Shown here: piece after piece, positions 1 through 64,000 of the stretch
Numbering within the stretch: the first letter of the stretch is position 1
How the letters are laid out: every line of letters starts with the position of its first letter
Virus record (IMG/VR): IMGVR_UViG_3300017991_000003
Span: 1-64,000 of that record
Direction: 5' to 3' (one strand)
Length of the DNA: 64,000 nt
DNA from: a virus
Translations under genes and position numbers: made by a program
Notes under the pieces: model-generated
Databases searched by the model: none
The model's input: the letters and a program-made list of their open reading frames with translations, nothing else
What the model was told of the DNA's origin: nothing

Positions 1-76
1 CATTCGTTTTACCCAGACTCGGCGTCTGCTGGCGGGCAACGACGAGATCCAGATCCAGTACGAGGTGGCGTCCTGA
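1..76 (+). CDS. 3' end of an upstream CDS (partial, continues left of window)
   Basis: Open frame from position 2 ending at TGA 74..76 (...IQIQYEVAS*); GC-rich third positions. Confidence 0.3.
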   Translation, partial: IRFTQTRRLLAGNDEIQIQYEVAS

Positions 77-118
77 CCCCGTAGGGGGCCAGTACACTCT
101 CATTGAGGGCCCAAGGAC

Positions 119-1051
119 ATGACTACGCTAGCCAGTCCCGGAACGGTAACCGCGGCGATCCGCTTCGAGCTCGACGACGGCACCGATGTGCAGGTGACGG
201 ACCTCCAGGCGCAGGTCTACAACTCCCTCGGTGAGCTCAAGTACACGGCTACCCTGAGCAGCCCTGGGGGCGATCTCGAGATCGTCGAGGTCAACAACAG
301 CCCCGAGTACTACTACCAGATCGCCGATATCGACGTCTCGGATCACACCGAGTGGCCTGGATCGTTCCTGACGGTCACCTGGACGGTCCTGGACAGTCCC
401 GAGGTCTTCGCGCCCGTAACGAAGTTCTACTCGTTCATCCCCACGGCGCCCCTGCCCGGCACCAGCACGGTCCTGACCTGGAGCCCTGTCCGGGAAGAGC
501 CGCTGTTCGTGGGCTACACCATCTATCGTCGGCTTCCCGATGATTCGGCCTGGACATACATCGGAAGCAGTGACTTTCCGACGTTTGTGGACACCACGGC
601 GTTCTCCAGCGAGCTCATCGCCCTCACGGCGGAGTACGAGGTCCGGGCGCTGACCCAGGACGATTCGAGCCCATCTGGGACGGAGCTGATCGAGGAGCCG
701 CTCTCGAGCGACAACCCGATTGTTACCTTCCGCACCGATCAGGCGCTATGCTTGATCGTGGGTCAGGTAGTGGATGTCGGCGGGCGACCGGACCACGACC
801 AGATCGTCAACTTCTTCATCCACGAGAAGGATGCCCCGACCACCATCGGGCTTACAACCTTCAAGCAATCAGCCGTCACCGTCCCTCTGACGGTCTACGG
901 CAAGTTCGCGGCCCACTTGGTCCAAGGCACTCTGGTCACCTGCGAGATCCCTAGCGCCGGCTACACGGCGCGGTTCGTGGTGCCTTCTGAGCCCTCGGCC
1001 CTTCTCGCCGACCTGACCACCATCCCCATTGAACTACTGCGGGGAGAATAG
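119..1051 (+). CDS. hypothetical virion protein with fibronectin-III/Ig-like motif
   Basis: 310 aa ORF; W-x-P...GYTIYRR motif typical of FN3-like beta-sandwich; directly upstream of the giant fibre-like gene. Confidence 0.5.
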   Translation: MTTLASPGTVTAAIRFELDDGTDVQVTDLQAQVYNSLGELKYTATLSSPGGDLEIVEVNNSPEYYYQIADIDVSDHTEWPGSFLTVTWTVLDSPEVFAPVTKFYSFIPTAPLPGTSTVLTWSPVREEPLFVGYTIYRRLPDDSAWTYIGSSDFPTFVDTTAFSSELIALTAEYEVRALTQDDSSPSGTELIEEPLSSDNPIVTFRTDQALCLIVGQVVDVGGRPDHDQIVNFFIHEKDAPTTIGLTTFKQSAVTVPLTVYGKFAAHLVQGTLVTCEIPSAGYTARFVVPSEPSALLADLTTIPIELLRGE

Positions 1052-1053
1052 GA

Positions 1054-4000
1054 ATGGCTGACCAGAGCTACACGACGACGTCCTACATCACGCTCAAGAA
1101 GCCGGACAGCGGCAGCTTCCAGAACATCTGGGACATCCCGGTCAACGAGAACTGGGACACGATCGCTGCCCTGTTCGCGGGCGCCGTCGAGGTGGGCCAC
1201 ACGCACTCTGGTGAGGACGGCCAAGGTCCGCAGCTGGATCACGTGGACCTGCTGTCGGTGGGCAGCTACACCCACGCGCAGATCGATGCCCACATCGACT
1301 CGTCGCCGCTGCACAAGAACACGCAGGTCCAGACGATCAGTGGCGACCACCTGAACAGCCCGTCGGTCACGATCGTCTCCAACGTCAGCGAGATCCAGTT
1401 CTCGAACGCCACGGTCGTCGACAAGGGCAGCGGTGTGGTGCGCGTGATCGCGCTTGGTACCAGCACGAGCCCCGAGCTCTACTCCAAGGTCCAGTCGGCT
1501 CCTGTGGCCTGGACGGACAACTTCAACTGGCCGCACGCCACCTCGATCGGCACCTACTGCTGGGAGAGCGTGCGGACGACGGATCAGCATCCTGAGTTCC
1601 TGGCCACTGGTCCTGCGGTCGGCGCTCCCGGCACCCTGGCTCGTATCGAGCTGGACGGTGCGGTCGAGCCTCAAGGCTACGCCCTTCAACACGCCACCTG
1701 CCACGTGCCGCACGGCACCGTGCAGCGGGTGACGCTCCATGTCGATCGACTCGAGGGTCCGGCGGGTGAGGCCATCGATACCACCGATGACGTCACCCTG
1801 ACGCTCGATCTGCTCTCTGCTACCATCGGCAAGAGCTTCGACAGGCCTGCGGCCTTCGGCCTCAGCCTGGTCATCAACAAGCCGGCGGGCTCCGATACGT
1901 TGGACTTCGCTTTGAGCCTTCGTCCGCATGGGACCGATGACAACCAGGAGGTGATCTGGACTGACTTTAGCGGTCCCCTGCCGTCGGAGTACGCCGGCAC
2001 CTTTGACCAGCTTCCCCAGGCCTTCCTTGCCGGCTGCCACGAGTTCAGCCTGCGCCGGGACCCGGACGAGGCTGACGCCTTCTGGCTCCAGTACTACTAC
2101 AACGAAGGCCTGGTCTTCAGGAAGTACTTCAGCACGCTGTCGGCTGATCCGACGACGGCGCTGTTCGCATCCGGCCTACAGGATCTAGTCTCCAACCTCG
2201 GCAACTGGCCGACCGACCCGCAGCCGGTCTACGGCCGCATGGGTTGGGGCCTTGGCTACAACCTTGTCTCCGGCGCTCAGCTGATCTGCGACGTGTCCTG
2301 CGCCACGGTGTGCTCGCAGGATGACGTCGAGGTCGTCACGGGTCCGGTGACGCCCTACCCCGAGGAGGTTAGCCCGCCGGGCCAAGCCGCGGCATCCCCC
2401 TGCTGCCCGGGTTACGCCGACTTTGACGGGCTTGCGGTGGGCGACGCCTGGGACTTCGATGGTCCCGGTCTCGGCCTCCCGGAGGCCCAGTGGACGATCA
2501 CAGGCATCATCGGCGACGAGTACGGCACCCAGAACGGTCCCGGCTTCGAGGTCCAGAACCTCTCGGACGGTACCTACTGGCCGGTGTTCTGCGCGCCCCC
2601 GACACTTGACACCTTCACGTCGAACCCCATCTCGGGCTACCAGGTGGATCAGACGGTTGAGCTCACCGGCATCTCACTTCCGGCGGGCAACGATGAGCAC
2701 GCCACGCTGACGATCACCCACGGCGACAGCACTTGGCCGCTGAGCTGGCTGACCCCGGGCAGCTCGCAGTTCTACAACCAGGGCGACACGATCGCTGCTG
2801 GGATCATCACGGTCTCGGATCTGACCTGGACGGCCCAGCCGGACGGCTCGAGCAAGCTGACTGTGACCTACAACACAGGCCCGAACCTGCCTTGGGGTCG
2901 TGTCCTCGACTTCCAGGTCGAGCCGGGCTACGACGTGCTGCTTGCCTCGGACTACACCGCTAGTTGGACGGCTGCTGTTGAGGTGGTGGCGCCTCCGGGC
3001 ATTGTCACGCTTCCGGGCTTCGCTGGGGTCGTGGCGTACTGGGACGATGTGACTGATCCGGCCAACCCTGAGTGGGTCTTGGCCGACGTGCTCACCCCGA
3101 TCCCCGAAGGCTCTTGGGTCTACATTACGGTCTCGGCGGCTAACTGGCCGATGGGGGCGACGTTCTGGGACGAGGGCAACGGGTTCGTTGGCTGGACCAT
3201 CCAGGACACGGCGACTGGCGGCGTGCTTCCGAACGGCGAGTACGGCATCAACTTCCTGCCCTCGAACGGCCTCTCGCTCCTGTGGAGCCAGTTCACCCCG
3301 GACACGGTTCCTAGTGATGTGGGCGGCACCCTGCCGGCCTTCATCTCTGGAGACGAGCCGCCGTCCTCGACGGCGTTCACGACCCTGCCTCCGGGCTATC
3401 AGCTAGGCACCTCAGCTCTCCCGAGCCTAGGCGCGGTCCAGATGTACGCGATCATCAAGCTGGATGATGATTACTACACCACGCAGGGCGGAAACACGCC
3501 GGTCACGCTGGCTCTGCGCAACCCGCTGACCGGTAGCGTGATGGGTACCGGCGATCTACCCGAGACGCTCATCCCGCAGGTCAATCCGCGGGCGCCTGTC
3601 ATCGACGACGCTAGTCTCTCGATCAGCACGACCACCTTCACGCCGGGCGAGGAGGATATCACCCTCTCGTTCAAAGTCTCGTACCTAGACGCGGTGGACA
3701 ACACGATTGAGCTGGGCCTCTCGTCGGGTTGGGACGCCACGATGCCGGCTACGGTGACCATCGACGGCGCTTCTCCGGCTCCCACGATGTCCCTGACCGA
3801 TAACGGCGACGGTACGGTGACCGTCGAGGTCGATAACCTCAAGCTGGGCACCAGCGGCGCGGTCCGCACCTACATCAAGAACTCCGGGATCAGCGACACG
3901 CTGCCGAATCAGGACTCGGTGGCTTGGGGTGTGGTGGATACCACTACGGCGCCTGTCATCGCCCAGGACTCCATCGCGGTTTACGAAAACGCGGCGACGG

Positions 4001-6228
4001 ACATCACGATCCGCGTCAAAGACATCCTCACATCCGCCAATGTGCGCCTCGCTGATATCACGAACTTCACGGTTCCGATCAAGGAGACCGCGGACGAGGT
4101 CTTGGCCAAGACGCCTGATGGCGAGGGCTACTACGCCTGGGACCTGCGTGTCATCGGCATCGAGACGAGTGGTGTGTGGCCCACGACTGTCAACTTGATT
4201 GTTGATAATGGCAACGGTAACACGGATACCCTAACGCTGATCTCGGTGGAGTCAGCTCAGCCGTGCATCACCGAGATCACGGTCGATGACCCCACCCCGC
4301 AGGTTAGTGGTGGCGAGCCCTTCTGGAACTTCGAGGCTGGTATTGCGAACCAACGCACCCTCTACTTCCACACCACTGGGATCAACAACACCCTACCTGA
4401 CAAGCCGTCCTTCGTACCCACTACCGACGTGGGCCCGGGAACGCTGGCACCGGTGGGCAATGTCACACTGGTGTCGGGTGCTCCGCCCGCTGCGGCCATC
4501 TGGGCCCAGGACTTCCTGCGATCGTCCGACGTCGACGCGACGACTCAGATCTCGTTCCTCTCGAACACGGCGTCGAACGGAGACCCGAAGACTTGTACGC
4601 TCTCCTTCCCCGACTCCATCGAGTTCATCGAAGTACTAGGCCTTACCTATAGCGGCTCTGGCGGCGAGGGTGATCAGTCGGCAGGTACCGACTCCTCGAA
4701 ACTGGCTCGGGCCCAAGTGGTCTTCTCCAGCGCTCCCGAGGAGGGTCACTACTCCGAGTTCACCGTCTACGGCCGCTTCTCCCCGGCTGATGGTGCTGGT
4801 AGCGACATCACGGTCGACTTCTACGACGAGAACGGCAGCTCGGTGACCTCGAGTGTGACCGTGACCTCGGCGAGCTCGACCGCGGTCAGCGGCTACGTCA
4901 AGTTCGCCGACGACACCGCGCAGCGCATCCTGCGGGTGCGCGTGACCAACTCGACGCTATCGAAGACCACGACCGGCGTCCTCAACCGCACGGTTGTGAC
5001 GCACCCGGCGCCTCGCGTCCGCGGTGCGACCATGACCCCGCCCCACGAAGGGACGACCGGGGCGACGATCACGGTGGTGGGGTCTAACCTCACGCCCCCG
5101 GATCCGCCGACCGGCGCCTCGGCTCTCAGCTACGGCTACACCTTCTTCGATAGCGCGGCCAGCGCGGTCCTCTCGTCGGTGACCCTGGTCTCGGCCTCGA
5201 GCCGGCAGCTGGTGTTCACCGCAAACGTGGCTGCTAGTACGGCTGGCGAGACGATCGGGATCGCCATTGACTATCTGGGCGGCAACACCCACCGGGCCGG
5301 CAACCTCATCACGGTCCTCGAGGAAGAGGAAAACGACGCGTCTATCACCGACGTGCGCCTGTACGCCAAGGGCTCGGACCTCACGTCCACGACCCCGACA
5401 GCGCCGCAGACCTTCATCGACGGCACGGCATGGCTCATGGTCGTGGGCACCGGCCTCGGCGCCGCCAACGTAGCCTCCGACGGCACGGGCCTCTTCATTG
5501 AGGTGGTCGGCGAGCTCGATGACGGTAGCTCCTCGAACATCGCTGAGACGCCCCCGGGCCCCGGCACCACTGAGGCGCTGGCTAGCACGTCGATCTACCC
5601 CGGCACCTTCCGGGTCCAGAGCGACACGCAGCTCTTGATCGAGGTGCCCTGCACCCCGGCCTACTCCAACGCGCGTATCCGAGTGCACCTGGTCAAGCCG
5701 GCCACGCACCCTGATGGTGCGGTCGAGTGGGACCAGGCAGTGATCGACGACACGGGTGAAGGCACGGCGCGTAACCTGCCGAACGTGGGCTTGACGACTC
5801 GTTACGGGGCTGCGGCCCGTACCCCGAAGATCAACACTGACCCCACGGCCGGCGTCACGCACTACGACGTGGCCCGGGCCTTCCAGGCCAACAGCGGCGC
5901 CGGGACCGAGGGTGATACCTTCTCGGTGACGGTCCGTCTCGAGTCGGCGGTGACTACTGCGGACGCTCCGGCGGTCGTGGCAGTGGCTGACAGCACCTAC
6001 GGGGTCGAGTTCGAGGATGTGACGGTTGCCAAGACCGCTAATCCGCTCGAGATCCAGATCACGGTCACTGTCCCCACGCCTGGGGTGAACAACACCTACC
6101 CCCTGGCGGCGTTCGATTCGGCCACGCCGGCCGTTCCGGCCCTGCGCTTTGCTAACGGGCAGCCCATCGCGGCTGTGACCCTTGGCGCGAGTGATTGGGG
6201 CAGCATCTCCACTCAGGTTCCGTTCTAG
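1054..6228 (+). CDS. giant (1724 aa) putative tail fibre / adhesin-like structural protein
   Basis: Single uninterrupted ORF; Thr/Ser/Gly/Val/Asp-rich beta-type composition; no catalytic motif recognised; ATG at 1054 three nt after the preceding stop. Confidence 0.5.
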   Translation: MADQSYTTTSYITLKKPDSGSFQNIWDIPVNENWDTIAALFAGAVEVGHTHSGEDGQGPQLDHVDLLSVGSYTHAQIDAHIDSSPLHKNTQVQTISGDHLNSPSVTIVSNVSEIQFSNATVVDKGSGVVRVIALGTSTSPELYSKVQSAPVAWTDNFNWPHATSIGTYCWESVRTTDQHPEFLATGPAVGAPGTLARIELDGAVEPQGYALQHATCHVPHGTVQRVTLHVDRLEGPAGEAIDTTDDVTLTLDLLSATIGKSFDRPAAFGLSLVINKPAGSDTLDFALSLRPHGTDDNQEVIWTDFSGPLPSEYAGTFDQLPQAFLAGCHEFSLRRDPDEADAFWLQYYYNEGLVFRKYFSTLSADPTTALFASGLQDLVSNLGNWPTDPQPVYGRMGWGLGYNLVSGAQLICDVSCATVCSQDDVEVVTGPVTPYPEEVSPPGQAAASPCCPGYADFDGLAVGDAWDFDGPGLGLPEAQWTITGIIGDEYGTQNGPGFEVQNLSDGTYWPVFCAPPTLDTFTSNPISGYQVDQTVELTGISLPAGNDEHATLTITHGDSTWPLSWLTPGSSQFYNQGDTIAAGIITVSDLTWTAQPDGSSKLTVTYNTGPNLPWGRVLDFQVEPGYDVLLASDYTASWTAAVEVVAPPGIVTLPGFAGVVAYWDDVTDPANPEWVLADVLTPIPEGSWVYITVSAANWPMGATFWDEGNGFVGWTIQDTATGGVLPNGEYGINFLPSNGLSLLWSQFTPDTVPSDVGGTLPAFISGDEPPSSTAFTTLPPGYQLGTSALPSLGAVQMYAIIKLDDDYYTTQGGNTPVTLALRNPLTGSVMGTGDLPETLIPQVNPRAPVIDDASLSISTTTFTPGEEDITLSFKVSYLDAVDNTIELGLSSGWDATMPATVTIDGASPAPTMSLTDNGDGTVTVEVDNLKLGTSGAVRTYIKNSGISDTLPNQDSVAWGVVDTTTAPVIAQDSIAVYENAATDITIRVKDILTSANVRLADITNFTVPIKETADEVLAKTPDGEGYYAWDLRVIGIETSGVWPTTVNLIVDNGNGNTDTLTLISVESAQPCITEITVDDPTPQVSGGEPFWNFEAGIANQRTLYFHTTGINNTLPDKPSFVPTTDVGPGTLAPVGNVTLVSGAPPAAAIWAQDFLRSSDVDATTQISFLSNTASNGDPKTCTLSFPDSIEFIEVLGLTYSGSGGEGDQSAGTDSSKLARAQVVFSSAPEEGHYSEFTVYGRFSPADGAGSDITVDFYDENGSSVTSSVTVTSASSTAVSGYVKFADDTAQRILRVRVTNSTLSKTTTGVLNRTVVTHPAPRVRGATMTPPHEGTTGATITVVGSNLTPPDPPTGASALSYGYTFFDSAASAVLSSVTLVSASSRQLVFTANVAASTAGETIGIAIDYLGGNTHRAGNLITVLEEEENDASITDVRLYAKGSDLTSTTPTAPQTFIDGTAWLMVVGTGLGAANVASDGTGLFIEVVGELDDGSSSNIAETPPGPGTTEALASTSIYPGTFRVQSDTQLLIEVPCTPAYSNARIRVHLVKPATHPDGAVEWDQAVIDDTGEGTARNLPNVGLTTRYGAAARTPKINTDPTAGVTHYDVARAFQANSGAGTEGDTFSVTVRLESAVTTADAPAVVAVADSTYGVEFEDVTVAKTANPLEIQITVTVPTPGVNNTYPLAAFDSATPAVPALRFANGQPIAAVTLGASDWGSISTQVPF

Positions 6229-6268
6229 CCTATCCTTCTAACTGACGGCCAACAGGGCACTTAGCACG

Positions 6269-6811
6269 ATGACACTGGTTTCTAAGCTCCACAAGCTGGC
6301 CGCGGAGGTCATGTGGGACCCGAGTACTCGCCAGATGAGTGCTCAGCCCACTAAGCCCTCGGCGCAGCAAGCTCAGCAAGATGTGCAGGCGCAGACGGCG
6401 CAGGCTCAACAGGCGATGATGCCGGCGCAGGCTCCTCAGGGTCAGCCGGCTGCTCCTCAGATGCCGATGCAGATGCCGGACATGATGGATATGGAGAACC
6501 AACGGCTCGAGAAGCTGCTCCATAACGCCAAGCTCCGGCTAGAGATCGCCAACACGGAGCAGCAGATCCAGGACGCCAAGAACCCGGAGAAGGCCGACAA
6601 GCCTAAGGATGGGAAGGCGGAGCCGGCGAAGAAGCCCAAGGCCGAGGCTAAGCCCGAGGCCAAGGACAAGGCTGAGACCAAGCCCAAACCCAAGGGGGAG
6701 GACAAGGACCCCAAGACCAAGAATCCCGCAATCCGTGCGGCGGCGGATGCTACGGCAGCCAAGGCCAAGGCGGGGAAACCCCAGAAAGCTCCTGATAAGG
6801 AGAAGGCCTAA
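6269..6811 (+). CDS. low-complexity protein (Gln/Ala-rich N-half, Lys/Glu/Pro-rich KPEAK-type C-tail)
   Basis: 180 aa ORF; strongly biased composition; stop overlaps next start (TAATG at 6809..6813). Confidence 0.5.
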   Translation: MTLVSKLHKLAAEVMWDPSTRQMSAQPTKPSAQQAQQDVQAQTAQAQQAMMPAQAPQGQPAAPQMPMQMPDMMDMENQRLEKLLHNAKLRLEIANTEQQIQDAKNPEKADKPKDGKAEPAKKPKAEAKPEAKDKAETKPKPKGEDKDPKTKNPAIRAAADATAAKAKAGKPQKAPDKEKA

Positions 6812-7839
6812 TGGACAAGCTGGCTGGCAAGATCATCGACTTCAACGACGACCCCCGGTTCGTCACTGACCTGCGTGCTCAGGGCCTCTATGGTCATGAG
6901 CTCGTTGACCCCAAGAGCCTAGACAAGCTCCCGGACTCGGCGTTCGCTATCAAACTGGCGAGCGGGGGCCGTACCCATCGTCGATTCCCGATCCACAACC
7001 GGGTGGCTACGCAGCTTTCCGCGGCCTACTTCGCTGCTGGTGTCGAGTCTGGTGATCTAGCCAAGCTCGGCTCAGCTGCTGCGGCTGCTGTGGGGTACCG
7101 CATCGGCCAGGCGTGTGAACGTTTTGGCCTTGAGGCCCCCAGCGCCTGCGCTGGACTCGAAGACCCGGGCTCGATCGAGGTCGACGTGGACGACATCCCG
7201 CTGGATGAGCCCAAGATGGCCACTGCCGAGGCCCGAGGCTACCTTGAGCAGCGTGTGGCGTCCGGCTTCGTCGAGATGGGGCCTGAGGCACGCACTTTCG
7301 CGGTCCAGTCCCTCGTCAAGGCGGCCGGTGTCGACGCGGTCACGCGCAAGGATCTGTGGGACTACTTCCCCAAGGCGCATCTGGGCCCGGACTTCGAGGA
7401 GGGAATGCACGCCCGCGAGGTCCTGGTCAAGCGTGCTGAGGGCAACCACAGTGATTTGAGCTCGTCCATGTTTGACGCGCTCATGGAGGACCTGCGTAGC
7501 GTAGATCCGCGGGAGGCCCCGACCCTTCTAGGTACCTTCGACAAGGTGGCTGGGCTGACCGACCGGTACAAGGACGGCCTCCCGGACCCCTACCAGACCT
7601 GCTGGGGCGGCTTCTCGCTGCCCAAGGAGGCTCGAGCTCGCTTCGATGGCTCTGTGGACGCCCTCTTGGCGCCTGAGCAGGAGCGTGGTACACCTGAGGA
7701 GTACCTCGTGGACCTCGAGAAGCGCTATCCGACCCACGACGTCAACTTCCCCAAGCTGGCAGCGGTAGCCAGTGCCACAGTTGATGATCGACCCTGGCCC
7801 GACAACTACAAGAAAGCCATCCGGAGGCACTTCGCATGA
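6811..7839 (+). CDS. hypothetical protein
   Basis: 342 aa ORF, coding-like codon bias, start overlaps upstream stop; no motif recognised. Confidence 0.6.
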   Translation: MDKLAGKIIDFNDDPRFVTDLRAQGLYGHELVDPKSLDKLPDSAFAIKLASGGRTHRRFPIHNRVATQLSAAYFAAGVESGDLAKLGSAAAAAVGYRIGQACERFGLEAPSACAGLEDPGSIEVDVDDIPLDEPKMATAEARGYLEQRVASGFVEMGPEARTFAVQSLVKAAGVDAVTRKDLWDYFPKAHLGPDFEEGMHAREVLVKRAEGNHSDLSSSMFDALMEDLRSVDPREAPTLLGTFDKVAGLTDRYKDGLPDPYQTCWGGFSLPKEARARFDGSVDALLAPEQERGTPEEYLVDLEKRYPTHDVNFPKLAAVASATVDDRPWPDNYKKAIRRHFA

Positions 7840-8192
7840 GCCAAGAACACGCAGATGCCCTGATTACGGGCATGATCGCTGGTCTTGAGAAGCATGCTGG
7901 CCAGATCGGTAGCATGATGGACAAGCGTATCGAGCTCCAGAATGCAAACTCGGCTATGCGCGGCGCGGGGAAGGCGGTTGAGCCGGCCGGGCGCGCGTAC
8001 CAACGCCGCCTCGTGGCCGGTAAGCTAAGACGCGGGCGCGCCGCCGGCCTATCGAATACCGAGAACATCCGTCGAGTCAGGGGCTTTGAGCAGACCCGGC
8101 TCGACGCGGCTGAGGGGACACTGGCCGCGACCAGGAGAGCACCTCTACGCGACCGCGCCGGCTGGGCCGCTAAGAGACTCCTTCGTAAGTAG
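7836..8192 (+). CDS. hypothetical protein (Arg/Ala-rich)
   Basis: 118 aa ORF, ATGA overlap with upstream gene. Confidence 0.45.
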   Translation: MSQEHADALITGMIAGLEKHAGQIGSMMDKRIELQNANSAMRGAGKAVEPAGRAYQRRLVAGKLRRGRAAGLSNTENIRRVRGFEQTRLDAAEGTLAATRRAPLRDRAGWAAKRLLRK

Positions 8193-8194
8193 CC

Positions 8195-8812
8195 GTGAAC
8201 CAGGGTGAGGCTCTCTTCCGATCCAAGGGCATCTGGCCCGGGGTCTACCAAGCGGTCCTGAACAAGAAGTTCGGGCCCGCCTGGCTTACGTGGGAGCCCG
8301 AGACCCTCTGGGCAGAGATCAAGCGCGTCTGGAAGGCTGAGCCGAGCGGCGAGATCCAGTCCAAGATCCTCGCTACCCGGATCGCGATGACTACCGACTT
8401 GTTCTACACGGACGCCCCGGCGTTCGAGAACATGATCCTGGCGGTCAACGATGTCGAGTATGACCCCGAGCTCCTCCAGCTGGCTACCCCGGAAGAGATC
8501 GTTTACGGTGTGCGCATGCTGTCGCCTTTGCGTGACGGCTCCTTCAACCGAGAAGTGACGGGCTACATCCGAGCCTGCTGCCGTCGGGCCGGCCTCCTGC
8601 GCTATCCCGACGACCTGCGCTTTGCTGAGCCGCAGTACCCAGACAACCTGGCGCGCATCGTCTCTCAGATCACCACTAAAGAAGCTGGCGACGACCTCGA
8701 CCCGCACGATACCGTAGCGGTGCAGTCCAACAATCTGTACCGGATCCAGGTGTACGTGAACGAGAAGCTGGCCCAGATGAGCACTGACGCTCTGACCCCC
8801 TCCACAGAATGA
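8195..8812 (+). CDS. hypothetical protein
   Basis: 205 aa ORF starting with GTG at 8195; stop overlaps next start. Confidence 0.55.
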   Translation: MNQGEALFRSKGIWPGVYQAVLNKKFGPAWLTWEPETLWAEIKRVWKAEPSGEIQSKILATRIAMTTDLFYTDAPAFENMILAVNDVEYDPELLQLATPEEIVYGVRMLSPLRDGSFNREVTGYIRACCRRAGLLRYPDDLRFAEPQYPDNLARIVSQITTKEAGDDLDPHDTVAVQSNNLYRIQVYVNEKLAQMSTDALTPSTE

Positions 8813-9339
8813 CCGAGACATGGAAAGAGGTCCCGGGCTACCCCGGGTACGAGGTCTCTGATCAGGGGCGGGTACGATCGTGGCGATCCAAACGCTACCC
8901 CGGGAAGCGTCGCAAGAAGCCGTGGGTTCTGCGCCCGTGGACGAACTCGGAGGGGTACCTCCGCGTCAGCCTTTGTAAGGACGGGAAGCGGGATACGCGG
9001 CTTGTGCATCGCGTAGTGCTCTCGGCGTTTGATCCTGACCCGCCCGCAGAGCGGTTCCAGGGAGAGCATCTAGACGGGAGCAAGGACAACAACAAGCTAG
9101 CTAACCTCCGTTGGTCGACTCCAAAGGAGAACAACGCTCGGAAGCATGAGCACGGTACTCAGCCGAAGCGCGGTGAGGAGTCACACCAAGCCCGTCTAAC
9201 CGAGGATCAGGTTCGAGAGATCCGTCGGCTGAAGGCGGAGGAGGGGTGGTCGTTCACCAAGCTGGGCAAGCACTTCGGTGTCAGCGATGTGGCTTGCTCC
9301 AAGATCGTTCGCCGTAAGACCTGGAGTCACGTCAAATGA
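8809..9339 (+). CDS. free-standing HNH homing endonuclease (NUMOD4-like N-terminus)
   Basis: N-terminal W-x-x-VPGYPGYEVSDQGRVRS motif; HNH core EHLDGSKDNNKLANLRWSTPKENN (about 9064..9129). Confidence 0.7.
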   Translation: MTETWKEVPGYPGYEVSDQGRVRSWRSKRYPGKRRKKPWVLRPWTNSEGYLRVSLCKDGKRDTRLVHRVVLSAFDPDPPAERFQGEHLDGSKDNNKLANLRWSTPKENNARKHEHGTQPKRGEESHQARLTEDQVREIRRLKAEEGWSFTKLGKHFGVSDVACSKIVRRKTWSHVK

Positions 9340-11231
9340 GCTATCAGTCAAGCCAGGGTGTGACAGGGCGCGGTGTCCGCAACGATCGGACCCTGAACAC
9401 GTACCCGCACCAGTTCTTCGATCCGAGCACGAGCTACATCCCTCACTCGGTGAAGGAGATGTACCGGTGGTGCCAGTTCCTGTACATGACGCACTCCGAG
9501 ATCGCCCCGGTGATCAACAAGAAGTGCGCGTACGTCATCACCAAGCTGATCTACGACTCCGACGTCGATGCGAACGTCAAGGCGTGGAAGAACCTGCTGG
9601 AAGAGAACATCAACATCCGGGAGATGGAGTACAAGCTCCTCCTGGACTTCGAGGTCTATGGCAACGCCTTCGTCTCGATCCACTACCCCTTCGAGCGCTA
9701 TCTGACCTGCCCTAACGGTGCGTGTAAGCAGCAGCATCCGGCGCGGAACATCGACTGGGAGTACCGAGATCACGAGTTCCGGGCCAAGTGCCCTGAGTGC
9801 GGTACTACGGGGGTGTTCAAGCCGCATGATCGCAAGATCCGCAACCGCCGGCGCATCAAGCTGATCCGCTGGAACCCCAAGTTTGTCAACATCCGCTACA
9901 ACCCGTTTACCGACGACTCGGTCTACATCTACCGGATCCCCAAATGGATTCAGAAGAAGCTGACCACGGTCAAGGAGAACAAGGAGCTGGTGTCGGGCAC
10001 TCCGCTGGTCATCCTCGAGGCGGTGCGTAAGAAGCGCGACGTCGAGCTCGACCGCGACAACATCTACCACTTCAAGAACGCCAGTATCAGTCTCGAGGAC
10101 GACGCCTTTGGCATGCCCCCCATGCTGGCGGTCTTCAAGGACGCCTGGTTGTTCCAGACGTTCCGCCGCGCGCAAGAGGCCATCGCCCTTGAGCACATCC
10201 TCCCGATGACTCTCCTGATCCCGGCGCCCACGGCAGCCGGCGTCTCCCCGCACATGAGCGTGGATCTCGGGGACTGGTCGGATCGGATGAACCTGATCAT
10301 CAAGAAGTGGCGTCGAGACCCCAACGCGCTCTTCACCATCCCGTTCCCGGCTCAGGTCGAGAACGTGCGGGGTGACGCCCAAGCGCTCGCTGTCCACAAC
10401 GACATGACCCAGATCCGCCAGCAGATCACCGGCGGCCTGGACGTGCCCCAGGAGTTCATCTACGGCGGCCTGAACTGGTCTGGCTCGTCGATCAGCCTAC
10501 GAGTGCTCGAGAACCTGTTCATCGGCCGAAAGGAGCAGCTGGATGCGTTCCTCCAGTGGGTGACCGACCGCCTTCAGCGGTTCTGCCTGCTACCGGAGAT
10601 GCACATCCGTCACCGTGACTTCAAGATGGCCGACGACGCTCAGCAGAAGCAGATCGCCCTCAGCCTGCGCCAGACCAACACGATCTCTGACCAGACCTCG
10701 ATCGAGGAGCTGGGCTTCGACTACGAGCGTGAGGAGGCGCGCAAGAGGCGCGAGGAAGAGGATCGACTGGCGGCCATGGAGCGCTCACAGCTTCGCCAGG
10801 CTGAGACGCAAGGCAAGGTCATGGTCCTCCAGGCGGAGTTCCAGGCCAACGCCGAGGCTGCCCAGATGCGCCAGCAGCAAGAGCAAGAGGCGAGGGCCAC
10901 CCAAGAGGGGTACGACACGACTCCTCCGGCGGAGCCAGGCATGGAGGGCGCTCCCGGCGAGCCCGGAGCTCCGATGCCGCCCCAAGGCCCCGGCGACCCT
11001 CAGCAGGCCCCTGACCAGACGGACCCGGTCATTCTCGACATGATGGCCAACCACCTGATCAAGGGGACGCCCCCGCATCTCCTGGAGCAGGAGCTCGCGG
11101 CGCTCGAGACCACGAACCCGGCACTGGCCAAGAAGGTCCGTGAGCGCATCAAGCTGATTCAGAAGCAGACGGCTGACTACAAGCCGCTGCCTGAGCAGAA
11201 ACCCCCGCGTCGCGAGTCGACCCCCGTCTGA
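9336..11231 (+). CDS. large virion-associated protein with internal Cys4 Zn-ribbon and C-terminal coiled-coil/acidic tail (possible portal; unresolved)
   Basis: 631 aa; CPNGAC...CPEC ribbon; C-terminal EEARKRREEEDRLAAMERSQLRQAE coiled-coil-like tail as often seen in portals; no direct portal signature recognised. Confidence 0.3.
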   Translation: MSYQSSQGVTGRGVRNDRTLNTYPHQFFDPSTSYIPHSVKEMYRWCQFLYMTHSEIAPVINKKCAYVITKLIYDSDVDANVKAWKNLLEENINIREMEYKLLLDFEVYGNAFVSIHYPFERYLTCPNGACKQQHPARNIDWEYRDHEFRAKCPECGTTGVFKPHDRKIRNRRRIKLIRWNPKFVNIRYNPFTDDSVYIYRIPKWIQKKLTTVKENKELVSGTPLVILEAVRKKRDVELDRDNIYHFKNASISLEDDAFGMPPMLAVFKDAWLFQTFRRAQEAIALEHILPMTLLIPAPTAAGVSPHMSVDLGDWSDRMNLIIKKWRRDPNALFTIPFPAQVENVRGDAQALAVHNDMTQIRQQITGGLDVPQEFIYGGLNWSGSSISLRVLENLFIGRKEQLDAFLQWVTDRLQRFCLLPEMHIRHRDFKMADDAQQKQIALSLRQTNTISDQTSIEELGFDYEREEARKRREEEDRLAAMERSQLRQAETQGKVMVLQAEFQANAEAAQMRQQQEQEARATQEGYDTTPPAEPGMEGAPGEPGAPMPPQGPGDPQQAPDQTDPVILDMMANHLIKGTPPHLLEQELAALETTNPALAKKVRERIKLIQKQTADYKPLPEQKPPRRESTPV

Positions 11232-11611
11232 TGGGCGCCAAGGGCAGTGGGCGTACACGCATCGAAGCGGACCTGATGCCTCGGGTCCGTGAGGGCTTTG
11301 CACGTCGTCTCCAAGACATGGGGACGATGAGCAAGCTCGGCGCCATCCTGCTCAAGCCCAACCAAGGGACACAGCGCCGCATCCGGCGTGAGACCCTCAA
11401 TATGGACACGGTCGGTGATCAGAAGCGTTGGCAGATGCTGCACAACGACTCCGAGCGCTATGAGGTCATCACGGCCAAGGACAGCAACACCAACCGCGGT
11501 AACTACTGCCACGTGACCTACATCGAGAAGGGTGACGACCTCCCCCTCGTCAAGAGCGAGAGCGAGCTCCGTTCTGAGGATAAAGAGCGCATCAAAGAGG
11601 AGGGCGGCTGA
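11231..11611 (+). CDS. hypothetical protein
   Basis: 126 aa ORF; ATGA-type overlaps at both ends. Confidence 0.5.
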   Translation: MGAKGSGRTRIEADLMPRVREGFARRLQDMGTMSKLGAILLKPNQGTQRRIRRETLNMDTVGDQKRWQMLHNDSERYEVITAKDSNTNRGNYCHVTYIEKGDDLPLVKSESELRSEDKERIKEEGG

Positions 11612-14600
11612 TGCTCGAAGGGCAGCACTTCCGGCAGTTCAAAGAGGCGCTGACTCGGTCGGAGGGCATCGTCAAGGGTATGTTCCCGATCGAGAGCCCC
11701 ACGAAGCGGCTCGAGGTCACGAACCTGCGTTGGACGAACGTAGGCCCGGACGTGGTCTTCGACGTCGAGAAGCAGAAGCAGGCCAAGCTGAAGGAGCAGT
11801 CGATCAACGCTGTTCTGGTCGGTGACGTCACGCTGCGTGAGCTCGGCTCCAAAGGGAAAGTCCTCGACCAGACCAAGCGCTACCCGATCCTCTCGGTGCC
11901 GCACCTGACGATGAACGCTGGCTACATCGTCAACGGCAAAGAGCAGCAGGTCGTCAACCAGTTCCGTCTGCGCCCTGGCATCTACACCCGGTTCACGGGG
12001 GACGACAACGTCGAGGCGTTCCTCAACACCACGGCGATCGGTACTTACAAGATCCTCCTCGACCGCTCTACCGGTGTGATCCGTATGCGGGTCGGCACGG
12101 CCGCACGCACCCCGATCTACTCGGTTCTGATCGCGGCTGGGCTGACTGATGCCGAGATCAAGACACTGCTGGGGACGGAGCTCTACGCGGAGAACAAGCG
12201 GGCGGCCAAGCCGGATCAGGACATCCCCAAGCTCCTGAAGCGGATGCGCCCGTACCTCAACCAGCCGGCGGAGCTGGGCGAGAAGTCAAAGCTCGTGCGT
12301 CAGTATCTGGAGTCGAAGCCCCTCGACCCCGCCGTGAACAAGGTCACGGTGGGCGAGGGTCTCGACCGCATCGACCGCAATGCCCTCGTGGCGGCGATCA
12401 AGAAGGTCCTCAAGCTGTCTAAGGGTGAGGCAGAGCCCGACGACACGGAGAGCCTTGCCTTCAAGTACATCCTCTCGATCGAGGACTTCGTGCCCGAGCG
12501 GCTCCAGAAGGCGGCCGACGGGCTCAAGTACAAGATCCAGGGCGACATGCGCCGCCGGGATGAGATCCGCTTGATCCTCCCGCCCAACCGCCTGAGCCAG
12601 CCGGTGGAGTCCTTTTTCACCACCTCGGAGTTCACGCGCTACTCGAGCCAGCACAACCCGCTGGACATGGCGGCGATCTCGAGCCTGACCACCACCATGG
12701 GTGATGGCGGGATCTCGAGCTCCCATGCGATCACCGACGAGGTGCGTACGATCCACCCGAGCCACTACGGTCTCCTGGATCCCATGCACACCCCGGAGGG
12801 GTGTTGCAGCGCTGACATGGAGGTCATGACGGATCAAGGCTGGGTTGCGTGGCCCGACGTAGACCGGACCACTCGGTTTGCTTGCCTAGACGCTGATCAA
12901 GGCCTTACCTATCACCGCGCCTCCGAGCTACACGTCTACGACCACGACGGGCCTCTCTACGGGTTCAAGTCGGAGACCCTGGAATACCTGCTGACCCCGA
13001 ATCATCGTCAGTGGGTCCGCCCGATTGAGGATCGATCGACGCGTGGGTATCGGTTTGAGACCGCGGAGGAGATGTACGGTAAACGTCGGCGAGTCCGCAT
13101 CGGCGGGCATTTGGCCTACGAGGGTCAGGCCGTCGATACCTGGCAGCTCCCTGAAATCCCTAAGGGAAGCAACTCGCAGAAGGTTTTCCCGGCCTTTGCT
13201 ATTGAGGACTGGGCTGAGTTCCTTGGCTGGTACCTGAGCGAAGGGAGCAGTCGGGGTTACGTGACTTCGATCACGCAGTATGAGGCTGCGAACCCGGAGA
13301 ATGTGGCTCAGATCGAGGCGCTGTTGACACGCATGCAGGTCGCGTGGAGCCGCAGCTCCAGGAGCTTCTCGATCCCAGGTAAGCAGCTAGTCAGCTACCT
13401 GCGTCAGTTCGGCCACTCCGATACCAAGTACATCCCTAAAGAGGCGTTCGACTTCCCGGCGGCGGCGCGTGAGGCCATGCTCGAGGCGCTAATGCTCGGA
13501 GACGGTCGCAAGGGCAAGGGCCGATGCTCTTGCTACTGCACTACATCTGAGCAGCTCGCCAAGGACGTGCAGCGCTTGGCCTTCGGCCTAGGGGTGTCGA
13601 GCAAAATCACCTTTGAGCCGGATACGCGGGAGGAGCACTACCGCGGGTGCTGGATCGTCCATCTCCACGCGCTCACTGAGCGTCAGGTGCTGCCACAAAT
13701 GCGCGCAGCAGGTAACGGCCAGTTCATCGAGGAATACCAAGGCAAGGTCTACTGCGCCACGGTTCCTGGTGGCCTGCTGTACATCCGTCGAGCCGGCAAG
13801 AGCGGTTTCTGGTCCGGCAATAGCAAGGTGGGCGTGACCGGTCACTTGGCCCTGGGCGCGCGCAAGAAGGGGCAGACCCTCTACGTCCCGGTCTATGACG
13901 CCAAGACGGGCAAGCGCGTGGAGAAGTCGGTTCAAGACCTGGACCAGGCCACCATCGCGTTCCCTGATCAGTACGACAACCTGCCCGACAAGCCGGGCGC
14001 GTCGGTCAAGGGCAAGCCCACGACCAAGCTGAAGAAGGTCAAGGCCCGTAGTCGTAACGAGTTCACGGAGGTGAGTCCGTCGGCTGTGGACTACATCTTC
14101 GTCAGCTCCGACAGCTTCTTCAGCTCGACCACGGCTGCGATTCCCTTCCTCCCCAACAACGACGCCAACCGCGTCCTGATGGGTGACAAGCATATCGAGC
14201 AGTCGGTGAACCTTGAGGACCCCGACGCGCCGATGGTCCAGCACCGCATCCGAGGCCGGGGCTATGAGGAGATGTTCGGGGAGCGCCTAGCCCCCCGGGC
14301 TATCGACCCCAAGACCGGCAAGCCCGTCGGCGGAGAGGTCCTCGAGGTCACCAAGACGCATATCACCATCCGGCCGGATGGCGGCGGCCGTCGACGCATC
14401 AAGGTCCCGATCCACGACCACTACCCGCTCAACAGCCGGACGTTCCTGCACGACGAGCCGGTGGTGAAGAAGGGTGACAAGGTCAAGCCTGGCCAGATCC
14501 TGGCCCGCAACAACTTCACCAAGGACGGAGACCTGGCGGTCGGCAAGAACCTCCGAGTCGCCTACACCGCGTACAAGGGCTACAACTTCGAGGACGGCAT

Positions 14601-17600
14601 CGTCATCTCGGAAGGGGCGGCTAAGAAGTTGACCTCGGTGCACAAGTACGAGGCCCGCGTTGAGAAGGGCAAGGGCATCACGGTCGGTGCAGACGCCTAC
14701 GCTGCCGCCTACCCCTCGGAGCTGGAGCATATCCGCGACCGTGCCCGGCGCTACGACGCTGTGGGTGTTATCAAGAAGGGCCAGCAGGTCGTCAAGGGCG
14801 ATGTCCTGATCCCCGCCATCCAGGAGGTCGAGGCGCATCCCGAGTACGACTACAAGCGTCTGCACCGCAGCGCCGGTCTCCGGCACATGGATATCAGCGA
14901 GACCTGGAACCACGACTTCCCTGGTGAGGTCGTAGACGTGGTCAAGACTCGGACATTCGTGAAGGTCGTGGTCAAGAGCAAGGAACCGATGCAGGTCGGT
15001 GACAAGCTGAGCTCGCGCCACGGCGCCAAGGGCATCGTCGTCAAGATCATCCCTGATGAGGAGATGTACAAGGACGAGGAAGGTGCGACGATCGATATCC
15101 TGCTCAACCCGGCGGGGGTGCCTGGTCGCGTCAACACGGGTCAGATGCTCGAAGCCGCGGCCGGCAAGCTGGCCCGTAAGACGGGCAAGAAGTACTACAC
15201 CGACAACTTCAACGAGAAGGGCAGCACGATCAAGAACCTCCGCAAGGAACTAGCGGGGGCCGGGATCTCCGATGAGGAGACGATCGTCGACCCGAAGACG
15301 GGGCACAAGCTCGAACGCGTCCTCGTCGGCGACACGCACATCTACAAACTGACCCACCAGGTCACGGGCAAGATGAAGGCCCGCGCCTCTGTGGGTGAGC
15401 CCTACTCGGTGGACGAGCAGCCCGTGAAGGGATCAGGGTCAGGTGCCCAGCGCATCGGCATCCTCGACACCTTCAGCCTGCTTTCGGGCGACGCCACGGC
15501 GTTCCTCGAGGATGCCTTCGGCCTCAAGAGCCAGAAGAACGACGAGTACTGGCGTGCCCTCCAGACTGGGCAAACACTGCCGCCTCCGAAGACCCCGTTC
15601 ATCGAGGAGAAGTTCGTGGCCATGCTCATTGGCGCGGGCATCGACCTCAAACAGAAAGGCAGTCGCATCGACGCGGGGCCGCTGACGGATGCTGAGGTTC
15701 TCTCAATGTCCAATGGCGCCATCGAGCGCCCGGTGGCGGTCAAGGCATCGAACCTCAAACCCGAGCGTGGCGGGCTCTTCGATCCCGGCAAGACCGGCGG
15801 TCCTGGCGGCAACTACTGGAACCATATCGATCTAGCCTCTGAGGTCGTGCACCCGCTGATGACCGACGCTGCGGCGTCCGTGGGCGGGTTCAAGACCAAG
15901 AAGGAGATGGACCAGATCATCCAGGGCCTGCTCGCGGTCACCGAGGAGGGCGAGGTCGTGGAGGCAGGCACCGCGGGTGCCGTGGCCGGTGGCTCGGGAG
16001 TGAAGCGCCGACTCGCTACGATCAACGTTCCGAGGGCCATCAAAGAGACCGAGTTGGTGGCGGCGACCGCCAAGGGCGCCAAGCTGGACAAGGCCCACAA
16101 ACGGCTGCGCTACCTGCGCTCGCTTCAAGCCAGTGGCCACTCGGCTGTTGATGCCTACATCAACAAGACCCTCCCGGTCATCCCCGCCAAGTTCCGTCAG
16201 ATCGCTCCGATGCCCGACGGCAGCCTGAGTGTGGCTGACGCCAACCACGGCTACCGAGAGGTCCTTCTCATCAACGAGAAGATCAAGCAGCTGAAGGCTC
16301 TCGGAGTCGACGAGCAGAACCTGCGAGCACTCAACAAGGCTCTGGCGGACGCTACGGCCGGCCTCGTAGGCACGGCGCCTCCGATCAGCCGAGGCAAGGT
16401 CTTCCGCGGCTTCGTCAGTCAGATCCACGGCCCGACGCCTAAGTCGGGTCTGGCGCAGTCGAAGCTCATGGGACGCAACCAAGACCTGAGCGGCCGGTCG
16501 ACTGTGATCCCCAACCCCAAGCTGGGGATGGACGAGGTCGGTATCCCGGCTGAGATCGCCTACAAGATCTACAAGCCCTTCGTCATCAAGCGTCTCGTCA
16601 CCGCCGGCCACAAGCCGCTAGATGCCCGCTCCATGGTCGAGCAGGGCCACCCGGCCGCCCGTCGTGCGCTCGAGGTGGAGGCTGAAGACCGCCCGGTGCT
16701 GATGAACCGCGCGCCCTCACTGCACAAGTTCAACATCCAGGCCCTCAAGCCCCGGGTGATCGACGGTAAGGCGGTCGAGGTCAACCCGCTCATCGTGAGC
16801 GGCTACAACATGGACTTCGACGGGGATACGGCCGGTCTACACGTTCCGGTCTCTGAAGAGGCCCGGCGCGAGGCTCGTGAGAAGCTGCTCCCGTCGCGCA
16901 ACCTGTTCAGCCCTCGGGAGGAGTTCGTGGTCCATGCCCCGACCAAGGAGACGATCCTCGGGGTGTACCTGATGACTACGCCCAAGGGACTTGCCTCCAA
17001 GTCGTTCTCCTCCGACCAGGAGATGGTCAAGGCATACCAGGCCAAGGAGATCAAGGTCAACGAAGCGGTGAAGGTCCAAGGCGCTGTGACCTGCGCCGGT
17101 CAGGCCATCTTCAACACGGCGCTTCCTATGGATCTGCGCGTGGGTCGTACGTCGGTGACCGGTCCGCGTTTGAGCCAGCTCCTGGTTCGCATCGGTCGGC
17201 AGTTGGGCCCCGACCGGGCCGCTCAAGTGATCTCGAAGATCAAGGACCTAGGCAACCACTACGTGACCGAGGTCGGGTTCTCCGTGAGTCTCCGGGACCT
17301 TGAGCTTGATACGAGCAAGCGGGATCAGATCGTCAACAAGCTCAAACGAGACGCCAAGACCAAGGGGTTCGATGAGGCGGCTGGCGAGGCGCTCGAAGAC
17401 ATCGCAGCGCTGCTGGCGTCGGCAGAGGATAACCGGTTCGTGGAGGCTGGCATCACATCCGGAGCCCTAGGCTCCAAAGGCATCCACCGGATGCTGGCGA
17501 GCACCGTGGCAGTGACGGATCACAAGGGCAAGACGGTCCCGATCCCGGTCGAGAAGTCCTATGCCGAGGGCCACGATCTAGGTACCTACTTGGGTACGAC

Positions 17601-18765
17601 CCCCGGCGCCCGGAAGGGCTTGATCGACAAAGGCCTGAGCGTGGCGGATACGGGCTACTTCAGCCGCATGCTCGTCAACAGCTCGATCGAGAACCAGGTG
17701 ACCGTCGCGGACTGCGGAACCAAGTCGGGCCAGGATCTGCCGCTCAACTCCCAGGAGCTCGCGCACCGCTACGGCGCCGAGGGCCGCTACCGCAACGTCT
17801 TGATCACCTCGGACATCGCCCGCCGCCTGCGCTCCCTAGGCCAGAAAACGGTCAAGGTCCGTAGCCCTCTGACTTGTCAGGCGCAGAAGGGCGTCTGTCA
17901 GAAGTGCTTCGGCCTACTCGAGGATGGCAAACCGCCTCGCATCGGTTATCACGTCGGTGCTCTGGCCGGCCAGACCCTGGGTGAGGTGGCTACCCAGCTG
18001 ACCCTGCGCAGCTTCCACACTGGTGGCGCTGTTGGTGGGCCCGACCTGGGTTTTGAGCGCATCCGTCAGATCATGGAGATGCCTCAAAGCATCCAAGGCA
18101 AAGCCATCCTGAGCGAGGCCACCGGCCAGGTGACGCGCATCGACACAGCGCCGGCGGGCGGTAGTTACGTCTACGTCGGCTCCGAGAAGCACTTCATCCC
18201 CAAGGAGCTGGGGGTAGCGGTGAGTCGAGGCCAGCGCGTGAAGGCGGGGGATCAGCTGAGCAAGTCGGGTGTGATCAAGCCTCAGGAGCTGCTAGATACG
18301 ACAGGGGACATCAATCGTGTCCGTACCCATCTGATCAACGAGCTGGATGCTAACTACAGAGCGGCCGGCAAGAAGGTCAACCGCCGGATCTTCGAGACGG
18401 TGGTCAAGCCTCTTACTGACCGTGCGACTGTGACGGACGTCGGAGACGCCGGCCGCCATTTCCCGGTACATGCCGGGGAGGTCATGCCTGTCAACCAGAT
18501 CGAGGAGATGAACCGCAAGCTCAAGCAGCGCCGTCTTCGCCCGATCCAGTTCGAGCCTATGATCATGGGTATCAAGCAGGCCCCGTTCCAGAGCGAGGAC
18601 TTCGTGGGAACGCTCACCCATGAGAAGCTCAAGCGGACCCTCACCGAGGCCCCTAGCCTGGGTAAAGCCACGGACCTTGTGCGCGGCCACCCGATGGCCC
18701 GCCTGGGTCTCACCAACCTCCGATCCATCGAAGCCATCAAACGACCTCAAGGGGTGAAGCGATGA
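11611..18765 (+). CDS. fused beta-beta' multisubunit DNA-dependent RNA polymerase, intein-containing
   Basis: Beta motifs: SQHNPLD...HPSHYG...HTPEG, IPFLPNNDANRVLMG, GDKLSSRHGAKGIVV (14998..15033), VNTGQMLE, GAQRIGILDTFSLL. Beta' motifs in the same frame: NHIDLASEVVHPL, NMDFDGD (about 16807..16827), PSLHKFNIQA. Beta' N-terminal Zn-ribbon appears absent. Confidence 0.85.
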   Translation: MLEGQHFRQFKEALTRSEGIVKGMFPIESPTKRLEVTNLRWTNVGPDVVFDVEKQKQAKLKEQSINAVLVGDVTLRELGSKGKVLDQTKRYPILSVPHLTMNAGYIVNGKEQQVVNQFRLRPGIYTRFTGDDNVEAFLNTTAIGTYKILLDRSTGVIRMRVGTAARTPIYSVLIAAGLTDAEIKTLLGTELYAENKRAAKPDQDIPKLLKRMRPYLNQPAELGEKSKLVRQYLESKPLDPAVNKVTVGEGLDRIDRNALVAAIKKVLKLSKGEAEPDDTESLAFKYILSIEDFVPERLQKAADGLKYKIQGDMRRRDEIRLILPPNRLSQPVESFFTTSEFTRYSSQHNPLDMAAISSLTTTMGDGGISSSHAITDEVRTIHPSHYGLLDPMHTPEGCCSADMEVMTDQGWVAWPDVDRTTRFACLDADQGLTYHRASELHVYDHDGPLYGFKSETLEYLLTPNHRQWVRPIEDRSTRGYRFETAEEMYGKRRRVRIGGHLAYEGQAVDTWQLPEIPKGSNSQKVFPAFAIEDWAEFLGWYLSEGSSRGYVTSITQYEAANPENVAQIEALLTRMQVAWSRSSRSFSIPGKQLVSYLRQFGHSDTKYIPKEAFDFPAAAREAMLEALMLGDGRKGKGRCSCYCTTSEQLAKDVQRLAFGLGVSSKITFEPDTREEHYRGCWIVHLHALTERQVLPQMRAAGNGQFIEEYQGKVYCATVPGGLLYIRRAGKSGFWSGNSKVGVTGHLALGARKKGQTLYVPVYDAKTGKRVEKSVQDLDQATIAFPDQYDNLPDKPGASVKGKPTTKLKKVKARSRNEFTEVSPSAVDYIFVSSDSFFSSTTAAIPFLPNNDANRVLMGDKHIEQSVNLEDPDAPMVQHRIRGRGYEEMFGERLAPRAIDPKTGKPVGGEVLEVTKTHITIRPDGGGRRRIKVPIHDHYPLNSRTFLHDEPVVKKGDKVKPGQILARNNFTKDGDLAVGKNLRVAYTAYKGYNFEDGIVISEGAAKKLTSVHKYEARVEKGKGITVGADAYAAAYPSELEHIRDRARRYDAVGVIKKGQQVVKGDVLIPAIQEVEAHPEYDYKRLHRSAGLRHMDISETWNHDFPGEVVDVVKTRTFVKVVVKSKEPMQVGDKLSSRHGAKGIVVKIIPDEEMYKDEEGATIDILLNPAGVPGRVNTGQMLEAAAGKLARKTGKKYYTDNFNEKGSTIKNLRKELAGAGISDEETIVDPKTGHKLERVLVGDTHIYKLTHQVTGKMKARASVGEPYSVDEQPVKGSGSGAQRIGILDTFSLLSGDATAFLEDAFGLKSQKNDEYWRALQTGQTLPPPKTPFIEEKFVAMLIGAGIDLKQKGSRIDAGPLTDAEVLSMSNGAIERPVAVKASNLKPERGGLFDPGKTGGPGGNYWNHIDLASEVVHPLMTDAAASVGGFKTKKEMDQIIQGLLAVTEEGEVVEAGTAGAVAGGSGVKRRLATINVPRAIKETELVAATAKGAKLDKAHKRLRYLRSLQASGHSAVDAYINKTLPVIPAKFRQIAPMPDGSLSVADANHGYREVLLINEKIKQLKALGVDEQNLRALNKALADATAGLVGTAPPISRGKVFRGFVSQIHGPTPKSGLAQSKLMGRNQDLSGRSTVIPNPKLGMDEVGIPAEIAYKIYKPFVIKRLVTAGHKPLDARSMVEQGHPAARRALEVEAEDRPVLMNRAPSLHKFNIQALKPRVIDGKAVEVNPLIVSGYNMDFDGDTAGLHVPVSEEARREAREKLLPSRNLFSPREEFVVHAPTKETILGVYLMTTPKGLASKSFSSDQEMVKAYQAKEIKVNEAVKVQGAVTCAGQAIFNTALPMDLRVGRTSVTGPRLSQLLVRIGRQLGPDRAAQVISKIKDLGNHYVTEVGFSVSLRDLELDTSKRDQIVNKLKRDAKTKGFDEAAGEALEDIAALLASAEDNRFVEAGITSGALGSKGIHRMLASTVAVTDHKGKTVPIPVEKSYAEGHDLGTYLGTTPGARKGLIDKGLSVADTGYFSRMLVNSSIENQVTVADCGTKSGQDLPLNSQELAHRYGAEGRYRNVLITSDIARRLRSLGQKTVKVRSPLTCQAQKGVCQKCFGLLEDGKPPRIGYHVGALAGQTLGEVATQLTLRSFHTGGAVGGPDLGFERIRQIMEMPQSIQGKAILSEATGQVTRIDTAPAGGSYVYVGSEKHFIPKELGVAVSRGQRVKAGDQLSKSGVIKPQELLDTTGDINRVRTHLINELDANYRAAGKKVNRRIFETVVKPLTDRATVTDVGDAGRHFPVHAGEVMPVNQIEEMNRKLKQRRLRPIQFEPMIMGIKQAPFQSEDFVGTLTHEKLKRTLTEAPSLGKATDLVRGHPMARLGLTNLRSIEAIKRPQGVKR
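12802..13821 (+). mobile_element. intein with LAGLIDADG homing-endonuclease domain inserted after the conserved TPEG of the beta module
   Basis: Begins CCSADMEVMTDQG (block A-like), TPNH (block B-like), two LAGLIDADG-like helices (LGWYLSEGS, EALMLGDGRKG), ends ...FWSGN followed by Ser; flanks (HTPEG / SKVGV...IPFLPNNDANR) restore beta-subunit colinearity. Boundaries within a few codons. Confidence 0.65.
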
Positions 18766-19124
18766 CCAAGCGCAGCGCAGCCTACATCGAGGGTCTCCTG
18801 AAGGAGGCCGCAGGTAAAAAGAAGAAGAAGGAGAAAGACAGCCAGCCTAAGAGCTTGACTCGCTCCGACATCGACAAGGCCCGACTGAACCCGGACCTGA
18901 TGCGTCGTATGCGGATGCGTTCGAGCGTGGCTGTCCCCCTCAAAGGCGATGAGCTGCTTCAGGTGCGCCGGCTGGCGCGTCGGAACCTTCCCTTGATGCG
19001 TCAGCGCAACCCCAAGCTGACCGAGAAGGCCCTTTACGATCGCCTGGTGGCGCTGATCCAGAGCCGCCGGCCCGAGATGCGCAAGAAGCTCCTGGCAGCT
19101 GTAGCCACGGAGTACGGGACCTAG
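18762..19124 (+). CDS. hypothetical small basic protein
   Basis: 120 aa ORF; ATGA overlap with RNAP stop; Lys/Arg-rich. Confidence 0.5.
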   Translation: MTKRSAAYIEGLLKEAAGKKKKKEKDSQPKSLTRSDIDKARLNPDLMRRMRMRSSVAVPLKGDELLQVRRLARRNLPLMRQRNPKLTEKALYDRLVALIQSRRPEMRKKLLAAVATEYGT

Positions 19125-19126
19125 GA

Positions 19127-20422
19127 ATGCAGCCGCAGTATGGCGCTACCTCGTGGGCCGGGTTCGCGGAGTTCGCTGATTCCAAGGCGGGCTCCGGTGT
19201 CCACCACGTGGGCGTCGTACGCTCCTATGATCCCAGCAAGAAGCTCTACCTAGTTTCGGTCGAAGGCATCGGGGATCGACAGTGCCGCAGGCTCCTGACC
19301 GGCCTGGACAAGCCCATCCCCGTAGGCGGGGGCTGCGTGGTCGTGGAGCTCAAGGCCCGGCCGTGGCTCATTGTGGGGGAGCTGGATCGGATCTCCCGGG
19401 CCCCGGACAAAGCCCTCCCCGGGGCTAGCGAACAAGCTGCGGCCTCTGAGGCTGCGGTTGGAGCGGCGCTGACCCAGAAGGACCCGGCTCAGGCACCCTC
19501 CTTCCGCCCTCTGGATTACCAGGGGATGGCCGAGGAGCCGCAGTTTGCGGGCGATGCCGGCCTGGAGAACCGCACGAAAGACCACCTGAGGCGGTCTCGA
19601 GTGAAGGTCTACAGCTTCGGCGATATCCTGCTGTGGGCCTCTGGCCTATGCCACTCGCTGTATCACAAGGCCACCAACACCATCTACCGACGCTGCCGTA
19701 ACGAGATCTTCCAGGCAGCCGGCGTACTCCTCCAGGTCCTGACCCCTGCGGACGGGGATCAAGCGGGTAAGACGACCCGCCGATTGGTTCTACGAAGGAA
19801 CGCGCTGGATACGACCGTGATCGACAAGATCCGCTCTGAGGGCCAGATCCTGGCCTCGGACGGCGGGTCGGGCGATGAGCTCCTGATTGCCCCGGTTGCA
19901 GATCGCGGGGAGCGAACGATCTGGGGCGACCACCGTGCGGAGGAGATCGACAACGATCTGGGGACTTACCGGTTCCAGCAAGAGACGGGCGGTGAGCAGC
20001 GGATCACCGGTCAGGTGGGCTCCTTTGAGGCTGAGAACGCGGCGCACCCTGTTTCTGGCACTCAGAACCCCTCTACGCCCTCTGGCGTGGCGCATCCGGC
20101 CGCTAGTACGGCCTACGGGGACGCCGCAGAGGGGAACGTGGAGCGCGGTGTGCATCTCGATCTAGGGGGTCTCCGGGTAACCTACGACCAGGATCGGGGT
20201 GAGCTCGAGGTCCTGAATACAGCCTCTGAGGAGACTCAGCGGGTGATCATGAAGCCTGATCAGCTCCTCATGGAGCGGGCCGGGCAGTCCTTCTCGTTGG
20301 ACAACAGCGGGCTTACGATCCGCGTGAGCTCCTACACCCTCGAGGTCGACGGAGCTATCACGCAGACAGCCGGCGGGAATATGACGATCAACGCCTCTGA
20401 CATGGACGTGAACCTTGGCTGA
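19127..20422 (+). CDS. hypothetical structural protein (possible baseplate/central spike component)
   Basis: 431 aa ORF immediately upstream of the PAAR-like ORF; no catalytic motif. Confidence 0.4.
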   Translation: MQPQYGATSWAGFAEFADSKAGSGVHHVGVVRSYDPSKKLYLVSVEGIGDRQCRRLLTGLDKPIPVGGGCVVVELKARPWLIVGELDRISRAPDKALPGASEQAAASEAAVGAALTQKDPAQAPSFRPLDYQGMAEEPQFAGDAGLENRTKDHLRRSRVKVYSFGDILLWASGLCHSLYHKATNTIYRRCRNEIFQAAGVLLQVLTPADGDQAGKTTRRLVLRRNALDTTVIDKIRSEGQILASDGGSGDELLIAPVADRGERTIWGDHRAEEIDNDLGTYRFQQETGGEQRITGQVGSFEAENAAHPVSGTQNPSTPSGVAHPAASTAYGDAAEGNVERGVHLDLGGLRVTYDQDRGELEVLNTASEETQRVIMKPDQLLMERAGQSFSLDNSGLTIRVSSYTLEVDGAITQTAGGNMTINASDMDVNLG

Positions 20423-20699
20423 GGTCCAGCGAGAGGGTGACCCCATCAGCTGTGGGGACAAGCACGGCAGCGCTGCGGGGTTCCGCCTCAACGGTAAGCG
20501 TGTGGCCCTCCTAGGGGAGCTCTCGGCCGGCCATGACGGCTTCCCACCTACCCCGGTCCTCACCGGTGAGAGCCGTTTTCGGGTAAATGGGGTCCCTATC
20601 GTACTGGAGGGGGCCGCCTATGCGCCGCATACCCGCGGGGACACCACACACGCCATCCGGTTGGCGCAAGGCAGTGGCGTCGGCCTAAACGTATACTAG
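20415..20699 (+). CDS. PAAR-like spike-tip protein
   Basis: 94 aa; GDPISCGDKHGSAAGF...NGKRVALLGEL...GH...VNGVPIVLEGAAYAPHTRGD resembles PAAR repeat proteins; TTG start overlapping upstream stop. Confidence 0.35.
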   Translation: MAEVQREGDPISCGDKHGSAAGFRLNGKRVALLGELSAGHDGFPPTPVLTGESRFRVNGVPIVLEGAAYAPHTRGDTTHAIRLAQGSGVGLNVY

Positions 20700-20720
20700 A
20701 CTGGACCTTAGAGTCTTCCC

Positions 20721-21074
20721 ATGCCCGACTTCGCAACAGGAGTAATCCGAGTTCCTCCGGATAACGACAATGCGGCCTCGCCCCTAGCGGTCCGTCTAGG
20801 AGGGGTCTCGGCAGGCACAAACGCCAACATCGTAGTCGAGAACATCGGGTCTGCACGCGTCAAGGCTCGAACACGTACTACCGCCGAGACCGGTTCATTT
20901 GTCGACGTTGCCCCGGGCCGCCGAGCCCTTGTCGAGGTCAACGGCGTAGCCGGCCAAGCCATCACGTTGGACGTTTACGTCCCGCGTCAACCCCGTTTCA
21001 TTCACACTCACCAAACCGGAGCGCCGGTATCCTACCTACCGGGTCGCTTGACGGTCTATCGCGACGAAGCCTAG
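20721..21074 (+). CDS. hypothetical small beta-rich protein, paralogue A
   Basis: 117 aa; shares ASPL..V..G.VS, TLD.Y, PVSY..GR pattern with the next ORF. Confidence 0.5.
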   Translation: MPDFATGVIRVPPDNDNAASPLAVRLGGVSAGTNANIVVENIGSARVKARTRTTAETGSFVDVAPGRRALVEVNGVAGQAITLDVYVPRQPRFIHTHQTGAPVSYLPGRLTVYRDEA

Positions 21075-21075
21075 C

Positions 21076-21429
21076 ATGAGTTCCATCGGAGTCCTCCAAG
21101 TCCGGCCTGAGCACACGCAGGCCTCGCCGCTCAATGTGGCCGCCGGTAACGTCTCGCTCGTGGGCGAGGCTACCTTCACGATCCAGAACGTCGGGCACAG
21201 TGATGTCTGGTGCCGCCTCAAGAACACCAACGCGGCTACCTCGACTACCTGGGCGCGTGCTGTTCCCGGGCATCACGCGCTGCTGTCGATCGACGGTACT
21301 GCCGACGACGCCCTGACTCTGGACCTGTACAGCGCGGGACAGAGCTACCGATACATCCCGATCCACAACACAACCGCTGAACCGGTCTCCTACATCGGCC
21401 GCGTGGAGGTCACTCGCCATGGCAACTGA
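21076..21429 (+). CDS. hypothetical small beta-rich protein, paralogue B
   Basis: 117 aa; tandem duplicate of 20721..21074. Confidence 0.5.
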   Translation: MSSIGVLQVRPEHTQASPLNVAAGNVSLVGEATFTIQNVGHSDVWCRLKNTNAATSTTWARAVPGHHALLSIDGTADDALTLDLYSAGQSYRYIPIHNTTAEPVSYIGRVEVTRHGN

Positions 21430-23128
21430 TAACCCGAACCTCGGCGGCCAGCCGCTCTTCGTCTCGGCCCCCGACAACCTGCTTCAGAAGCTCGCCAGCT
21501 CCAAGCTCTCCAAGGACCCCAAGGAGTGGGAACAGGAGATCATGGACTACCTGCATGAGCAGCACCCGTACATCGCCGACCACAAGGTCGTGGTGGCCAT
21601 GAACAAGACGGATACCGACGACGGCCATGGCGTGGGCCACGTCAAGATCGGCGACAAAGTCACCATGCCGGTGATCGTCGAGAGCAACCGTCTTCAGCCG
21701 CTGGACCTGTTCGTGGCTGACGACCGTCTCCAGCCGCTGACCAAGGAGGCCTTCACCGCCGCGGTGCAGAGCCACTCCTTCGGCAAAGCCGTGAAGCCGG
21801 GCAAGGGCGAGGCGTCTGACAGCTCGATCACCTACGCGACCCTGCCGCCCTTCGACGGTAAGTACGCCTATGGCTCCTTGGGCTTCACCCGGGACCAGCT
21901 GACCGAGGTCCTCGAGCCCCTGCACGAGGCCAATCAGATGGGCTTCTGCCTGGCCAACCCTTGGTTTGGGGAGGTCCTGGGCGAGTACATCAAGCACGCC
22001 CAGCTCGAGCAAGAAGAGGAGAAGGTGGCCGGCGTCGCGTACAGCGCGCGCATGGTGACTACCCGACCCTTCGAGACCATCAAGACCGCGGGTTTTGCCC
22101 AGGTGTCGACGGATAAAGGCAACGTCCCCGCTCTAGTCTTCGATCACCATCTGACCTTTGGACGCGGTGAGGTGGCTACGCCGGGTCGGTTCTCGGTGCT
22201 CGGTCTGGATAAGGAAGCCACCTACGGTCGCGCCTGGCGAGGCTACCCCGCCGGGCGCCCTGTCCAGGAGTTCGACATCCCGGAGCGTGAGATCGGCGAC
22301 CGGGCGGTGCTCGCCCTGATCAAGGAAGGATCGGCCGTGGCTAGTGAGCCCTTCACGGTCCTGGACCAGGATGATAAGCGCACGCTGGTTGAGGCCGATG
22401 ACGGTCGGCGGTGGTCGCTGCGCTTTGATGCCGACAACCCACTGTACAAGCAGGCGGAGGATCAGATCTTCCTGTCTGACGAGTGGGCGATGTTCCCGGT
22501 GGGCCGCGAGGCGGATCTTCTGAACGTCGACGTGGCGAACCAGAAGACCCTGCCGGTAGGTATGACCTCGATTGAGAAGGTGGGCGGCCTGTTCAAGGTC
22601 CACCAGGCCGGGCGCCTCGAGAGTCTGAAGCGCGTGCCGGCCGAGGGCATGGCTCTGGATAAGCTGGCGAGCTACTTGACGGGCTTGGACGATGAGGTCC
22701 GCGGAGCGATCCTGGACCACATGGATAAGGTCGGCCGCGCCTTCTTCGTCATCTATCCCGAGGTCGAGAAGACCGCTGGCGAGACCTACTCGTTCCCCGA
22801 GCCGGATCCGTCTGTTTTCGAGTCTTGCACGCTGGCTGCTGGCCTGATCACCCCCGACCTGTGCAAGCGCGCCAAGGTCGAAGAGGAGAAGGCCAAGAAG
22901 ACCATCGATGCGATCCTGGGCTTGAACTTCCTCAATGAGGAGAACATGCACAAGTTCGTGGACCGCATCGACGCACTCGAGGAGGCCAAGGACTGCGTGG
23001 CCCAGCTGCTTCTGGCTAGTCGCCTTGGGCTATCCATCGACTCCCAGCCCCTGCGGACGGCGATGTTCTCTCTGGACTCGGTGTCTCGTGATCTCCGCGA
23101 GCTCCGCAACGCGGTGACCGCTAAGTAG
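21419..23128 (+). CDS. hypothetical protein (569 aa)
   Basis: Long ORF with coding codon bias; overlaps upstream stop; function not recognised. Confidence 0.6.
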   Translation: MATDNPNLGGQPLFVSAPDNLLQKLASSKLSKDPKEWEQEIMDYLHEQHPYIADHKVVVAMNKTDTDDGHGVGHVKIGDKVTMPVIVESNRLQPLDLFVADDRLQPLTKEAFTAAVQSHSFGKAVKPGKGEASDSSITYATLPPFDGKYAYGSLGFTRDQLTEVLEPLHEANQMGFCLANPWFGEVLGEYIKHAQLEQEEEKVAGVAYSARMVTTRPFETIKTAGFAQVSTDKGNVPALVFDHHLTFGRGEVATPGRFSVLGLDKEATYGRAWRGYPAGRPVQEFDIPEREIGDRAVLALIKEGSAVASEPFTVLDQDDKRTLVEADDGRRWSLRFDADNPLYKQAEDQIFLSDEWAMFPVGREADLLNVDVANQKTLPVGMTSIEKVGGLFKVHQAGRLESLKRVPAEGMALDKLASYLTGLDDEVRGAILDHMDKVGRAFFVIYPEVEKTAGETYSFPEPDPSVFESCTLAAGLITPDLCKRAKVEEEKAKKTIDAILGLNFLNEENMHKFVDRIDALEEAKDCVAQLLLASRLGLSIDSQPLRTAMFSLDSVSRDLRELRNAVTAK

Positions 23129-23135
23129 GTCCGCG

Positions 23136-24218
23136 ATGGCCGGCTCCACGGGGCCGTACTCGCGTTCTCAACTCTGCCGCAAGTACGGGATCACTGACAG
23201 GACCCTGAGGGCCCTCGAGGATCGAGGGACTCTTGTGCTCACGTGGTACCCCCGCAACGGGCTCATGGTCACCGACCTTGAGTCGAATGACCAAAAGCGC
23301 ATTCTGGCGATGGCGCGCAATCACGTCATGTCATTTGGGAGGGCGCAGGGGATTCCCCGGCTGCCCTTCCTGCGCTTCCTGTTCCTTCGTTTTATCCAGG
23401 TCCCGGTGGAGGATCTGTACGCGGAGCTTCTGGACAGGAACATGATTGCGGCCCGTAGCTTCAAGCTCCCTCAGCTGAAGAAGATGCACAAGGCCTTTGT
23501 GGAGGCGGTCCCGCGCCCGCTTCAGAAGAAGGTACGGGCGCATGCCGAGGCCTCGACCGCCACGGAGAAGAAGCAGCTTGACGTGCTGCTCAAGGTCTGC
23601 GGCATCTACGAGGCCTACCACAACCCACAGCAGGAGCAGAGCTTCAAGTACCTGTCGGATCCTGAGATCAAACTAGGCATCGACATGGGTTTGAGCTCTC
23701 GCGCCAAACTGCCTGAGATTGCTGACTTCATCGCAGACGTGGCGGGCTTCTCGATCAACCTCGAGGCGCTCCTGTTCTACCACGTCCTCTACCACGACAT
23801 CAGCTTCCTGGACAACGACGAGATCCAGGCCTACCTGAAGGGCCTGAAGCCGTCGCATCGGGACCTCCTAGGTAAAGCCGTCGGCTCCACGATCCCCGAG
23901 CTCCGCATGGCTCTCGGCTTCGTCGAGGACATGTCGATCGAGGACACCGTGGTCCAGCTTCGGAACGCGGTCCTAACCAAGACCTCGGCGACCCTGCTTG
24001 CCCCCGGCTCCCAAGAGAACACCCGAGAGTTCAGCGCTCTCTTGCGCAACTTCGCCTACTTGGTCGATCGCTCGAATATCGAGGGTACCGGCAAAGGAGG
24101 GGCCGCCGCGTCTATGCCCGACGTGTTCAGCCAGTTCGAGATGAAGATCTCGCAGATGGATGGGGCTGGCTTGTTTCGGCTCCCCTCCGCCGAAGGAGAA
24201 GAACTGAACCATGGATGA
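23136..24218 (+). CDS. hypothetical protein (360 aa)
   Basis: ORF ends overlapping the terminase start. Confidence 0.55.
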   Translation: MAGSTGPYSRSQLCRKYGITDRTLRALEDRGTLVLTWYPRNGLMVTDLESNDQKRILAMARNHVMSFGRAQGIPRLPFLRFLFLRFIQVPVEDLYAELLDRNMIAARSFKLPQLKKMHKAFVEAVPRPLQKKVRAHAEASTATEKKQLDVLLKVCGIYEAYHNPQQEQSFKYLSDPEIKLGIDMGLSSRAKLPEIADFIADVAGFSINLEALLFYHVLYHDISFLDNDEIQAYLKGLKPSHRDLLGKAVGSTIPELRMALGFVEDMSIEDTVVQLRNAVLTKTSATLLAPGSQENTREFSALLRNFAYLVDRSNIEGTGKGGAAASMPDVFSQFEMKISQMDGAGLFRLPSAEGEELNHG

Positions 24219-26040
24219 TGCCACGTTCGGGGGTACGCCGCTCTCCTCGAGCAATGTGGAGCTCCTTGAGGATCTGCACGAGCTCTTCCGAGATAACGAC
24301 GACATCACTGACGAGCAGTGGGAGGAGCTAGACTGGTTCGCCTACAACCAGGAAGCTGAAGAGGCCGCAGAGGAGTCTGCGGACCGGGCTGATCCGATCA
24401 ACCCGCCTCCGGGCCTTGCTGAGGGCCTGGCTCACGGCGGCGTCATTATGGCCACCATCTCGGATATGGTGGAGAACCTCCTGACGGTCGACCAGGAGCC
24501 TTTCAGCTTCGTCGGACGGGAGTACCTGAAGGGGCTGTACGACCCGGTAGAAGAGTACCCGGAGGGGTGCCGTAACCAGATCTGGATCGCCGGCCGTCAG
24601 GTCGAGAAGTCAACCACCCAGAGCGCCAAGTCCGTGGCCTTGGGGGCGCTGACCAAGAGCTACAAGACCCTGTACGTGGCGCCCCGCTTCGACCAGGTCC
24701 GGGTCTTCAGCCAGCAGCGCTTCAAGCCCATGTGCGAGGACAGCCCGAACCTCGCCCCGTGGATCAAGCCCAGCCGGACGCTGTGGCAGGTCTCCGCCCG
24801 AGAGTTCATGAACGGGGCGTTCTACAACTTCCGGAGCTGTTACCTGAGCGCCGACAACGCTCGAGGCATTACCTGCCACCACCTCAACGTCGACGAGATC
24901 CAGGACATCGTCTCTGATGCTATCCCTGTTCTGGAGGAGTGCCAAAGCCACGCTACGGCCGAACTGCGGTTCCGCTCCTATGCCGGGACGCCCAAGACGA
25001 CCTCCAATGTCCTGAGCCGGCGGTACGAGAACAGCTGCCAGTTCGAGTGGTTGAGTCAGTGCGCGGCGTGCAACCACTGGAACTTCATGGACGAGCGGAT
25101 CGTGGGCGACGACTTCTTCGCCTGCGTCCGGTGCGGCAAGGAGATCAACCCCAAGGTGGGGCAGTTCGTGCCTAAGCGCCCCGAGCTCCTCGACAAGTGC
25201 TGGGGGTTCCGAATCAGTCAGCTGATGGTCCCGTTCCAGAGTCACGCGGACATCATCGCCAAGCGGGACGACCCTAACTACAGCCGCCAGAAGTACTTCA
25301 ACGAGTGCTTGGGTCTGCCATACGACGAGGGCCAGCTGGTCCTGACCGAGGCTGTGATGCGGGACGCCTGCGACGCGGATCGAGGGATGTGGACGATCCA
25401 ACAGTGCCGCGAGCTGGCCGACCGCGGCGTGCCGCTCTTCGGCGGGGTCGATTACGGGCCGGGTGAGGGTGAGGATCCTTCTTACACAGTGCTGACTATC
25501 GGCTGGTGGGCGACCGCCGGCCACTTCGAAGTCCTCTGGATGCGCAGACTGGTTGGCGATGAGTCGAACCTGGCCCTCCAGACCAAGGTCATCAACCAGT
25601 ACTTCACCGAGGCCCGTGTCCGCTGGATGGGGGCTGACTGGGGGTTCGGTGCTGCTATCAACAAGCAGCTGATCCACGAGCACGGCTGGCACCGCGTGGC
25701 TCATCAGCGTTGCCTGCTCGAGTTCCAGTACGGCGGCCAGAAGCAGATGGCTTCCTGGAACGCCAAGGCGGAGCGGTACATCATCGACCGCAACCAGGGC
25801 ATGGAGAAGCTGATCGACTCGATCCGCACCAATCAGGTCCGATTCTTCCGAATGGAGGAGATGTCCCAGTTCGTTGACGACTTCACGACTATCTACGTGG
25901 AGTTCGATGAGCGGCGGAACACCCGGAAGTACGACCACGACCTGCCGGACGATGCTTTCCACTCGGTCAACTACGCCTACATGGCGGGCCTCCAGCACCG
26001 GAATAAGCTGGTCCCGAGCTGGCTGACTCCGCTGGATTGA
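24211..26040 (+). CDS. terminase large subunit (ATPase + RNaseH-like nuclease) with inserted Zn-ribbon
   Basis: Deviant Walker A IAGRQVEKST, Walker B-like HHLNVDEIQD, C-terminal GVDYGPGEGEDPSYTVLTIGW acidic nuclease-type motif; CAACNHW...CVRCGK ribbon. Confidence 0.55.
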   Translation: MDDATFGGTPLSSSNVELLEDLHELFRDNDDITDEQWEELDWFAYNQEAEEAAEESADRADPINPPPGLAEGLAHGGVIMATISDMVENLLTVDQEPFSFVGREYLKGLYDPVEEYPEGCRNQIWIAGRQVEKSTTQSAKSVALGALTKSYKTLYVAPRFDQVRVFSQQRFKPMCEDSPNLAPWIKPSRTLWQVSAREFMNGAFYNFRSCYLSADNARGITCHHLNVDEIQDIVSDAIPVLEECQSHATAELRFRSYAGTPKTTSNVLSRRYENSCQFEWLSQCAACNHWNFMDERIVGDDFFACVRCGKEINPKVGQFVPKRPELLDKCWGFRISQLMVPFQSHADIIAKRDDPNYSRQKYFNECLGLPYDEGQLVLTEAVMRDACDADRGMWTIQQCRELADRGVPLFGGVDYGPGEGEDPSYTVLTIGWWATAGHFEVLWMRRLVGDESNLALQTKVINQYFTEARVRWMGADWGFGAAINKQLIHEHGWHRVAHQRCLLEFQYGGQKQMASWNAKAERYIIDRNQGMEKLIDSIRTNQVRFFRMEEMSQFVDDFTTIYVEFDERRNTRKYDHDLPDDAFHSVNYAYMAGLQHRNKLVPSWLTPLD

Positions 26041-26115
26041 GTTGCTCCTTGACCGCAGCAACTTAGGATTGGCTAATAGGTTGCGCTCCTTGGACGCAGT
26101 CTCGTACCATTTCAC

Positions 26116-26137
26116 TGGCACTGGCTCCCAGTGTCAG
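26116..26137. promoter_or_regulatory. 22-nt conserved element TGGCACTGGCTCCCAGTGTCAG (copy 1)
   Basis: 20 nt upstream of the 26157 start; preceded by ATTT and hairpin-like repeats as in copy 2. Confidence 0.4.
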
Positions 26138-26156
26138 CTTCAGCTGAGCAACACGA

Positions 26157-27293
26157 ATGAACTCCCTCGCCCTCTACTTCATGGCCCGGAGCGCGGCCCG
26201 TGATCTAGTGCGTAGTGATGTCCCCCTCAACGAGGGAATCGCCAAGCACGCCTCGGAGCACGGCCTGAGCCAGCTTCAGATCCAGCGCGTGGTGGAGGCC
26301 GCCAACCACGAAGCAAACGCCCTCCTCCAGAAAACAGCGGAGGACAAGACCTTCAGCTTCGACTTGGCCAGCCTGGACGGGGTCCTCTCGGCCCTGACGC
26401 CGGGCACGGCGGCCACTACGGTCAGCCTTGGGAAGCTAGCTGAGGCTGCTGACGCCCTTCTGGAGCCTCGAACGCGGTTTGATGAGCGTGTCGAGGCTCT
26501 TCCGCGTGAGTCCGAGGACGCCAAGATTGCCCGCTTCCGCTCGACGATGCACGCCCTGGACAAGGTGGCTGATCTGGCCGCTACCCAGATGCGGGTTGTC
26601 CAGATGGACCGCATGCGTCAGATGGAGAAATGCGCCAGCGGATTCGAGCGTCTGGTGACCCAGGCCGGGGAGTACATCCGCCGCGGCGGCGCCCTCGAGG
26701 ACATGCGCAAGTACGCGCAGGCCGTCGAGCCGGGCTTCGACCGAGGCTGGGACAAGATCTTCGGCCGGGTCCAAGAAGAGCTCCAGAAGCTCGGTCACCC
26801 CTTCACGGGCGAGCTGGCCTCGGCGACCGAGCTGATGGCTGACCGCAAGGACCGGCCCGGAGGCCCGCTGCCCCACGCGGGCACCCTGAAGGTCACTAAC
26901 GGCCGCCACGCCCTGGCCGGCGAGCTCAGCACCCTCCGGGACAATGTCTCGTTCCTGGATCGCCTGGCTGACCGTACCCGGGAGATCGACAACTTCAACA
27001 GAGCTGTCCGGGTCTCTCAGCGCATGATCATCGACAACCAGGACGTGGACACCCTGTTCGCCAAGGAAGCTGAGAAACTGGCTGCCTTTACCGGGGAGGA
27101 GCTTGGGGAGCACATCGAGAAGCTCGCCAGGAAGGACTCGAACATCTCTACGGTGGAGAAGGGTCTGGTCGGCACTGCTGTTGACCATACCGGTAAAGCC
27201 TCGATCAAGGCCGTGATGAAGCGCGCCCTCTCTGATCACATCCCTGGGGCCTTTGTCGGTCCCGGTACCCCTGCTGCCTACCGCTCCAAATGA
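26157..27293 (+). CDS. hypothetical protein (378 aa)
   Basis: ORF after a 116-nt intergenic region carrying repeats; no motif recognised. Confidence 0.55.
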   Translation: MNSLALYFMARSAARDLVRSDVPLNEGIAKHASEHGLSQLQIQRVVEAANHEANALLQKTAEDKTFSFDLASLDGVLSALTPGTAATTVSLGKLAEAADALLEPRTRFDERVEALPRESEDAKIARFRSTMHALDKVADLAATQMRVVQMDRMRQMEKCASGFERLVTQAGEYIRRGGALEDMRKYAQAVEPGFDRGWDKIFGRVQEELQKLGHPFTGELASATELMADRKDRPGGPLPHAGTLKVTNGRHALAGELSTLRDNVSFLDRLADRTREIDNFNRAVRVSQRMIIDNQDVDTLFAKEAEKLAAFTGEELGEHIEKLARKDSNISTVEKGLVGTAVDHTGKASIKAVMKRALSDHIPGAFVGPGTPAAYRSK

Positions 27294-28057
27294 ACGACAT
27301 TCTGACGAAGTTCGCCGGCGTCTACGGGGGTCCCCTCGATGCAGACGAGAAGCGCGAGGTCGGTGAGTTCTCGGCCAAGCTCCTGAAGGCCGCTGCTGCG
27401 GGCGAGGGGGCTACGGTGGTTGAGATGCTGAAGGAGGCCGCTAGTCAGGTCTCCGATCCGGATGACTACGAGGCCTTGATGGGTATGCTCGAGCATCTGG
27501 AGAAAGAGGGCGCTGTCGGCTACAGGAAGGCCCTGGTCTACGGCCTACCCGCTATTGCGGCGGGCCTCAGCGCCGTACCCGCCCTAGCCTCCTTGACCCA
27601 GCACCTCGGCCGCAAGAAGCGAATCGAGCAGAGCCGGCATCAGATTCAGCGGGAGCATCCGATGCTCCGTGAGGATGTTGACTTCCACCGCTACTTCGAC
27701 ACTGTGAAGCGATTCGCTCCCGATGTCGCCGCTGATCCCCTGGTCGCCGGCAACATCATGGTCGAGATGCACCGACTTGGGCCGGCGGCTATGACGCCTA
27801 CCCGGATCAATGAGCTTCTCGGCCTCCAGGGTCGCATGAGTGAGCACCGAGGTACCATTCCTCGTCAGGTTGCTGACCTAGGTGCTGGTATCACCAGCGG
27901 CATCAAGACGCATAGCGAGTCCGCTGAGATCCTGGACCGGAACCCGCACACGGCTAAGGTTGAGCGCGCGAACCGCGCGATGTCGGCGCTCCAGAGGCGT
28001 GAGGAGCTGCTCGGGGACCAGAAGGTCCAGGACGCTATGGCCAAGCTAAAGCCCTGA
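27290..28057 (+). CDS. hypothetical protein (255 aa)
   Basis: ATGA overlap with upstream gene. Confidence 0.55.
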   Translation: MNDILTKFAGVYGGPLDADEKREVGEFSAKLLKAAAAGEGATVVEMLKEAASQVSDPDDYEALMGMLEHLEKEGAVGYRKALVYGLPAIAAGLSAVPALASLTQHLGRKKRIEQSRHQIQREHPMLREDVDFHRYFDTVKRFAPDVAADPLVAGNIMVEMHRLGPAAMTPTRINELLGLQGRMSEHRGTIPRQVADLGAGITSGIKTHSESAEILDRNPHTAKVERANRAMSALQRREELLGDQKVQDAMAKLKP

Positions 28058-28272
28058 ACTATGCGCAACGGAGCGATTAGCCACGGGGACCAAACGCGCG
28101 CGTCCTTCATCCAGCCGAGCAAAGACGCCCGGCGGATGGGGACGACGCGTCGTAAGGAGACGACCCCGCAGCAAGATCGCGATCGAGGCCCTGATTCCTA
28201 CCCTGAGCACGCCCACAACAAGTACGCAGCGATGCTTGAGGGCTTCTTGACCGTCATCAACCAGCGCATCTG

Positions 28273-38125: not shown

Positions 38126-38947
38126 GTGACTTCGCTAGGCGCTCCCGACTTCGGGGACCTGGATACCCAGGTCTTCAACCCGATGATCTACCCCAGGCGG
38201 GTGATCATCGAGGTACTTCGGAACGTCTTCGCGCAAGCCATCTTCACCGAGTTTCCCGGTCAGACGACCAACCCGTTCCTCTTCGTCACCGACGGAGATG
38301 GGGCGATCGACACGTCCAGCAAGCTGGTTATCGCCGACACGTTCAGCGACGAGCTCAGCCGCACGGACATGAGGCCCACGATCCTCGTGGGTCGAGGAGC
38401 CTTCCGGTTCAACGATCTAGCTGTCGACGGGCAGGGGTTTGGCGGGGCAGCGCCCAGCCTACTCCACGCCCCCGACGGCGAGACCGCGGTCAAGCACCTC
38501 GGTCTTGGTGGTTCGACCAAGAAGGTATTTCAGGACATGACCACCATGTCCATCGCCATCAACTGCTACGCACGTCGCAGCCAGGAGGCGGAGTCGTTGG
38601 CCTGGCACACAGCCGGGTTCATCCGCTTCTACGAGTACGAGCTCAAGCAAGGTTCGATGATCAGCAAGATCGAGAGCCCGCTTGTCGGCGACGTAGCCCC
38701 CGCCAACACCGACTCCCAGCACGATCTGTACCTGGTGCCCATTACACTGGAAGTGCACCAGTCCATCACCTGGGTCAAATCCAACGCAGCCACGGTTGCC
38801 CAGATCCTTGCCGGACTGAACCGCCCCTCGGGCAGTCAGTTCCCGCAGTACTACGGATCGCCAGCGACAGTGACCGCCAAGCCCGCGCCGATCTTCGACA
38901 GCCCCAGTCTGTTGGATCGCTGGTTCAACCTATCCCCGTCGCCCTGA
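38126..38947 (+). CDS. hypothetical structural protein (273 aa)
   Basis: Preferred over the overlapping Arg-rich frame 38119..38952. Confidence 0.5.
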   Translation: MTSLGAPDFGDLDTQVFNPMIYPRRVIIEVLRNVFAQAIFTEFPGQTTNPFLFVTDGDGAIDTSSKLVIADTFSDELSRTDMRPTILVGRGAFRFNDLAVDGQGFGGAAPSLLHAPDGETAVKHLGLGGSTKKVFQDMTTMSIAINCYARRSQEAESLAWHTAGFIRFYEYELKQGSMISKIESPLVGDVAPANTDSQHDLYLVPITLEVHQSITWVKSNAATVAQILAGLNRPSGSQFPQYYGSPATVTAKPAPIFDSPSLLDRWFNLSPSP

Positions 38948-38956
38948 TCTAAGACC

Positions 38957-41900
38957 ATGGCCCTCGAAAATCTCCGTCCCGATCTCAAGATCGAGCAGAA
39001 GTTCGTGACGGCGGCGCCGCTGGTGCCCGCGTCCTCGCTGCCCGTGGTGCTAGTCGGGCTCAACCGCGACCTTCGCTATCGGCAGCTGACCGACATTAGC
39101 GCCTGGAACGGCGGCGCCTCGGTCTCTGATGTTGACTTCCCCGGTTGGCTTGGCGGTGCCGTTGAGGACACGGACCAGACCGATACGTACCTGCGGCCTG
39201 TCGTCGAGGTCTACCACGACACCTACGGGTGGGCGGCCATCACGGACGACGTGACCTTCAAGAACATGGCGACCGCCCCGGCGATGGACATCGCCTCGGG
39301 TGTCGACGCGGTGTTCGAGGTCGCATCTGGCACGACCGGAGCCTTCGCTGTGGACACCAGCGCCCCGGCGGCTAGTGCCTTTACCGACGCCAACGCGGAC
39401 TTCATCGATGACCAGGTGGCAGCTGGGGACGTCATCAAGGTCGATGGGATCGCCACCTACGAGGTCAACTCTCTAGGCCTTGTGAGCGACACCGAGCTCG
39501 AGGTGCGCCGCATGGACAAGGGTCCCGGCACGGCGGGGGCGGCCGAAGCGGCCAAGATCTTCGTCAGCGCGGAGGACACCAACGACGTTCGCACCCTCTA
39601 CAACACCTCGACGGGGTTCACCGCTGCGGGCGGCTTCACCTCCTCGGGTGTGGCTGTGGGCGATCTGGTCCGCCTAGATCACTGGAACATCGTCAGCCAG
39701 GGCTCAGGCATCACCTTCGAGGCGGTGGGCGCGGATACCACGACTGCGAACAACGCCGGCGACACCGCGAGCGCGACCGAGCGCGTCGTGACGCTGCCGA
39801 CCGCTGACGCGCTTACGGCCTGGGACAACACCACTTACACCGGTGGTGTCTTCTTCACGGCCAACGCAGACGGCGACCTGATGCCGGCTTTCTACCTGAG
39901 CCACGCTGTGGCGGGCCCTGAGACTGTGGCCATCGCCACCGACTACGGCTCCAACCACCTGGTGGATACTGAAGACGCGGACTTCGGTGTGAAGTTCCAG
40001 TTGTTCGACTACGTCTATCGCACGGCCAGCGCCAGCACCACGGGTGCTTTCACCGCTGAGAACGCTGACGGCTATCGGACCTTCACCGACTCCTCGGTCA
40101 CGACCTTCAACGGCAGCCCGACTACTGTTCAGCTCGGCGATCACATCGCTATCAAGGACGAGGATGGGATCTACCGCCCGGTCTTCCAGGTCATCGGCTT
40201 TGGTGACGCGGGTAGCCCGGCCAGCGAGAGCCCGGATACGGACGCCACTCTGGCGGTCCAGCAGTTCGGTGACATCCTCGGCTCGGCGGTCTTTGCCTCC
40301 AACGTCGACTATGTGATCCTCGGAGCCGAGGTCGAGCAGGAGTACCTGGGCGCGACCATCTCGGCCGAGAACGCCGACGCCTACGGTGCTACGACCCGCC
40401 TGCTTGAGGCGACCGGTGAGGACTTCAACGCCGATGGCGTGACCGCTGGCGATCTGGTCTTCAGCGACTCTGGCACCCTGATGTTCATCGTGGTGCAGGT
40501 GGGTGACACCGTGAGCCCGCTGACCTACGACACCCTCGTGGTCGTGGATCACCCCAACGCCGGTACTACTCTCGGGACGACCGATACGATCGCTGAGTTC
40601 GGCTACAGCGTCCGCACCTCGGCTCGCTCTGACTTCCAAGTCAAGCGAGTGGTCGACGCGGACACGCTCGAGATCACCGCGCTCTCGACGACCCCGAACG
40701 TGATTCCGGGGACTCGCTCGATCCGCGGCGCTATCTACTTCCAGACGGCTCCCAGCATTGCGGCCAGCCCCGACGAGCTAGGTACCAACCCCGTGCTGGT
40801 GACTGCTGGCGACTCCGACAGCGCCATCAACTACACCATCGAGAAGACCCTGAGCGGGGCCTCTCTCGAGGGCGATGTCTATGTCACCTACGCGGAGATC
40901 CTGAACACGAACAGCGCTTCGCTGCTCAGCTTCAACTCCTCGACCGTCACGGACGTTCTGGGCGACGCGGTCCCGGGTAACCCGCTGGGTCTGGCTGGCG
41001 CCATCGCTGCCCAGAACACCGATGCGACCATGTACGCGATCCAGGTGACCGCGGACACCTCGGCTGCGTGGCAGACGGCTCTCGAGGTCGCCAAGACCGA
41101 CACGGTCTACAGCCTCGTGCCGCTGACCCAGAACGACACGTACCTGACGCTCTTCCAGAGCCACGTGACCACGCAGAGCCTGCCCGACAACAAGCGTGAG
41201 CGGATCCTCTGGCAGTCCAAGTGGTTCAAGACCCAAGTCGACCGCACGTCCTATGACTCCTCGGTGGACACGTCCAACGCCACGGTCAGCCGATCGGCGC
41301 TCGGTGTTCAGACCCTGACGGTCTACAAGGACGTCGTGGCCCTTGGGGTCATCATCGGTGACGAGGTCACCATGACGACCTTCAACGGCACTTCCGAGGT
41401 CTCGGTCTCCGGCCGGATCACGGACATCGACAACACGACGCCGGCCCAACCGGTCCTGACGATGGTGGCGGACGGCAACGTCCCGCTCTCGACCACGGAT
41501 CTGACGGTTCTGACCTACGACATCAAGTCGAAGAGTCTGTCTCAGACGGAGCTGGCCACGTCGGTCACGACCTACCTCACGGCCCTCAGCGAGCGCCGCG
41601 TCCGCAACATCTTCCCCAGCCGCTATCAGGTGACCTTCACCGACACGACGGGGATCTACGACTCGGGCCTCGGCGATGTCGAGGATTACGAGGTCGGTGG
41701 TGAGTACGTCGGAGCCATCATGGCAGCGCTGCGTCAGGCTCGCGGGCCGGCCCAGCCGCTGACCAAGGTTGCCGGCTCGGGTATCCAGCTCGTGATCGAC
41801 CCCTTCAGCGACTCGGTGACTCTGCAAGACCAGATCATCGATGGCGGCGGCTTCTACATCGAGCAGCCGGCTGGTGAAGGCGGTTCGGTCCAGGCGATCC

Positions 41901-42214
41901 GCGCCCTGACCACGGACGTTACGACCCTGACCTTCGCCGAAGAGTCGGTGACGAGCCAGGCTGACAACTTCGCCCGGAAGCTCCGCGGCGCTTTGAAGCC
42001 TATCCTCGGTCCCTACATCCTGGATGAGGGCTTCTACACGCTGGTCAGCACCATCGCCTCCGGCGTGGTCAACAGCGTGGTTCCCGACGAACTGAAGGAC
42101 GCCCTGCTCCTCTCGATCACCGAAGACGAGACCGCGGCCGACAGCTTCATCATGGAGTACAAGATCGACGTCTGGTTCTCCGGTGCCCGCGGCACGATCA
42201 CCATCTACATCTAG
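38957..42214 (+). CDS. large structural protein (1085 aa), possible extended tail sheath
   Basis: Long Thr/Ser/Asp/Val-rich ORF followed by a 250-aa tube-like ORF; assignment by gene order only. Confidence 0.2.
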   Translation: MALENLRPDLKIEQKFVTAAPLVPASSLPVVLVGLNRDLRYRQLTDISAWNGGASVSDVDFPGWLGGAVEDTDQTDTYLRPVVEVYHDTYGWAAITDDVTFKNMATAPAMDIASGVDAVFEVASGTTGAFAVDTSAPAASAFTDANADFIDDQVAAGDVIKVDGIATYEVNSLGLVSDTELEVRRMDKGPGTAGAAEAAKIFVSAEDTNDVRTLYNTSTGFTAAGGFTSSGVAVGDLVRLDHWNIVSQGSGITFEAVGADTTTANNAGDTASATERVVTLPTADALTAWDNTTYTGGVFFTANADGDLMPAFYLSHAVAGPETVAIATDYGSNHLVDTEDADFGVKFQLFDYVYRTASASTTGAFTAENADGYRTFTDSSVTTFNGSPTTVQLGDHIAIKDEDGIYRPVFQVIGFGDAGSPASESPDTDATLAVQQFGDILGSAVFASNVDYVILGAEVEQEYLGATISAENADAYGATTRLLEATGEDFNADGVTAGDLVFSDSGTLMFIVVQVGDTVSPLTYDTLVVVDHPNAGTTLGTTDTIAEFGYSVRTSARSDFQVKRVVDADTLEITALSTTPNVIPGTRSIRGAIYFQTAPSIAASPDELGTNPVLVTAGDSDSAINYTIEKTLSGASLEGDVYVTYAEILNTNSASLLSFNSSTVTDVLGDAVPGNPLGLAGAIAAQNTDATMYAIQVTADTSAAWQTALEVAKTDTVYSLVPLTQNDTYLTLFQSHVTTQSLPDNKRERILWQSKWFKTQVDRTSYDSSVDTSNATVSRSALGVQTLTVYKDVVALGVIIGDEVTMTTFNGTSEVSVSGRITDIDNTTPAQPVLTMVADGNVPLSTTDLTVLTYDIKSKSLSQTELATSVTTYLTALSERRVRNIFPSRYQVTFTDTTGIYDSGLGDVEDYEVGGEYVGAIMAALRQARGPAQPLTKVAGSGIQLVIDPFSDSVTLQDQIIDGGGFYIEQPAGEGGSVQAIRALTTDVTTLTFAEESVTSQADNFARKLRGALKPILGPYILDEGFYTLVSTIASGVVNSVVPDELKDALLLSITEDETAADSFIMEYKIDVWFSGARGTITIYI

Positions 42215-42232
42215 TCCCGACGGACCTGAAAC

Positions 42233-42985
42233 ATGAGTAGCTACGTCAACTGGAGCTGGGCCTCCGAGCACGTTCAAACCGAGATCACTAACGGCGAGTA
42301 CGTCAGCTCGGAGAGCACCCTCGTGCTCGCCGGCCCGTCCCGGCTGTCGATGCTCTCGGGTGATGCTTCCGGCAACCTCTCCACCACGAACTCGGTCATC
42401 CCCTTGGGTCTGATCCAGAACATCGGCATCACGCAGCAGCGCCAGCTGAGCCGCCTGTTCGAGATCGGCTCCAAGCGCGCGTACTTCGTGCCCGGCCGCC
42501 TGTTCTCGAACTTCACCATCGGCCGGATCCTGTTCTACGGTCCCAGCCTCCTGCGCTTGCTCTACGCGCTGGCGCCGCTGAACGACTCGCAGCTGGGTAC
42601 GGTGGGTACGGACCTGAACGTCGACCCGGACAGTCAGGGCGATCCGATCTCGATCCCCACGGACTACGCGGATCTCTTCCAGAGCGGGCAGCTTCAACTG
42701 AAGCCGGGCTACGGTGGTACGATCGGCGAGGCCCAGAACCGGGACTTCTTCATCAACCTAGCCAGTGAGCTCTTCAACGTGCCCTTCGGCATGATCCTGG
42801 TGTTCAAGGACACCCGGAACCGCCCGTATGGCGCGGCCTTCCTCGAGGACTGCTACATCGAGACCCACCAGATGGGTGTCGACGCCAACGCCGTGGTGAT
42901 CGGTGAGTCGGCGACGGGTCAGTTCGACAGTGTGGCCCCGATCCAGCTGGCTACCCAGAGCTCGATCTACGGGCCGACCCCGTGA
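42233..42985 (+). CDS. hypothetical structural protein (250 aa), possible tail tube
   Basis: Position after the large protein; beta-rich composition; no motif-level support. Confidence 0.2.
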   Translation: MSSYVNWSWASEHVQTEITNGEYVSSESTLVLAGPSRLSMLSGDASGNLSTTNSVIPLGLIQNIGITQQRQLSRLFEIGSKRAYFVPGRLFSNFTIGRILFYGPSLLRLLYALAPLNDSQLGTVGTDLNVDPDSQGDPISIPTDYADLFQSGQLQLKPGYGGTIGEAQNRDFFINLASELFNVPFGMILVFKDTRNRPYGAAFLEDCYIETHQMGVDANAVVIGESATGQFDSVAPIQLATQSSIYGPTP

Positions 42986-42991
42986 GCTGAG

Positions 42992-43108
42992 ATGAACCTA
43001 ACAGCGGCGCTGATGCTCGGTGCCCTAGTGCTGGGGGTGGCTATCGTTCTCTTGGACGATCGCCGCTCCCAGCGGCGTAAACGGGCCAAAAGGAATAGGC
43101 GGAGCTAA
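42992..43108 (+). CDS. small membrane peptide (38 aa; hydrophobic helix + Arg/Lys tail)
   Basis: ATG 42992, TAA 43106; MNLTAALMLGALVLGVAIVLLDDRRSQRRKRAKRNRRS; below the ORF-track length cutoff. Confidence 0.3.
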   Translation: MNLTAALMLGALVLGVAIVLLDDRRSQRRKRAKRNRRS

Positions 43109-43142
43109 AAAGAAGGAGAAGGGGGCTGCCGCTCCCTTCTCC
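43105..43142 (-). terminator. rho-independent terminator for the - strand block
   Basis: Perfect 9-bp stem GGAGAAGGG/CCCTTCTCC (43115..43123 / 43134..43142), extendable to about 12 bp; on the - strand it is followed by TTCTTTTT (complement of 43105..43114). Confidence 0.6.
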
Positions 43143-43174
43143 GTGCTCACCGAGGGCTTCTCGATAAGGGGCCG

Positions 43175-43516
43175 CTAGTCCCGGAGCAGTGCGACGCTCG
43201 CGAGGGCGTCGCGATGCCTGACCAGCTCACCGGTCGTAGGGAACCGCGTGATGCCGAGGAGTTTCAGGGCTTCCGTTGCGCTGTCCGCAATGGCCCAGAA
43301 CTGCTTACCATACGGGTCCGTGTACTGGTACAGGTTCACCACGGTCTCAGCGCGCTCGAACTCGTCCCAGGCATCTACACTCCCGATCCACTTGAGCGTG
43401 GACCAGTCGAGCTCGAAGGCAACATCCCGGTTCAGGAATTGATAGGGCCCTTGGGCCGCATCGGCCAGATTGAGGGCCACAACCAGATGCTGGTCTAGTT
43501 GATAGATCTGCATCAT
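43175..43516 (-). CDS. hypothetical protein (113 aa)
   Basis: First (distal) gene of the - strand block; ATGA overlap with upstream gene. Confidence 0.5.
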   Translation of the reverse strand: MMQIYQLDQHLVVALNLADAAQGPYQFLNRDVAFELDWSTLKWIGSVDAWDEFERAETVVNLYQYTDPYGKQFWAIADSATEALKLLGITRFPTTGELVRHRDALASVALLRD

Positions 43517-43908
43517 AGGTGGATCCTCCGCTTCGGCTCCTCAGCCTGCTTACCCCGCGCCTCTCGGCAGGAGGTGCACAGGGCGACCTCGCCGGCCCAG
43601 GAGCCGGCGTCGTCGATCCACTGATCGATGATCTGACAGCCGCAGATCAGCGTCAGTGGCTCCGGCTTAGACTCGAAGAGCGGCTCCTCCTCGTCCTCCT
43701 TCGGAGGTGCGAAGAAGTTGCGGGGCCTGAAGGTGCCGCACACCTGCCCAGAGAGCAGGATGTGGTGCAGCAGCTCGTAGGAGCCGAGCCCTCGCCGGGA
43801 TCCACACGCGTCGCAGAAGTGAGCACGGGCCGGGTAGTGGTCCGGATCCATCTTCAACATCTGCTTGAGATACGCGAGATCGTCGGCCCTGCTGTCAGTC
43901 CGCGTCAT
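43513..43908 (-). CDS. hypothetical Cys-rich protein (131 aa)
   Basis: CDACGS...CGCQ...CTSC putative metal-binding residues. Confidence 0.5.
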   Translation of the reverse strand: MTRTDSRADDLAYLKQMLKMDPDHYPARAHFCDACGSRRGLGSYELLHHILLSGQVCGTFRPRNFFAPPKEDEEEPLFESKPEPLTLICGCQIIDQWIDDAGSWAGEVALCTSCREARGKQAEEPKRRIHL

Positions 43909-44132
43909 TGCGCCCTCCTGGGCCAGTGCTGGCGGCAGAGCCGCTCAGCGTAGGCCTCAAGGGCCGCGGCCCGGTTGGCCTCGGCCGTGGCGATGCCCTC
44001 GGCCAGCTCCTCGCTGAGACCCTTGGCGGTCTCGACGTCGAGCTGGTCCTGCCGGGCCAGGAACGCCGTCACCGAGGTGACGTGTTCCTGAACGGAGGGG
44101 TGCTGGACCACACCGAGGCGTGGCACCCTCAC
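43905..44132 (-). CDS. hypothetical small protein
   Basis: GTG at 44132..44130 overlapping the upstream stop (GTGA); the longer track ORF to 44312 overlaps the membrane-protein gene. Confidence 0.3.
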   Translation of the reverse strand: MRVPRLGVVQHPSVQEHVTSVTAFLARQDQLDVETAKGLSEELAEGIATAEANRAAALEAYAERLCRQHWPRRAQ

Positions 44133-44554
44133 CGGGTCACCTCGTCGATGTAGTCCTTGATGGGCTTGTCCATCTCGATGGCGGCCTTCATGGCCGCCCA
44201 GATTTTGTCCGCATCCGCAAGCCGAAGGACCACACAGGTCCCGTAGATCGCGATGACGCTGAGCATCAGCGCGGCGGAGCCGACCACGGCGCTCGTAGTC
44301 CACCACATCCACGTGGGAAGCGGCAGGATCGTCAGGTCGTACACGCCGGCGACGACCACGATCGTGTAGACCGCGACCAGGGTCGCCACGATGGCGTACG
44401 CGGAGCGGTTGAGGTCCTTGAGGACCCCGGCGTGCATCAGCACGATGCTGATCACGCAGGTCGCCGACACGACCAGACCCGTGTTGGGGCCCAGTCCGAA
44501 GAAGGCGACGACGGCCCAGAACAGGCCGTACAGGGTGTTGAAGGTGCGCGACAT
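44129..44554 (-). CDS. small integral membrane protein
   Basis: Four hydrophobic segments; ATG at 44554..44552 preceded by GGAGG (track start 44620 also possible). Confidence 0.55.
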   Translation of the reverse strand: MSRTFNTLYGLFWAVVAFFGLGPNTGLVVSATCVISIVLMHAGVLKDLNRSAYAIVATLVAVYTIVVVAGVYDLTILPLPTWMWWTTSAVVGSAALMLSVIAIYGTCVVLRLADADKIWAAMKAAIEMDKPIKDYIDEVTR

Positions 44555-44703
44555 GGTCGGCCTCCAGTGTTGGGGTGATGATGGTGCCGGGGTAGACATT
44601 CCCCGGATCACTAAACTCATGCCCGAACCCTCGCTTGTTCTGGCGCTTTTGGGTACCTACACTTCTTGTCGATGATGAGTCGGCGCCTCTGCGGGGCGGC
44701 TTC

Positions 44704-44736
44704 TTTCATGGGCAGGGCCTCGACGCAGCGGCAGCG
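44704..44736 (+). terminator. long GC hairpin followed by ATTTT on + strand; orientation and function unresolved
   Basis: AGGGCCTCGACGC-AGCGGCA-GCGTCGGGGCCCT, about 13 bp with one G-U; sits between sigma-factor stop and membrane-protein start. Confidence 0.35.
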
Positions 44737-44753
44737 TCGGGGCCCTATTTTGT

Positions 44754-44775
44754 GGCACTGGCTCCCAGTGTCAGA
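44754..44775. promoter_or_regulatory. 22-nt conserved element TGGCACTGGCTCCCAGTGTCAG (copy 2), palindromic core ACTGG-N3-CCAGT
   Basis: Exact duplicate of 26116..26137; overlaps sigma-factor stop codon. Confidence 0.4.
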
Positions 44776-45619
44776 GATTGGGATCGATGTCCTCGAGCAG
44801 CACCCACAGCTCTCGAAGCCCCTCGTTCTCGATCTGCCTCACACGCTCCCGAGTCCGCCGGTAGAAGCGTGCGAGCTCCCCATAGGGGGTCGGGTTCTCG
44901 TGCCCGAACCCGTAGTGCCGGCGGATGATGTCCTCAGCCTCCGGCTTCAGCTGCGCCAGGGCCCAGTTCAAGAGGTCCCGGTTCTCCTGATTGATGACCC
45001 GATCGAGCATCGCCGGGGCCGGTCCTAGCTGAACCCCCTGCGCTGTGTCCTGGGTGAGCCGGCCGCACGCCTCGGTGATCTCGGTGTCCAGGGTCACCAA
45101 CCGACTATCCCGAGCGTGCCTGTACTTCCGGATCTTGTCCGGGTCCCAGCCGAGCTCCTCGAAGATCTCCTCCTCGTCCGGGTAGTAGCCGTTGGTCTTC
45201 AACATCCGGTACGCCTTGGTCTGGTAGTCGGTGACCAGGGACCGGTGGCGAATAGGCTTGGCTGAGAGGTTGCGGTACTCCCGACGGACCTCGGCGTCGA
45301 TCCACCAGACGGCGTAGGTACTGAACTTGACGTGGCTCTTCGTGCCCTTGACGACCCGGTCAAGGTCGAAATCCCTGAGCGCCTTCATAAGCCCCACGAA
45401 CCCCGCGGAGATCATGTCGTGATAGCGCGCGTCCTTGGCCTCGACGAAGCGCTGCACTCGTCGGATTACCAGGCGGACATTGTGTTCGACCAGCCGCTGA
45501 GCTGCGGCATCATCCCCCTCGCGTAGCGCTTTGACGAGCAGCTCGCGTTCTTCCTCCTTCGACAGGACTGGGTGATCAGCTGCCTTGTGTAGGGCGATCT
45601 CGTCGAAGGACCAGTCCAC
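44771..45619 (-). CDS. sigma-70-family RNA polymerase sigma factor
   Basis: Region 2: LVEHNVRLVIRRVQRF...GFVGLMKALRDFD...KFSTYAVWWI; region 4 helix-turn-helix: NPTPYGELARFYRRTRERVRQIENEGLREL. Confidence 0.75.
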   Translation of the reverse strand: MDWSFDEIALHKAADHPVLSKEEERELLVKALREGDDAAAQRLVEHNVRLVIRRVQRFVEAKDARYHDMISAGFVGLMKALRDFDLDRVVKGTKSHVKFSTYAVWWIDAEVRREYRNLSAKPIRHRSLVTDYQTKAYRMLKTNGYYPDEEEIFEELGWDPDKIRKYRHARDSRLVTLDTEITEACGRLTQDTAQGVQLGPAPAMLDRVINQENRDLLNWALAQLKPEAEDIIRRHYGFGHENPTPYGELARFYRRTRERVRQIENEGLRELWVLLEDIDPNL

Positions 45620-45620
45620 G

Positions 45621-46067
45621 TCAACAGCCGAACGTGTCGAGGAGAGCCTTTGCGATGCGGCGCAAAGTCTCCTTCTCGCGTAGGCGTGGTACCCCGAGAA
45701 GGACGAAGTCGTACTGGTTACGGAAGAGGGGACTCACGCCAGCCTCGGCTTGGGTCCCCTGGATATTCAGCTTGCGAGCCACGAGATCATAGAGGTATGC
45801 ACTGAGCTCCTCTAGATCCGCAGACACGATCTGCTTGAAGTGGATGAACACCTTGGATTGATCGCCCAAGGCCTGTGTTCCAATGTGAGCCTGGTAGCGC
45901 CGGCCGCCGCTGCTCTGAAGCTCCAGAACATCGGGGACGACTGCCACGCCTTTAGCCCCCTCGTAGAGGCTGGCGTCTTCAAGAGCCTTGGCGTCTTCAA
46001 GAGCGTTTTTCCACTCCTTAGATCCGGGCTTGATGACGGAGAAGGACGGGTCAGGTGTCGAGGACAT
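45621..46067 (-). CDS. hypothetical protein (148 aa)
   Basis: ORF one nt downstream of sigma-factor start. Confidence 0.5.
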   Translation of the reverse strand: MSSTPDPSFSVIKPGSKEWKNALEDAKALEDASLYEGAKGVAVVPDVLELQSSGGRRYQAHIGTQALGDQSKVFIHFKQIVSADLEELSAYLYDLVARKLNIQGTQAEAGVSPLFRNQYDFVLLGVPRLREKETLRRIAKALLDTFGC

Positions 46068-46527
46068 CGTTGTGCCTCAGGATGCGGGCGATGATGTCTT
46101 CGCCCTGGTAGAAGAGCTCAACCCAGTAATCGTCGGGTTTTCGAGCCAACTGGCGCTCAATCCCTAGACCGAGGAGATGAGATGCACTATTGCAGTAGAC
46201 CTCAAGCTCCCAGGCTTTGTCAACAAACTGTTGCAACCACCTAGGGGGAGCGTAGAAGGTAACCACCGGGCCTTTCTTTCGGCTAGCCCCAGGGACGCGT
46301 GCTTGTGGGAGGAGGCTGTCGAGCGTACCGTCTAGGTAAGCCTCCTCAGCGAGCCACATGATAGGCCCGCTCGCGGCCCGGTCCGCCTTCTTCAGGATGC
46401 GTAGAAGGCGTTTCTTGGTCGGGGCGGTCAAAAACGCCCGACAGTCTTGACCAGTGCTTCGGTAGCTAGTGCCGAATGGCCTGGAAACCGTGCCCGCAGG
46501 AGGCGCAGCAGTAGGACTCTCGGACAT
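46051..46527 (-). CDS. hypothetical protein
   Basis: Internal ATG (MSESPTAAPP) chosen to reduce overlap with the next ORF; start uncertain. Confidence 0.35.
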   Translation of the reverse strand: MSESPTAAPPAGTVSRPFGTSYRSTGQDCRAFLTAPTKKRLLRILKKADRAASGPIMWLAEEAYLDGTLDSLLPQARVPGASRKKGPVVTFYAPPRWLQQFVDKAWELEVYCNSASHLLGLGIERQLARKPDDYWVELFYQGEDIIARILRHNDVLDT

Positions 46528-46678
46528 GGGTCCCGAGCCTAGCTGCCTCAGCCATCTTCTGTAGGTCTCGATCTCCCTGTTCCTCGAGCTGTCCGACATC
46601 CGTAGCCTCGCGGCTGGGGGCAGGCGTGCAGTCTGCGCTGTTGCATTCAGGGCAGGAAACGACTCCGTACTTCTCCAT
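46466..46678 (-). CDS. small Zn-ribbon protein (70 aa)
   Basis: CPEC...CCASC; competes with the overlapping frame 46051..46599. Confidence 0.35.
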   Translation of the reverse strand: MEKYGVVSCPECNSADCTPAPSREATDVGQLEEQGDRDLQKMAEAARLGTHVRESYCCASCGHGFQAIRH

Positions 46679-46680
46679 GT

Positions 46681-47208
46681 TCAGTCTTCGCTAGCAGCTT
46701 GTTGTCGACGGACCTCCGCAGATGCAGCGTAGCAGAGCACCATCGCATCCGAGATGTCCTCGTGGGCTTTGGGCACACCATCAGGATAGCCCAAATCGGC
46801 CAAGTCATCGGAAAACCGTTCATTCATTCGAGCCCGCGCCCCGTCCTTATCCTTGGCCTTGACGCGACTGCGGGCCGTCTTAGCTGTGATCAGGACCGGC
46901 TCGTAACCCGCTCGGGCGACCTCCGACATCACGGCCCCGATAGCCATGGCGACCTTGCCCATGGATGATAGGTTCCTGGCGTGCTTGTTGAACTTCAAGT
47001 CCTCGATGATCACGTGATCCGGGTTCCACTTGGCGAGCACCTCCCGCACCCGCTTCCCTAGCTGCCCGATCCGAGCAGCGAAGGTGTCCTTGGCGCGCAA
47101 CCGAAGGAGCTCGACATGCAGCATCTCCCACTCATCGCTCTCATCCATCCGCATCAAGGCCACCCCTGTTTTGAGGCTGCCGCAGTCGAATCCCATTACA
47201 ACGGTCAT
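46681..47208 (-). CDS. RuvC-like Holliday junction resolvase
   Basis: GFDCGSLKTGVAL (cf. RuvC GIDPGSRVTGYGV), HVIIEDL, DAMVLCYA acidic catalytic positions. Confidence 0.6.
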   Translation of the reverse strand: MTVVMGFDCGSLKTGVALMRMDESDEWEMLHVELLRLRAKDTFAARIGQLGKRVREVLAKWNPDHVIIEDLKFNKHARNLSSMGKVAMAIGAVMSEVARAGYEPVLITAKTARSRVKAKDKDGARARMNERFSDDLADLGYPDGVPKAHEDISDAMVLCYAASAEVRRQQAASED

Positions 47209-47609
47209 TCACGCCCCCCGGCTCCTCGGCCGCGGTTACGGATGGCCCGCTGAATGGCCTCTCGCCGGCTCGGCGGGATCTTGTGCAGGGGGAGCTCGAC
47301 CGGAGCTTCGGGGACCTTCTGGAAGGGCAGGTCACCGAAGATCTTGATCAGGGATCCAAGAACGTCTTGAGCATTCATCGTGTCGAGACGCCCATCGACC
47401 ATGGAGATCGGCAGCTCGAAGGTCATCGGCTGATCGAACGGGGTCAAGTAGTGCATTCGGAGCCCCATGTGCTCCTCATCACCTTCGGGGGCGATGTTCG
47501 TCACGTGACACCAGATGAACCAGCCGGTCACGTGGATACCGGAGGCGCCGAATCGAATGTCCTTGGAGCTGAAGGTCCAGAAAGGCTTAGGAGCGTTGGG
47601 GTTATCCAT
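47205..47609 (-). CDS. hypothetical protein (134 aa)
   Basis: ATGA overlap with RuvC-like gene. Confidence 0.5.
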   Translation of the reverse strand: MDNPNAPKPFWTFSSKDIRFGASGIHVTGWFIWCHVTNIAPEGDEEHMGLRMHYLTPFDQPMTFELPISMVDGRLDTMNAQDVLGSLIKIFGDLPFQKVPEAPVELPLHKIPPSRREAIQRAIRNRGRGAGGRE

Positions 47610-47611
47610 AG

Positions 47612-47654
47612 CTAAAAGAGAGGAAGGGGCGAGGCCGGCACCCCGAAGGGCGCC
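47612..47654 (-). terminator. terminator-like hairpin plus U-tract on - strand
   Basis: GGCaCCC-CGAA-GGGcGCC stem (47636..47654), then TCTCTTTTAGC on - strand; shares AGCTAAAAG with the 43105 terminator. Confidence 0.4.
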
Positions 47655-47668
47655 GACCTCTGGGGGAC

Positions 47669-49387
47669 TCAGATGATCGCGTTCCAGTCGACGATGACAC
47701 CGGCCTCGTCGAGCAAGTCGTAGAACCAGGTCACGACGTGGACGTAAGCACCTAGCGGGTCCTTGGGGTGGCGCTTCTGGGCCTCCTCGCGCTTGGCACC
47801 GAACTCGTCGGTCTTGGCCAGCTTGTGCTTCTTGCAGGTCTGGCCGAGCAGGCTGAGCAGGGCACGCTGCTGAGTGGAGTTGAGCTTCGAGTAGTCAGGG
47901 CGCACGTTCTCGTCGAACGGCTCCTCTTCTTCCTCTTCTTCCTCTTCCTCCTCCTCGCCAGGCTCCTCCTCGTCCTCCTCCTCAAGATCGTCGAGCTCCT
48001 CATCGCTGGGCTCTTCTTCGTCGAGGTCCTCCTCGTCGAGCTCCTCGTCTTCTTCCTCGTCAGGCTCCTCCTCGTCGAGGTCCTCGTCTTCTTCCTCCTC
48101 CTCGTCGAGGTCCTCCTCGTCGTCTAGCTCCTCCTCGAGCTCTTCTTCTTCGAGCTCCTCGAGCTCCTCGAGCTCCTCCTCTTCTTCCTCCACATCAGGG
48201 GCGGAGGCAGCAACCGGAGCCTCCCGCTTGCCGATCATGTCGTCAGGCGGGATAGGGGTGTGAAGAGGGCCGGAGACAGCGATAGGGAACGCGCGGATCG
48301 TGTCCTCGGGAACGCCGAGCGTATCCGCGGCCTCCGCGAGGCTGGTGGCCAGCACGTAGCGCAGCGTGTCGGAGCCGTCCTCGTCTTGGCTGTAGGCCTG
48401 GTACACGGCATGGACCGACGGGAGCCCGATATGCTCTTGCATGTAGTTGGGGTCACCATCGGGCGCGACGAAGACAGCGCTGACGCCCGGGCAGCAACGC
48501 TCAGCCGCTTCTTTGAGGCGCATCAGGCCCACGGCCCGCCACGCATCGTCAGCGCCTTCGGTCAGGTGCGAGGACGCGGCCACGAGGGCCTCGATCATCA
48601 CATCACCGTCGGTCGGCCAGCGGTCAGAGTCGTCAGTACCGGACGCGGCCCGCTTGAGCAGCTCCTGGTAGGAGTAGTAGAGGTCCAGCTGCGGCTGGGT
48701 GAGTCGGAGCTTGAGCTCGCGGTACTTGGCCTCGCCGGGCTCGAGCCCCTCGTCCTCCTCGTCGTTCATGTCCTGGATCGCCTGCTGCACCCGGCGCTTG
48801 AGGTCTGCGGAGCGCAGCGCGTGCGGGTGACCCAGGGGCTCGCAGAAGGGCAGCCACTCGGAGATGTTGTCCTCGTGGATAGCGCCGGCGCGGACGCCCG
48901 GGCTCAGCTCGACAAGCCGGTCCCAGACCACGTGGCGCAGGACGGCGGGGTTCAGGCTCAGCGACAGCAGCATGGCCCACTGGCCTGCTAGCTGGTTGGC
49001 CTTGGCCGGGTTCATGTTGAGCCGCATGTCCGCGACCTGCTCGAAGCTCTCGGCGGCCGGCAGATCACCGACAGGAGCCGCGACCTCGATCCACGCACCT
49101 TCTCGCAGGTTGAACAGGTGGCAGGCCAGCTCAGCAGTCTGAGCGCCTCGGGCCTGCTGGAGCTCGACACACCGGTCCAGACGCTTGATCGCCGGGAGCT
49201 TGCCGGTGCCGGCGAAGGGGGCTCGCTGCCCCTGTAGGAGGTTCTGGGTTGCGTACTCGGCGCGCTCTTGAGCCTCTTCGAGGGCCACCAGTGCGGCGTT
49301 CTCGGAGCCCGGCTGCGGTTGGGTAGTCGGCGCAGCAGCCGCTTTCTTCTTCGTGGCCTTCTTGGCGGCCTTCTTTTTCTTAGCCAT
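47669..49387 (-). CDS. protein with Lys-rich N-terminal tail and ~100-residue poly-acidic (E/D/L) C-terminal tract
   Basis: ATG at 49387 (MAKKKKAAKKATKKKAAAA); acidic tract encoded at about 47910..48195. Confidence 0.6.
   Translation of the reverse strand: MAKKKKAAKKATKKKAAAAPTTQPQPGSENAALVALEEAQERAEYATQNLLQGQRAPFAGTGKLPAIKRLDRCVELQQARGAQTAELACHLFNLREGAWIEVAAPVGDLPAAESFEQVADMRLNMNPAKANQLAGQWAMLLSLSLNPAVLRHVVWDRLVELSPGVRAGAIHEDNISEWLPFCEPLGHPHALRSADLKRRVQQAIQDMNDEEDEGLEPGEAKYRELKLRLTQPQLDLYYSYQELLKRAASGTDDSDRWPTDGDVMIEALVAASSHLTEGADDAWRAVGLMRLKEAAERCCPGVSAVFVAPDGDPNYMQEHIGLPSVHAVYQAYSQDEDGSDTLRYVLATSLAEAADTLGVPEDTIRAFPIAVSGPLHTPIPPDDMIGKREAPVAASAPDVEEEEEELEELEELEEEELEEELDDEEDLDEEEEEDEDLDEEEPDEEEDEELDEEDLDEEEPSDEELDDLEEEDEEEPGEEEEEEEEEEEEPFDENVRPDYSKLNSTQQRALLSLLGQTCKKHKLAKTDEFGAKREEAQKRHPKDPLGAYVHVVTWFYDLLDEAGVIVDWNAII
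47910..48195. repeat. GAG/CTC-type low-complexity coding repeat (poly-Glu/Asp/Leu)
   Basis: Repeated CCTCGTCGAGGTCCTC units on + strand. Confidence 0.7.
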
Positions 49388-50429
49388 GGGCGGGGGTCTT
49401 CTTCTTCTTGGTTCTTTTGTAGGGGAAGCAGTCAAGGCGGTTGCGGCATCGCTTGGCCTTGGCGGTGTTGCGGCTAGAGCAGGCCTTCGGGCCAGCTAGG
49501 GGCTGTCCAAGCTCTACGAGGCGATGGACAGAGTCGATGTAGGGGTCGACGACCATGGGCAGGAAGTCGGGGTCATAGGCGATCTCGTAGGCCCGGTCGG
49601 CAAGTCGGTCCCTGTCAAGATATAGCAACGAAGTGCCCTCACAGAGGTCAGGATCTAGCGGAAAGATTCCTTGACGCCCCTGCTCGACCAAGATGGCCGG
49701 GTAGAGCTTGCCTTGGTAGGTGTCCTTCTCCAGAGGGAGCGGGCCCTGCCGGGGCTTGAGCACGAAGGTTCCGGGCTCTTTGCCCCGGACGCGCGACATA
49801 CTGTCGAACTGGTCCCGCTCCTTGCTCTTCATCTCCAGCACTCGCCAGTGCCCGGTGGGCTTGATCCAGATACCGTCAGCACGGCCGCGGATCATCCACG
49901 CGTCACCGCGATTCTTGGGGTCGGGCCGACGAATGCGGATCTCCTCGTAGCGCCATCTGACACGCTCCCGGGCTAGGACCCGATCGCAGTTGTTCTCGTG
50001 GACTACCCCATCCGCATCACGGTAGGCGACGGTGTTGGTGCACACCTCCTCGGGCCTGAACCCTTCGACGACCTGGTGACAGCTCATACACCTCCACAGG
50101 CCCCAGAGGCGCCCGACGTCGCCTGTGATCTCAGGTAGGATCACGGACTGGAAGTGGTCATGAACAGCGTGCCCAGCTGCGAACAAGCGTAGCGCCTGGG
50201 GACTAAAGCCCTGAGCGTCGCCCCACATATCGTGGAGGCGCTTGAAAGCGTCTTGGACCATACACCCGTTGCAGAGGCTGCTTGGGTTGAAGGCTCTGGA
50301 GACATACCCCTCACGCTCTTCTCGACGGAGAAGCGCCTGGTCGATGGCCGGCGTCCAAGACTGATCGGCCTCGACCCTCGTCGTCATCTTGCAGATGAAG
50401 TCGACGATGTCTTGTGTGAAGGTGTTCAC
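49380..50429 (-). CDS. putative PD-(D/E)xK nuclease with Cys cluster
   Basis: GRADGIWI...WRVLEMKSK (D...E-x-K); CNGC and CMSC upstream. Confidence 0.35.
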   Translation of the reverse strand: MNTFTQDIVDFICKMTTRVEADQSWTPAIDQALLRREEREGYVSRAFNPSSLCNGCMVQDAFKRLHDMWGDAQGFSPQALRLFAAGHAVHDHFQSVILPEITGDVGRLWGLWRCMSCHQVVEGFRPEEVCTNTVAYRDADGVVHENNCDRVLARERVRWRYEEIRIRRPDPKNRGDAWMIRGRADGIWIKPTGHWRVLEMKSKERDQFDSMSRVRGKEPGTFVLKPRQGPLPLEKDTYQGKLYPAILVEQGRQGIFPLDPDLCEGTSLLYLDRDRLADRAYEIAYDPDFLPMVVDPYIDSVHRLVELGQPLAGPKACSSRNTAKAKRCRNRLDCFPYKRTKKKKTPAHG

Positions 50430-50430
50430 G

Positions 50431-50667
50431 CTACTCCTCGTTGAGTCCCTCAGGTGCCCAACTGAACGCGCCTCGGATCTCCCGAGGGGTTGCAGCTTCT
50501 TTCAAGTTGCCGATCTCGGCTACACCCACACGGTCCTCCTCAGGCTGCTCCTTGCCCGGGTCGGCGAGGAGGACTACGTTACCTGAGGGCGATACGAAGA
50601 TGTGGTACGGCTGCTCCGGTTGATCGGCGTAGGCGGCCGCGACCTTGGCGATTAGCTCTTGTTCCAT
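50431..50667 (-). CDS. hypothetical small protein
   Basis: 78 aa ORF between two genes. Confidence 0.4.
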   Translation of the reverse strand: MEQELIAKVAAAYADQPEQPYHIFVSPSGNVVLLADPGKEQPEEDRVGVAEIGNLKEAATPREIRGAFSWAPEGLNEE

Positions 50668-51395
50668 GCGTAGTGTCTCTGTAGGTGGATGAAGGCGAGG
50701 GCTGCGGCTTCGGCAGCGTCGTACTCTTTGTCGATGTACAACCAGTTCTTGAAGCGGTTGTTGAAGGCTTGTCGATCCGGGTTTGACATGGCCCGCGCCA
50801 TCTCGGCCTCAAGCCTCGGGTCCCGAGCGGTCGGATCTAGGTTGTCGCGGCCAGGGCCTAGTAGCCCCTCCAAAGCTATGTAGAGGTGCCTCACGTGCCG
50901 GTGCTGCCCTAGGTCTGTGAAGTGGTCCTCAGGGCCTTGGTGCCCGTGAGATCCGGTCATCACGATCACCTGATCGAAGGACTCGTCTACCAAGGATCTG
51001 TAGGCCGTCCAGATGGCGCGAACCATGGTAGGGCCTCCTTTCATGAACCCTTGATAGATCAACGTGGTCAAGATTGATCGGTCGCGCAGAGCAACAGGGA
51101 TCTCACCTCCAGCTGATACAAACCCGGCCCACTCCTGCACCTGCACCGCTGTCTGTGCCATCCCTGCGATGAACAGAGCGGCGCTGGCCTGAGTACAAGG
51201 GATCTGCGACTCACCCGTACCCCCCGTCGCCTGGCCGTGGAGCACTAGCTCCCGGAGGCCTTGGATGCTATCCCCCGGTTCCCGGAAGACTCGAGCCTTC
51301 CACCCCCCGACGTTGTTGTTGATGTCGTCGCAGAGGGATTGAGCTAGGGTGCTCTTCCCGCTGCCGTCAGGGCCTTCGAGGATGATCTGGTGCAT
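50652..51395 (-). CDS. dTMP/dNMP kinase-like P-loop kinase
   Basis: N-terminal ILEGPDGSGKSTLA matches thymidylate-kinase-type P-loop. Confidence 0.45.
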   Translation of the reverse strand: MHQIILEGPDGSGKSTLAQSLCDDINNNVGGWKARVFREPGDSIQGLRELVLHGQATGGTGESQIPCTQASAALFIAGMAQTAVQVQEWAGFVSAGGEIPVALRDRSILTTLIYQGFMKGGPTMVRAIWTAYRSLVDESFDQVIVMTGSHGHQGPEDHFTDLGQHRHVRHLYIALEGLLGPGRDNLDPTARDPRLEAEMARAMSNPDRQAFNNRFKNWLYIDKEYDAAEAAALAFIHLQRHYAWNKS

Positions 51396-51952
51396 CAGGT
51401 GGTCTGGGCGATTACGCGTTGGAGAAGGGAGCCATGAGTCACGACCAGCTCGTGCTTGGCGGTCAGGGGATCCAGCTTGGCCTTGAAGGTCAAGCCAAGG
51501 GACCCGAGCATCCCAGTGCGCTGTCGCTCCAAGTCCTCTTGGATGACCTCTACGGGGATGCGGGTCTCCTTGGTGGTGATGTCGAAGTACCGAAACGGCC
51601 CGTCAACGAACTGCTCGAGCTCCTCAGTCATGGGCATGATCAGGAGATCAGCGGGGAAACCCTCAAACACGCGATACGTGTTGTGGTCCGTGAAGTGGTA
51701 GGCGAGGGCGATGTTCGGGCGCGCTAGCTTGCGCGCGTCTTGCACCGCCTTCTCCCACCACCGAGGCTGGAACCGGAAGTCGGTCCCTGTTCTCGACTTG
51801 GCCTCGACAAACCACCCGTAAGGGGTGCCGAGGTCTCCTCGGAAGAACGAGCCGCAGCCAGATCCGGGGACCCGCTGCAAGCCGGTCTCTCGCATCAGGC
51901 GAAGCTCGTGCGCGTCACCCGTCCTCTTGTTCGAGGCCGGCCTCGAGCGCAT
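51395..51952 (-). CDS. hypothetical protein, possible PD-(D/E)xK-type nuclease
   Basis: GDLGTPYGWFVEAKSR motif; start uncertain (51952 or 51895; track ORF to 52075 overlaps RecA-like gene). Confidence 0.3.
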   Translation of the reverse strand: MRSRPASNKRTGDAHELRLMRETGLQRVPGSGCGSFFRGDLGTPYGWFVEAKSRTGTDFRFQPRWWEKAVQDARKLARPNIALAYHFTDHNTYRVFEGFPADLLIMPMTEELEQFVDGPFRYFDITTKETRIPVEVIQEDLERQRTGMLGSLGLTFKAKLDPLTAKHELVVTHGSLLQRVIAQTT

Positions 51953-53525
51953 CGAGGGGGTCACCTCCCTCTGCTTCTTCTGAATCTTCGGCAGCCCCAG
52001 CGGCTGGCTGATGTCCTTTGAGTCGGTCATGGGCTTCGTGAATGAGATCCTGGAGAGGGTCGTCGAAAGGCCCATAGAGATGGGCCTCTGCGTCGAGGTG
52101 GCCTCGGAAGGTCCGCGGCATGATTGCGGCAGCCAGCGGATAGCGCAGGCGATAACCGATGTCGGGCCGGCTCAGGAAGGCCTTGATGTCCGCGATCTTG
52201 GTGAAGGTGCGGCCGAGGATCTCATACCCCCGCGAGGTCTTCTTGAACCACCTGTCATCAGGCGGCAGCTCCCAAGCGCCCTCAGATAGGGCTTTCAGGA
52301 GCTCAAACACGCGCGCACCCTCGTCGGTCTCGCCGGCTTCGTAGTGGACACGGTCAAACAGACGATCCTTGAGGAACAGCCGAGCCTGGGCGCTAGCGTT
52401 GGTGCCGCCCCCGGACGCCTTGTCCTTCTTCATCGTCATCGTCATCTCCGCCATGGCGGCGGGCTCACGGTAGCCGCCGTCCCACGGGTTGTAGCGGGTG
52501 CGGATCTCCATGTTCTGCATGAGCGCGTACTTGAGGGCGTTACCGCCCGACGCGATCTTGGAGGGACCGCCGTAGCCCCCGGGGCCCGACTGGATGTTGG
52601 CGCGCCACTGGTTGGTCTGGATGAACGTGGGCATCACGCCCGACTGGTTCCAGGCCTCGTTTTGCGCGCTGATCAGCTTCGGGTACAGGCGGGACAGCTC
52701 ACGAGCCCGGGACGCGGTCTGCTTACGACCCGCCAGGTCCTCGTCAATCGCAGCCATGGCCACACTGTCGAGGATGATCAGATCGGCAGCGCCGTTCTTG
52801 ATCAGGTGGGAAGAGAGGATCTCGACCTGGTTCAAGGACGTGATGCGGGCCACAGCTACTGTCGAATCCGGGCTGATGAGTAGGCCCTCTTCGACCTCCT
52901 CGTACTCAGCCATCGGATCGCTCATGTCCACACGATCCGCGATCTTGAACCCCCAGGACTGTGCCCATAGCGGGTCGAAGTCACCCTCGACATCGATGAA
53001 GAGGACGGTCGACACATCGTTGGCACCGCAGCCGCAGCGGATCACGTTATCCCGCTCACCCAGGTCATCATGGAAGGTGAGGATCGGAGTCATGCAGCGC
53101 CGGCAAGTGCGCTGGAAGGAGCCGGCCAGTAGGTAGCACATGAGCGACTTGCCCACATGCTCCGGGCCAATGATCTGCGTCCGGGTGCCGATGGCCATGC
53201 GGATGTTCATGTCCATCTCGACCAGTCCCGTGAACAGGAGCCGGCGGCGGAACTCAGCTGCGGCCTGCGTCGCTCGCCAAGAACCCGTGGGCTGCTTGTT
53301 GAGCTCGACTGTCGCAGACTTCATCCCGTCGCTGAACCGAGCGCTGGTGCGTGTGTCGCGCGGGCTCTTCACTCCGGCCGTCAGCGCCCGCTTCGGAGCG
53401 TCGTCCTTGGCTGCGGCCTTCTTGGTCCGCTTCTTGGCCTTCTTCTTGGTCGCCTTCTTCTTGGTGGCCTTCTTGGTCACCTTCTTTGTGGCTTTTTTGG
53501 CGACCTTCTTCTTCTTGGCCGCCAT
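51915..53525 (-). CDS. RecA/UvsX-family recombinase with Lys-rich N-tail and Cys-cluster insertion
   Basis: KKKKVAKKATKK tail; Walker A GPEHVGKS; LIILDSVAMAAIDEDL (cf. RecA IVVDSVAAL); CRRC...CGC; acidic C-terminus. Confidence 0.5.
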   Translation of the reverse strand: MAAKKKKVAKKATKKVTKKATKKKATKKKAKKRTKKAAAKDDAPKRALTAGVKSPRDTRTSARFSDGMKSATVELNKQPTGSWRATQAAAEFRRRLLFTGLVEMDMNIRMAIGTRTQIIGPEHVGKSLMCYLLAGSFQRTCRRCMTPILTFHDDLGERDNVIRCGCGANDVSTVLFIDVEGDFDPLWAQSWGFKIADRVDMSDPMAEYEEVEEGLLISPDSTVAVARITSLNQVEILSSHLIKNGAADLIILDSVAMAAIDEDLAGRKQTASRARELSRLYPKLISAQNEAWNQSGVMPTFIQTNQWRANIQSGPGGYGGPSKIASGGNALKYALMQNMEIRTRYNPWDGGYREPAAMAEMTMTMKKDKASGGGTNASAQARLFLKDRLFDRVHYEAGETDEGARVFELLKALSEGAWELPPDDRWFKKTSRGYEILGRTFTKIADIKAFLSRPDIGYRLRYPLAAAIMPRTFRGHLDAEAHLYGPFDDPLQDLIHEAHDRLKGHQPAAGAAEDSEEAEGGDPLDALEAGLEQEDG

Positions 53526-53953
53526 CAGGCTCCTTCGTCAGCCCCCTCAGTGAGCTGCTCGGTGTGGAACAGCGGGTCCTTGCCGACCGACTGTAGGACG
53601 CGGTTGAAGATGTCGCGGTTGGCCACGACGCAGCGGTGCTGGAACTCCTCGACGATGCCCTCCATGTTCTCGGCAATCTCTTCCCGGGAAGCAGGCACGT
53701 TCACGGTGACGTGAACCTCATGGCTCGAGTAGGCGCCGTAGACCTCGGAGATGCGGGCGTGGTGGCCGACCGAGATCGATCCGACATTAGCGGGGTTGGT
53801 CATGATGTGGCGGGTGTCGATGATGTGGGTGTTGCTATAGCGGAGGACGTACTTGGTGCGTCCTCGCGGGATGGCTCGAATCGTCACCTCGAGGGTGACC
53901 GGGCGGGCTGTGATCTCACAGCCCTGGATAGTCGATGACATGGCAGCGGGCAT
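53525..53953 (-). CDS. hypothetical protein (142 aa)
   Basis: ATGA-type coupling with neighbours. Confidence 0.5.
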   Translation of the reverse strand: MPAAMSSTIQGCEITARPVTLEVTIRAIPRGRTKYVLRYSNTHIIDTRHIMTNPANVGSISVGHHARISEVYGAYSSHEVHVTVNVPASREEIAENMEGIVEEFQHRCVVANRDIFNRVLQSVGKDPLFHTEQLTEGADEGA

Positions 53954-55379
53954 CCTTGTAGGAGGCTAGCCGGCGGCGCCCGAGCGCGGCCAGAACGGGG
54001 GAGTTGGTGTGGACCGGGTCCACCACGATCGGGACCGGCTTCCCGTCGACCTCTCGCTCGATACGCCCTCGGGTCTGGCGAACATCACGACGGGGAGAGG
54101 CGAGTACAGCGGCATCCTTCCATGGTACATCAAGGGCCTTGTCAGCAATGCCGTAAGTGCAGAAGGTGACCGGCTTGTCGAGGGAGGCGTCCCGGCCGAC
54201 GCGCCCAACCTTGGCATGCTTACCGAAGAACAACCCGCTCGAGCCCGGATGCCGGGCTTCCCATAGCTCGTGCAGGTGGATGAGCTGCTTCTGGAACTGG
54301 CCGAATACCATGACCTGACGCCCCTTTTGGAACAGGTGGCCGACGATGTTAACCAACCAGGCTGAGTACGCAGGGTCAGCGATGACCGTCTGAATGTAGG
54401 CCGTGTAGTTGTGCTTGTCCTTCCAGGCGACGTCCGGGGGAGTCACCATCGGGTTGAGCGGGGGCCGGCCCGGGCAGCTAGTGGGAAAGCCGGCGAAGTC
54501 CGGGCACTCACGGCATCCTGCGAGTGTTGTCATCCCGACCTTCGCCTTGCACCACGCCATCCGGTAGTCGTCGTACTCGACGAGGGTCGTAACTGGGTAG
54601 CGGTAGATCGTGGCAGGGACCAGCTTGGCCGCGGCTTCGACCACGTGGTTACCCAGCGCCGCCTTGAACACCCACTCGAGCCCATCCCGGCGATCCGGGG
54701 TGGCGGTCAGGGCGATGCTCCAGGTGAAGGCTAGGTTCGTGAGGCTGCCGAAAAAGCAAGGTGCTGAGAACACATGCGCCTCGTCGACGAGGAGCATGTC
54801 GAGTTCCATCGGGTCTTCGGCCCACTCTTGTCGCCAGAGGCTCTGACCGACCATGATCGTGAACCGAGCTCGCGTGTCTCGACGCATCTGCCCGTGGCCT
54901 CCGCCGAGGATCTCGACGGTGGCCTCGGGCAGGAAGCGCTCGATCGCACCTTTCCACTGCTCGGCGATGTCGACCTGATCGACCAGCACGCCGACCCGCG
55001 CCGCTTGCAACGCGTCAGCGCAGTAGAGGCCCATGACTGTCTTGCCAGTGCCGCAATCAGCCCGCAGAAGCAGCCCCTCCTTGCGAGGCAGCTCATGTAG
55101 GATCTCACTGACCGGCGTCTTCTGGTTGTCTCTCAGCTCGCCCTTGAACTGCCGCTGTGGGTGCTCTTGGATCGGAGCCCGAGCCGGCAGCGCTCGGGTG
55201 AAGTTCTCTAGCCAGAAGCGAGGTACAAGCAGGGAGCCGTCACTGAACTCATGCCACAACGGGAAGGGCTCTCGATCTCCTTCAGGGCGCGCGATAAGGT
55301 CTTGGTCCCGATCAAAGGGCCACAAGGCAGGATCGCCGAGGATCTCGGCAGGGACGTGGACGAGGCCGCGTAGTTTCAT
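53916..55379 (-). CDS. superfamily-2 DEAH-box helicase
   Basis: Motif I ADCGTGKT, motif II LLVDEAHVF, C-terminal helicase-like region. Confidence 0.65.
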   Translation of the reverse strand: MKLRGLVHVPAEILGDPALWPFDRDQDLIARPEGDREPFPLWHEFSDGSLLVPRFWLENFTRALPARAPIQEHPQRQFKGELRDNQKTPVSEILHELPRKEGLLLRADCGTGKTVMGLYCADALQAARVGVLVDQVDIAEQWKGAIERFLPEATVEILGGGHGQMRRDTRARFTIMVGQSLWRQEWAEDPMELDMLLVDEAHVFSAPCFFGSLTNLAFTWSIALTATPDRRDGLEWVFKAALGNHVVEAAAKLVPATIYRYPVTTLVEYDDYRMAWCKAKVGMTTLAGCRECPDFAGFPTSCPGRPPLNPMVTPPDVAWKDKHNYTAYIQTVIADPAYSAWLVNIVGHLFQKGRQVMVFGQFQKQLIHLHELWEARHPGSSGLFFGKHAKVGRVGRDASLDKPVTFCTYGIADKALDVPWKDAAVLASPRRDVRQTRGRIEREVDGKPVPIVVDPVHTNSPVLAALGRRRLASYKDARCHVIDYPGL

Positions 55380-55396
55380 GGCATTGGTAGGGGGTG

Positions 55397-55804
55397 TCAG
55401 TAAACAGTGGTCAGGATCGGGGTAGCCATCGACAAGTCAAAGACCCAGGTCATCTCCAGGTACCGGTGCTTGGCCATAGGTCTTCCGTGATGGTTGTGCT
55501 GCGCAGGCTTGGTCTGTTCAACAGCCTCCAGAGCCGTTCGGCAAAGCCAGGTATGGAGCCCCTCATTCGTCTCTTCGTCGCGGTGCTTGAGGAACACGTC
55601 AAGGCAGCGGATCGATGCTCGATCCACCGCGTGGGCGGTGACTTCAAGGCTTGTGGCCTGCATCAACATGCCGCGCCGCTTCAGTTCTTCAGCAGCGTCT
55701 TTCGCTTGATCGTGCTCTACACGCACCATCCAGCGCAGGTACCCAGGCGGTACACGTGTGATCGGCTCACCTGTATGTTTTCCGCGTTGCATCACAACCG
55801 CCAT
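55397..55804 (-). CDS. hypothetical protein (135 aa)
   Basis: ORF. Confidence 0.45.
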   Translation of the reverse strand: MAVVMQRGKHTGEPITRVPPGYLRWMVRVEHDQAKDAAEELKRRGMLMQATSLEVTAHAVDRASIRCLDVFLKHRDEETNEGLHTWLCRTALEAVEQTKPAQHNHHGRPMAKHRYLEMTWVFDLSMATPILTTVY

Positions 55805-56046
55805 GGCTCACAGCCCTCCTCGTCGGCCAGGAGACGCGCTAGCGCCTCGTCCTTGGTGTAATCCTTTGGCCACTCTCTGACTTCCACTGTAGGGTTGCGG
55901 AGACCGGCGCTAAGGCTTTGAAGATCCTTCCCCAGCCGGCGGAGGACCCCATCGAAGAGGTCCTCCTCTGGCTCGAGGAAGATGCGGGGAAGTTCGATGT
56001 AGGAGTCGAACCCCTCTGCACAGACTCGGACGTCAATACCCCTCAC
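55792..56046 (-). CDS. hypothetical protein (84 aa)
   Basis: ORF overlapping neighbours by a few nt. Confidence 0.4.
   Translation of the reverse strand: MRGIDVRVCAEGFDSYIELPRIFLEPEEDLFDGVLRRLGKDLQSLSAGLRNPTVEVREWPKDYTKDEALARLLADEEGCEPWRL

Positions 56047-64000: not shown

What the first reader, a model, noticed from the sequence alone, without database searches (positions are those of the whole stretch)
8809..9339. Free-standing HNH homing endonuclease upstream of the RNAP region
NUMOD-like N-terminus plus EHLDGSKDNNKLANLRWSTPKENN core. It sits between structural-type genes about 2 kb upstream of the intein-containing RNAP, so two independent selfish elements cluster here.
Basis: partly seen in the sequence, partly recalled or inferred. 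Interest (0 to 1): 0.45.

Follow-up and report, generated by a model that had tools for sequence, protein, structure and literature searches.

The report
Free-standing HNH homing endonuclease before portal gene
This is an ordinary selfish "homing endonuclease" gene of a very common phage family, inserted exactly between two conserved genes (the downstream one is the portal gene) of an uncultivated large phage; it is a routine case and new only as one more instance.

Summary
ORF 8809..9339 (+, 176 aa) is a real gene with NUMOD4 + HNH_3 + C-terminal HTH domains (Pfam, PHROG_59 E 1.5e-46, PADLOC "HEase"). Its only solved relative is the nicking homing endonuclease I-HmuI, by sequence (E 3e-11) and by full-length fold match of a pLDDT 94.7 model. 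H87, N99 and N108 align with I-HmuI H75, N87 and N96 and are invariant or nearly invariant in the subfamily.

The two closest HNH-less relatives inspected at base level (portal 74% and 59% identical) have the flanking genes 3 nt apart. None of the roughly 80 related loci recovered has a homologue of this HNH within the flanks fetched. Here the ORF fills that spacer, with ATGA stop/start overlaps at both ends, no promoter, no terminator and no surrounding intron.

The downstream gene is the portal protein by fold; the upstream 205-aa gene is unidentified. The RNAP intein 3.5 kb downstream is real and independent: it is absent in one relative and sits at a different RNAP site in another. These are the only two selfish elements detected in the 64 kb, and their proximity is not significant.

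Nuclease activity, the target site and homing itself are inferred, not shown. Verdict: a new member of a known kind, low interest.

The parts
8809..9339 (+). Free-standing HNH homing-endonuclease gene (176 aa plus stop)
   Evidence: ORF; Pfam NUMOD4 + HNH_3; PHROG_59 E 1.5e-46; I-HmuI 1U3E E 3e-11; full-length fold match to 1u3e_M; PADLOC HEase 2e-19. No homologue of it at or near this junction in any of the related loci recovered.
8815..8973 (+). NUMOD4 N-terminal beta-sheet DNA-binding module (aa 3-55)
   Evidence: Pfam PF07463 E 3.9e-11; beta strands E5-E65 in the AF2 model; aligns to the I-HmuI N-terminal domain.
8998..9135 (+). HNH_3 catalytic core (aa 64-109). H87 = nt 9067-9069, N99 = nt 9103-9105, N108 = nt 9130-9132.
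   Evidence: Pfam PF13392. H87, N99 and N108 align to I-HmuI H75, N87 and N96. H87 and N99 are invariant and N108 is conserved in at least 90% of 34 homologues.
9172..9315 (+). C-terminal three-helix HTH DNA-binding domain (aa 122-169)
   Evidence: Weak Pfam HTH_31 / MRP-L20 hits; helices H132-145, H149-156 and H160-167 in the model; local fold matches to KorA/DeoR-type HTH domains, and the I-HmuI match extends over the full length.
8809..8812 (+). Upstream junction: ATGA overlap of the up205 stop codon and the HNH start codon
   Evidence: Sequence. There is no SD-like motif in the 25 nt upstream, so translation by termination-reinitiation coupling is inferred.
9336..9339 (+). Downstream junction: ATGA overlap of the HNH stop codon and the portal start codon. 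A GGAG 13 nt upstream of the portal ATG lies inside the HNH 3' end.
   Evidence: Sequence; SD scan. HNH-less relatives have TAGcccATG (L002) and TGAtctATG (L004) at this point.
8195..8812 (+). Conserved upstream flanking gene (205 aa, function unknown)
   Evidence: Homologues lie upstream of the portal gene in most related loci, directly adjacent in the closer relatives. No Pfam, PHROG, NCBIfam or PDB profile hit.
9336..11231 (+). Portal protein gene (631 aa), the most likely carrier of the homing site in its conserved 5' part
   Evidence: AF2 model pLDDT 77.8. The Foldseek PDB top 50 are all phage portal proteins (145 hits at E <= 0.001). The 5' region about 70-180 nt into the gene is the best-conserved DNA near the junction. 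The target assignment is an inference by analogy with T4 mobE.
12802..13824 (+). Independent second selfish element: 341-aa intein (C398...N738, +1 Ser739) in the fused beta-beta' RNAP gene 11611..18765
   Evidence: L002 RNAP reads TPEG-D-KVGV without it. Weak LAGLIDADG_3 hit at aa 622-681. L004-L006 carry a homologous intein (30% identical, 33%) at the RHGSKGIVT|C site instead.

Best explanation
Window 8809..9339 encodes a free-standing homing endonuclease of the I-HmuI-like HNH family, built as an N-terminal NUMOD4 beta-sheet module, a beta-beta-alpha-metal HNH core and a C-terminal helix-turn-helix domain. The gene has been inserted, as a bare ORF, into the 3-nt spacer between a conserved 205-aa gene and the portal gene of an uncultivated phage of about 175-193 kb. 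It has no promoter of its own. It is read from the operon transcript and is probably translated at a low level by stop/start (ATGA) coupling. Inferred mechanism, by analogy with I-HmuI and T4 MobE: during co-infection with a related phage that lacks it, the protein binds a long asymmetric site in a conserved flanking sequence (most likely the 5' part of the portal gene) and nicks one strand. Replication or processing converts the nick into a break. Recombinational repair from the HNH-carrying genome then copies the gene and its flanking markers into the recipient. Shown here: family membership, intact catalytic residues, fold, exact intergenic insertion, presence/absence polymorphism and slightly atypical codon composition. 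Inferred: catalytic activity, nicking rather than double-strand cutting, the target site and current mobility.
For: Domains: NUMOD4 E 3.9e-11 and HNH_3 E 9.7e-7, both above the curated cut-offs; PHROG_59 HNH endonuclease E 1.5e-46; PADLOC 'HEase' E 2.1e-19. The only PDB sequence relative is I-HmuI 1U3E, E 3e-11. The AF2 model has pLDDT 94.7, and its only strong fold match is 1u3e_M over 179 columns, E 3.7e-8. H87 and N99 are invariant and N108 nearly invariant in 34 homologues; they align to I-HmuI H75, N87 and N96. Insertion: L002/L011 (portal 74-75% identical) and L003-L006/L012 (59%) have the two flanking genes 3 nt apart with no HNH. None of the 80 further related loci has a homologue of it within the flanks fetched. 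ATGA overlaps at both junctions. No promoter-like or + strand terminator-like site in 6000-12000. No Rfam hit in 8000-10000, so no intron. GC3 is 0.72 and the CAI-like index 0.59, against 0.76-0.86 and 0.63-0.76 for most neighbours, the same shift as the intein. The closest homologues are at most 48% identical and sit in unrelated phage contexts. The family occurs in 2,578 phage records. Analogy: T4 mobE is a promoterless free-standing HNH gene in the nrdA/nrdB spacer that nicks the 5' region of nrdB in HEG-less T2 (PMC2790892). [quoted passage not shown]
Against: There is no functional evidence of any kind. No closely related (more than 90% identical) HNH-less allele was found, so the homing site cannot be read off and the time of insertion is unknown. 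All five contigs carrying the gene are identical across it, so purifying selection cannot be tested. The residue before the catalytic His is Glu (Asp74 in I-HmuI), and that position is variable in this subfamily, so the metal ligation may differ from I-HmuI. GC content is not anomalous, and one ordinary small neighbouring ORF has an equally low codon index, so the composition argument is weak.
Confidence: 0.82

Rival explanations
1. A domesticated or decaying homing endonuclease. The gene arrived by homing but no longer spreads. It persists either because its 3' end now supplies the ribosome-binding signal and translational coupling for the portal gene, or because it is used as a weapon or regulator, for example to exclude markers of co-infecting relatives or as a DNA-binding repressor through its HTH.
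For: The GGAG 13 nt before the portal ATG lies inside the HNH coding sequence, and both junctions are ATGA overlaps, so a clean deletion would disturb portal translation. This parallels the nrdB promoter located inside mobE. The gene is fixed and identical in five contigs from at least four samples. Nucleases related to I-HmuI have been recruited for inter-element conflict (PMC9410903, listed).
Against: The catalytic His and both Asn residues are intact, and the model is a confident complete three-module enzyme. Nothing distinguishes it from active family members. No other lineage of the phage family keeps it, which argues against a selected host function.
Confidence: 0.12
2. A packaging-associated HNH endonuclease of the HK97 gp74 type that works with terminase and portal in genome cutting. 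On this reading, its position next to the portal gene would be functional.
For: It lies directly upstream of the portal gene. Many phages encode an HNH next to their cos site and terminase genes (PMC3592412 abstract).
Against: It belongs to the NUMOD4/HNH_3 I-HmuI-like family. It has only two cysteines (C56, C163) and therefore lacks the [CxxC]2 zinc site that PMC3592412 describes for the packaging type. The large terminase gene is 15 kb away at 24211..26040. Relatives with homologous portal genes lack the HNH at this junction and within the fetched flanks, so it is unlikely to be a required part of the packaging machine.
Confidence: 0.03
3. A chance ORF in a GC-rich genome, or a mis-called frame.
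For: GC-rich DNA gives many long spurious ORFs; several overlap this region on the minus strand.
Against: Profile E-values down to 1.5e-46, thousands of homologues and a pLDDT 94.7 model.
Confidence: 0.01

Closest known systems
I-HmuI (Bacillus phage SPO1; PDB 1U3E) and its isoschizomer I-BasI
   Same: The domain order is the same (N-terminal beta-sheet NUMOD4-type module, HNH core, C-terminal HTH). The only significant PDB sequence hit is I-HmuI (E 3e-11), and so is the only strong fold hit, over the full length. The catalytic His and both Asn residues are conserved.
   Different: [quoted passage not shown] This gene is free-standing in an intergenic spacer. Sequence identity in the fold alignment is about 26%. 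The residue before the catalytic His is Glu rather than Asp. Nicking activity is shown for I-HmuI (PMC3017599) and only inferred here.
T4 MobE (the mob family of free-standing HNH endonucleases)
   Same: A free-standing, promoterless HNH gene placed in the short spacer between two conserved, co-transcribed genes, with expression signals of the downstream gene embedded in its 3' end. MobE nicks the 5' region of the downstream gene in HEG-less phage T2 and is inherited together with flanking markers (PMC2790892).
   Different: Sequence relatedness to the Mob proteins was not tested here. In Mob proteins the HNH domain is N-terminal with a variable C-terminal domain, whereas here the HNH core follows a NUMOD4 module. 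No internal terminator was found here. The flanking genes are different (an unknown gene and the portal, rather than nrdA and nrdB).
Annotated NUMOD4-HNH_3 'HNH endonuclease' genes of cultured phages (for example Ralstonia phage C22, Achromobacter JWAlpha, mycobacteriophage Lesedi gp65)
   Same: About 40-42% identity over the full length and the same length of about 175 aa; 989 phage records cover at least 80% of the query.
   Different: They sit in unrelated genomes and genomic positions. None is more than 48% identical.
HK97 gp74-type packaging HNH
   Same: An HNH-superfamily nuclease located near a packaging or head-assembly gene.
   Different: A different HNH family: the packaging type has a [CxxC]2 zinc site and lies next to terminase and cos (PMC3592412). 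That site and that position are both absent here, and the gene is dispensable in relatives.

Membership tests
HNH (beta-beta-alpha-metal) endonuclease, HNH_3 / I-HmuI-like subfamily | Profile match to the HNH_3 core above the curated threshold | tested here: met
   PF13392, 28.8 bits against a 24.8 cut-off, aa 64-109; PHROG_59 E 1.5e-46.
HNH (beta-beta-alpha-metal) endonuclease, HNH_3 / I-HmuI-like subfamily | Catalytic His (general base) plus the two Asn residues of the motif (I-HmuI H75, N87, N96) | tested here: met
   H87, N99 and N108 align to them. H87 and N99 are invariant and N108 is conserved in at least 90% of 34 homologues. The role of these residues in I-HmuI is from my own knowledge of Shen et al. 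2004, which I did not read here.
HNH (beta-beta-alpha-metal) endonuclease, HNH_3 / I-HmuI-like subfamily | Acidic metal ligand immediately before the catalytic His (Asp74 in I-HmuI) | tested here: inconclusive
   Glu86 here. The position is variable (E, L, R, A, C, N and others) across the subfamily alignment, so it is not a conserved requirement in this clade.
HNH (beta-beta-alpha-metal) endonuclease, HNH_3 / I-HmuI-like subfamily | Overall three-module fold like I-HmuI (N-terminal beta-sheet, HNH core, C-terminal HTH) | tested here: met
   Model pLDDT 94.7; Foldseek hit 1u3e_M, E 3.7e-8, 179 aligned columns, probability 1.0. TM is only 0.56, as expected for an elongated multi-domain protein modelled without DNA.
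Free-standing homing endonuclease gene | Not embedded in an intron or intein; lies between intact genes | tested here: met
   Both flanking ORFs are full length compared with their relatives. No Rfam family in 8000-10000. ATGA junctions.
Free-standing homing endonuclease gene | Sporadic presence/absence at an otherwise conserved locus among related genomes | tested here: met
   Present only in this phage (five identical contigs). Absent from L002/L011, L003-L006/L012 and all other related loci recovered.
Free-standing homing endonuclease gene | Site-specific nicking or cleavage of the endonuclease-less allele near the insertion point | not testable with these tools
   Needs biochemistry or in vivo break mapping.
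Free-standing homing endonuclease gene | Unidirectional gene conversion (super-Mendelian inheritance) in mixed infection | not testable with these tools
   The phage is uncultivated and no host is known (one search gives only MAG contigs from four different phyla).
Packaging-associated HNH (HK97 gp74-like) | [CxxC]2 zinc-binding site in the HNH domain | tested here: not met
   Only C56 and C163 in the protein. The feature is as stated in the PMC3592412 abstract.
Packaging-associated HNH (HK97 gp74-like) | Encoded next to terminase genes or cos, and conserved together with the packaging module | tested here: not met
   TerL is at 24211..26040, 15 kb away. The HNH is missing from relatives that share the portal gene.
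Anti-phage defence system component | Match to a defence-system protein model with partner genes nearby | tested here: not met
   The only PADLOC hits are the generic 'HEase homing endonuclease' models. The neighbouring genes have no hits.

The most novel reading that the evidence does not exclude
The HNH enzyme nicks the conserved 5' part of the portal gene of co-infecting relatives. The resulting long co-conversion tracts would carry not only the HNH gene but also the portal-RNAP segment, including the RNAP intein 3.4 kb away. That would be a 'trans-homing' or marker-exclusion module like T4 mobE/I-TevIII, giving this lineage an advantage in mixed infections among the related ~190-kb phages. 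The evidence neither supports nor excludes this: the two elements co-occur here, both are absent in L002, and only two lineages are informative.
Probability: 0.08. Interest if true: 0.4.

Novelty: new member of a known kind. Interest (0 to 1): 0.15.

Why it matters
It matters little by itself. It is one more free-standing HNH homing endonuclease, from a family present in thousands of phage genomes. Its practical uses are three. It marks the up205/portal junction as an insertion point. It gives a clean natural plus/minus pair (this phage against L002/L011) for anyone wanting to map a new long-site nicking enzyme. It also flags, together with the polymorphic RNAP inteins, that this poorly annotated family of ~175-195 kb environmental phages exchanges DNA in co-infection. 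The surrounding genome is more interesting than the HNH: it has a single-chain beta-beta' RNAP plus a sigma factor, and a portal family with no match in any of the profile libraries searched.

Tried and rejected
1. DNA similarity of 6200-12000 to 50,697 phage records gave no match, so relatives had to be found through proteins.

2. A closely related HNH-less allele was sought to read off the homing site. The IMG/VR and metagenome scans gave nothing between 100% and 75% portal identity, so the target site remains undefined.

3. A second copy of the HNH, or of the intein, was sought in the window and in all loci. None was found.

4. The larger up205/portal gaps in distant relatives were examined as possible alternative endonuclease insertions. 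They hold small ORFs with a shared N-terminal motif and no evident endonuclease; this was judged by reading the translations and was not profile-scanned.

5. Identification of the upstream 205-aa gene failed with Pfam, PHROGs, NCBIfam and a PDB profile search.

6. A sequence-profile search of the portal against PDB failed; only the fold search identified it.

7. Strain polymorphism for a selection test: all five contigs are identical over the HNH.

8. A host was sought through genome contigs. Only MAG contigs binned to four unrelated phyla were found, probably mis-binned phage contigs.

9. The packaging-HNH, defence-system and chance-ORF readings were rejected (see rivals).

10. A literature search for phages with a fused beta-beta' RNAP gave only general jumbo-phage reviews.

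Full report
**Observation**

The quoted core EHLDGSKDNNKLANLRWSTPKENN is residues 86-109. It is not a chance ORF:
- Pfam gives NUMOD4 (aa 3-55, E 3.9e-11) and HNH_3 (aa 64-109, E 9.7e-7), both above their curated cut-offs. There are also weak HTH-type hits at aa 122-169.
- PHROG_59 'HNH endonuclease' matches with E 1.5e-46.
- The best PADLOC model is the generic 'homing endonuclease' (E 2.1e-19).
- tblastn finds relatives in 2,578 phage records, 989 of them covering at least 80% of the query, all below 60% identity.

**The protein**

The only solved structure with detectable sequence similarity is I-HmuI of Bacillus phage SPO1 (1U3E, E 3e-11). In that alignment H87, N99 and N108 fall on I-HmuI H75, N87 and N96.

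In an alignment of 34 homologues (34-48% identical), H87 and N99 are invariant and N108 is conserved in at least 90%. The residue preceding the His is Glu here and Asp in I-HmuI, and it varies freely in this subfamily. I therefore do not treat it as a defect.

The protein has only two cysteines, so it lacks the [CxxC]2 zinc site of the packaging-type HNH enzymes (PMC3592412 abstract).

An AlphaFold2 model built on this alignment is confident (mean pLDDT 94.7). Its only strong Foldseek match in the PDB is I-HmuI, aligned over 179 columns, which is the whole protein (E 3.7e-8). The next hits are I-PpoI (His-Cys box), and the C-terminal three-helix bundle matches KorA/DeoR-type HTH domains. The protein is therefore a complete three-module I-HmuI-like enzyme.

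**The insertion**

The window has no DNA match in the phage collection, so I found relatives through the downstream 631-aa protein: six IMG/VR loci and 80 metagenome loci.
- L001 and L007-L010 are the same phage. They are identical across the HNH, apart from one substitution at 8268 in L009. The longest contigs are 174,660 and 193,018 bp.
- The nearest different phage is L002/L011 (downstream protein 74-75% identical, upstream protein 68-69%). There the two flanking genes are separated by three bases...GCC TAG ccc ATG AGT....
- The next group is L003-L006/L012 (59% and 47-48%), with ...AAG TGA tct ATG AGC....
- In the window the HNH ORF occupies exactly this spacer. Its ATG overlaps the upstream stop (ATGA, 8809-8812), and its stop overlaps the downstream ATG (ATGA, 9336-9339).
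- None of the 90 loci other than the same-phage contigs contains a homologue of the HNH within the flanks fetched (tblastn E <= 1e-3).
- In more distant relatives the junction is wider (0.3-2.4 kb). It holds small variable ORFs with a shared N-terminal F-x-D-E-L-x-K-x-A-like motif. I saw no endonuclease among them, judging by the translations only, without a profile scan.
- No Rfam family is detected in 8000-10000, so the gene is free-standing and not intron-borne.
- There is no sigma-70-like promoter in 6000-12000, and no terminator-like site on the + strand.
- The 25 nt upstream of the HNH ATG contain no SD-like motif, whereas a GGAG 13 nt before the downstream ATG lies inside the HNH coding sequence.
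- GC content is unremarkable. GC3 (0.72) and a codon-adaptation index computed against the large neighbouring genes (0.59) are lower than in most neighbours (0.76-0.86 and 0.63-0.76) and equal to those of the RNAP intein (0.74 and 0.59). One small ordinary ORF is just as low, so this is weak support for foreign origin.
- The closest homologues elsewhere are at most 48% identical. The two I examined lie in unrelated phage contexts: one next to an S24 repressor, MT-A70 and GcrA genes, the other next to a head-decoration gene.

**The neighbours**

The downstream 631-aa protein has no Pfam, NCBIfam or PDB sequence-profile hit, and only a marginal PHROG match of unknown function (E 0.0011). An AF2 model (pLDDT 77.8) matches phage portal proteins exclusively: the top 50 hits are all portals, and 145 hits have E <= 0.001. 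One homologue (P0139, 1,098 aa) carries an intein with a LAGLIDADG domain, which shows that this gene is a target of selfish elements in the family.

The upstream 205-aa protein could not be identified. 'Between structural-type genes' is therefore half right.

Elsewhere the window encodes a large terminase subunit (24211..26040), a sigma-70-type factor, a RecA-like protein, helicases and RuvC.

**The 'two selfish elements' claim**

The 2,384-aa ORF 11611..18765 is a fused beta-beta' RNAP. Residues 398-738 (nt 12802..13824) are an intein: the sequence reads TPEG|CCSADME...FWSGN|SKVGV, where L002 reads TPEG-D-KVGV in a 2,041-aa protein. There is a weak LAGLIDADG_3 hit inside it.

L004-L006 lack an intein at that site. 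They carry a homologous one (30% identical, 33%) after RHGSKGIVT, in the conserved GDK...RHG.KG region of beta.

A Pfam scan of the other ORFs of the window, with the 31 not yet scanned joined into two polyproteins, found no further HNH, GIY-YIG, LAGLIDADG or intein domain. With only two elements, lying 3.5-4 kb apart in 64 kb has a probability of about 0.12 by chance (my estimate). The proximity is explained well enough by portal and RNAP being adjacent, highly conserved genes.

**Mechanism**

The shown facts fit the standard model for free-standing phage homing endonucleases. The best-studied parallel is T4 mobE. It is a promoterless HNH gene in the nrdA/nrdB spacer, it depends on upstream transcription, it has the nrdB promoter embedded in its 3' end, and it makes a strand-specific nick in the 5' part of nrdB of the HEG-less phage T2. 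It is inherited at high frequency together with flanking DNA (PMC2790892). I-HmuI and I-BasI likewise nick one strand at a degenerate 24-bp site, and the nick is assumed to be turned into a break by replication (PMC3017599).

By analogy, I infer that this enzyme nicks a conserved site close to its insertion point in HNH-less relatives. The 5' part of the portal gene, about 70-180 nt into the ORF, is the best-conserved DNA near the junction. I further infer that the gene is copied in by recombinational repair. None of this is demonstrated.

**Rivals**

- A packaging HNH of the HK97 gp74 type deserved consideration, because the gene abuts the portal. It is rejected on family, the missing zinc site, the 15-kb distance from the terminase, and its absence from relatives with the same portal.
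- A domesticated or immobile remnant cannot be excluded. The portal's SD-like signal inside the HNH would select against clean loss, as in mobE. I give this reading about 0.12.
- A chance ORF is excluded.

**Verdict**

This is a new instance of a very common, well-understood kind of element. Interest is low (0.15).

Noticed in passing
window 11611..18765 (+); L002 10276..16401; L004 10314..17480: The phage encodes a bacterial-type RNAP with beta and beta' fused in one 2,384-aa polypeptide (Rpb2_6, Rpb1_1/2/3/5 domains). A sigma-70-type factor lies at 44771..45619 (-). The fusion is conserved in relatives (2,041 aa without the intein). I found no paper describing such a phage family in two literature look-ups.
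   Followed up: partly
window 12802..13824; L004 about 12708..13750: The RNAP intein is polymorphic in the family. In this phage it sits at TPEG|C. It is absent in L002/L011. In L004-L006 a homologous intein (30-33% identical) sits at RHGSKGIVT|C, a different conserved motif of the beta part. The window's intein ends ...SGN|S, with Gly rather than His as the penultimate residue.
   Followed up: partly
window 9336..11231; proteins P0046-P0165: The portal family has no Pfam or NCBIfam model, only a marginal PHROG match, and no name from any source. It was recognisable only by predicted fold. It contains an invariant four-Cys cluster (C125, C130, C152, C155) that looks like a zinc ribbon inserted in the portal. 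One homologue (P0139, 1,098 aa) carries an intein with a LAGLIDADG domain.
   Followed up: partly
L021, L024, L026-L029, L031, L035, L038, L048-L052, L054-L060 (between the up205 and portal homologues); possibly window 7836..8192 and 34413..35781: In distant relatives the up205/portal junction holds one to three tandem small or medium ORFs (70-350 aa). They share an N-terminal motif such as MNxFxxGFxDELxKxA or FVDELxKEAG and are followed by Gly/Ala-rich or basic tails. Window ORFs at 34413..34883, 34888..35319 and 35323..35781, and perhaps 7836..8192, begin with similar-looking motifs. That resemblance is by eye only. Function is unknown.
   Followed up: no
L093-L096 (genome contigs): Portal relatives (30-36% identical) sit on 92-200 kb contigs of MAGs assigned to Myxococcales, Acidobacteriota, Dependentiae and Phycisphaerae. 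These are probably phage contigs swept into bins, so they give no reliable host.
   Followed up: no
window 1054..6228 (+): A 1,724-aa ORF with no Pfam hit lies upstream of the block. It is conserved in length in L002 (1,726 aa) and L004 (1,788 aa).
   Followed up: no
window 1..64000 versus ENA contig k141_2423138: Locus L007 (contig range 5809-12339) is identical to window 5809-12339 at the same coordinates. The window therefore appears to be the first 64 kb of that 174,660-bp contig.
   Followed up: partly
window 51915..53525 (-): A 536-aa RecA-like protein in which the Pfam RecA match covers only aa 234-345. The remainder is unexplained, and no intein domain was detected at E <= 0.001.
   Followed up: no

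What the first reader, a model, noticed from the sequence alone, without database searches (positions are those of the whole stretch)
11611..18765. Single-polypeptide fused beta-beta' multisubunit RNA polymerase inside a virion-morphogenesis operon
One uninterrupted 2384-codon frame carries hallmark beta motifs (HPSHYG/TPEG, IPFLPNNDANR, GDKLSSRHGAKG) and then beta' motifs (NHIDLASEVVHPL, NMDFDGD, PSLHKFN). Multisubunit RNAPs in phages are rare and those I know are split into several genes; a fused beta-beta' version, apparently lacking the beta' N-terminal Zn-ribbon, translationally coupled to flanking structural-type genes, is unusual and suggests a virion-packaged or morphogenesis-co-expressed polymerase. 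No alpha or omega homologue was seen in this window.
Basis: partly seen in the sequence, partly recalled or inferred. Interest (0 to 1): 0.9.

Follow-up and report, generated by a model that had tools for sequence, protein, structure and literature searches.

The report
Fused phage RNA polymerase carrying an intein
A phage gene next to the portal gene encodes both large subunits of a bacterial-type RNA polymerase as one protein, interrupted by a self-splicing intein; the enzyme is probably carried in the virion, and its family is large but its fused form has not been described.

Summary
The 2384-codon ORF at 11611-18765 (+) is real. It encodes a bacterial-type RNA polymerase with β joined directly to β′.

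It splits the invariant β "TPEG" motif. Splicing would give a 2044-aa, about 223-kDa enzyme.

The β′ N-terminal Zn ribbon is indeed absent; the second Zn site is kept. The elements that bind σ are present, and a σ70-family gene lies at 44771-45619 (-). No α or ω homologue was found in the window.

The gene sits between the portal and terminase/capsid genes, and this order is conserved in related loci.

The protein is not unique. At least 89 clusters of fused homologues exist on metagenomic phage contigs of up to about 200 kb, and about half of all hits carry inteins at recurrent sites. Cultured relatives (Salmonella phage Arash, Vibrio phage D69) have a partly split version. In published Arash virion proteomics the polymerase is the most-detected protein.

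Verdict: the reading is largely supported. This is a new variant of a known kind. Virion packaging is inferred, not shown.

The parts
11611..18765 (+). Precursor ORF, 2384 aa: β N-extein, then intein, then the rest of β fused directly to β′
   Evidence: an identical protein (P0001) is found on 174.7-kb and 193-kb metagenomic contigs
11611..12801 (+). β module, N-terminal part (aa 1-397): compact lobe/protrusion and fork, ending at ...HTPEG
   Evidence: aa 93-397 align to cyanobacterial β 103-427 (E 9.5e-19); aa 250-397 align to E. coli β 416-566; Pfam Rpb2_3
12802..13821 (+). Intein of 340 aa (aa 398-737) with a LAGLIDADG homing endonuclease. It has Cys1, block B TPNH (aa 462-465), LGWYLSEG (aa 538), LMLGDG (aa 627), and ends ...WSGN followed by Ser+1
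   Evidence: absent from Arash, D69 and P0002-P0004, where the flanks are contiguous; Pfam LAGLIDADG_3 at 23.5 bits against a cutoff of 22.5; AF2 model with pLDDT 91.9 matches the TliVMA, PI-SceI and PI-PkoII inteins, E down to 1.3e-17; same-site inteins are 51-56% identical; GC3 is 0.735 against 0.84 in the exteins
13822..15660 (+). β module, C-terminal part (aa 738 to about 1350): IPFLPNNDANR, flap with flap-tip segment, the double-psi β-barrel (DPBB) motif GDKLSSRHGAKG (nt 14998-15033), and the C-terminal clamp piece ending ...AGIDLKQKG
   Evidence: Pfam Rpb2_6 5.5e-60; alignment to bacterial β 612-1066 includes the flap-tip region; the NCBIfam rpoB profile is matched to position 1075 of 1096 at aa 1329
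15661..18762 (+). β′ module (aa about 1351-2384), joined to β without a linker
   Evidence: TIGR02386 rpoC 1.9e-154; PDB alignments; AF2 model of aa 1264-2384 has pLDDT 87.8 and TM 0.77-0.83 to bacterial β′ chains; the junction is gapless in 39 family members
15757..15858 (+). Site of the lost Zn ribbon: KPERGGLFDPGKTGGPGGNYWNHIDLASEVVHPL, a Cys-free loop where bacteria have the 4-Cys Zn-binding domain
   Evidence: 0 Cys in aa 1380-1480; β′ residues 25-62 and then 178 onward align, so the query is about 55 aa shorter between them; 0-1 Cys in all 39 family members
16807..16827 (+). Catalytic Mg-binding motif NMDFDGD (aa 1733-1739)
   Evidence: the three Asp are invariant in alignment A3
17713..17907 (+). 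Retained second Zn site of β′: C2035, C2089, C2096, C2099
   Evidence: these are four of the only five Cys in the spliced protein; all four are invariant in 39 family members
17998..18027 (+). Trigger-loop motif LTLRSFHTGG; no SI3-type insertion
   Evidence: contiguous alignment to Gram-positive-type β′ 469-1157
9336..11231 (+). Portal protein homologue (631 aa), two genes upstream
   Evidence: tblastn to Arash gp204 'portal protein' at 1.6e-68 and to its D69 counterpart at 7e-80; conserved upstream of the RNAP in 9 metagenomic loci
11231..11611 (+). Small conserved ORF (126 aa) between portal and RNAP; its TGA stop overlaps the RNAP ATG
   Evidence: homologues at the same position in 8 loci; small ORFs at the same position in Arash (gp205) and D69; no family hit
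18762..19124 (+). Small basic ORF (120 aa); its ATG overlaps the RNAP stop (ATGA)
24211..26040 (+). Terminase large subunit
   Evidence: Pfam GpA_ATPase 3.4e-9; tblastn to Arash gp1 at 1.6e-32
31801..33063 (+). Major capsid protein homologue
   Evidence: tblastn to Arash gp226 'major capsid protein' at 3.8e-23
44771..45619 (-). Phage σ70-family factor (282 aa, regions 1.2-4.2), the likely promoter-specificity partner
   Evidence: Pfam Sigma70_r2 1.5e-9, r4 1.7e-8, r3 weak; SigA/RpoS chains at E about 1e-21; homologue of Arash gp196

Best explanation
The gene encodes the catalytic core of a phage-owned, bacterial-type RNA polymerase as one chain. A reduced β of about 1010 aa is fused head-to-tail to a reduced β′ of about 1030 aa.

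Shown from sequence and models: the primary product carries a 340-aa intein with a LAGLIDADG endonuclease, inserted after the residue equivalent to E. coli β Gly566. All catalytic and nucleic-acid-handling elements are kept. These are the β double-psi β-barrel (DPBB) lysine motif, NMDFDGD, the bridge helix and trigger loop, the second Zn site, the β′ clamp helices and the β flap tip. The β′ Zn ribbon and the lineage-specific insertions are lost.

Inferred: the intein must splice out to restore the TPEG-SKVGV fork segment near the active site, giving a 2044-aa, about 223-kDa enzyme. Covalent linkage replaces the α-dimer scaffold, since no α or ω was seen. Promoter recognition is supplied by phage σ70-type factors.

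Inferred from conserved gene position and from proteomics of a relative: the enzyme is made with the head proteins, packaged into the capsid and delivered with the DNA. This lets early phage genes be transcribed without the host polymerase. Newly made enzyme plus another phage σ then carries on.
For: Identity as a β-β′ fusion.

Intein.

The fusion is genuine and ancestral. 89 of 120 homologue clusters are full fusions, and the junction is gapless and conserved down to 33% identity.

Zn ribbon loss and retention of the second Zn site.

σ partner and σ-binding elements.

No α or ω in the window.

Morphogenesis context. The portal, small ORF, RNAP ... terminase order is conserved in 9 metagenomic loci and in Arash and D69. 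No host-type promoters or terminators were found within 6-24 kb.

Packaging. In Arash virion mass spectrometry, Gp206 (β+β′N) has 128 unique peptides and 3516 spectra, the highest of all proteins. Gp216 (β′C) has 1210 spectra and σ Gp10 has 467 (PMC10585845).
Against: - Packaging is extrapolated from a phage whose RNAP is only about 30% identical.
- The Arash preparation also yielded primase, helicases and ribonucleotide reductase, so carry-over is possible. The authors say so themselves.
- The σ found in this window is the homologue of Arash gp196, which is not in the virion list. No gp10-like σ is present in the window.
- Only 64 kb of a 175-193-kb genome was examined, so α, ω, a second RNAP or other σ factors could lie elsewhere.
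- The intein has Gly instead of the usual penultimate His. Splicing and polymerase activity are untested.
Confidence: 0.7

Rival explanations
1. The polymerase is phage-encoded and active but is not a virion component. It is co-transcribed with the head genes or made earlier, and works only inside the cell, for example for middle or late transcription with phage σ factors. Host RNAP transcribes the early genes.
For: Phage σ factors can also redirect host RNAP. The window σ corresponds to the Arash σ that was not detected in virions. The Arash virion preparation contained obvious non-structural enzymes.
Against: Placement directly after the portal gene is conserved across very divergent relatives. 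The RNAP pieces ranked first and fifth by spectra in Arash, above the major capsid protein for Gp206. Contaminants rarely reach that level.
Confidence: 0.25
2. The ORF is a cellular rpoBC gene: bacterial contamination, a chimeric assembly, or a recent capture of a Helicobacter/Wolbachia-type fused gene.
For: The best-scoring NCBIfam model is the fused β/β′ equivalog NF007172.
Against: The score is 523 bits against a cutoff of 5372, and rpoB and rpoC also fall far below their cutoffs. The gene is flanked by portal, terminase and capsid genes on two independent assemblies and on IMG/VR contigs. All close homologues lie on phage contigs.
Confidence: 0.02
3. The single long ORF is an artefact: a sequencing or assembly frameshift or lost stop joined two genes. 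Alternatively, it is a decaying, inactive polymerase relic used as a structural protein.
For: Relatives such as Arash and D69 do have the gene in two pieces.
Against: 89 independent clusters share the full-length architecture, and the β/β′ junction is gapless and conserved. An identical protein is recovered from separate assemblies. The catalytic Asp triad, the β Lys motif and the four Zn-site Cys are invariant across the family. The split in Arash lies elsewhere, within β′ near aa 1846-1866, not at the β/β′ junction.
Confidence: 0.03

Closest known systems
Salmonella phage Arash gp206 + gp216 (and the Vibrio phage D69/D181/D148 homologues)
   Same: Same lineage. The portal, small ORF, RNAP gene order is shared. 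β is fused to the N-terminal half of β′. Phage σ factors are encoded. Portal, terminase, capsid and tail proteins are homologous. The Arash polypeptides were detected abundantly in virions (PMC10585845).
   Different: Identity is only 28-34%. In Arash the β′ is cut into two genes, 1525 aa and 606 aa, separated by about 4.7 kb of other genes. There is no intein at the TPEG site. The published annotation calls gp206 simply 'subunit beta' and does not note the fusion.
mReC, the multisubunit-RNAP-encoding Caudovirales of Weinheimer & Aylward 2020 (PMC7481178)
   Same: Tailed-phage contigs encode β and β′ that cellular HMMs can recognise. One mReC contig comes from the same metagenome (3300018080). 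One mReC subgroup has adjacent β of about 1000 aa and β′ of about 900 aa, whose sum is close to the 2044 aa here.
   Different: In the two parts of their Supplementary Data 2 that list the metagenomic phage entries, and which I read, every entry has β and β′ as separate proteins. No fusion, intein, σ or portal linkage is described. Whether the fused family falls inside the mReC clade was not tested.
Jumbo-phage (phiKZ/AR9-type) virion and non-virion multisubunit RNAPs
   Same: They are phage-encoded relatives of cellular β/β′. They have no α or ω. One copy is packaged and injected for early transcription (PMC7598289, PMC7824862).
   Different: Those enzymes are fragmented into 4-5 polypeptides, are highly divergent and use no σ factor. 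According to that review, jumbo phages that encode RNAPs lack σ, and jumbo phages that encode σ lack RNAPs. The enzyme here is fused, close to bacterial sequence, and accompanied by σ70-type genes.
Naturally fused rpoBC of Helicobacter and Wolbachia (NCBIfam NF007172, NF011417); artificial E. coli β-β′ tethering (own knowledge)
   Same: The β C-terminus is joined to the β′ N-terminus in one chain. This is consistent with the two ends lying close together in the enzyme.
   Different: Those are full-size cellular enzymes of about 2840-2890 aa with α and ω. The scores here are about a tenth of the family cutoffs, so the fusion is independent.
Single-polypeptide two-barrel virion RNAPs of crAss-like phages and the tape-measure-fused RNAP of Thermus phage P23-45 (PMC10770324)
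   Same: They are single-chain, virion-delivered polymerases with two double-psi β-barrels, encoded among structural genes.
   Different: They have no recognisable β/β′ domains beyond the barrels. Here the full Pfam β/β′ complement is present, and the β′ module reaches TM about 0.8 to bacterial β′ chains.
Inteins in RNA polymerase second-largest subunits of eukaryotes and giant viruses (PMC1635734); VMA/PI-SceI-type endonuclease inteins
   Same: These are inteins with a LAGLIDADG endonuclease inserted at the most conserved sites of the fork and hybrid-binding regions near the active site. The fold matches the TliVMA, PI-SceI and PI-PkoII inteins.
   Different: The host gene is a phage bacterial-type β. 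The penultimate residue is Gly, not His. One intein family occupies several different sites of the same gene across relatives.

Membership tests
Bacterial-type multisubunit RNAP catalytic core (β + β′) | β double-psi β-barrel (DPBB) with the conserved GDK..RHG.KG lysine motif | tested here: met
   GDKLSSRHGAKG at aa 1130-1141; Pfam Rpb2_6 5.5e-60
Bacterial-type multisubunit RNAP catalytic core (β + β′) | β′ double-psi β-barrel (DPBB) with the NADFDGD Mg-binding triad | tested here: met
   NMDFDGD at aa 1733-1739; the three Asp are invariant in the family alignment; Pfam Rpb1_2 1e-28
Bacterial-type multisubunit RNAP catalytic core (β + β′) | Bridge helix and trigger loop region, and overall β′ fold | tested here: met
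   Pfam Rpb1_5 5.2e-26; contiguous alignment to β′ 469-1157; AF2 model TM 0.77-0.83 to bacterial β′ chains
Bacterial-type multisubunit RNAP catalytic core (β + β′) | β′ N-terminal Zn ribbon (four Cys) | tested here: not met
   No Cys in aa 1380-1480 and the segment is about 55 aa shorter; the same holds in 39 family members
Bacterial-type multisubunit RNAP catalytic core (β + β′) | Second β′ Zn site (four Cys) | tested here: met
   C2035, C2089, C2096 and C2099 are invariant in the family
Bacterial-type multisubunit RNAP catalytic core (β + β′) | α dimer and ω as assembly subunits | tested here: not met
   No RNA_pol_A_bac, RNA_pol_L or Rpb6 hits in 60 other window ORFs. Only 64 kb of the roughly 175-193-kb genome was searched, and divergent homologues could escape Pfam.
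Bacterial-type multisubunit RNAP catalytic core (β + β′) | σ-dependent initiation: β′ clamp helices, β flap tip and a σ70-family factor | tested here: inconclusive
   The clamp-helix and flap-tip segments align without gaps. A σ70-family gene is present. Physical interaction and promoter use cannot be tested here.
Cellular fused rpoBC (NF007172 / NF011417 equivalogs) | Score above the curated equivalog cutoff | tested here: not met
   523 bits against 5372, and 457 bits against 4632
mReC lineage (Weinheimer & Aylward 2020) | Tailed-phage contig with β and β′ detectable by cellular HMMs | tested here: met
mReC lineage (Weinheimer & Aylward 2020) | β and β′ as separate genes, as in the listed members that I read | tested here: not met
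   Here they form one ORF. The mReC table lists distinct proteins for β and β′ in every entry I read.
mReC lineage (Weinheimer & Aylward 2020) | Placement inside the mReC clade in an RNAP phylogeny | not tested
Jumbo-phage phiKZ/AR9-type RNAPs | β and β′ split into 4-5 polypeptides, with no σ | tested here: not met
   There is a single ORF and a σ70-type gene is present.
Intein (HINT splicing domain with nested LAGLIDADG endonuclease) | In-frame insertion that is absent from orthologues, at a conserved site | tested here: met
   The site is empty in P0002-P0004, Arash and D69, and the extein flanks are contiguous there.
Intein (HINT splicing domain with nested LAGLIDADG endonuclease) | N-terminal Cys/Ser, block B TxxH, C-terminal Asn, and a +1 Ser/Thr/Cys | tested here: met
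   Cys398, T462-P-N-H465, Asn737 and Ser738 are present, and all are invariant in 11 same-site inteins. The usual penultimate His is Gly, also invariant.
Intein (HINT splicing domain with nested LAGLIDADG endonuclease) | HINT fold plus a two-motif LAGLIDADG domain | tested here: met
   AF2 pLDDT 91.9; Foldseek hits to the TliVMA, PhoVMA, PI-SceI and PI-PkoII inteins at E 1e-17 to 1e-10, plus mini-intein HINT hits; Pfam PF14528 above its cutoff
Intein (HINT splicing domain with nested LAGLIDADG endonuclease) | Protein splicing and homing activity | not testable with these tools
   This needs expression and a cleavage assay.

The most novel reading that the evidence does not exclude
This family is a natural single-chain bacterial-type RNA polymerase core. 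It would fold and work without α or ω, pair with phage σ factors, and be loaded into the capsid beside the portal for injection with the DNA. That would be a further independent route to a virion polymerase, alongside the N4, phiKZ and crAss/P23-45 solutions. Its maturation would depend on protein splicing, and inteins have repeatedly colonised its active-site motifs.
Probability: 0.4. Interest if true: 0.8.

Novelty: new variant of a known kind. Interest (0 to 1): 0.6.

Why it matters
A compact, σ-dependent, bacterial-type polymerase of 2044 aa on one chain would be a tractable minimal model. It could show what α, ω and the β′ Zn ribbon actually contribute, and it could serve as an orthogonal transcription tool.

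If the enzyme is packaged, it adds a new way for phages to become independent of host RNA polymerase. It would also connect the metagenomic RNAP-encoding phages with cultured, testable phages (Arash, Vibrio D69).

The family is also unusually rich in inteins inserted at polymerase active-site motifs. It is a useful data set for intein homing and for splicing-dependent enzyme maturation.

Tried and rejected
- **Nucleotide search:** megablast of the gene against 50,697 phage records gave no match. Only protein-level relatives exist.
- **Flanking ORFs:** PHROGs and Pfam on the flanking ORFs gave nothing except an HNH endonuclease, the terminase and the σ factor. The neighbours were instead identified by tblastn to Arash and D69.
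- **mReC membership:** I looked for the window's relatives in the mReC supplementary tables. The shared sample numbers turned out to be reference capsid entries, not mReC contigs, so membership could not be settled.
- **Small ORFs as ω or α:** I considered that the small ORFs flanking the gene might be cryptic ω or α subunits. They have no family hits and their sequences are basic and low in complexity. I dropped this for lack of evidence.
- **Promoters:** a scan for host-type promoters and terminators found 1 promoter-like site against 2.7 expected. Inspection of 18 intergenic regions showed no convincing shared phage promoter motif. I abandoned this line.
- **Second σ:** a search for a second σ in the window, like Arash gp10, found none.
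- **tRNAs:** none in the window.
- **Literature:** searches for a described fused β-β′ polymerase or for RNAP inteins in this phage lineage found none. One search call failed on syntax.


Full report
**1. The observation**

The + strand carries one ORF from 11611 to 18765, with 2384 codons and a single terminal stop.

Pfam finds RNA_pol_Rpb2 domains 3 and 6, followed by Rpb1 domains 1, 2, 3 and 5, with E down to 5.5e-60. NCBIfam finds rpoC at 1.9e-154 and rpoB at 6.2e-108. Bacterial models score far above archaeal ones, so the enzyme is of the bacterial type.

The start codon overlaps the stop of the preceding ORF (TGATG) and is preceded by GGAGG. The next ORF starts within the stop (ATGA).

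**2.

Relatives align to aa 8-400 and 737-1846 of the product, with the two blocks contiguous in their own genes.

The 340 residues between them (aa 398-737, nt 12802-13821) show intein signatures:
- They start with Cys.
- They contain the block-B TxxH motif (TPNH).
- They contain two LAGLIDADG motifs (LGWYLSEG and LMLGDG).
- They end in ...WSGN followed by Ser.

Close homologues P0002 to P0004 read HTPEG-Q/M-xxGVT at this place, with no insert. P0005, P0006 and P0017 carry a 51-56% identical insert at exactly the same point.

Pfam LAGLIDADG_3 passes its cutoff. An AlphaFold model has pLDDT 91.9. It matches the endonuclease-bearing TliVMA, PhoVMA, PI-SceI and PI-PkoII inteins (E 1e-17 to 1e-10) and also mini-intein HINT domains.

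Cys1, the block-B Thr and His, the first LAGLIDADG motif and the terminal W-x-G-N are invariant among 11 same-site inteins. The penultimate residue is Gly rather than the usual His.

The insertion point corresponds to E. coli β Gly566, because aa 250-397 align to chain residues 416-566. The intein's GC3 (0.735) is lower than that of the exteins (0.84), as expected for a mobile insert.

Removing the intein gives a 2044-aa, 223-kDa protein. This is the normal length of intein-free family members.

**3. Anatomy of the spliced polymerase**

*β module (about 1010 aa).*
- aa 93-397 align to the lobe, protrusion and fork region of bacterial β.
- aa 808-1259 align to β 612-1066. This stretch includes the flap with its tip segment and the GDKLSSRHGAKG barrel motif.
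- The rpoB profile runs to within about 20 positions of its end at aa 1329.

*Junction.* β′ residues 25-62 align from aa 1361. So β ends and β′ begins at about aa 1350, with no linker. In 39 family members this junction is gapless and conserved.

*Lost Zn ribbon.* Directly after KPERGGLF, bacteria have the four-Cys Zn ribbon. This protein has the Cys-free loop DPGKTGGPGGNYW, and the segment is about 55 aa shorter. The same is true of all 39 relatives.

*Retained elements.*
- The spliced protein has only five cysteines. Four of them (C2035, C2089, C2096, C2099) form the second β′ Zn site and are invariant.
- The clamp-helix segment that binds σ region 2 aligns well.
- The β′ C-terminal half aligns end to end with Gram-positive-type β′, with an intact trigger loop and no SI3-type insertion.
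- An AlphaFold model of aa 1264-2384 (pLDDT 87.8) superposes on bacterial β′ chains with TM 0.77-0.83.

**4. Genomic context**

The 631-aa ORF at 9336-11231 is the homologue of the annotated portal proteins of Salmonella phage Arash and Vibrio phage D69.

Downstream lie, in order:
- the terminase large subunit (24211-26040);
- homologues of Arash virion proteins gp220 and gp222;
- the major capsid protein homologue (31801-33063);
- homologues of Arash structural proteins gp233, gp234, gp236 and gp237, probably tail or baseplate components.

The order portal, small ORF, RNAP, three ORFs, terminase recurs in nine IMG/VR loci whose polymerases are 40-78% identical to this one. The region has no excess of host-type promoters or terminators.

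The minus-strand block from 43 kb onward holds replication and recombination genes and one σ70-family gene at 44771-45619. That gene has regions 2, 3 and 4 and is SigA/RpoS-like at E about 1e-21. No α or ω domain is detectable in 60 other window ORFs.

The window is the first 64 kb of a 174,660-bp ENA contig. The same protein also sits on a 193,018-bp contig.

**5. The family**

A search of 5.8 billion proteins returned 173 hits with E ≤ 1e-20, of which 120 were listed. All but a handful of those are phage-type.

Of the 120 listed:
- 89 are full β-β′ fusions. Most are 1975-2100 aa, and longer when they carry inserts.
- 28 are Arash-like β+β′N proteins that stop near mature position 1482.

In Arash the gene is cut within β′, near aa 1846-1866 of this protein. 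It forms gp206 (1525 aa) and gp216 (606 aa), separated by about 4.7 kb of other genes.

58 of the 120 carry large inserts at a few recurrent positions. These lie in or beside the most conserved motifs:
- TPEG;
- the KNL..AY segment near mature position 641;
- GDKL|SRHG.KG;
- NP.G|..R.N.G;
- K|SQKND;
- NADFDGD;
- the trigger-loop FHTGG.

Up to three inserts occur in one protein. Junction residues are typical of inteins. Inteins at different sites are 24-30% identical over their full length to the window's intein, with E 1e-21 to 1e-37. One intein family has therefore spread over several sites of this gene.

**6. Mechanism**

*Shown.* This is a complete bacterial-type catalytic core on one chain, interrupted by an intein with all splicing residues except the penultimate His.

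*Inferred from established RNAP knowledge.*
- The insert sits in the fork region next to the active site, so the precursor should be inactive until spliced.
- The covalent β-β′ join can stand in for the α-dimer scaffold.
- Initiation needs σ. The phage supplies one, and the docking elements are conserved.

*Inferred from context and a relative.* The enzyme is probably packaged. In the published Arash virion proteome, Gp206 is the most-detected protein (128 unique peptides, 3516 spectra). Gp216 has 1210 spectra, and the σ Gp10 has 467 spectra at 100% coverage (PMC10585845).

*Caveats.*
- That preparation also contained primase, helicases and ribonucleotide reductase.
- The σ in this window is the homologue of Arash gp196, which was not detected in virions.
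- No gp10-like σ is present in the window.

**7. Comparison with what is known**

*mReC.* Weinheimer & Aylward (2020) described metagenomic tailed phages with β and β′. The metagenomic phage entries that I read in their tables list the two as separate proteins: β 986-1521 aa and β′ 887-1391 aa. In their text, fusion is mentioned only for crAss-like phages.

*Arash.* The Arash paper annotates gp206 as "subunit beta" and does not note the fusion.

*Jumbo phages.* Reviews describe jumbo-phage RNAPs as fragmented and σ-less. They state that jumbo phages encoding σ factors lack their own RNAPs. The lineage here has both.

*Cellular fusions.* Cellular fused rpoBC genes are unrelated in detail, because scores are a tenth of their cutoffs.

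*Inteins.* Inteins in RNAP second-largest subunits are known from eukaryotes and giant viruses, at fork and hybrid-binding sites (PMC1635734). In my searches I found no report of them in phage bacterial-type RNAP genes.

**8. Verdict**

Full fusion, loss of the Zn ribbon, association with σ and the load of inteins together make it a new variant of a known kind.

Packaging into virions is the most likely reading, at about 0.55-0.6 on its own, but it is not demonstrated. I score interest at 0.6.

Noticed in passing
window 8809-9339 (+), also 7836-8192 (+): A free-standing HNH homing endonuclease gene (PHROG 59, E 1.5e-46; NUMOD4/HNH_3) lies immediately upstream of the portal gene. Together with a 118-aa ORF, it is present only in this phage and its 100%-identical IMG/VR fragment. 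It is absent from the 78%-identical relative L006. Its GC3 (0.72) is lower than that of the RNAP exteins (0.84).
   Followed up: partly
relatives P0002-P0114; mature-protein positions about 397, 641, 794, 829, 967, 1220-1270, 1399-1440, 1795-1834: The polymerase family is an intein hot spot. 58 of 120 homologue clusters carry one to three inserts of 145-570 aa at recurrent sites inside the most conserved RNAP motifs. The two closest relatives of the window protein (80% and 76% identity) have an empty TPEG site but carry an intein in GDKL|SRHGAKG instead.
   Followed up: partly
relatives P0006, P0026, P0030, P0035, P0037, P0040, P0082: Inserts at the β′ catalytic motif have non-canonical junctions. 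One example is NADFDGN|C...VVYD|TMGVHVP. Canonical splicing there would leave Asn in place of the third Mg-binding Asp. Some of these inserts begin with Ala, Asp or Gln, or end in Asp. This is unexplained.
   Followed up: no
L002 (Arash) 9956-21124; L001 (D69) 7914-14965; D181/D148: In the cultured relatives the β′ part is cut in two near the position equivalent to aa 1846-1866 of this protein. In Arash the gap holds nine unrelated genes, mostly on the opposite strand. In Vibrio phages D181 and D148 it holds an annotated homing endonuclease. This suggests the gene was fragmented by insertion of mobile elements.
   Followed up: partly
window 20721-21074 and 21076-21429 (+): Two adjacent 117-aa ORFs are 39% identical to each other, so they are tandem paralogues. 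They lie in the head module after a 298-nt gap (20423-20720), which is the largest intergenic gap in the + strand block.
   Followed up: no
window 19127-20422 (+): A 431-aa ORF is conserved just downstream of the polymerase in several family loci. By eye, its C-terminus has short repeated β-strand-like segments (…LTIRVSSYTLEVDGAITQTAGGNMTINASDMDVNLG). It has no family hit. In Arash the corresponding position is held by gp217, annotated 'DNA helicase', which is abundant in virions. No similarity to gp217 was detected.
   Followed up: partly
window 31702-31800, 33064-33158, 47610-47668: G+C-rich perfect hairpins (for example GGCCCTTCGGGGCC and GGCGCCCTTCGGGGTGCC) sit in the short gaps flanking the major capsid gene and in the minus-strand block. 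They were not picked up as canonical terminators because they lack T-runs.
   Followed up: no
window 43175-63841 (-): The divergent minus-strand block encodes a UvrD-type helicase, a ResIII/DEAD helicase, RuvC and a RecA-like protein, along with the σ factor. This is a replication and recombination module that abuts the structural module at a convergent junction (42986-43174).
   Followed up: no
PMC7481178 Supplementary Data 2: One mReC subgroup has adjacent β (about 1000-1020 aa) and β′ (about 890-905 aa) genes whose summed length is close to the 2044-aa fused protein. One such contig comes from the same metagenome (3300018080) as this window. It could be the unfused sister group.
   Followed up: no

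What the first reader, a model, noticed from the sequence alone, without database searches (positions are those of the whole stretch)
12802..13821. LAGLIDADG intein inserted at the conserved TPEG site of the RNAP beta module
About 340 residues break beta-subunit colinearity exactly after HTPEG and carry intein block A (CCSADMEVMTDQG), a TPNH block-B-like motif, two LAGLIDADG-like helices, and a terminal Asn followed by Ser. Removing them restores the beta alignment. An intein in an essential polymerase active-site region implies obligatory protein splicing and is a selfish element in its own right.
Basis: partly seen in the sequence, partly recalled or inferred. Interest (0 to 1): 0.75.

Follow-up and report, generated by a model that had tools for sequence, protein, structure and literature searches.

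The report
Homing intein in phage RNA polymerase
A 340-residue self-splicing, mobile protein insert (an intein with its own homing endonuclease) sits in the catalytic cleft region of a phage's single-chain RNA polymerase; it is real, but it is one ordinary member of a large intein family that has colonised phage RNA polymerases.

Summary
Window 12802-13821 encodes 340 residues in frame within a 2384-aa fused beta-beta' RNA polymerase ORF (11611-18765) of a phage. Deleting these 1020 nt makes the gene gaplessly colinear with a 79%-identical intein-free relative. The insert starts with Cys and has block B TPNH. It has two LAGLIDADG motifs with their acidic residues. It ends in Gly-Asn and is followed by Ser. 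An AlphaFold model (pLDDT 92.8) matches solved bifunctional inteins (TliVMA, PI-SceI, PI-PkoII; Foldseek E down to 4e-18). Homologous inteins sit in unrelated phage proteins (DNA methylase, terminase, ThyX, RNR). They also sit at the same TPE(G) site of many other phage RNA polymerases, and most close relatives of this polymerase lack any intein there. The splicing residues are nearly invariant across 204 family members. The penultimate residue is Gly rather than the usual His, and block F position 4 is Cys. Both are known variants. I file it as a new member of a known kind: no paper I searched describes inteins in bacteriophage RNA polymerases, but metagenomes hold hundreds. Splicing and endonuclease activity are inferred, not shown.

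The parts
11611..12801 (+). N-extein: first 397 residues of the fused beta-beta' RNA polymerase, ending ...HPSHYGLLDPMHTPEG (Rpb2_3 / fork region).
   Evidence: ORF list and translation. Pfam RNA_pol_Rpb2_3 at residues 346-397. Colinear with intein-free L009.
12802..13821 (+). The intein: 340 residues, Cys1 to Asn340. A bifunctional splicing plus LAGLIDADG homing-endonuclease element.
12802..12840 (+). Block A (CCSADMEVMTDQG). Cys1 (12802-12804) is the predicted first nucleophile.
   Evidence: Cys1 is invariant in alignment A1. It is Cys in 245 of 246 family N-junctions.
12976..13017 (+). Block B (TLEYLLTPNHRQWV). Thr65 is B:7 (12994-12996) and His68 is B:10 (13003-13005).
   Evidence: T-P-x-H is invariant in A1. 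Among 204 full-length family inteins, His is present in 204 and Thr in 200.
13219..13245 (+). LAGLIDADG motif 1 (FLGWYLSEG). The catalytic acidic residue is Glu147 (13240-13242).
   Evidence: Aligned to the PI-PkoII and VMA intein endonuclease domains. It lies on model helix 139-152. The position is E or D in 195 of 204.
13480..13506 (+). LAGLIDADG motif 2 (LEALMLGDG). The catalytic acidic residue is Asp234 (13501-13503).
   Evidence: Pfam LAGLIDADG_3 covers intein residues 225-284. It lies on model helix 225-239. The position is D or E in 192 of 204.
13744..13791 (+). Block F (KVYCATVPGGLLYIRR). Cys318 is F:4 (13753-13755). F:13 is Tyr, not His.
   Evidence: V-Y-C-x-T-V is invariant in A1. 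F:4 is Cys in 195 of 204.
13801..13824 (+). Block G (SGFWSGN) plus the +1 residue. Gly339 is penultimate, Asn340 is terminal (13819-13821), and Ser+1 (13822-13824) is the first C-extein residue.
   Evidence: G-N is invariant and +1 Ser nearly invariant in A1. Across 236 family C-junctions, 'GN' occurs in 220, and +1 is S in 206, T in 17 and C in 12.
13822..18765 (+). C-extein: the rest of beta (GDKLSSRHGAKG motif, Rpb2_6) fused to beta' (NMDFDGD motif, Rpb1 domains 1-5), through the stop codon.
   Evidence: Pfam and NCBIfam hits. Translation.

Best explanation
Window 12802-13821 is a bona fide, probably active, class-1-type intein with an embedded LAGLIDADG homing endonuclease. It is inserted between the Gly of the universally conserved beta-subunit motif TPEG and the next residue, in a phage-encoded single-chain (fused beta-beta') RNA polymerase.

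Predicted mechanism. The polymerase is translated as a 2384-aa precursor.
1. Cys1 makes an N-S acyl shift at the Gly(-1)-Cys1 bond, assisted by block B Thr65 and His68.
2. Ser+1 takes over the N-extein by transesterification.
3. Asn340 cyclises and releases the intein.
4. An O-N shift leaves a normal peptide bond (...HTPEG-SKVGV...), giving a 2044-aa polymerase.

At the DNA level, the two-motif LAGLIDADG domain is predicted to cut intein-less alleles of this gene during co-infection, so that repair copies the intein in (homing).

Shown here: the boundaries, the fold, family membership, conservation of the catalytic residues, and the sporadic distribution.
Inferred: splicing competence, endonuclease activity, and that the unspliced polymerase is inactive.
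For: (1) Exact in-frame insertion. Deleting the 1020 nt gives gapless colinearity with intein-free L009, which is 79% identical. All 14 other IMG/VR relatives, P0033 and Arash gp206 are uninterrupted at TPE(G/S).

(2) All splicing blocks are present. They are invariant in a 28-sequence alignment spanning five host contexts: C1, T-P-x-H, V-Y-C-x-T-V, G-N, and +1 S/T. In 204 full-length family members, His B:10 is present in 204, Thr B:7 in 200, Cys F:4 in 195 and Asn in 197.

(3) The AF2 model has pLDDT 92.8 and pTM 0.91. Its best PDB matches are bifunctional inteins (TliVMA, PhoVMA, PI-SceI, PI-PkoII, PI-PfuI; E 4e-18 to 1e-9), then I-DmoI and mini-inteins.

(4) The same element occurs full-length in unrelated proteins. 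These are mycobacteriophage DNA methyltransferase and nucleotidyltransferase, Gordonia phage GMA6 TerL, Corynebacterium phage P1201 ThyX (annotated 'contains hypothetical intein'), Salmonella phage SP3 RNR, and Lak-A1.

(5) Homologous inteins sit at or within one residue of this site in other phage RNA polymerases, and the inteins are more similar to each other than their hosts are. Inteins share 35-42% identity against 24-33% for the flanking, highly conserved extein region. P0140 carries a 56%-identical intein at TPEG|C. Degenerate (P0029) and mini (P0040) forms exist at the neighbouring PE|S position.

(6) GC3 is 0.735 in the intein against 0.844 +/- 0.033 in the extein, which suggests a foreign origin.

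(7) A penultimate Gly is compatible with fast splicing. The mycobacteriophage Bethlehem RDF intein, which has a penultimate Gly, splices to completion, and mutating it to His slows splicing (PMC5050341).

(8) The LAGLIDADG acidic residues Glu147 and Asp234 are retained.
Against: No experiment shows splicing or DNA cleavage. Pfam and NCBIfam detect only the endonuclease part; no HINT or intein-splicing profile reaches E <= 0.1. Both histidines that usually assist Asn cyclisation are absent: G:6 is Gly and F:13 is Tyr. The chemistry of the C-terminal step is therefore not explained by the textbook scheme. The invariant Cys at F:4 leaves the identity of the first nucleophile formally open. The nearest intein-free alleles have Asp/Glu/Gln at the +1 position, so the spliced product carries a Ser there whose effect on the polymerase is unknown.
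Confidence: 0.9

Rival explanations
1. It is an intein, but it splices by a class-3-like or hybrid route. The invariant block F Cys318, rather than (or in relay with) Cys1, attacks the N-terminal junction, forming a block F branched thioester before transfer to Ser+1.
For: Cys at F:4 is invariant in A1 and present in 195 of 204 family members. G:5 is Ser/Thr/Cys, and the penultimate His is missing. Class 3 inteins are proposed to have a phage origin, and WCT inteins that begin with Ser1 or Cys1 are known (PMC2807308; PMC4031507).
Against: Cys1 is as conserved as Cys F:4 (245 of 246). The class 3 Trp at B:12 is absent: B:12 is Met/Leu/Val in the family and Gln here, and Trp sits at B:13. Cys is the second most common residue at F:4 among inteins in general, not only in class 3 (PMC4031507). 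Kelley et al. treat mycobacteriophage inteins that begin with Cys1 and lack the WCT triplet as class 1 (PMC5050341).
Confidence: 0.07
2. It is a decayed or domesticated intein-derived insertion that is no longer excised and stays in the mature polymerase as a lineage-specific domain.
For: Bacterial beta subunits tolerate large lineage-specific insertions. No HINT profile hit in Pfam. The penultimate His is absent.
Against: Every catalytic splicing residue is retained. The 79%-identical relative lacks the insert entirely. The site lies inside the TPEG motif, which matches E. coli beta residues up to 565/566 in solved RNAP structures. That is a buried, invariant cleft element, not a surface loop where lineage insertions occur. 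The model is a compact, independent HINT-plus-endonuclease unit whose N and C termini lie on strands of the same HINT domain.
Confidence: 0.02
3. The splicing domain is active but the homing endonuclease is dead, so the element is now only vertically inherited, at a late stage of the homing cycle.
For: Degenerate and mini derivatives exist at this site in relatives (P0029, P0031, P0040). This shows that endonuclease loss happens in this family.
Against: Both LAGLIDADG motifs keep their acidic residues and glycines, and the block D K-x-I-P-like motif (TKYIP) is intact. The endonuclease domain is modelled with high confidence. Low GC3 and absence from the closest relative point to a recent arrival.
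Confidence: 0.25

Closest known systems
Actinobacteriophage class 1 LAGLIDADG inteins lacking the penultimate His. Examples: mycobacteriophage DNMT inteins (ShiLan gp65, Lilac, Bobi), the NT intein (Cali / LRRHood gp3), Gordonia phage GMA6 TerL, Corynebacterium phage P1201 ThyX. Described in Kelley et al. 2016, PMC5050341.
   Same: Detectable full-length sequence homology (25-27% identity over residues 1-340; E to 3e-15). Same block signature: Cys1, T-x-N-H, [VI]-[YW]-C at block F, x-G-N, then S/T at +1. Same two-motif LAGLIDADG domain. Phage-borne.
   Different: A different host protein and insertion site (RNA polymerase beta, TPEG). Only about 25% identical. The RNAP-resident inteins form their own much closer group (35-58% identity).
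Inteins of the second-largest RNA polymerase subunit in eukaryotic nuclei (RPB2, RPA2, RPC2), green-algal chloroplast RpoB and giant viruses (Goodwin et al. 2006, PMC1635734; Green et al. 2018, PMC5784728).
   Same: Same kind of host protein. Insertion at highly conserved cleft-facing motifs. Two of the six eukaryotic sites lie in the 'fork' domain, to which the TPEG motif belongs. LAGLIDADG type. The argument that excision must precede assembly is the same.
   Different: None of them appeared among the sequence relatives of this intein. I could not establish whether any known site is exactly TPEG|x, because the figures are not held. Those hosts are eukaryotes, plastids and NCLDV, not bacteriophages.
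Structurally characterised bifunctional inteins: TliVMA and PhoVMA (7qsu, 7qss, 7qst), PI-SceI (1vde, 1ef0), PI-PkoII (2cw7), PI-PfuI (1dq3).
   Same: Same two-domain architecture: a HINT splicing domain interrupted by a LAGLIDADG endonuclease. Foldseek E 4e-18 to 1e-9, TM about 0.5-0.6. Sequence-level match of the endonuclease domain.
   Different: 10-14% sequence identity. Those have His-Asn C-termini and Asp at F:4. This one has Gly-Asn and Cys at F:4.
Class 3 inteins (MP-Be DnaB, MchDnaB1, AceL NrdHF; Tori et al. 2010, PMC2807308).
   Same: Cys at block F:4, a Ser/Thr-type residue at G:5, and phage association.
   Different: This one has the N-terminal Cys that class 3 lacks. It has no Trp at B:12.

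Membership tests
Intein (protein-splicing element, class 1) | In-frame insertion in a conserved site of a host protein, absent from orthologues, whose removal restores the host sequence. | tested here: met
   Gapless 837/837-nt colinearity with intein-free L009 after deletion. Fifteen or more intein-free relatives.
Intein (protein-splicing element, class 1) | N-terminal nucleophile (Cys1 or Ser1), block A. | tested here: met
   Cys1 at 12802-12804. Invariant in A1. Cys in 245 of 246 family junctions.
Intein (protein-splicing element, class 1) | Block B Thr(B:7)-x-x-His(B:10). | tested here: met
   T65-P-N-H68. Among 204 family members, His is present in 204 and Thr in 200.
Intein (protein-splicing element, class 1) | C-terminal Asn (G:7) followed by a Cys/Ser/Thr at +1. 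| tested here: met
   Asn340 then Ser+1. Family: N in 197 of 204. Among 236 C-junctions, +1 is S in 206, T in 17 and C in 12.
Intein (protein-splicing element, class 1) | Penultimate His (G:6). Common but not obligatory. | tested here: not met
   Gly339. Gly occurs in 191 of 204 family members. This is a known variant: phage class 1 inteins with Gly at G:6 splice efficiently (PMC5050341).
Intein (protein-splicing element, class 1) | HINT fold with N and C termini brought together. | tested here: met
   AF2 model with pLDDT 92.8. Foldseek matches to whole inteins and to mini-inteins and Hedgehog HINT domains.
Intein (protein-splicing element, class 1) | Match to curated intein splicing-domain profiles (Pfam or NCBIfam Hint / Intein_splicing). 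| tested here: not met
   Only LAGLIDADG_3 and the endonuclease parts of intein-containing DnaB, GyrA and Tes models matched at E <= 0.1. A profile of the family does reach the N-terminal splicing region of the TliVMA intein (profile positions 164-461 against chain residues 15-306, E 6e-10).
Intein (protein-splicing element, class 1) | Demonstrated autocatalytic excision and extein ligation. | not testable with these tools
   Needs expression followed by western blot or mass spectrometry.
LAGLIDADG homing endonuclease (single-chain, two-motif) | Two LAGLIDADG helices, each ending in an acidic residue followed by Gly, in an alpha-beta-beta-alpha-beta-beta-alpha pseudo-dimer. | tested here: met
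   FLGWYLSEG (Glu147) and LEALMLGDG (Asp234). Pfam LAGLIDADG_3 scores 23.5 bits against a gathering score of 22.5. Fold matches to the PI-SceI-type endonuclease domain and to I-DmoI.
LAGLIDADG homing endonuclease (single-chain, two-motif) | Site-specific cleavage of the intein-less allele. | not testable with these tools
   Indirect support only: sporadic presence among relatives and occurrence at many conserved sites in many hosts.
Class 3 intein | No N-terminal Cys/Ser nucleophile. | tested here: not met
   Cys1 is present and conserved.
Class 3 intein | WCT triplet: Trp B:12, Cys F:4, Thr G:5. | tested here: not met
   B:12 is Gln here (Met/Leu/Val in the family) and Trp sits at B:13. F:4 is Cys, which is met. 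G:5 is Ser.

The most novel reading that the evidence does not exclude
This phage RNAP intein family combines an invariant Cys1, an invariant block F:4 Cys and a Ser at +1, and it lacks both assisting histidines (G:6 is Gly, F:13 is Tyr). It may use a mechanism that is neither textbook class 1 nor class 3. One option is a Cys1 to Cys318 thioester relay. Another is a Cys1-Cys318 disulfide that gates splicing by redox state. The same family occupies more than 20 conserved sites of phage multisubunit-type RNA polymerases, with up to three inteins per polypeptide. Splicing could therefore act as a timing or quality-control switch for a polymerase that, by homology with Salmonella phage Arash gp206, is probably packaged into virions.
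Probability: 0.1. Interest if true: 0.55.

Novelty: new member of a known kind. Interest (0 to 1): 0.3.

Why it matters
For annotation: the mature polymerase of this phage is 2044 aa, not 2384. Any structural or phylogenetic use of the gene must remove residues 398-737.

For intein biology: this adds a bacteriophage multisubunit-type RNA polymerase to the list of intein hosts. None of my literature searches found a description of such a case. The exhaustive search shows this is not a one-off. Among the best 147 cluster representatives, 85 carry a family intein at TPE or TPEG, 36 at the GDKL motif, and 84 carry two or three inteins. This makes phage RNA polymerase a dense intein habitat, comparable to terminase or ribonucleotide reductase.

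For applications: compact Cys1/Ser+1 inteins with Gly-Asn termini, and natural 145-aa mini versions such as the one in P0040, are potential protein-engineering parts. Their endonucleases recognise a universally conserved RNAP motif.

None of this changes current understanding of how inteins work.

Tried and rejected
(1) Megablast of the whole RNAP gene against 50,697 phage records gave no match, so the phage has no close sequenced relative. Protein-level searches were needed.

(2) Pfam and NCBIfam gave no HINT or intein-splicing hit, only the endonuclease domain. Had I stopped there, the 'no intein signature' refutation might have seemed half met. Homologues, a family profile and the structure model settled it.

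(3) The word-indexed protein search returned only 32 relatives and suggested a small family confined to short split-beta fragments. The exhaustive phmmer search corrected this to thousands.

(4) Class 3 intein hypothesis. It was prompted by the VYC motif. I first mis-counted the Trp as B:12. Recounting (His+3 is B:13) and the family statistics removed the WCT match, and the literature shows Cys at F:4 is common.

(5) Second intein in the window: tblastn of the intein against all six frames found only itself.

(6) Co-conversion footprint: identity to L009 is not clearly depressed next to the junction compared with elsewhere in the alignment (0.62-0.65 in the windows at the junction, against 0.50-0.87 overall). 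Nothing can be concluded at 79% protein identity.

(7) I wanted the Cys1 / Cys318 / His68 / Asn340 distances from the AF2 model, but the coordinates are not exposed to scripts.

(8) I could not determine whether any published RPB2 or RpoB intein site equals TPEG|x, because the figures are not held. Tori & Perler 2011 (PMC3133030) is not held.
Full report
**1. What is in the sequence**

The window is a GC-rich (62.8%) phage-like region. It encodes a large terminase (24211-26040, phrog_675, E 3e-64). It encodes a portal (9336-11231; 27% identity to the Salmonella phage Arash portal over 461 residues, E 5e-74). It encodes a RecA-like protein and a ResIII helicase. Most other ORFs have no family assignment.

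Directly downstream of the portal and a 126-aa ORF lies a 7155-nt ORF, 11611-18765 on the + strand, of 2384 aa. It carries RNA polymerase beta domains (Rpb2_3, Rpb2_6) followed by beta' domains (Rpb1_1, _2, _3, _5). It matches NCBIfam fused beta/beta' models at E 1e-156. It is therefore a single-chain multisubunit-type RNA polymerase. The beta motif GDKLSSRHGAKG and the beta' motif NMDFDGD are intact.

**2. Checking the observation**

The translation reads ...HPSHYGLLDPMHTPEG | CCSADMEVMTDQGW...LLTPNHRQW...FLGWYLSEGS...LEALMLGDG...KVYCATVPGGLLYIRRAGKSGFWSGN | SKVGVTGHLALGA.... The interrupted motif is the universal beta motif: bacterial RpoB reads HYGRICPIETPEG-PNIGL (P0045).

The strongest test of the boundaries is the intein-free relative L009, from a 72-kb IMG/VR contig with 79% protein identity. 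After deleting the 1020 nt, the two genes align 837/837 nt without any gap across the junction. The junction reads TPEG-DKVGVSGHL in L009 and TPEG-SKVGVTGHL in the window. At the junction itself the only amino-acid change is Asp (GAC) to Ser (AGC) at +1.

**3. Is it an intein?**

Five independent lines agree.

(a) Motifs and their conservation.
- A 28-sequence alignment of relatives from five different insertion contexts has these invariant columns within the splicing blocks: Cys1, Thr-Pro-x-His (block B), Val-Tyr-Cys-x-Thr-Val (block F) and Gly-Asn. A few other columns are also invariant. Ser/Thr at +1 and the two LAGLIDADG acidic residues are at least 90% conserved.
- I built an HMM of the family and applied it to the best 147 representatives from the exhaustive search. 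Cys1 is present at 245 of 246 N-junctions. 'GN' ends 220 of 236 C-junctions. The +1 residue is Ser 206, Thr 17, Cys 12.
- In 204 full-length members, His B:10 is present in 204, Thr B:7 in 200, Cys F:4 in 195 and Asn in 197.

(b) Fold. An AlphaFold2 model built on that alignment has mean pLDDT 92.8 and pTM 0.91. Its best PDB matches are the solved bifunctional inteins TliVMA, PhoVMA, PI-SceI, PI-PkoII and PI-PfuI (Foldseek E 4e-18 to 1e-9). These are followed by the LAGLIDADG enzyme I-DmoI and then by mini-inteins and Hedgehog HINT domains.

(c) Sequence.
- Pfam LAGLIDADG_3 is above its gathering score.
- phmmer against the PDB finds PI-PkoII and the VMA inteins.
- A family profile reaches the N-terminal splicing region of the TliVMA intein.

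(d) Mobility between hosts. The whole 340 residues align, at 25-27% identity, to inserts in several unrelated phage proteins. All share the Cys1 / T-x-N-H / [YW]-C / G-N / S-or-T signature.
- Mycobacteriophage DNA methyltransferases (ShiLan, Lilac, Bobi).
- Mycobacteriophage nucleotidyltransferase (LRRHood / Cali gp3).
- Gordonia phage GMA6 terminase.
- Corynebacterium phage P1201 thymidylate synthase, whose record says 'contains hypothetical intein'.
- Salmonella phage SP3 ribonucleotide reductase.
- A Lak megaphage ORF.

(e) Sporadic distribution in the host family.
- Of the nearest polymerase relatives, the following are uninterrupted: P0033 (53% identity), P0034-P0039, P0041, Arash gp206 and fourteen IMG/VR loci.
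- P0044 and P0140 carry homologous inteins at TPEG|C (41% and 56% identity to this one).
- P0040 carries a 145-aa mini-intein at SPE|C.
- P0029 carries one with a decayed endonuclease.
- These are the successive stages expected of the homing cycle.
- The intein's GC3 (0.735) is lower than any same-sized window of the extein (0.844 +/- 0.033, minimum 0.776). This is consistent with a foreign, not yet ameliorated origin.

**4. The negative result**

Curated profile libraries did not recognise the splicing domain itself at E <= 0.1. This reflects divergence of this phage family from the models' seed sequences. It does not reflect absence of the domain, given (a), (b) and (c) above.

**5. Where exactly it sits**

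A family profile aligns the N-extein of the split-beta relatives to E. coli beta chains up to residue 565. That residue is the Glu of T563-P564-E565-G566. The residue numbering is from my own knowledge of the rifampicin cluster II region and is consistent with that alignment. The window's intein therefore lies between the equivalents of G566 and P567.

The family uses two registers one codon apart.
- Lineages whose native motif is TPES (Arash-like, and the short split-beta fragments) carry the intein at PE|S, so the native Ser serves as +1. P0010 shows the uninterrupted EGPESEKIG.
- Lineages whose native motif is TPEG-[D/E/Q/P/G] (this phage, P0044, P0140, P0146, P0147, P0151) carry it at PEG|S. 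There the invariant Gly is kept and the less conserved next residue has become Ser.
- Among the 147 representatives, 77 proteins use TPE| and 8 use TPEG|.

**6. Mechanism**

The best-supported reading is the canonical class 1 pathway:
1. Cys1 N-S acyl shift, assisted by Thr65 and His68.
2. Transesterification to Ser+1.
3. Asn340 cyclisation.
4. O-N shift.

Two features depart from the textbook consensus.
- The penultimate residue is Gly, and block F:13 is Tyr, so neither of the histidines that usually assist Asn cyclisation is present.
- Block F:4 is Cys rather than Asp.

Both departures are family-wide and both have precedent.
- Kelley et al. found that mycobacteriophage class 1 inteins often have Gly, Lys or Ser at the penultimate position. 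They showed that the Bethlehem RDF intein (penultimate Gly) splices to completion and that G316H slows it (PMC5050341).

I considered class 3 membership because of the F:4 Cys. The intein has the N-terminal Cys that class 3 lacks, and it has no Trp at B:12. B:12 is Gln here and Met/Leu/Val in the family, and the Trp is at B:13. I therefore do not file it as class 3. A hybrid route is not excluded (about 7%).

The endonuclease retains both LAGLIDADG motifs (Glu147, Asp234) and a block D-like TKYIP. This, together with the recent-arrival signs, makes it likely but unproven that it is still active.

That the polymerase is inactive until spliced is an inference. The site is inside an invariant cleft motif next to the RNA-DNA hybrid. 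Goodwin et al. made the same argument for the fork-domain RPB2 and RPC2 inteins (PMC1635734).

**7. How common it is**

The word-indexed search gave 32 relatives. Most were 550-590-aa proteins consisting of a roughly 200-240-aa Rpb2_3 fragment plus the intein. They are free-standing genes in phage-like contigs.

The exhaustive search changed the picture. It found 7352 cluster representatives at E <= 1e-3, 4237 at E <= 1e-10 and 380 at E <= 1e-30. The best 150 are mostly 1.8-3.7-kaa polymerases with the intein near residue 400.

In the 147 of these not already fetched, the family occupies many conserved motifs, and 67 proteins carry two family inteins and 17 carry three:
- TPE| / TPEG|: 85 proteins.
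- GDKL|S, the GDK..RHGNKG motif: 36 proteins.
- H.AE|S: 11 proteins.
- NPLG..SR|T/S: 10 proteins.
- G.GGIP|S, ..IFG|S, EEMQ|S and more than 20 singleton sites.

The window's polymerase has only this one. The finding is thus a typical member of a large, mostly undescribed population.

**8. Comparison with the literature**

Inteins in the second-largest RNAP subunit are known in three settings (PMC5784728; PMC1635734; PMC2997540):
- Eukaryotic nuclei: 21 in the 2018 census.
- Green-algal chloroplast RpoB: 12.
- Giant viruses: 9.

Phage inteins are well documented in terminases, helicases, ribonucleotide reductases, methylases, polymerases and gyrase. My four searches that combined intein terms with phage, jumbo-phage or rpoB/RPB2 terms found no description of an intein in a bacteriophage RNA polymerase. 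The library is incomplete, so this is absence of evidence only.

I therefore rate it a new member of a known kind.

**9. Verdict**

Interest is modest (0.3). A specialist would not be surprised by one more LAGLIDADG intein in a conserved nucleic-acid enzyme of a phage. Two wider points are mildly interesting: the density of this family in phage RNA polymerases, and the unusual host enzyme. That enzyme is a 2044-aa single-chain beta-beta' polymerase encoded next to the portal. Its Arash homologue gp206 is the most abundantly detected protein in virion proteomics (PMC10585845).

Noticed in passing
window 11611-18765 (+), with 9336-11231 (+): The host gene is unusual in itself. It is a single-polypeptide fused beta-beta' RNA polymerase (2044 aa after splicing) in a phage whose relatives sit on 60-72-kb contigs. 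It is encoded directly after the portal gene, the same order as in Salmonella phage Arash (27% portal identity, E 5e-74). In Arash the homologue gp206 is the most abundantly detected protein in virion mass spectrometry, so this is probably a virion-packaged RNAP.
   Followed up: partly
window 8809-9339 (+): A free-standing HNH homing endonuclease gene (Pfam NUMOD4 3.9e-11 plus HNH_3 9.7e-7) lies immediately upstream of the portal gene. It is a second selfish element within 3.5 kb of the intein.
   Followed up: no
L002 (Vibrio phage D181, OZ196140.1) 5446-6357; also D148: The homologous RNAP gene of Vibrio phages D181 and D148 is split by a group I intron (Rfam RF00028, 100.7 bits, E 1.5e-26) followed by an annotated homing endonuclease ORF. 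The split falls at the motif corresponding to window extein residues about 507-517 (IPFLPNNDANR). Sister phage D69 is uninterrupted. Different kinds of selfish element target this polymerase.
   Followed up: yes
P0136, P0141, P0143, P0161, P0174 and others: Many metagenomic phage RNAPs of 2-3.7 kaa carry two or three inteins of the same family at different conserved motifs (TPE|S, GDKL|S, NPLGxxSR|T, xxIFG|S, HxAE|S and others). Among the 147 top representatives, 67 have two and 17 have three. Some also hold extra endonuclease-only fragments.
   Followed up: partly
window 13822-13824; L009 and L010-L023 at the TPEG site: All intein-free relatives have Asp, Glu, Gln, Pro or Gly after TPEG, never Ser. 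The window has Ser (AGC against GAC in L009). In TPES-type lineages the homologous intein sits one codon upstream (PE|S). The family therefore occupies two registers one codon apart, in each case with a Ser at +1.
   Followed up: partly
P0029, P0031, P0040, P0032: Degenerate (endonuclease partly deleted; 244 and 140 aa) and natural mini-intein (about 145 aa in P0040; 235 aa in P0032, in an unrelated PF25608 protein) derivatives of the same family. P0029, P0031 and P0040 sit at the PE|S position of RNAP genes (one codon upstream of the window's PEG|S), which illustrates endonuclease decay.
   Followed up: no
L013 (IMGVR_UViG_3300018080_007183), whole 6830-nt locus: This locus is 100% identical to window 9822-16651. 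The same intein-bearing phage therefore appears in IMG/VR as an 8.6-kb fragment.
   Followed up: no
window 12805-12807: The intein begins Cys-Cys. The second Cys is peculiar to this copy; relatives have Phe, His or Tyr at position 2. Its significance is unknown.
   Followed up: no
window 1054-6228 (+) and 38957-42214 (+): Two very large ORFs (1724 aa and 1085 aa) have no Pfam or PHROG match at all.
   Followed up: no

What the first reader, a model, noticed from the sequence alone, without database searches (positions are those of the whole stretch)
19127..20699. PAAR-like spike tip suggests a contractile injection apparatus
The 94-aa ORF shows PAAR-repeat-like spacing with conserved Gly/His positions and directly follows a 431-aa ORF that could be the central spike. 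With the large downstream sheath/tube candidates (38957..42985) this points to a myovirus-type tail.
Basis: inference. Interest (0 to 1): 0.4.

Follow-up and report, generated by a model that had tools for sequence, protein, structure and literature searches.

The report
Phage tail spike with PAAR tip
The two genes encode the needle-like central spike and its sharpening PAAR tip protein for the contractile tail of a large uncultured phage; this is ordinary phage tail hardware, apart from a PAAR protein whose three repeats come in rotated order.

Summary
ORF 20415..20699 (94 aa) is a true PAAR homologue (PDB PAARs down to E 3.7e-10, PHROG 281 4.8e-12, NCBIfam PAAR 6e-11). ORF 19127..20422 (431 aa) belongs to a family missing from Pfam and PHROGs. 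Its profile matches VgrG-type beta-helix spikes (E 1.7e-6), and its AlphaFold model (pLDDT 90.5) best matches PVC, pyocin R2 and P2 gpV spikes. The 1085-aa ORF is a tail sheath with a large N-terminal extension (hhalign 97%, E 4.7e-11 to an annotated mycobacteriophage sheath; neighbouring genes score at background). The 250-aa ORF is called a tube only from its position and its homology to a virion protein of phage Arash.

The window is the first 64 kb of a roughly 175-193 kb phage contig. It is distantly related to Salmonella phage Arash, a myovirus by electron microscopy, and to Vibrio phage D69.

Two points are unusual. The PAAR is circularly permuted by one repeat (Cys motif first), an order also seen in 11 of 80 IMG/VR phage PAARs. 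The spike-PAAR cassette sits beside a fused beta-beta' RNA polymerase gene rather than after the tube gene. No complex model or PAAR fold prediction could be run.

The parts
19127..20422 (+). Central tail spike (431 aa). It has an N-terminal OB-fold (about aa 26-86), a helix (100-116), a beta-rich middle region and a C-terminal beta-helix repeat region (about aa 340-400) ending in ...NASDMDVNLG.
   Evidence: No Pfam, PHROG, NCBIfam or single-sequence PDB hit. The family has 72 representatives in the 1.8-billion-protein library. The 61-sequence profile hits spike beta-helices: Anabaena CIS All3320 1.7e-6, Francisella VgrG 1.3e-4, Vgr 3wit 3.6e-4, phiKZ gp164 0.013. AF2 pLDDT 90.5, pTM 0.77. Foldseek PDB top hits are the PVC central spike, CIS spikes, R2 pyocin spike and P2 gpV. 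BFVD hits include gp5/Vgr OB-fold proteins. hhalign to Arash virion protein gp238: probability 93.5%, E 2.3e-7.
20415..20699 (+). PAAR spike-tip protein (94 aa, TTG start, 8-nt overlap with the spike gene). It has three PAAR-type repeats in the order C-A-B (Cys motif first) and putative metal ligands C13, H40, H72 and H79.
   Evidence: Family and PDB matches.
38957..42214 (+). Tail sheath protein (1085 aa). The conserved sheath core lies in about aa 620-1075, preceded by a roughly 600-aa lineage-specific N-terminal extension.
   Evidence: hhalign of the 28-sequence family profile: 97.1%, E 4.7e-11 to Mycobacterium phage ScoobyDoobyDoo tail sheath gp118, and 93.7%, E 1.8e-7 to Phrappuccino tail sheath gp73. 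All neighbouring genes score E > 0.02. Match to Arash virion protein gp236: 99.1%, E 4.7e-19. One family member hits PHROG 279 'tail sheath' at 4.4e-4. No Pfam or PDB sequence hit.
42233..42985 (+). Putative tail tube protein (250 aa). The assignment rests on position only.
   Evidence: It lies directly downstream of the sheath gene. It is homologous to Arash gp237 (tblastn 8e-17) and Vibrio phage D69 0282 (9e-16), which occupy the same position after their sheath homologues. Arash gp237 was detected in virions by mass spectrometry. A 38-sequence profile found nothing in PDB or PHROGs, and hhalign to mycobacteriophage tube-position proteins was at background.

Best explanation
ORFs 19127..20422 and 20415..20699 encode the membrane-piercing central spike and its PAAR tip for the contractile tail of a large (about 175-193 kb) uncultured phage.

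Proposed mechanism:
- Three copies of the 431-aa protein form the spike. The N-terminal OB-folds dock under the baseplate hub or tube end, and the C-terminal strands intertwine into a triple-stranded beta-helix with a blunt end.
- One copy of the 94-aa PAAR caps that blunt end as a small cone held together by a metal ion. The likely ligands are one Cys and three His: C13, H40, H72 and H79.
- When the 1085-aa sheath contracts, the tube (probably the 250-aa protein) drives the spike and PAAR through the host outer membrane. The spike then leaves and DNA follows.
- The 8-nt overlap of the two genes suggests translational coupling, which fits the 3:1 stoichiometry.

Shown here: homology of the PAAR, the spike beta-helix and the sheath; the OB-fold in a confident model; relatedness to a TEM-verified myovirus whose homologues are virion proteins.

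Inferred: trimerisation, PAAR docking, metal binding, tube identity and translational coupling.
For: PAAR homology. After undoing the permutation, the protein aligns end to end with solved PAARs. The Cys and His residues are invariant across five permuted homologues; canonical PAARs and T4 gp5.4 use 3 His + 1 Cys (PMC10715212; PMC12407873).

Spike: the profile hits VgrG/CIS/phiKZ spike beta-helices. The AF2 model has pLDDT 90.5. The best Foldseek matches are the PVC, CIS, R2 pyocin and P2 gpV spikes, and BFVD returns gp5 OB-fold proteins. One family member hits Pfam PF21930, a beta-helical trimerization domain.

Gene linkage: a PAAR gene lies adjacent to or within about 4.5 kb of the spike homologue in four of five further lineages examined (L012, L001, L013, L014, but not L015).

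Sheath.

Phage context: terminase large subunit PHROG 675 at 2.9e-64, a weak major-head-protein hit, and a 174,660-bp contig.

Cultured relatives: in Arash the gene order is sheath, tube, spike, PAAR, and all four were detected in virions of a phage that is a myovirus by TEM. The head-to-tube module is collinear with Arash and D69.
Against: - The Pfam PAAR score (24.4 bits) is just below the gathering score.
- The spike has no hit to the Pfam gp5/VgrG OB-domain model.
- Foldseek TM-scores to solved spikes are low (0.2-0.45) with E-values of only 3e-3 to 5e-2, as expected when a monomer model is compared with chains from intertwined trimers.
- The tube has no detectable similarity to any known tube.
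- No baseplate hub, gp25-like or gp6-like wedge proteins or tape measure were recognised in the window; they may lie in the unseen roughly 110 kb.
- The spike-PAAR cassette is about 18 kb from the sheath and tube genes, unlike in Arash and D69.
Confidence: 0.85

Rival explanations
1. The 431-aa protein is a tail fibre or receptor-binding protein rather than the axial spike, and the PAAR-like protein is an accessory capping or adaptor protein for it.
For: Several BFVD structural matches are annotated 'tail fiber protein' in Bacillus, Lactobacillus, Listeria and Staphylococcus myoviruses. In relative L001, large proteins including a DUF2793 protein lie between the spike homologue and the PAAR; taking DUF2793 as fibre-associated rests on my own knowledge and was not tested.
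Against: The N-terminal OB-fold plus C-terminal beta-helix is the gp5/gpV spike architecture. The sequence-profile hits are all to axial spikes (VgrG, CIS spike, phiKZ gp164, R2 pyocin spike), not to fibres. The top PDB fold matches are central spikes. From established knowledge, PAAR proteins are known only on axial spikes. The 'tail fiber' labels in BFVD are uncurated.
Confidence: 0.07
2. The cassette belongs to a bacterial contractile injection system (T6SS, eCIS or tailocin), or is a cargo 'moron', rather than part of the phage's own tail.
For: The best PAAR matches include T6SS PAARs. PHROG 281 is filed under 'moron, auxiliary metabolic gene and host takeover'.
Against: The genes lie in one co-oriented block with the terminase, the putative major head protein, and the sheath and tube genes on a 175-kb viral contig. 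No T6SS or eCIS genes were seen. The PAAR has no toxin or extension domain (94 aa). The Arash PAAR homologue is a virion protein.
Confidence: 0.03
3. Spike and PAAR are made as one fused chain by a programmed +1 frameshift in the 8-nt overlap. This would give about one tip-bearing chain per trimer, as in phages such as P2 where spike and tip are one gene.
For: The PAAR frame is +1 relative to the spike frame. The overlap TTGGCTGA is conserved in L012, and L014 has the same 8-nt overlap. No obvious Shine-Dalgarno sequence precedes the TTG in the window.
Against: In L001 and L013 the PAAR is a separate gene with its own ATG, and in L001 a strong GGAGG precedes it. Short stop/start overlaps are ordinary translational coupling. 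No slippery sequence is evident. Free-standing PAARs are the rule (T4 gp5.4).
Confidence: 0.03

Closest known systems
T4 gp5.4 and free-standing class-1 T6SS PAAR proteins (V. cholerae VCA0105, PDB 4jiv; E. coli c1882, PDB 4jiw)
   Same: The size is about 94-97 aa with no extension domain. There are three PAAR-type repeats with GH..FPP, PH...H and GD...CG motifs. One Cys and three His align to the metal-site positions. The gene lies next to the spike gene. Matches are significant (4jiv 9.5e-9, gp5.4 6e-4 in native order; 2.3e-11 and 6.2e-5 after re-permutation).
   Different: The repeat order is C-A-B instead of A-B-C, a circular permutation by one repeat. As a result, profile models cover only about two thirds of the protein (NCBIfam profile positions 2-63 of 94; Pfam below its gathering score). 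The fold and spike binding were not modelled.
P2 gpV / R2 pyocin spike (PDB 3qr8, 4s37) and T4 gp5: OB-fold plus triple-stranded beta-helix central spikes
   Same: An N-terminal OB-fold is followed by a C-terminal beta-helix region. These are among the top Foldseek matches, and the family profile weakly hits 4s36/4s37.
   Different: At 431 aa it is much longer than gpV (about 211 aa, from memory) and has a beta-rich middle region of about 240 aa with no known counterpart. No lysozyme domain like that of T4 gp5 was detected. It ends bluntly and uses a separate PAAR rather than the fused iron-binding apex of gpV. No Pfam OB-domain or other family hit was found.
Salmonella 'orphan' phage Arash (OQ632216; gp236-gp239) and Vibrio phages D69, D148 and D181
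   Same: These are the closest cultured relatives. They share sheath, tube, spike (N-terminal half), PAAR and RNAP homologues and a collinear head-to-tube module. Genome sizes are 180-187 kb. Arash is a myovirus by TEM, and the four proteins are in its virion.
   Different: Identities are only 23-33%. In Arash and D69 the spike and PAAR genes follow the tube gene, whereas here they follow the RNAP gene. The D69 PAAR has the canonical repeat order. Arash encodes beta and beta' as separate genes, whereas here they are fused. The sheath here is about 380 aa longer.
VgrG-like spikes of extracellular contractile injection systems (Anabaena All3320, PDB 7b5h; AlgoCIS, PDB 7aef; Photorhabdus PVC, PDB 9qgm) and Francisella VgrG (PDB 6u9e)
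   Same: These give the best sequence-profile and fold matches, all through the C-terminal beta-helix repeats.
   Different: Those proteins carry an N-terminal gp27-like hub domain fused to the spike. The 431-aa protein starts directly with the OB-fold, so a separate hub protein is expected.

Membership tests
PAAR domain (Pfam PF05488 / NCBIfam NF033420 / PHROG 281) | Significant sequence match to PAAR profiles and to solved PAAR proteins | tested here: met
   PHROG 281 4.8e-12; NCBIfam 6e-11; PDB 9vyi 3.7e-10 and 4jiv 9.5e-9. Pfam gives E 3.4e-5 but 24.4 bits, below the gathering score of 27.
PAAR domain (Pfam PF05488 / NCBIfam NF033420 / PHROG 281) | Three PAAR-type repeats (hairpins) in one roughly 95-aa chain | tested here: met
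   Three repeats are visible in the sequence: REGDPISCGD..., LLGELSAGHDGFPP..., LEGAAYAPH...H. After re-permutation the chain aligns collinearly over residues 4-86 of 9vyi and 5-84 of 4jiv.
PAAR domain (Pfam PF05488 / NCBIfam NF033420 / PHROG 281) | Canonical repeat order (GH-FPP repeat, then PH..H repeat, then Cys repeat) | tested here: not met
   The native sequence gives two non-collinear matches: query 31-80 to target 5-54, and query 7-19 to target 74-86. Moving residues 2-27 to the C-terminus raises the score against all five solved PAARs: 43.3 to 47.8, 38.8 to 47.2, 30.7 to 34.1, 23.4 to 26.6, and 17.8 to 24.5 bits. The same order occurs in L001 and L014.
PAAR domain (Pfam PF05488 / NCBIfam NF033420 / PHROG 281) | Tetrahedral metal site made of three His and one Cys at the cone apex | tested here: inconclusive
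   C13, H40, H72 and H79 align with the conserved Cys/His motif positions of the solved PAARs shown, and are invariant in five permuted homologues. The literature describes a 3 His + 1 Cys site. Which residues are the actual ligands was not checked, and neither geometry nor metal binding was modelled or measured.
PAAR domain (Pfam PF05488 / NCBIfam NF033420 / PHROG 281) | Cone-shaped fold that caps the blunt end of a trimeric beta-helix spike | not tested
No complex prediction is available with these tools.
gp5 / gpV / VgrG-type central spike | OB-fold domain that docks to the hub | tested here: met
   In the AF2 model, aa 26-86 form a five-strand barrel at pLDDT above 90. Foldseek aligns it with OB-folds (IF1, TM 0.7-0.8 normalised to the target) and with the R2 pyocin and P2 gpV spikes. 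BFVD returns 'Gp5/Vgr OB-fold domain' proteins. The Pfam OB-domain model gave no hit, so this is met at the fold level only.
gp5 / gpV / VgrG-type central spike | C-terminal triple-stranded beta-helix | tested here: met
   Profile-to-PDB hits are confined to the beta-helix regions of All3320 (1.7e-6), Francisella VgrG (1.3e-4), Vgr 3wit (3.6e-4) and phiKZ gp164 (0.013). The AF2 model shows regular short strands at aa 340-399. Trimer formation itself was not modelled.
gp5 / gpV / VgrG-type central spike | gp27-like hub domain fused at the N-terminus (VgrG architecture) | tested here: not met
   The protein begins with the OB-fold after about 25 disordered residues. It is therefore gp5/gpV-like, not VgrG-like.
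Contractile tail sheath | Homology to the conserved sheath core domains | tested here: met
   hhalign of A4 against annotated sheaths: 97.1%, E 4.7e-11 over 330 columns, and 93.7%, E 1.8e-7. Thirteen neighbouring non-sheath genes of the same two loci all score E > 0.02. Pfam sheath models and the PDB sequence search gave nothing.
Tail tube (gp19 / Hcp / gpFII fold) | Sequence or fold similarity to a known tube protein | tested here: not met
   There was no hit for the single sequence, the 3-sequence profile or the 38-sequence profile in PDB, PHROGs, Pfam or NCBIfam. hhalign to mycobacteriophage tube-position proteins was at background. The fold was not modelled. The assignment rests on gene position and on Arash virion mass spectrometry.

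The most novel reading that the evidence does not exclude
The spike-PAAR cassette is part of a conserved 'ejection module' together with the fused beta-beta' RNA polymerase gene that lies immediately upstream of it. In this reading, the polymerase is packaged in the virion, as the Arash proteome suggests, and is delivered through the tail once the PAAR-tipped spike has opened the envelope. The rotated (C-A-B) PAAR would then represent an unrecognised topological class of PAAR that current profile models truncate and under-annotate.
Probability: 0.2. Interest if true: 0.55.

Novelty: new variant of a known kind. Interest (0 to 1): 0.33.

Why it matters
The finding assigns a tail type and four structural genes to a deeply divergent clade of roughly 170-195 kb phages whose proteins are missed by Pfam and PHROGs. 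At least 64 IMG/VR contigs carry the tube-position homologue.

It also links that clade to the 'orphan' phage Arash, whose sheath, tube and spike are annotated only as 'structural protein'.

The permuted PAAR is a small but clean example of circular permutation in a pseudo-threefold protein. It has a practical consequence: Pfam scores such PAARs below its threshold, and NCBIfam matches only two thirds of its profile, so they may be under-called in phage and T6SS annotation.

None of this changes how contractile injection is understood.

Tried and rejected
- Single-sequence searches of the 431-aa protein in Pfam, PHROGs, NCBIfam and PDB gave nothing useful.
- The first AF2 run, with 8 sequences, gave pLDDT 51 and was not relied on. 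Only the 61-sequence alignment gave a usable model.
- A nucleotide search of the locus against GenBank phages found no match.
- Sheath: the single sequence and the family profile found nothing in PDB. PHROG scans of 28 members gave only one weak sheath hit. Identification needed hhalign against annotated sheaths, which was prompted by a tblastn hit at E 0.5.
- Tube: every sequence route failed.
- I looked for gp25-like, hub and other baseplate proteins among the upstream ORFs and found none.
- The search for related loci with the 61-sequence spike alignment failed because no stretch was conserved enough. The 8-sequence alignment found only two IMG/VR loci.
- A literature search for a described PAAR circular permutation returned only irrelevant papers. 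This covers the open-access library only and does not prove novelty.
- Shneider et al. 2013 (tried as PMC3792578, an id from memory) was not found in the held library.
- I considered a siphovirus reading, because the terminase's nearest GenBank relatives include Bacillus and Listeria phages that I recall as siphoviruses. I rejected it once the sheath homology was shown.
Full report
**Observation.** They overlap by 8 nt (…CTTGGCTGA…). The window is 63% G+C with no compositional break at the locus. Genes run on the + strand to about 43,000 and on the - strand after that. An exact-protein look-up shows that the window is the first 64 kb of a 174,660-bp metagenomic contig; the same protein also occurs on contigs of up to 193 kb.

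**The 94-aa protein is a PAAR protein.**
- Pfam PAAR_motif gives E 3.4e-5 (24.4 bits, just under the gathering score of 27).
- PHROG 281 'PAAR motif' gives 4.8e-12.
- NCBIfam T6SS_PAAR_dom gives 6e-11.
- phmmer against PDB finds solved PAARs: 9vyi 3.7e-10, V. cholerae 4jiv 9.5e-9, 9f4b 3.2e-6, T4 gp5.4 6e-4 and E. coli 4jiw 0.035.

The ORF is real coding sequence. Against its 75%-identical homologue in L012 there are 43 synonymous and 23 non-synonymous codon differences, 13 and 5 of them in the first 30 codons. The TTG start and the 8-nt overlap are conserved there.

**The PAAR is circularly permuted.** In one search, HMMER split each match into two non-collinear pieces. Query residues 31-89 aligned to residues 5-63 of canonical PAARs, while query residues 7-19 (GDPISCGD) aligned to their C-terminal residues 74-88. 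NCBIfam likewise matched only profile positions 2-63 of 94.

I moved residues 2-27 to the C-terminus and searched again. The rearranged chain aligns end to end: 4-86 to 4-86 of 9vyi, and 6-84 to 5-84 of 4jiv with a single one-residue gap. The score rises against all five solved PAARs: 43.3 to 47.8, 38.8 to 47.2, 30.7 to 34.1, 23.4 to 26.6 and 17.8 to 24.5 bits.

The repeat order is therefore C-A-B: the Cys repeat, then the GH-FPP repeat, then the PH..H repeat. Canonical PAARs are A-B-C. PAAR is a pseudo-threefold bundle of three hairpins whose tips share a 3 His + 1 Cys metal site (PMC12407873; PMC10715212). A rotation by one repeat should leave the cone and its threefold docking surface unchanged; this is inference.

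C13, H40, H72 and H79 (and also H17) are invariant in five permuted homologues.

The same order occurs in the PAARs of distant clade members L001 and L014. L013 and Vibrio phage D69 have the canonical order. I scanned IMG/VR with the permuted alignment and kept 80 PAAR loci. From the sequences printed I counted 11 in C-A-B order (L016-L018, L020, L030, L032, L048, L049, L062, L064, L073) and 69 canonical; the script's 16 'other' calls were reassigned by eye. The permutation is therefore recurrent in phages and not unique to this locus. A literature search found no description of it, but that search covers only the held open-access library.

**The 431-aa protein is a central spike.** The single sequence hits nothing. 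Homologues are few in the word-indexed search (8). An exhaustive profile search of 1.8 billion representatives found 72. A profile of 61 of them hits, in PDB, only the beta-helix parts of axial spikes:
- Anabaena CIS All3320: 1.7e-6
- Francisella VgrG: 1.3e-4
- Vgr fragment 3wit: 3.6e-4
- phiKZ gp164: 0.013
- AlgoCIS 7aef_q: 0.013
- R2 pyocin spike, AfpX13 and phage spike or tail-tip proteins: weaker

AF2 with 8 sequences was poor (pLDDT 51). With 61 sequences it reached pLDDT 90.5 and pTM 0.77. The model shows a five-strand OB-type barrel (aa 26-86), a helix (100-116), a beta-rich middle region and regular short strands at 340-399. Foldseek's best PDB matches are the Photorhabdus PVC central spike, the Anabaena and AlgoCIS spikes, many chains of the R2 pyocin spike, P2 gpV and Francisella VgrG. 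E-values are 3e-3 to 9e-2 and TM-scores are low, as expected for a monomer compared with chains from intertwined trimers. OB-folds such as IF1 also match the N-terminal domain. In BFVD the best matches are uncharacterised phage proteins of about 400 aa (1.5e-10). They are followed by myovirus proteins labelled 'tail fiber' and by gp5/Vgr OB-fold proteins. One family member hits Pfam PF21930, a beta-helical trimerization domain.

The architecture is gp5/gpV-like: an OB-fold followed by a beta-helix, with no fused gp27-like hub and no lysozyme domain detected. The blunt C-terminus implies a separate tip protein.

**Sheath and tube.** The 1085-aa ORF has no Pfam, PHROG, NCBIfam or PDB sequence hit. 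tblastn against GenBank phages found Vibrio phages D69, D148 and D181 and Salmonella phage Arash, plus matches at E 0.5 to mycobacteriophage tail sheaths.

hhalign of the 28-member family profile against those annotated sheaths gives 97.1%, E 4.7e-11 over 330 columns (ScoobyDoobyDoo gp118) and 93.7%, E 1.8e-7 (Phrappuccino gp73). As a control, all 13 other genes in those two loci score E > 0.02. In Arash and D69, only gp236 and 0281 match, at 4.7e-19 and 8.4e-17.

The sheath core is aa 620-1075. The first roughly 600 residues are a lineage-specific extension.

The 250-aa ORF immediately downstream is homologous to Arash gp237 and D69 0282, which follow their sheath homologues. Neither it nor a 38-sequence profile matches any known tube. 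'Tube' is an inference from position.

**Relatives and context.** Arash is a 180.8-kb 'orphan' Salmonella phage with myovirus morphology: a 95-nm head and a 140-nm tail (PMC10585845). [quoted passage not shown] All four were detected in virions by mass spectrometry. The spike family profile matches Arash gp238 (93.5%, E 2.3e-7) and D69 0283 (72.8%, E 3.2e-5) over the N-terminal half. The module from the major head protein to the tube is collinear between the window and Arash/D69.

In the window's own clade the spike gene instead follows a fused beta-beta' RNA polymerase gene. The spike homologue directly abuts the polymerase in L001, L013 and L015. In the window and L012 one short ORF of 120-138 aa lies between them. 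L014 is cut at the contig start and has a helicase gene between the two. A PAAR gene is adjacent in the window, L012 and L014, one gene away in L013, about 4.5 kb away in L001, and absent nearby in L015.

**Mechanism.** A trimer of the 431-aa protein forms the axial spike, and one PAAR caps its blunt beta-helix end as a metal-stabilised cone. Contraction of the sheath drives the tube and spike through the outer membrane. In T4 the tip protein is dispensable for assembly but matters for fitness and for infecting deep-rough LPS mutants, so a similar conditional role is plausible here. The stop/start overlap suggests translational coupling.

Shown here: the homologies, the OB-fold and the relatedness to a verified myovirus. 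Inferred: trimerisation, capping, metal binding, tube identity and coupling.

**Rivals.**
- A tail-fibre reading rests only on uncurated BFVD labels, and the profile hits to axial spikes contradict it.
- A bacterial T6SS or eCIS origin is contradicted by the terminase, head, sheath and tube context on a 175-kb viral contig.
- A frameshift fusion of spike and PAAR is unlikely, because L001 and L013 encode the PAAR as a separate gene with its own start.

**Verdict.** The finding is correct and mostly ordinary: it is the spike-tip hardware of a contractile-tailed phage. The unusual points are these:
- The spike family is absent from Pfam and PHROGs.
- The sheath is extended.
- The PAAR repeat order is rotated.
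- The cassette sits next to a fused RNA polymerase gene.

The PAAR fold and the spike-PAAR complex remain unmodelled, and the tube remains unproven.

Noticed in passing
window 11611..18765 (+): A single 2384-aa ORF encodes a fused beta-beta' multisubunit RNA polymerase (Pfam Rpb2_6 5.5e-60, plus Rpb1 domains 1, 2, 3 and 5). Fused versions of 2009-2041 aa occur in relatives L001, L012, L013 and L015. The closest GenBank phage matches are Vibrio phage D69 and Arash. Arash encodes beta and beta' as separate genes, and beta was the most abundant protein in its virion proteome, which raises the possibility of a virion-packaged polymerase.
   Followed up: partly
window 12802..13821 (+), inside the RNA polymerase gene: A 340-aa insertion (RNAP aa 398-737) interrupts the conserved ...HTPEG|KVGV... 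motif of the beta part. It starts with Cys, ends with Asn and is followed by Ser, and it carries a weak LAGLIDADG_3 hit. These are the hallmarks of an intein with a homing endonuclease. It is absent from the 63%-related L012 polymerase.
   Followed up: partly
window 18762..20422, and L001, L012, L013, L015: The spike gene follows the fused RNA polymerase gene in every clade member examined that has the fusion. The two genes abut directly in L001, L013 and L015, and are separated by a basic 120-138-aa ORF (window 18762..19124) in the window and L012. In Arash and D69 the spike instead follows the tube gene.
   Followed up: partly
L016-L018, L020, L030, L032, L048, L049, L062, L064, L073 (IMG/VR contigs): Eleven of 80 phage PAAR genes retrieved from IMG/VR have the same rotated C-A-B repeat order, from several unrelated sequence types. 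L019 is 48% identical to the window PAAR yet has the canonical order, which suggests the rearrangement occurred among fairly close relatives.
   Followed up: partly
window 20721..21074 and 21076..21429 (+): Two tandem paralogous 117-aa ORFs (39% identity, E 2e-19) lie directly after the PAAR gene. They have no family hits. Homologues occupy the same position in L012 and L013. Their function is unknown.
   Followed up: partly
window 8809..9339 (+): A free-standing NUMOD4/HNH homing endonuclease gene (NUMOD4 3.9e-11, HNH_3 9.7e-7) sits just upstream of the 631-aa ORF. That ORF has a weak portal-protein hit in PHROGs (PHROG 2739, E 0.055). It is a second mobile-element signature besides the intein.
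   Followed up: no
window 38957..40800 (+), the N-terminal roughly 600 aa of the sheath: The sheath has a long N-terminal extension and an internal insertion that are absent from the 482-507-aa mycobacteriophage sheaths and mostly absent from the roughly 700-aa Arash and D69 homologues. These are probably surface-exposed decoration domains.
   Followed up: no
window 1054..6228 (+): A 1724-aa ORF has no hit in Pfam, PHROGs or NCBIfam. It could be a tape measure, a giant virion protein or a fibre, but it was not resolved.
   Followed up: no
window 44771..45619 (-), 46681..47208 (-), 51915..53525 (-): The minus-strand block carries a sigma-70 family protein (Sigma70_r2 and r4), a RuvC-like resolvase and a weak RecA_N hit, all from precomputed Pfam hits. 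Having its own sigma factor alongside its own core polymerase suggests largely host-independent transcription.
   Followed up: no
L096-L159 (IMG/VR contigs): Sixty-four IMG/VR contigs, many of 120-208 kb, carry a homologue of the 250-aa tube-position protein at 25-67% identity. The window therefore represents a sizeable, essentially unannotated clade of large phages.
   Followed up: no

Follow-up and report, generated by a model that had tools for sequence, protein, structure and literature searches.

The window analysed here, a stretch of 64,000 nucleotides of viral DNA, contains at 20721-21429 two adjacent genes on the plus strand, each of which encodes a protein of 117 aa. The upstream gene (ORF1, 20721-21074, stop codon included) encodes the faster-evolving of the two paralogues, and the downstream gene (ORF2, 21076-21429, stop codon included) the one that is closest to the single-copy gene of a related genome, L005. 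The initial annotation placed the two genes 2 nt apart; they are indeed adjacent, although the spacer between the TAG stop of ORF1 and the ATG of ORF2 is a single base (21075), and 2 is the difference between the end coordinate of the one and the start coordinate of the other. The two proteins were significantly similar on pairwise alignment, with 44/112 identities (39%), 57% positives, 63.9 bits and E=2e-19 by BLASTP, and their Smith-Waterman score of 160 compared with 28.3 +/- 5.2 (maximum 64) for shuffled sequences (n=2000; z=25.4). The same length, the same strand, the adjacency, the BLASTP result and the same predicted fold bear out the earlier proposal that these are equal-length paralogues that arose by tandem duplication. 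At the DNA level the only match between the copies is a remnant of 12 nt at shared A-S-P-L codons, and we conclude that the duplication is old.

Each of the two genes has an orthologue at the same position in two other genomes, L011 and L012. When the upstream copies of the window and L012 were compared, the similarity score was 229 in the coding frame (frame 1) and 54 and 99 in the other two, and the chance of the ORF having stayed open was 0.015-0.036 for each upstream copy in the three genomes. On these measures ORF1 and ORF2 are genuine coding sequences. In a GC-rich genome such as this one, in which both strands hold many long ORFs that are spurious, one could suppose that the similarity reflects chance or composition, or that the ORFs are not genes; however, this is refuted by the alignment statistics (E=2e-19, z=25), by syntenic homologues in more than nine contigs and by the confident fold obtained from the family alignment, and its probability is negligible.

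Upstream of the pair and on the same strand, a gene for a fused beta-beta' RNA polymerase of 2384 aa (11611-18765; Rpb2_6, E=5.5e-60, along with Rpb1_2, Rpb1_3 and Rpb1_5) is followed by genes for a 120-aa protein (18762-19124), for a central spike of 431 aa that has a C-terminal beta-helix tip (19127-20422), and for a PAAR-type spike-tip protein of 94 aa (20415-20699; phrog_281, E=4.8e-12). The spike was assigned using a profile of eight orthologues, which matched the C-terminal beta-helix of VgrG (6u9e) with E=2.7e-4 and phiKZ gp164 with E=0.17. Against Pfam PF05488 the PAAR gene scored E=3.4e-5 and 24.4 bits, under the 27-bit cut-off, and PF05488 is present in the positional PAAR orthologues of L001-L004 and L016. 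The phrog_281 match, the presence of PF05488 in the orthologues and the preceding central spike uphold the initial annotation in placing a PAAR-like gene directly upstream of the pair. A metagenomic contig of 174.7 kb, L018, seems to contain the window as its first 64 kb, and an IMG/VR contig has the same genes. The public gene calls for L018 omit both the PAAR gene and ORF1 (L018 9347-10001, equivalent to window 20422-21076), and the PAAR gene is likewise uncalled in L005-L008; surveys based on annotation would miss the pair.

The PAAR stop codon and the spacer that precedes ORF1 are spanned by a 17-nt stretch, TAGACTGGACCTTAGAG (20697-20713, plus strand). It is identical in L012 (7975-7991), having remained unchanged between the two genomes while the flanking coding DNA diverged. 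A second exact copy is absent from the window, and the stretch was rejected as a repeated promoter-like motif. No terminator-like site and no meaningful promoter was found between 18.5 and 24.5 kb of the window.

Downstream of the pair, again on the plus strand, are genes for a 569-aa orphan protein without a match in any library (21419-23128), a 360-aa protein with a weak MerR-type HTH (23136-24218), for which the PDB sequence-profile search returned no match, and the large terminase (24211-26040; Pfam and PHROGs), downstream of which head genes were recognised by the same two libraries. When ORF1, ORF2 and 30 neighbours were scanned against Pfam and PHROGs, only the PAAR, terminase, HNH, protease-like and capsid-like genes and the RNA polymerase were recognisable. 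With almost every neighbour an orphan, gene order is a weak guide here.

Some features of the wider neighbourhood were also observed. The fused RNA polymerase gene, immediately upstream of the spike genes, contains an intein-like insertion of LAGLIDADG type that begins with Cys-Cys after a conserved ...TPEG and ends ...SGN, immediately before S; among the relatives, the polymerase of L004 is 2025 aa and has no LAGLIDADG match, and that of L001 is 2358 aa and has one. Upstream of the polymerase, a free-standing HNH endonuclease gene (8809-9339, plus strand; phrog_59, E=1.5e-46) sits among orphan genes, and a 1724-aa protein encoded at 1054-6228 is without any match.

Neither ORF1 nor ORF2 had a match in Pfam (E<=0.1) or PHROGs, and a word-indexed homology search with ORF1 as sole query also found none. 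An exhaustive HMM search with a two-sequence profile against 1.84 billion cluster representatives gave 22 matches at E<=1e-3, half of which (11/22, about 11 clusters) are full-length small homologues of 114-123 aa, and a second homology search added a few further close relatives. The remaining matches in the exhaustive search were to long repetitive proteins (P0004, P0008 and others), each hit in many short stretches, which we judged to be compositional, and they were rejected as fusions of the family. Likewise, searches of the GenBank phages by blastn and tblastn with the region, ORF2, the 569-aa protein and the spike found no relative, and the family found no match in the PDB sequence-profile search. 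By these searches the family of ORF1 and ORF2 is real, small and unannotated, and it is new, having no Pfam or PHROG entry. Residues P, N, G and G hardly vary within it, which suggests turns rather than a binding site, and its most conserved linear motif is (D/Q)P-R-[FY]-I followed by PG.

The gene order was the same in every relative recovered, namely RNA polymerase, spike (370-442 aa), PAAR, family gene, an orphan of 500-576 aa, an HTH protein of 346-361 aa and the large terminase, the last of these following the 346-361 aa protein either directly or after an inserted block, depending on the relative. In L001 and L004 a block of reversed genes lies between the family-gene, spike and PAAR block and the terminase. 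A six-frame HMM scan of every locus found two family copies only in the window, L011 (P0018 then P0001) and L012 (P0002 then a 118-aa gene), and a single copy in L001-L008 and L013-L017; within the 64-kb window itself, no family copy beyond ORF1 and ORF2 was found. The initial annotation had spoken of a local duplication. It can be seen that the pair is not peculiar to this genome but common to three related genomes, and that in the wider lineage the family is a single-copy syntenic core gene. On the evidence of the recovered loci, the family gene is shown to belong to the core of a lineage of large phages with a fused beta-beta' RNA polymerase, a lineage that is rare, uncultured and known from metagenomes only. 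Scans of viral contigs for more genomes found L011 alone besides the window's own contig, and scans of GTDB and JGI found no new relative. The only match in a terminase scan of GTDB genomes was L023 (CAIOHY010000340.1, 2.4 kb), at 57% identity, from a freshwater Cellvibrio MAG, which is too weak for a host assignment. Membership in the published 'mReC' RNA-polymerase phages is not claimed, as the phages listed under that name encode beta and beta' as separate genes and are low in GC.

A neighbour-joining tree with 300 bootstraps placed the upstream copies of the window, L011 and L012 in one clade (96% bootstrap) and the downstream copies together with the single copy of L005 in another (100% bootstrap), and the terminase tree had the form (L005,(window,(L011,L012))). 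The sequence signatures of the two clades agree with this division: the upstream copies share PxQ[PA]R[FY] and LPGR, and the downstream copies and L005 share VWCRLxN with a two-residue insertion, QS[YV]R and GRVE[VI]TRHGN (GRVEIIDHEN in L011). From the trees and signatures we conclude that there was one duplication, no later than the common ancestor of the three genomes that have the pair; if it predates that ancestor, L005 has lost one copy. The downstream copy has been shown to keep the ancestral sequence type.

The initial annotation had also asked for variation between related genomes to be checked, and here the two copies were found to have diverged unequally. ORF1 is 39% identical to its orthologue P0002 in L012 and about 30% to P0018 in L011 (29-39% among the upstream copies overall), and ORF2 is 65%, 53% and 44% identical to its counterparts in L012, L011 and L005, respectively. 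The dN for the upstream copy was about twice that for the downstream copy in all three pairings, at 0.64 and 0.27 for window versus L012, 0.74 and 0.39 for window versus L011, and 0.81 and 0.42 for L012 versus L011. Since dS was saturated, the omega values of 0.2-0.5, nominally <1, are unreliable and only indicative. In the window and L012 the GC3 of the upstream copy was 0.62-0.64 and that of the downstream copy 0.78-0.79 (0.62 and 0.79 for ORF1 and ORF2, with neighbouring window genes at 0.73-0.85), and in L011, which has a lower GC, the two copies were similar at 0.57 and 0.59. The family as a whole is among the faster-evolving genes of the block, with 44-53% identity to L005 and L011 versus 76-79% for the terminase and polymerase.

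These differences could be taken to mean that ORF2 alone is functional and that ORF1 is a decaying duplicate heading for loss. The roughly doubled dN, the GC3 of the upstream copy in the window and L012, which is near overall GC, an ORF1 start that has no obvious Shine-Dalgarno sequence, and the absence of a call for ORF1 in the public assembly would all fit such a course, as would the indels and lost N-x-G motif of P0018 and the fact that the close relative L005 does without an upstream copy. However, the upstream copy has been kept open over 114-117 codons in three lineages that are only 29-39% identical, at the chance of 0.015-0.036 each given above; its conservation is specific to the coding frame, it retains the clade motifs PxQ[PA]R[FY] and LPGR and its nominal omega is <1, and the gene caller that missed ORF1 also missed the genuine PAAR gene. 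We consider decay of ORF1 very unlikely. As the upstream copies are open and are conserved in the coding frame alone, the duplication is old and has been retained, and both copies look functional; the upstream copy looks to be under relaxed or altered constraint and yet still constrained as coding sequence. P0018 (L011 5654-5998) is far more derived than the other two upstream copies, with a 4-residue insertion, a 7-residue deletion and a hydrophobic middle segment, the N-x-G motif being gone; it may be degenerating or acquiring a different role.

The stop codon of ORF2 overlaps the start of the gene for the 569-aa protein by 11 nt (ATGGCAACTGA, 21419-21429, plus strand), and a GGAGG lies a few bases upstream, inside ORF2. 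An overlap of 4-11 nt between the stop of the family gene and the start of the orphan is found in the window, L001-L005, L012 and L013, and in L014 and L016 the two genes abut without overlap. The overlap and the GGAGG suggest that the family gene and the orphan are translationally coupled. The 569-aa protein had no match in Pfam, PHROGs, PDB profiles or the GenBank phages, and a homology search with a nine-sequence profile of it recovered the same lineage only. Among four close genomes, residues 31-149 of this protein are 69-87% identical and residues 476-565 are 78-86% identical, and its centre (residues 150-476, about 320 residues) is 26-48% identical. Virion proteins that are exposed and contact the host often have conserved ends and a hypervariable centre, which would be unusual in a portal. 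The 569-aa protein is a candidate for host contact, or else for the portal that went unrecognised.

A portal identity for the 569-aa protein would put the module at the head or neck and not at the tail tip, and would make the 117-aa protein a portal-associated, connector-associated or decoration subunit. The length of the 569-aa gene would suit a portal, and the packaging genes are next to it; nothing in the window was recognised as a portal gene, and the 378-aa protein encoded right after the large terminase (26157-27293, plus strand) is coiled-coil-like: its only PDB-profile matches were of coiled-coil type (keratin and haemagglutinin HA2), and it looks scaffold-like, not portal-like. However, the identity of 26-48% across the centre of the 569-aa protein, where the terminases are 76-78% identical, would be unusual for a portal core, and no portal match was found in Pfam, PHROGs or PDB profiles; furthermore, the block has kept its place beside the spike and PAAR genes in L001 and L004, where the reversed genes part it from the terminase. 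A place for the family on the head or neck side is distinctly unlikely.

The initial annotation had described both proteins as beta-rich and proposed structure prediction as a check. AlphaFold2 predicted eight strands in the same order, and no helix, for each of them. For ORF2, modelled from an alignment of 17 sequences, the mean pLDDT was 85 and the pTM 0.75, and the low-confidence loop at residues 90-106 is the site of the (D/Q)P-R-[FY]-I...PG motif. The ORF1 model was made from a two-sequence alignment and, with a pLDDT of 56, is too poor to use alone, though its order of strands is as in ORF2. A Foldseek search of the PDB with the ORF2 model gave nothing at E<=1e-3 (best E=1.9e-3); the best superpositions, with TM 0.55-0.59, were on the ColH collagen-binding domain and GOLD domains, and the next neighbours were the enterotoxin C-terminal domain, carbohydrate-binding modules, Ena fibre subunits and lambda gpJ domains. 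Against predicted viral structures (BFVD) there were eight matches at E<=1e-3, the best of which (7.6e-5) was a 154-aa protein of Halobacterium phage ChaoS9, and the other neighbours included short, uncharacterised proteins of phages as well as sandwich modules from tail fibres, tailspikes, BppU and neck-passage proteins. The predicted fold class is a small, binding-type, eight-strand beta-sandwich, for which a TM of 0.55-0.59 indicates common architecture only and no specific homology.

In size and build the family protein resembles the ColH/ColG collagen-binding domain (3jqw), the C-terminal domain of the C. perfringens enterotoxin, carbohydrate-binding modules and GOLD domains, all of which are all-beta sandwiches of 8-9 strands and about 95-130 residues. 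Superposition on these modules reached at best a TM of 0.59 (3jqw_C) and E=1.9e-3, with an rmsd of 3.3-4.0 A over about 111 columns. However, the proteins share just 6-14% sequence identity with the collagen-binding, carbohydrate-binding, enterotoxin and GOLD modules, and neither a motif nor a ligand site was found in common; the modelled likeness is architectural and is not evidence of homology or of ligand binding. Among the sequence profiles, PF25692 (Phage_depo_C) gave a sub-threshold match to P0001, the L011 orthologue of ORF2 (residues 30-79 against profile positions 4-54 of 90, E=0.0035, 18.2 bits). Membership in PF25692 was rejected, as one of the 17 family members matches, over about half of the domain and at 18.2 bits against a 25-bit cut-off, and the window proteins do not match at all. 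The family shares a phage adsorption-apparatus context and a general fold with the depolymerases and tailspikes of PF25692, tail fibres, BppU and neck-passage proteins; the PF25692 domain, however, forms the end of a large tailspike, whereas here the protein is the product of a separate 117-aa gene.

In P2-, Mu- and T4-type gene clusters, the spike is followed by a small gp25-like gene (gpW, gp46 or gp25; PF04965) of about 115-130 aa and then by a larger protein. The family gene is like gpW, gp46 and gp25 in its place after the central spike, its length and the larger protein that comes next. However, gp25-like proteins contain helices. A gp25-like identity was rejected, as PF04965 had no match to ORF1 or ORF2 (E<=0.1) or to the 17 family members (E<=5), the predicted fold is all-beta, and no such protein was present among the 50 Foldseek PDB matches listed. 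A tail tube or Hcp-like protein was likewise rejected, there being none among the 50 Foldseek PDB matches listed and no predicted helix.

From the conserved slot, the coupling, the sandwich fold, the fast divergence and the variability pattern of the 569-aa protein, we infer that the family supplies the tail-tip (puncturing) module with a small accessory or adaptor subunit, a tentative reading, drawn from position, fold, coupling and divergence, to which we would give a probability of about 0.4. The family protein would then be a small virion accessory subunit of the module formed by the spike, the PAAR tip and the 569-aa protein, made together with the 569-aa protein, and its beta-sandwich would serve as an adaptor or for binding. 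Docking may involve the conserved (D/Q)P-R-[FY]-I...PG segment, which is poorly ordered in the model. In genomes with two copies, the paralogues would presumably occupy two non-equivalent positions of the same assembly, or differ in binding. The initial annotation went further and suggested paired baseplate or receptor-binding accessory proteins that may have diverged for host range; neither a family match nor a significant structural match backs that identity, for which only position and a generic beta-sandwich speak, and the host-range part of the suggestion is conjectural.

The small size of the protein and the conserved translational coupling to the 569-aa gene would also suit a non-structural protein that serves the 569-aa protein or the spike as an assembly factor or chaperone, made together with its client and not present in the particle, and that the family lacks a match to any known structural family is consistent with this. 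On the other hand, a free-standing, jelly-roll-like sandwich is not typical of the known chaperones of tail fibres and spikes, and an exposed component would better account for the faster-than-average divergence and for the likeness to the binding modules found in adsorption proteins. Neither consideration settles the matter, and we consider a chaperone role unlikely, though less so than a place at the head or neck.

A conceptual precedent for a tail-tip accessory subunit in two non-equivalent positions is provided by phiKZ, in which six gp174 'pin' subunits in two conformations ring the trimeric spike (PMC13250141). The likeness extends to the spike (gp164) and the monomeric tip (gp163.1) being encoded as neighbours, as they are here, and two such positions could by analogy only be filled by a pair of paralogues. 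However, gp174 was rejected as a direct analogue, as it is 354 aa long, is encoded away from the spike and has no detected similarity to the family, and phiKZ has no small sandwich gene after gp163.1. In a more specific form of the tail-tip reading, the family would be an undescribed component of the cell-puncturing tip, a sandwich subunit that collars or decorates the trimeric spike with the 569-aa protein, the paralogues sitting in non-equivalent positions (e.g. 3+3) or providing a second binding specificity. In this detailed form the proposal is speculative and rather improbable.

As the duplication of an orphan gene, the pair itself is ordinary and not surprising in kind, and the structural guess of the initial annotation was reasonable, if unproven. 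We attach modest weight to the finding, in that a new small family marks a conserved module of spike, PAAR, family gene and orphan in poorly known large uncultured phages, and that the pair is a clean example of asymmetric divergence following tandem duplication. If the family is truly a spike-associated binding or adaptor subunit, it would add one more component to the parts list of the phage puncturing device, and the 569-aa protein that is coupled to it would be pointed to as a candidate host-contact protein.
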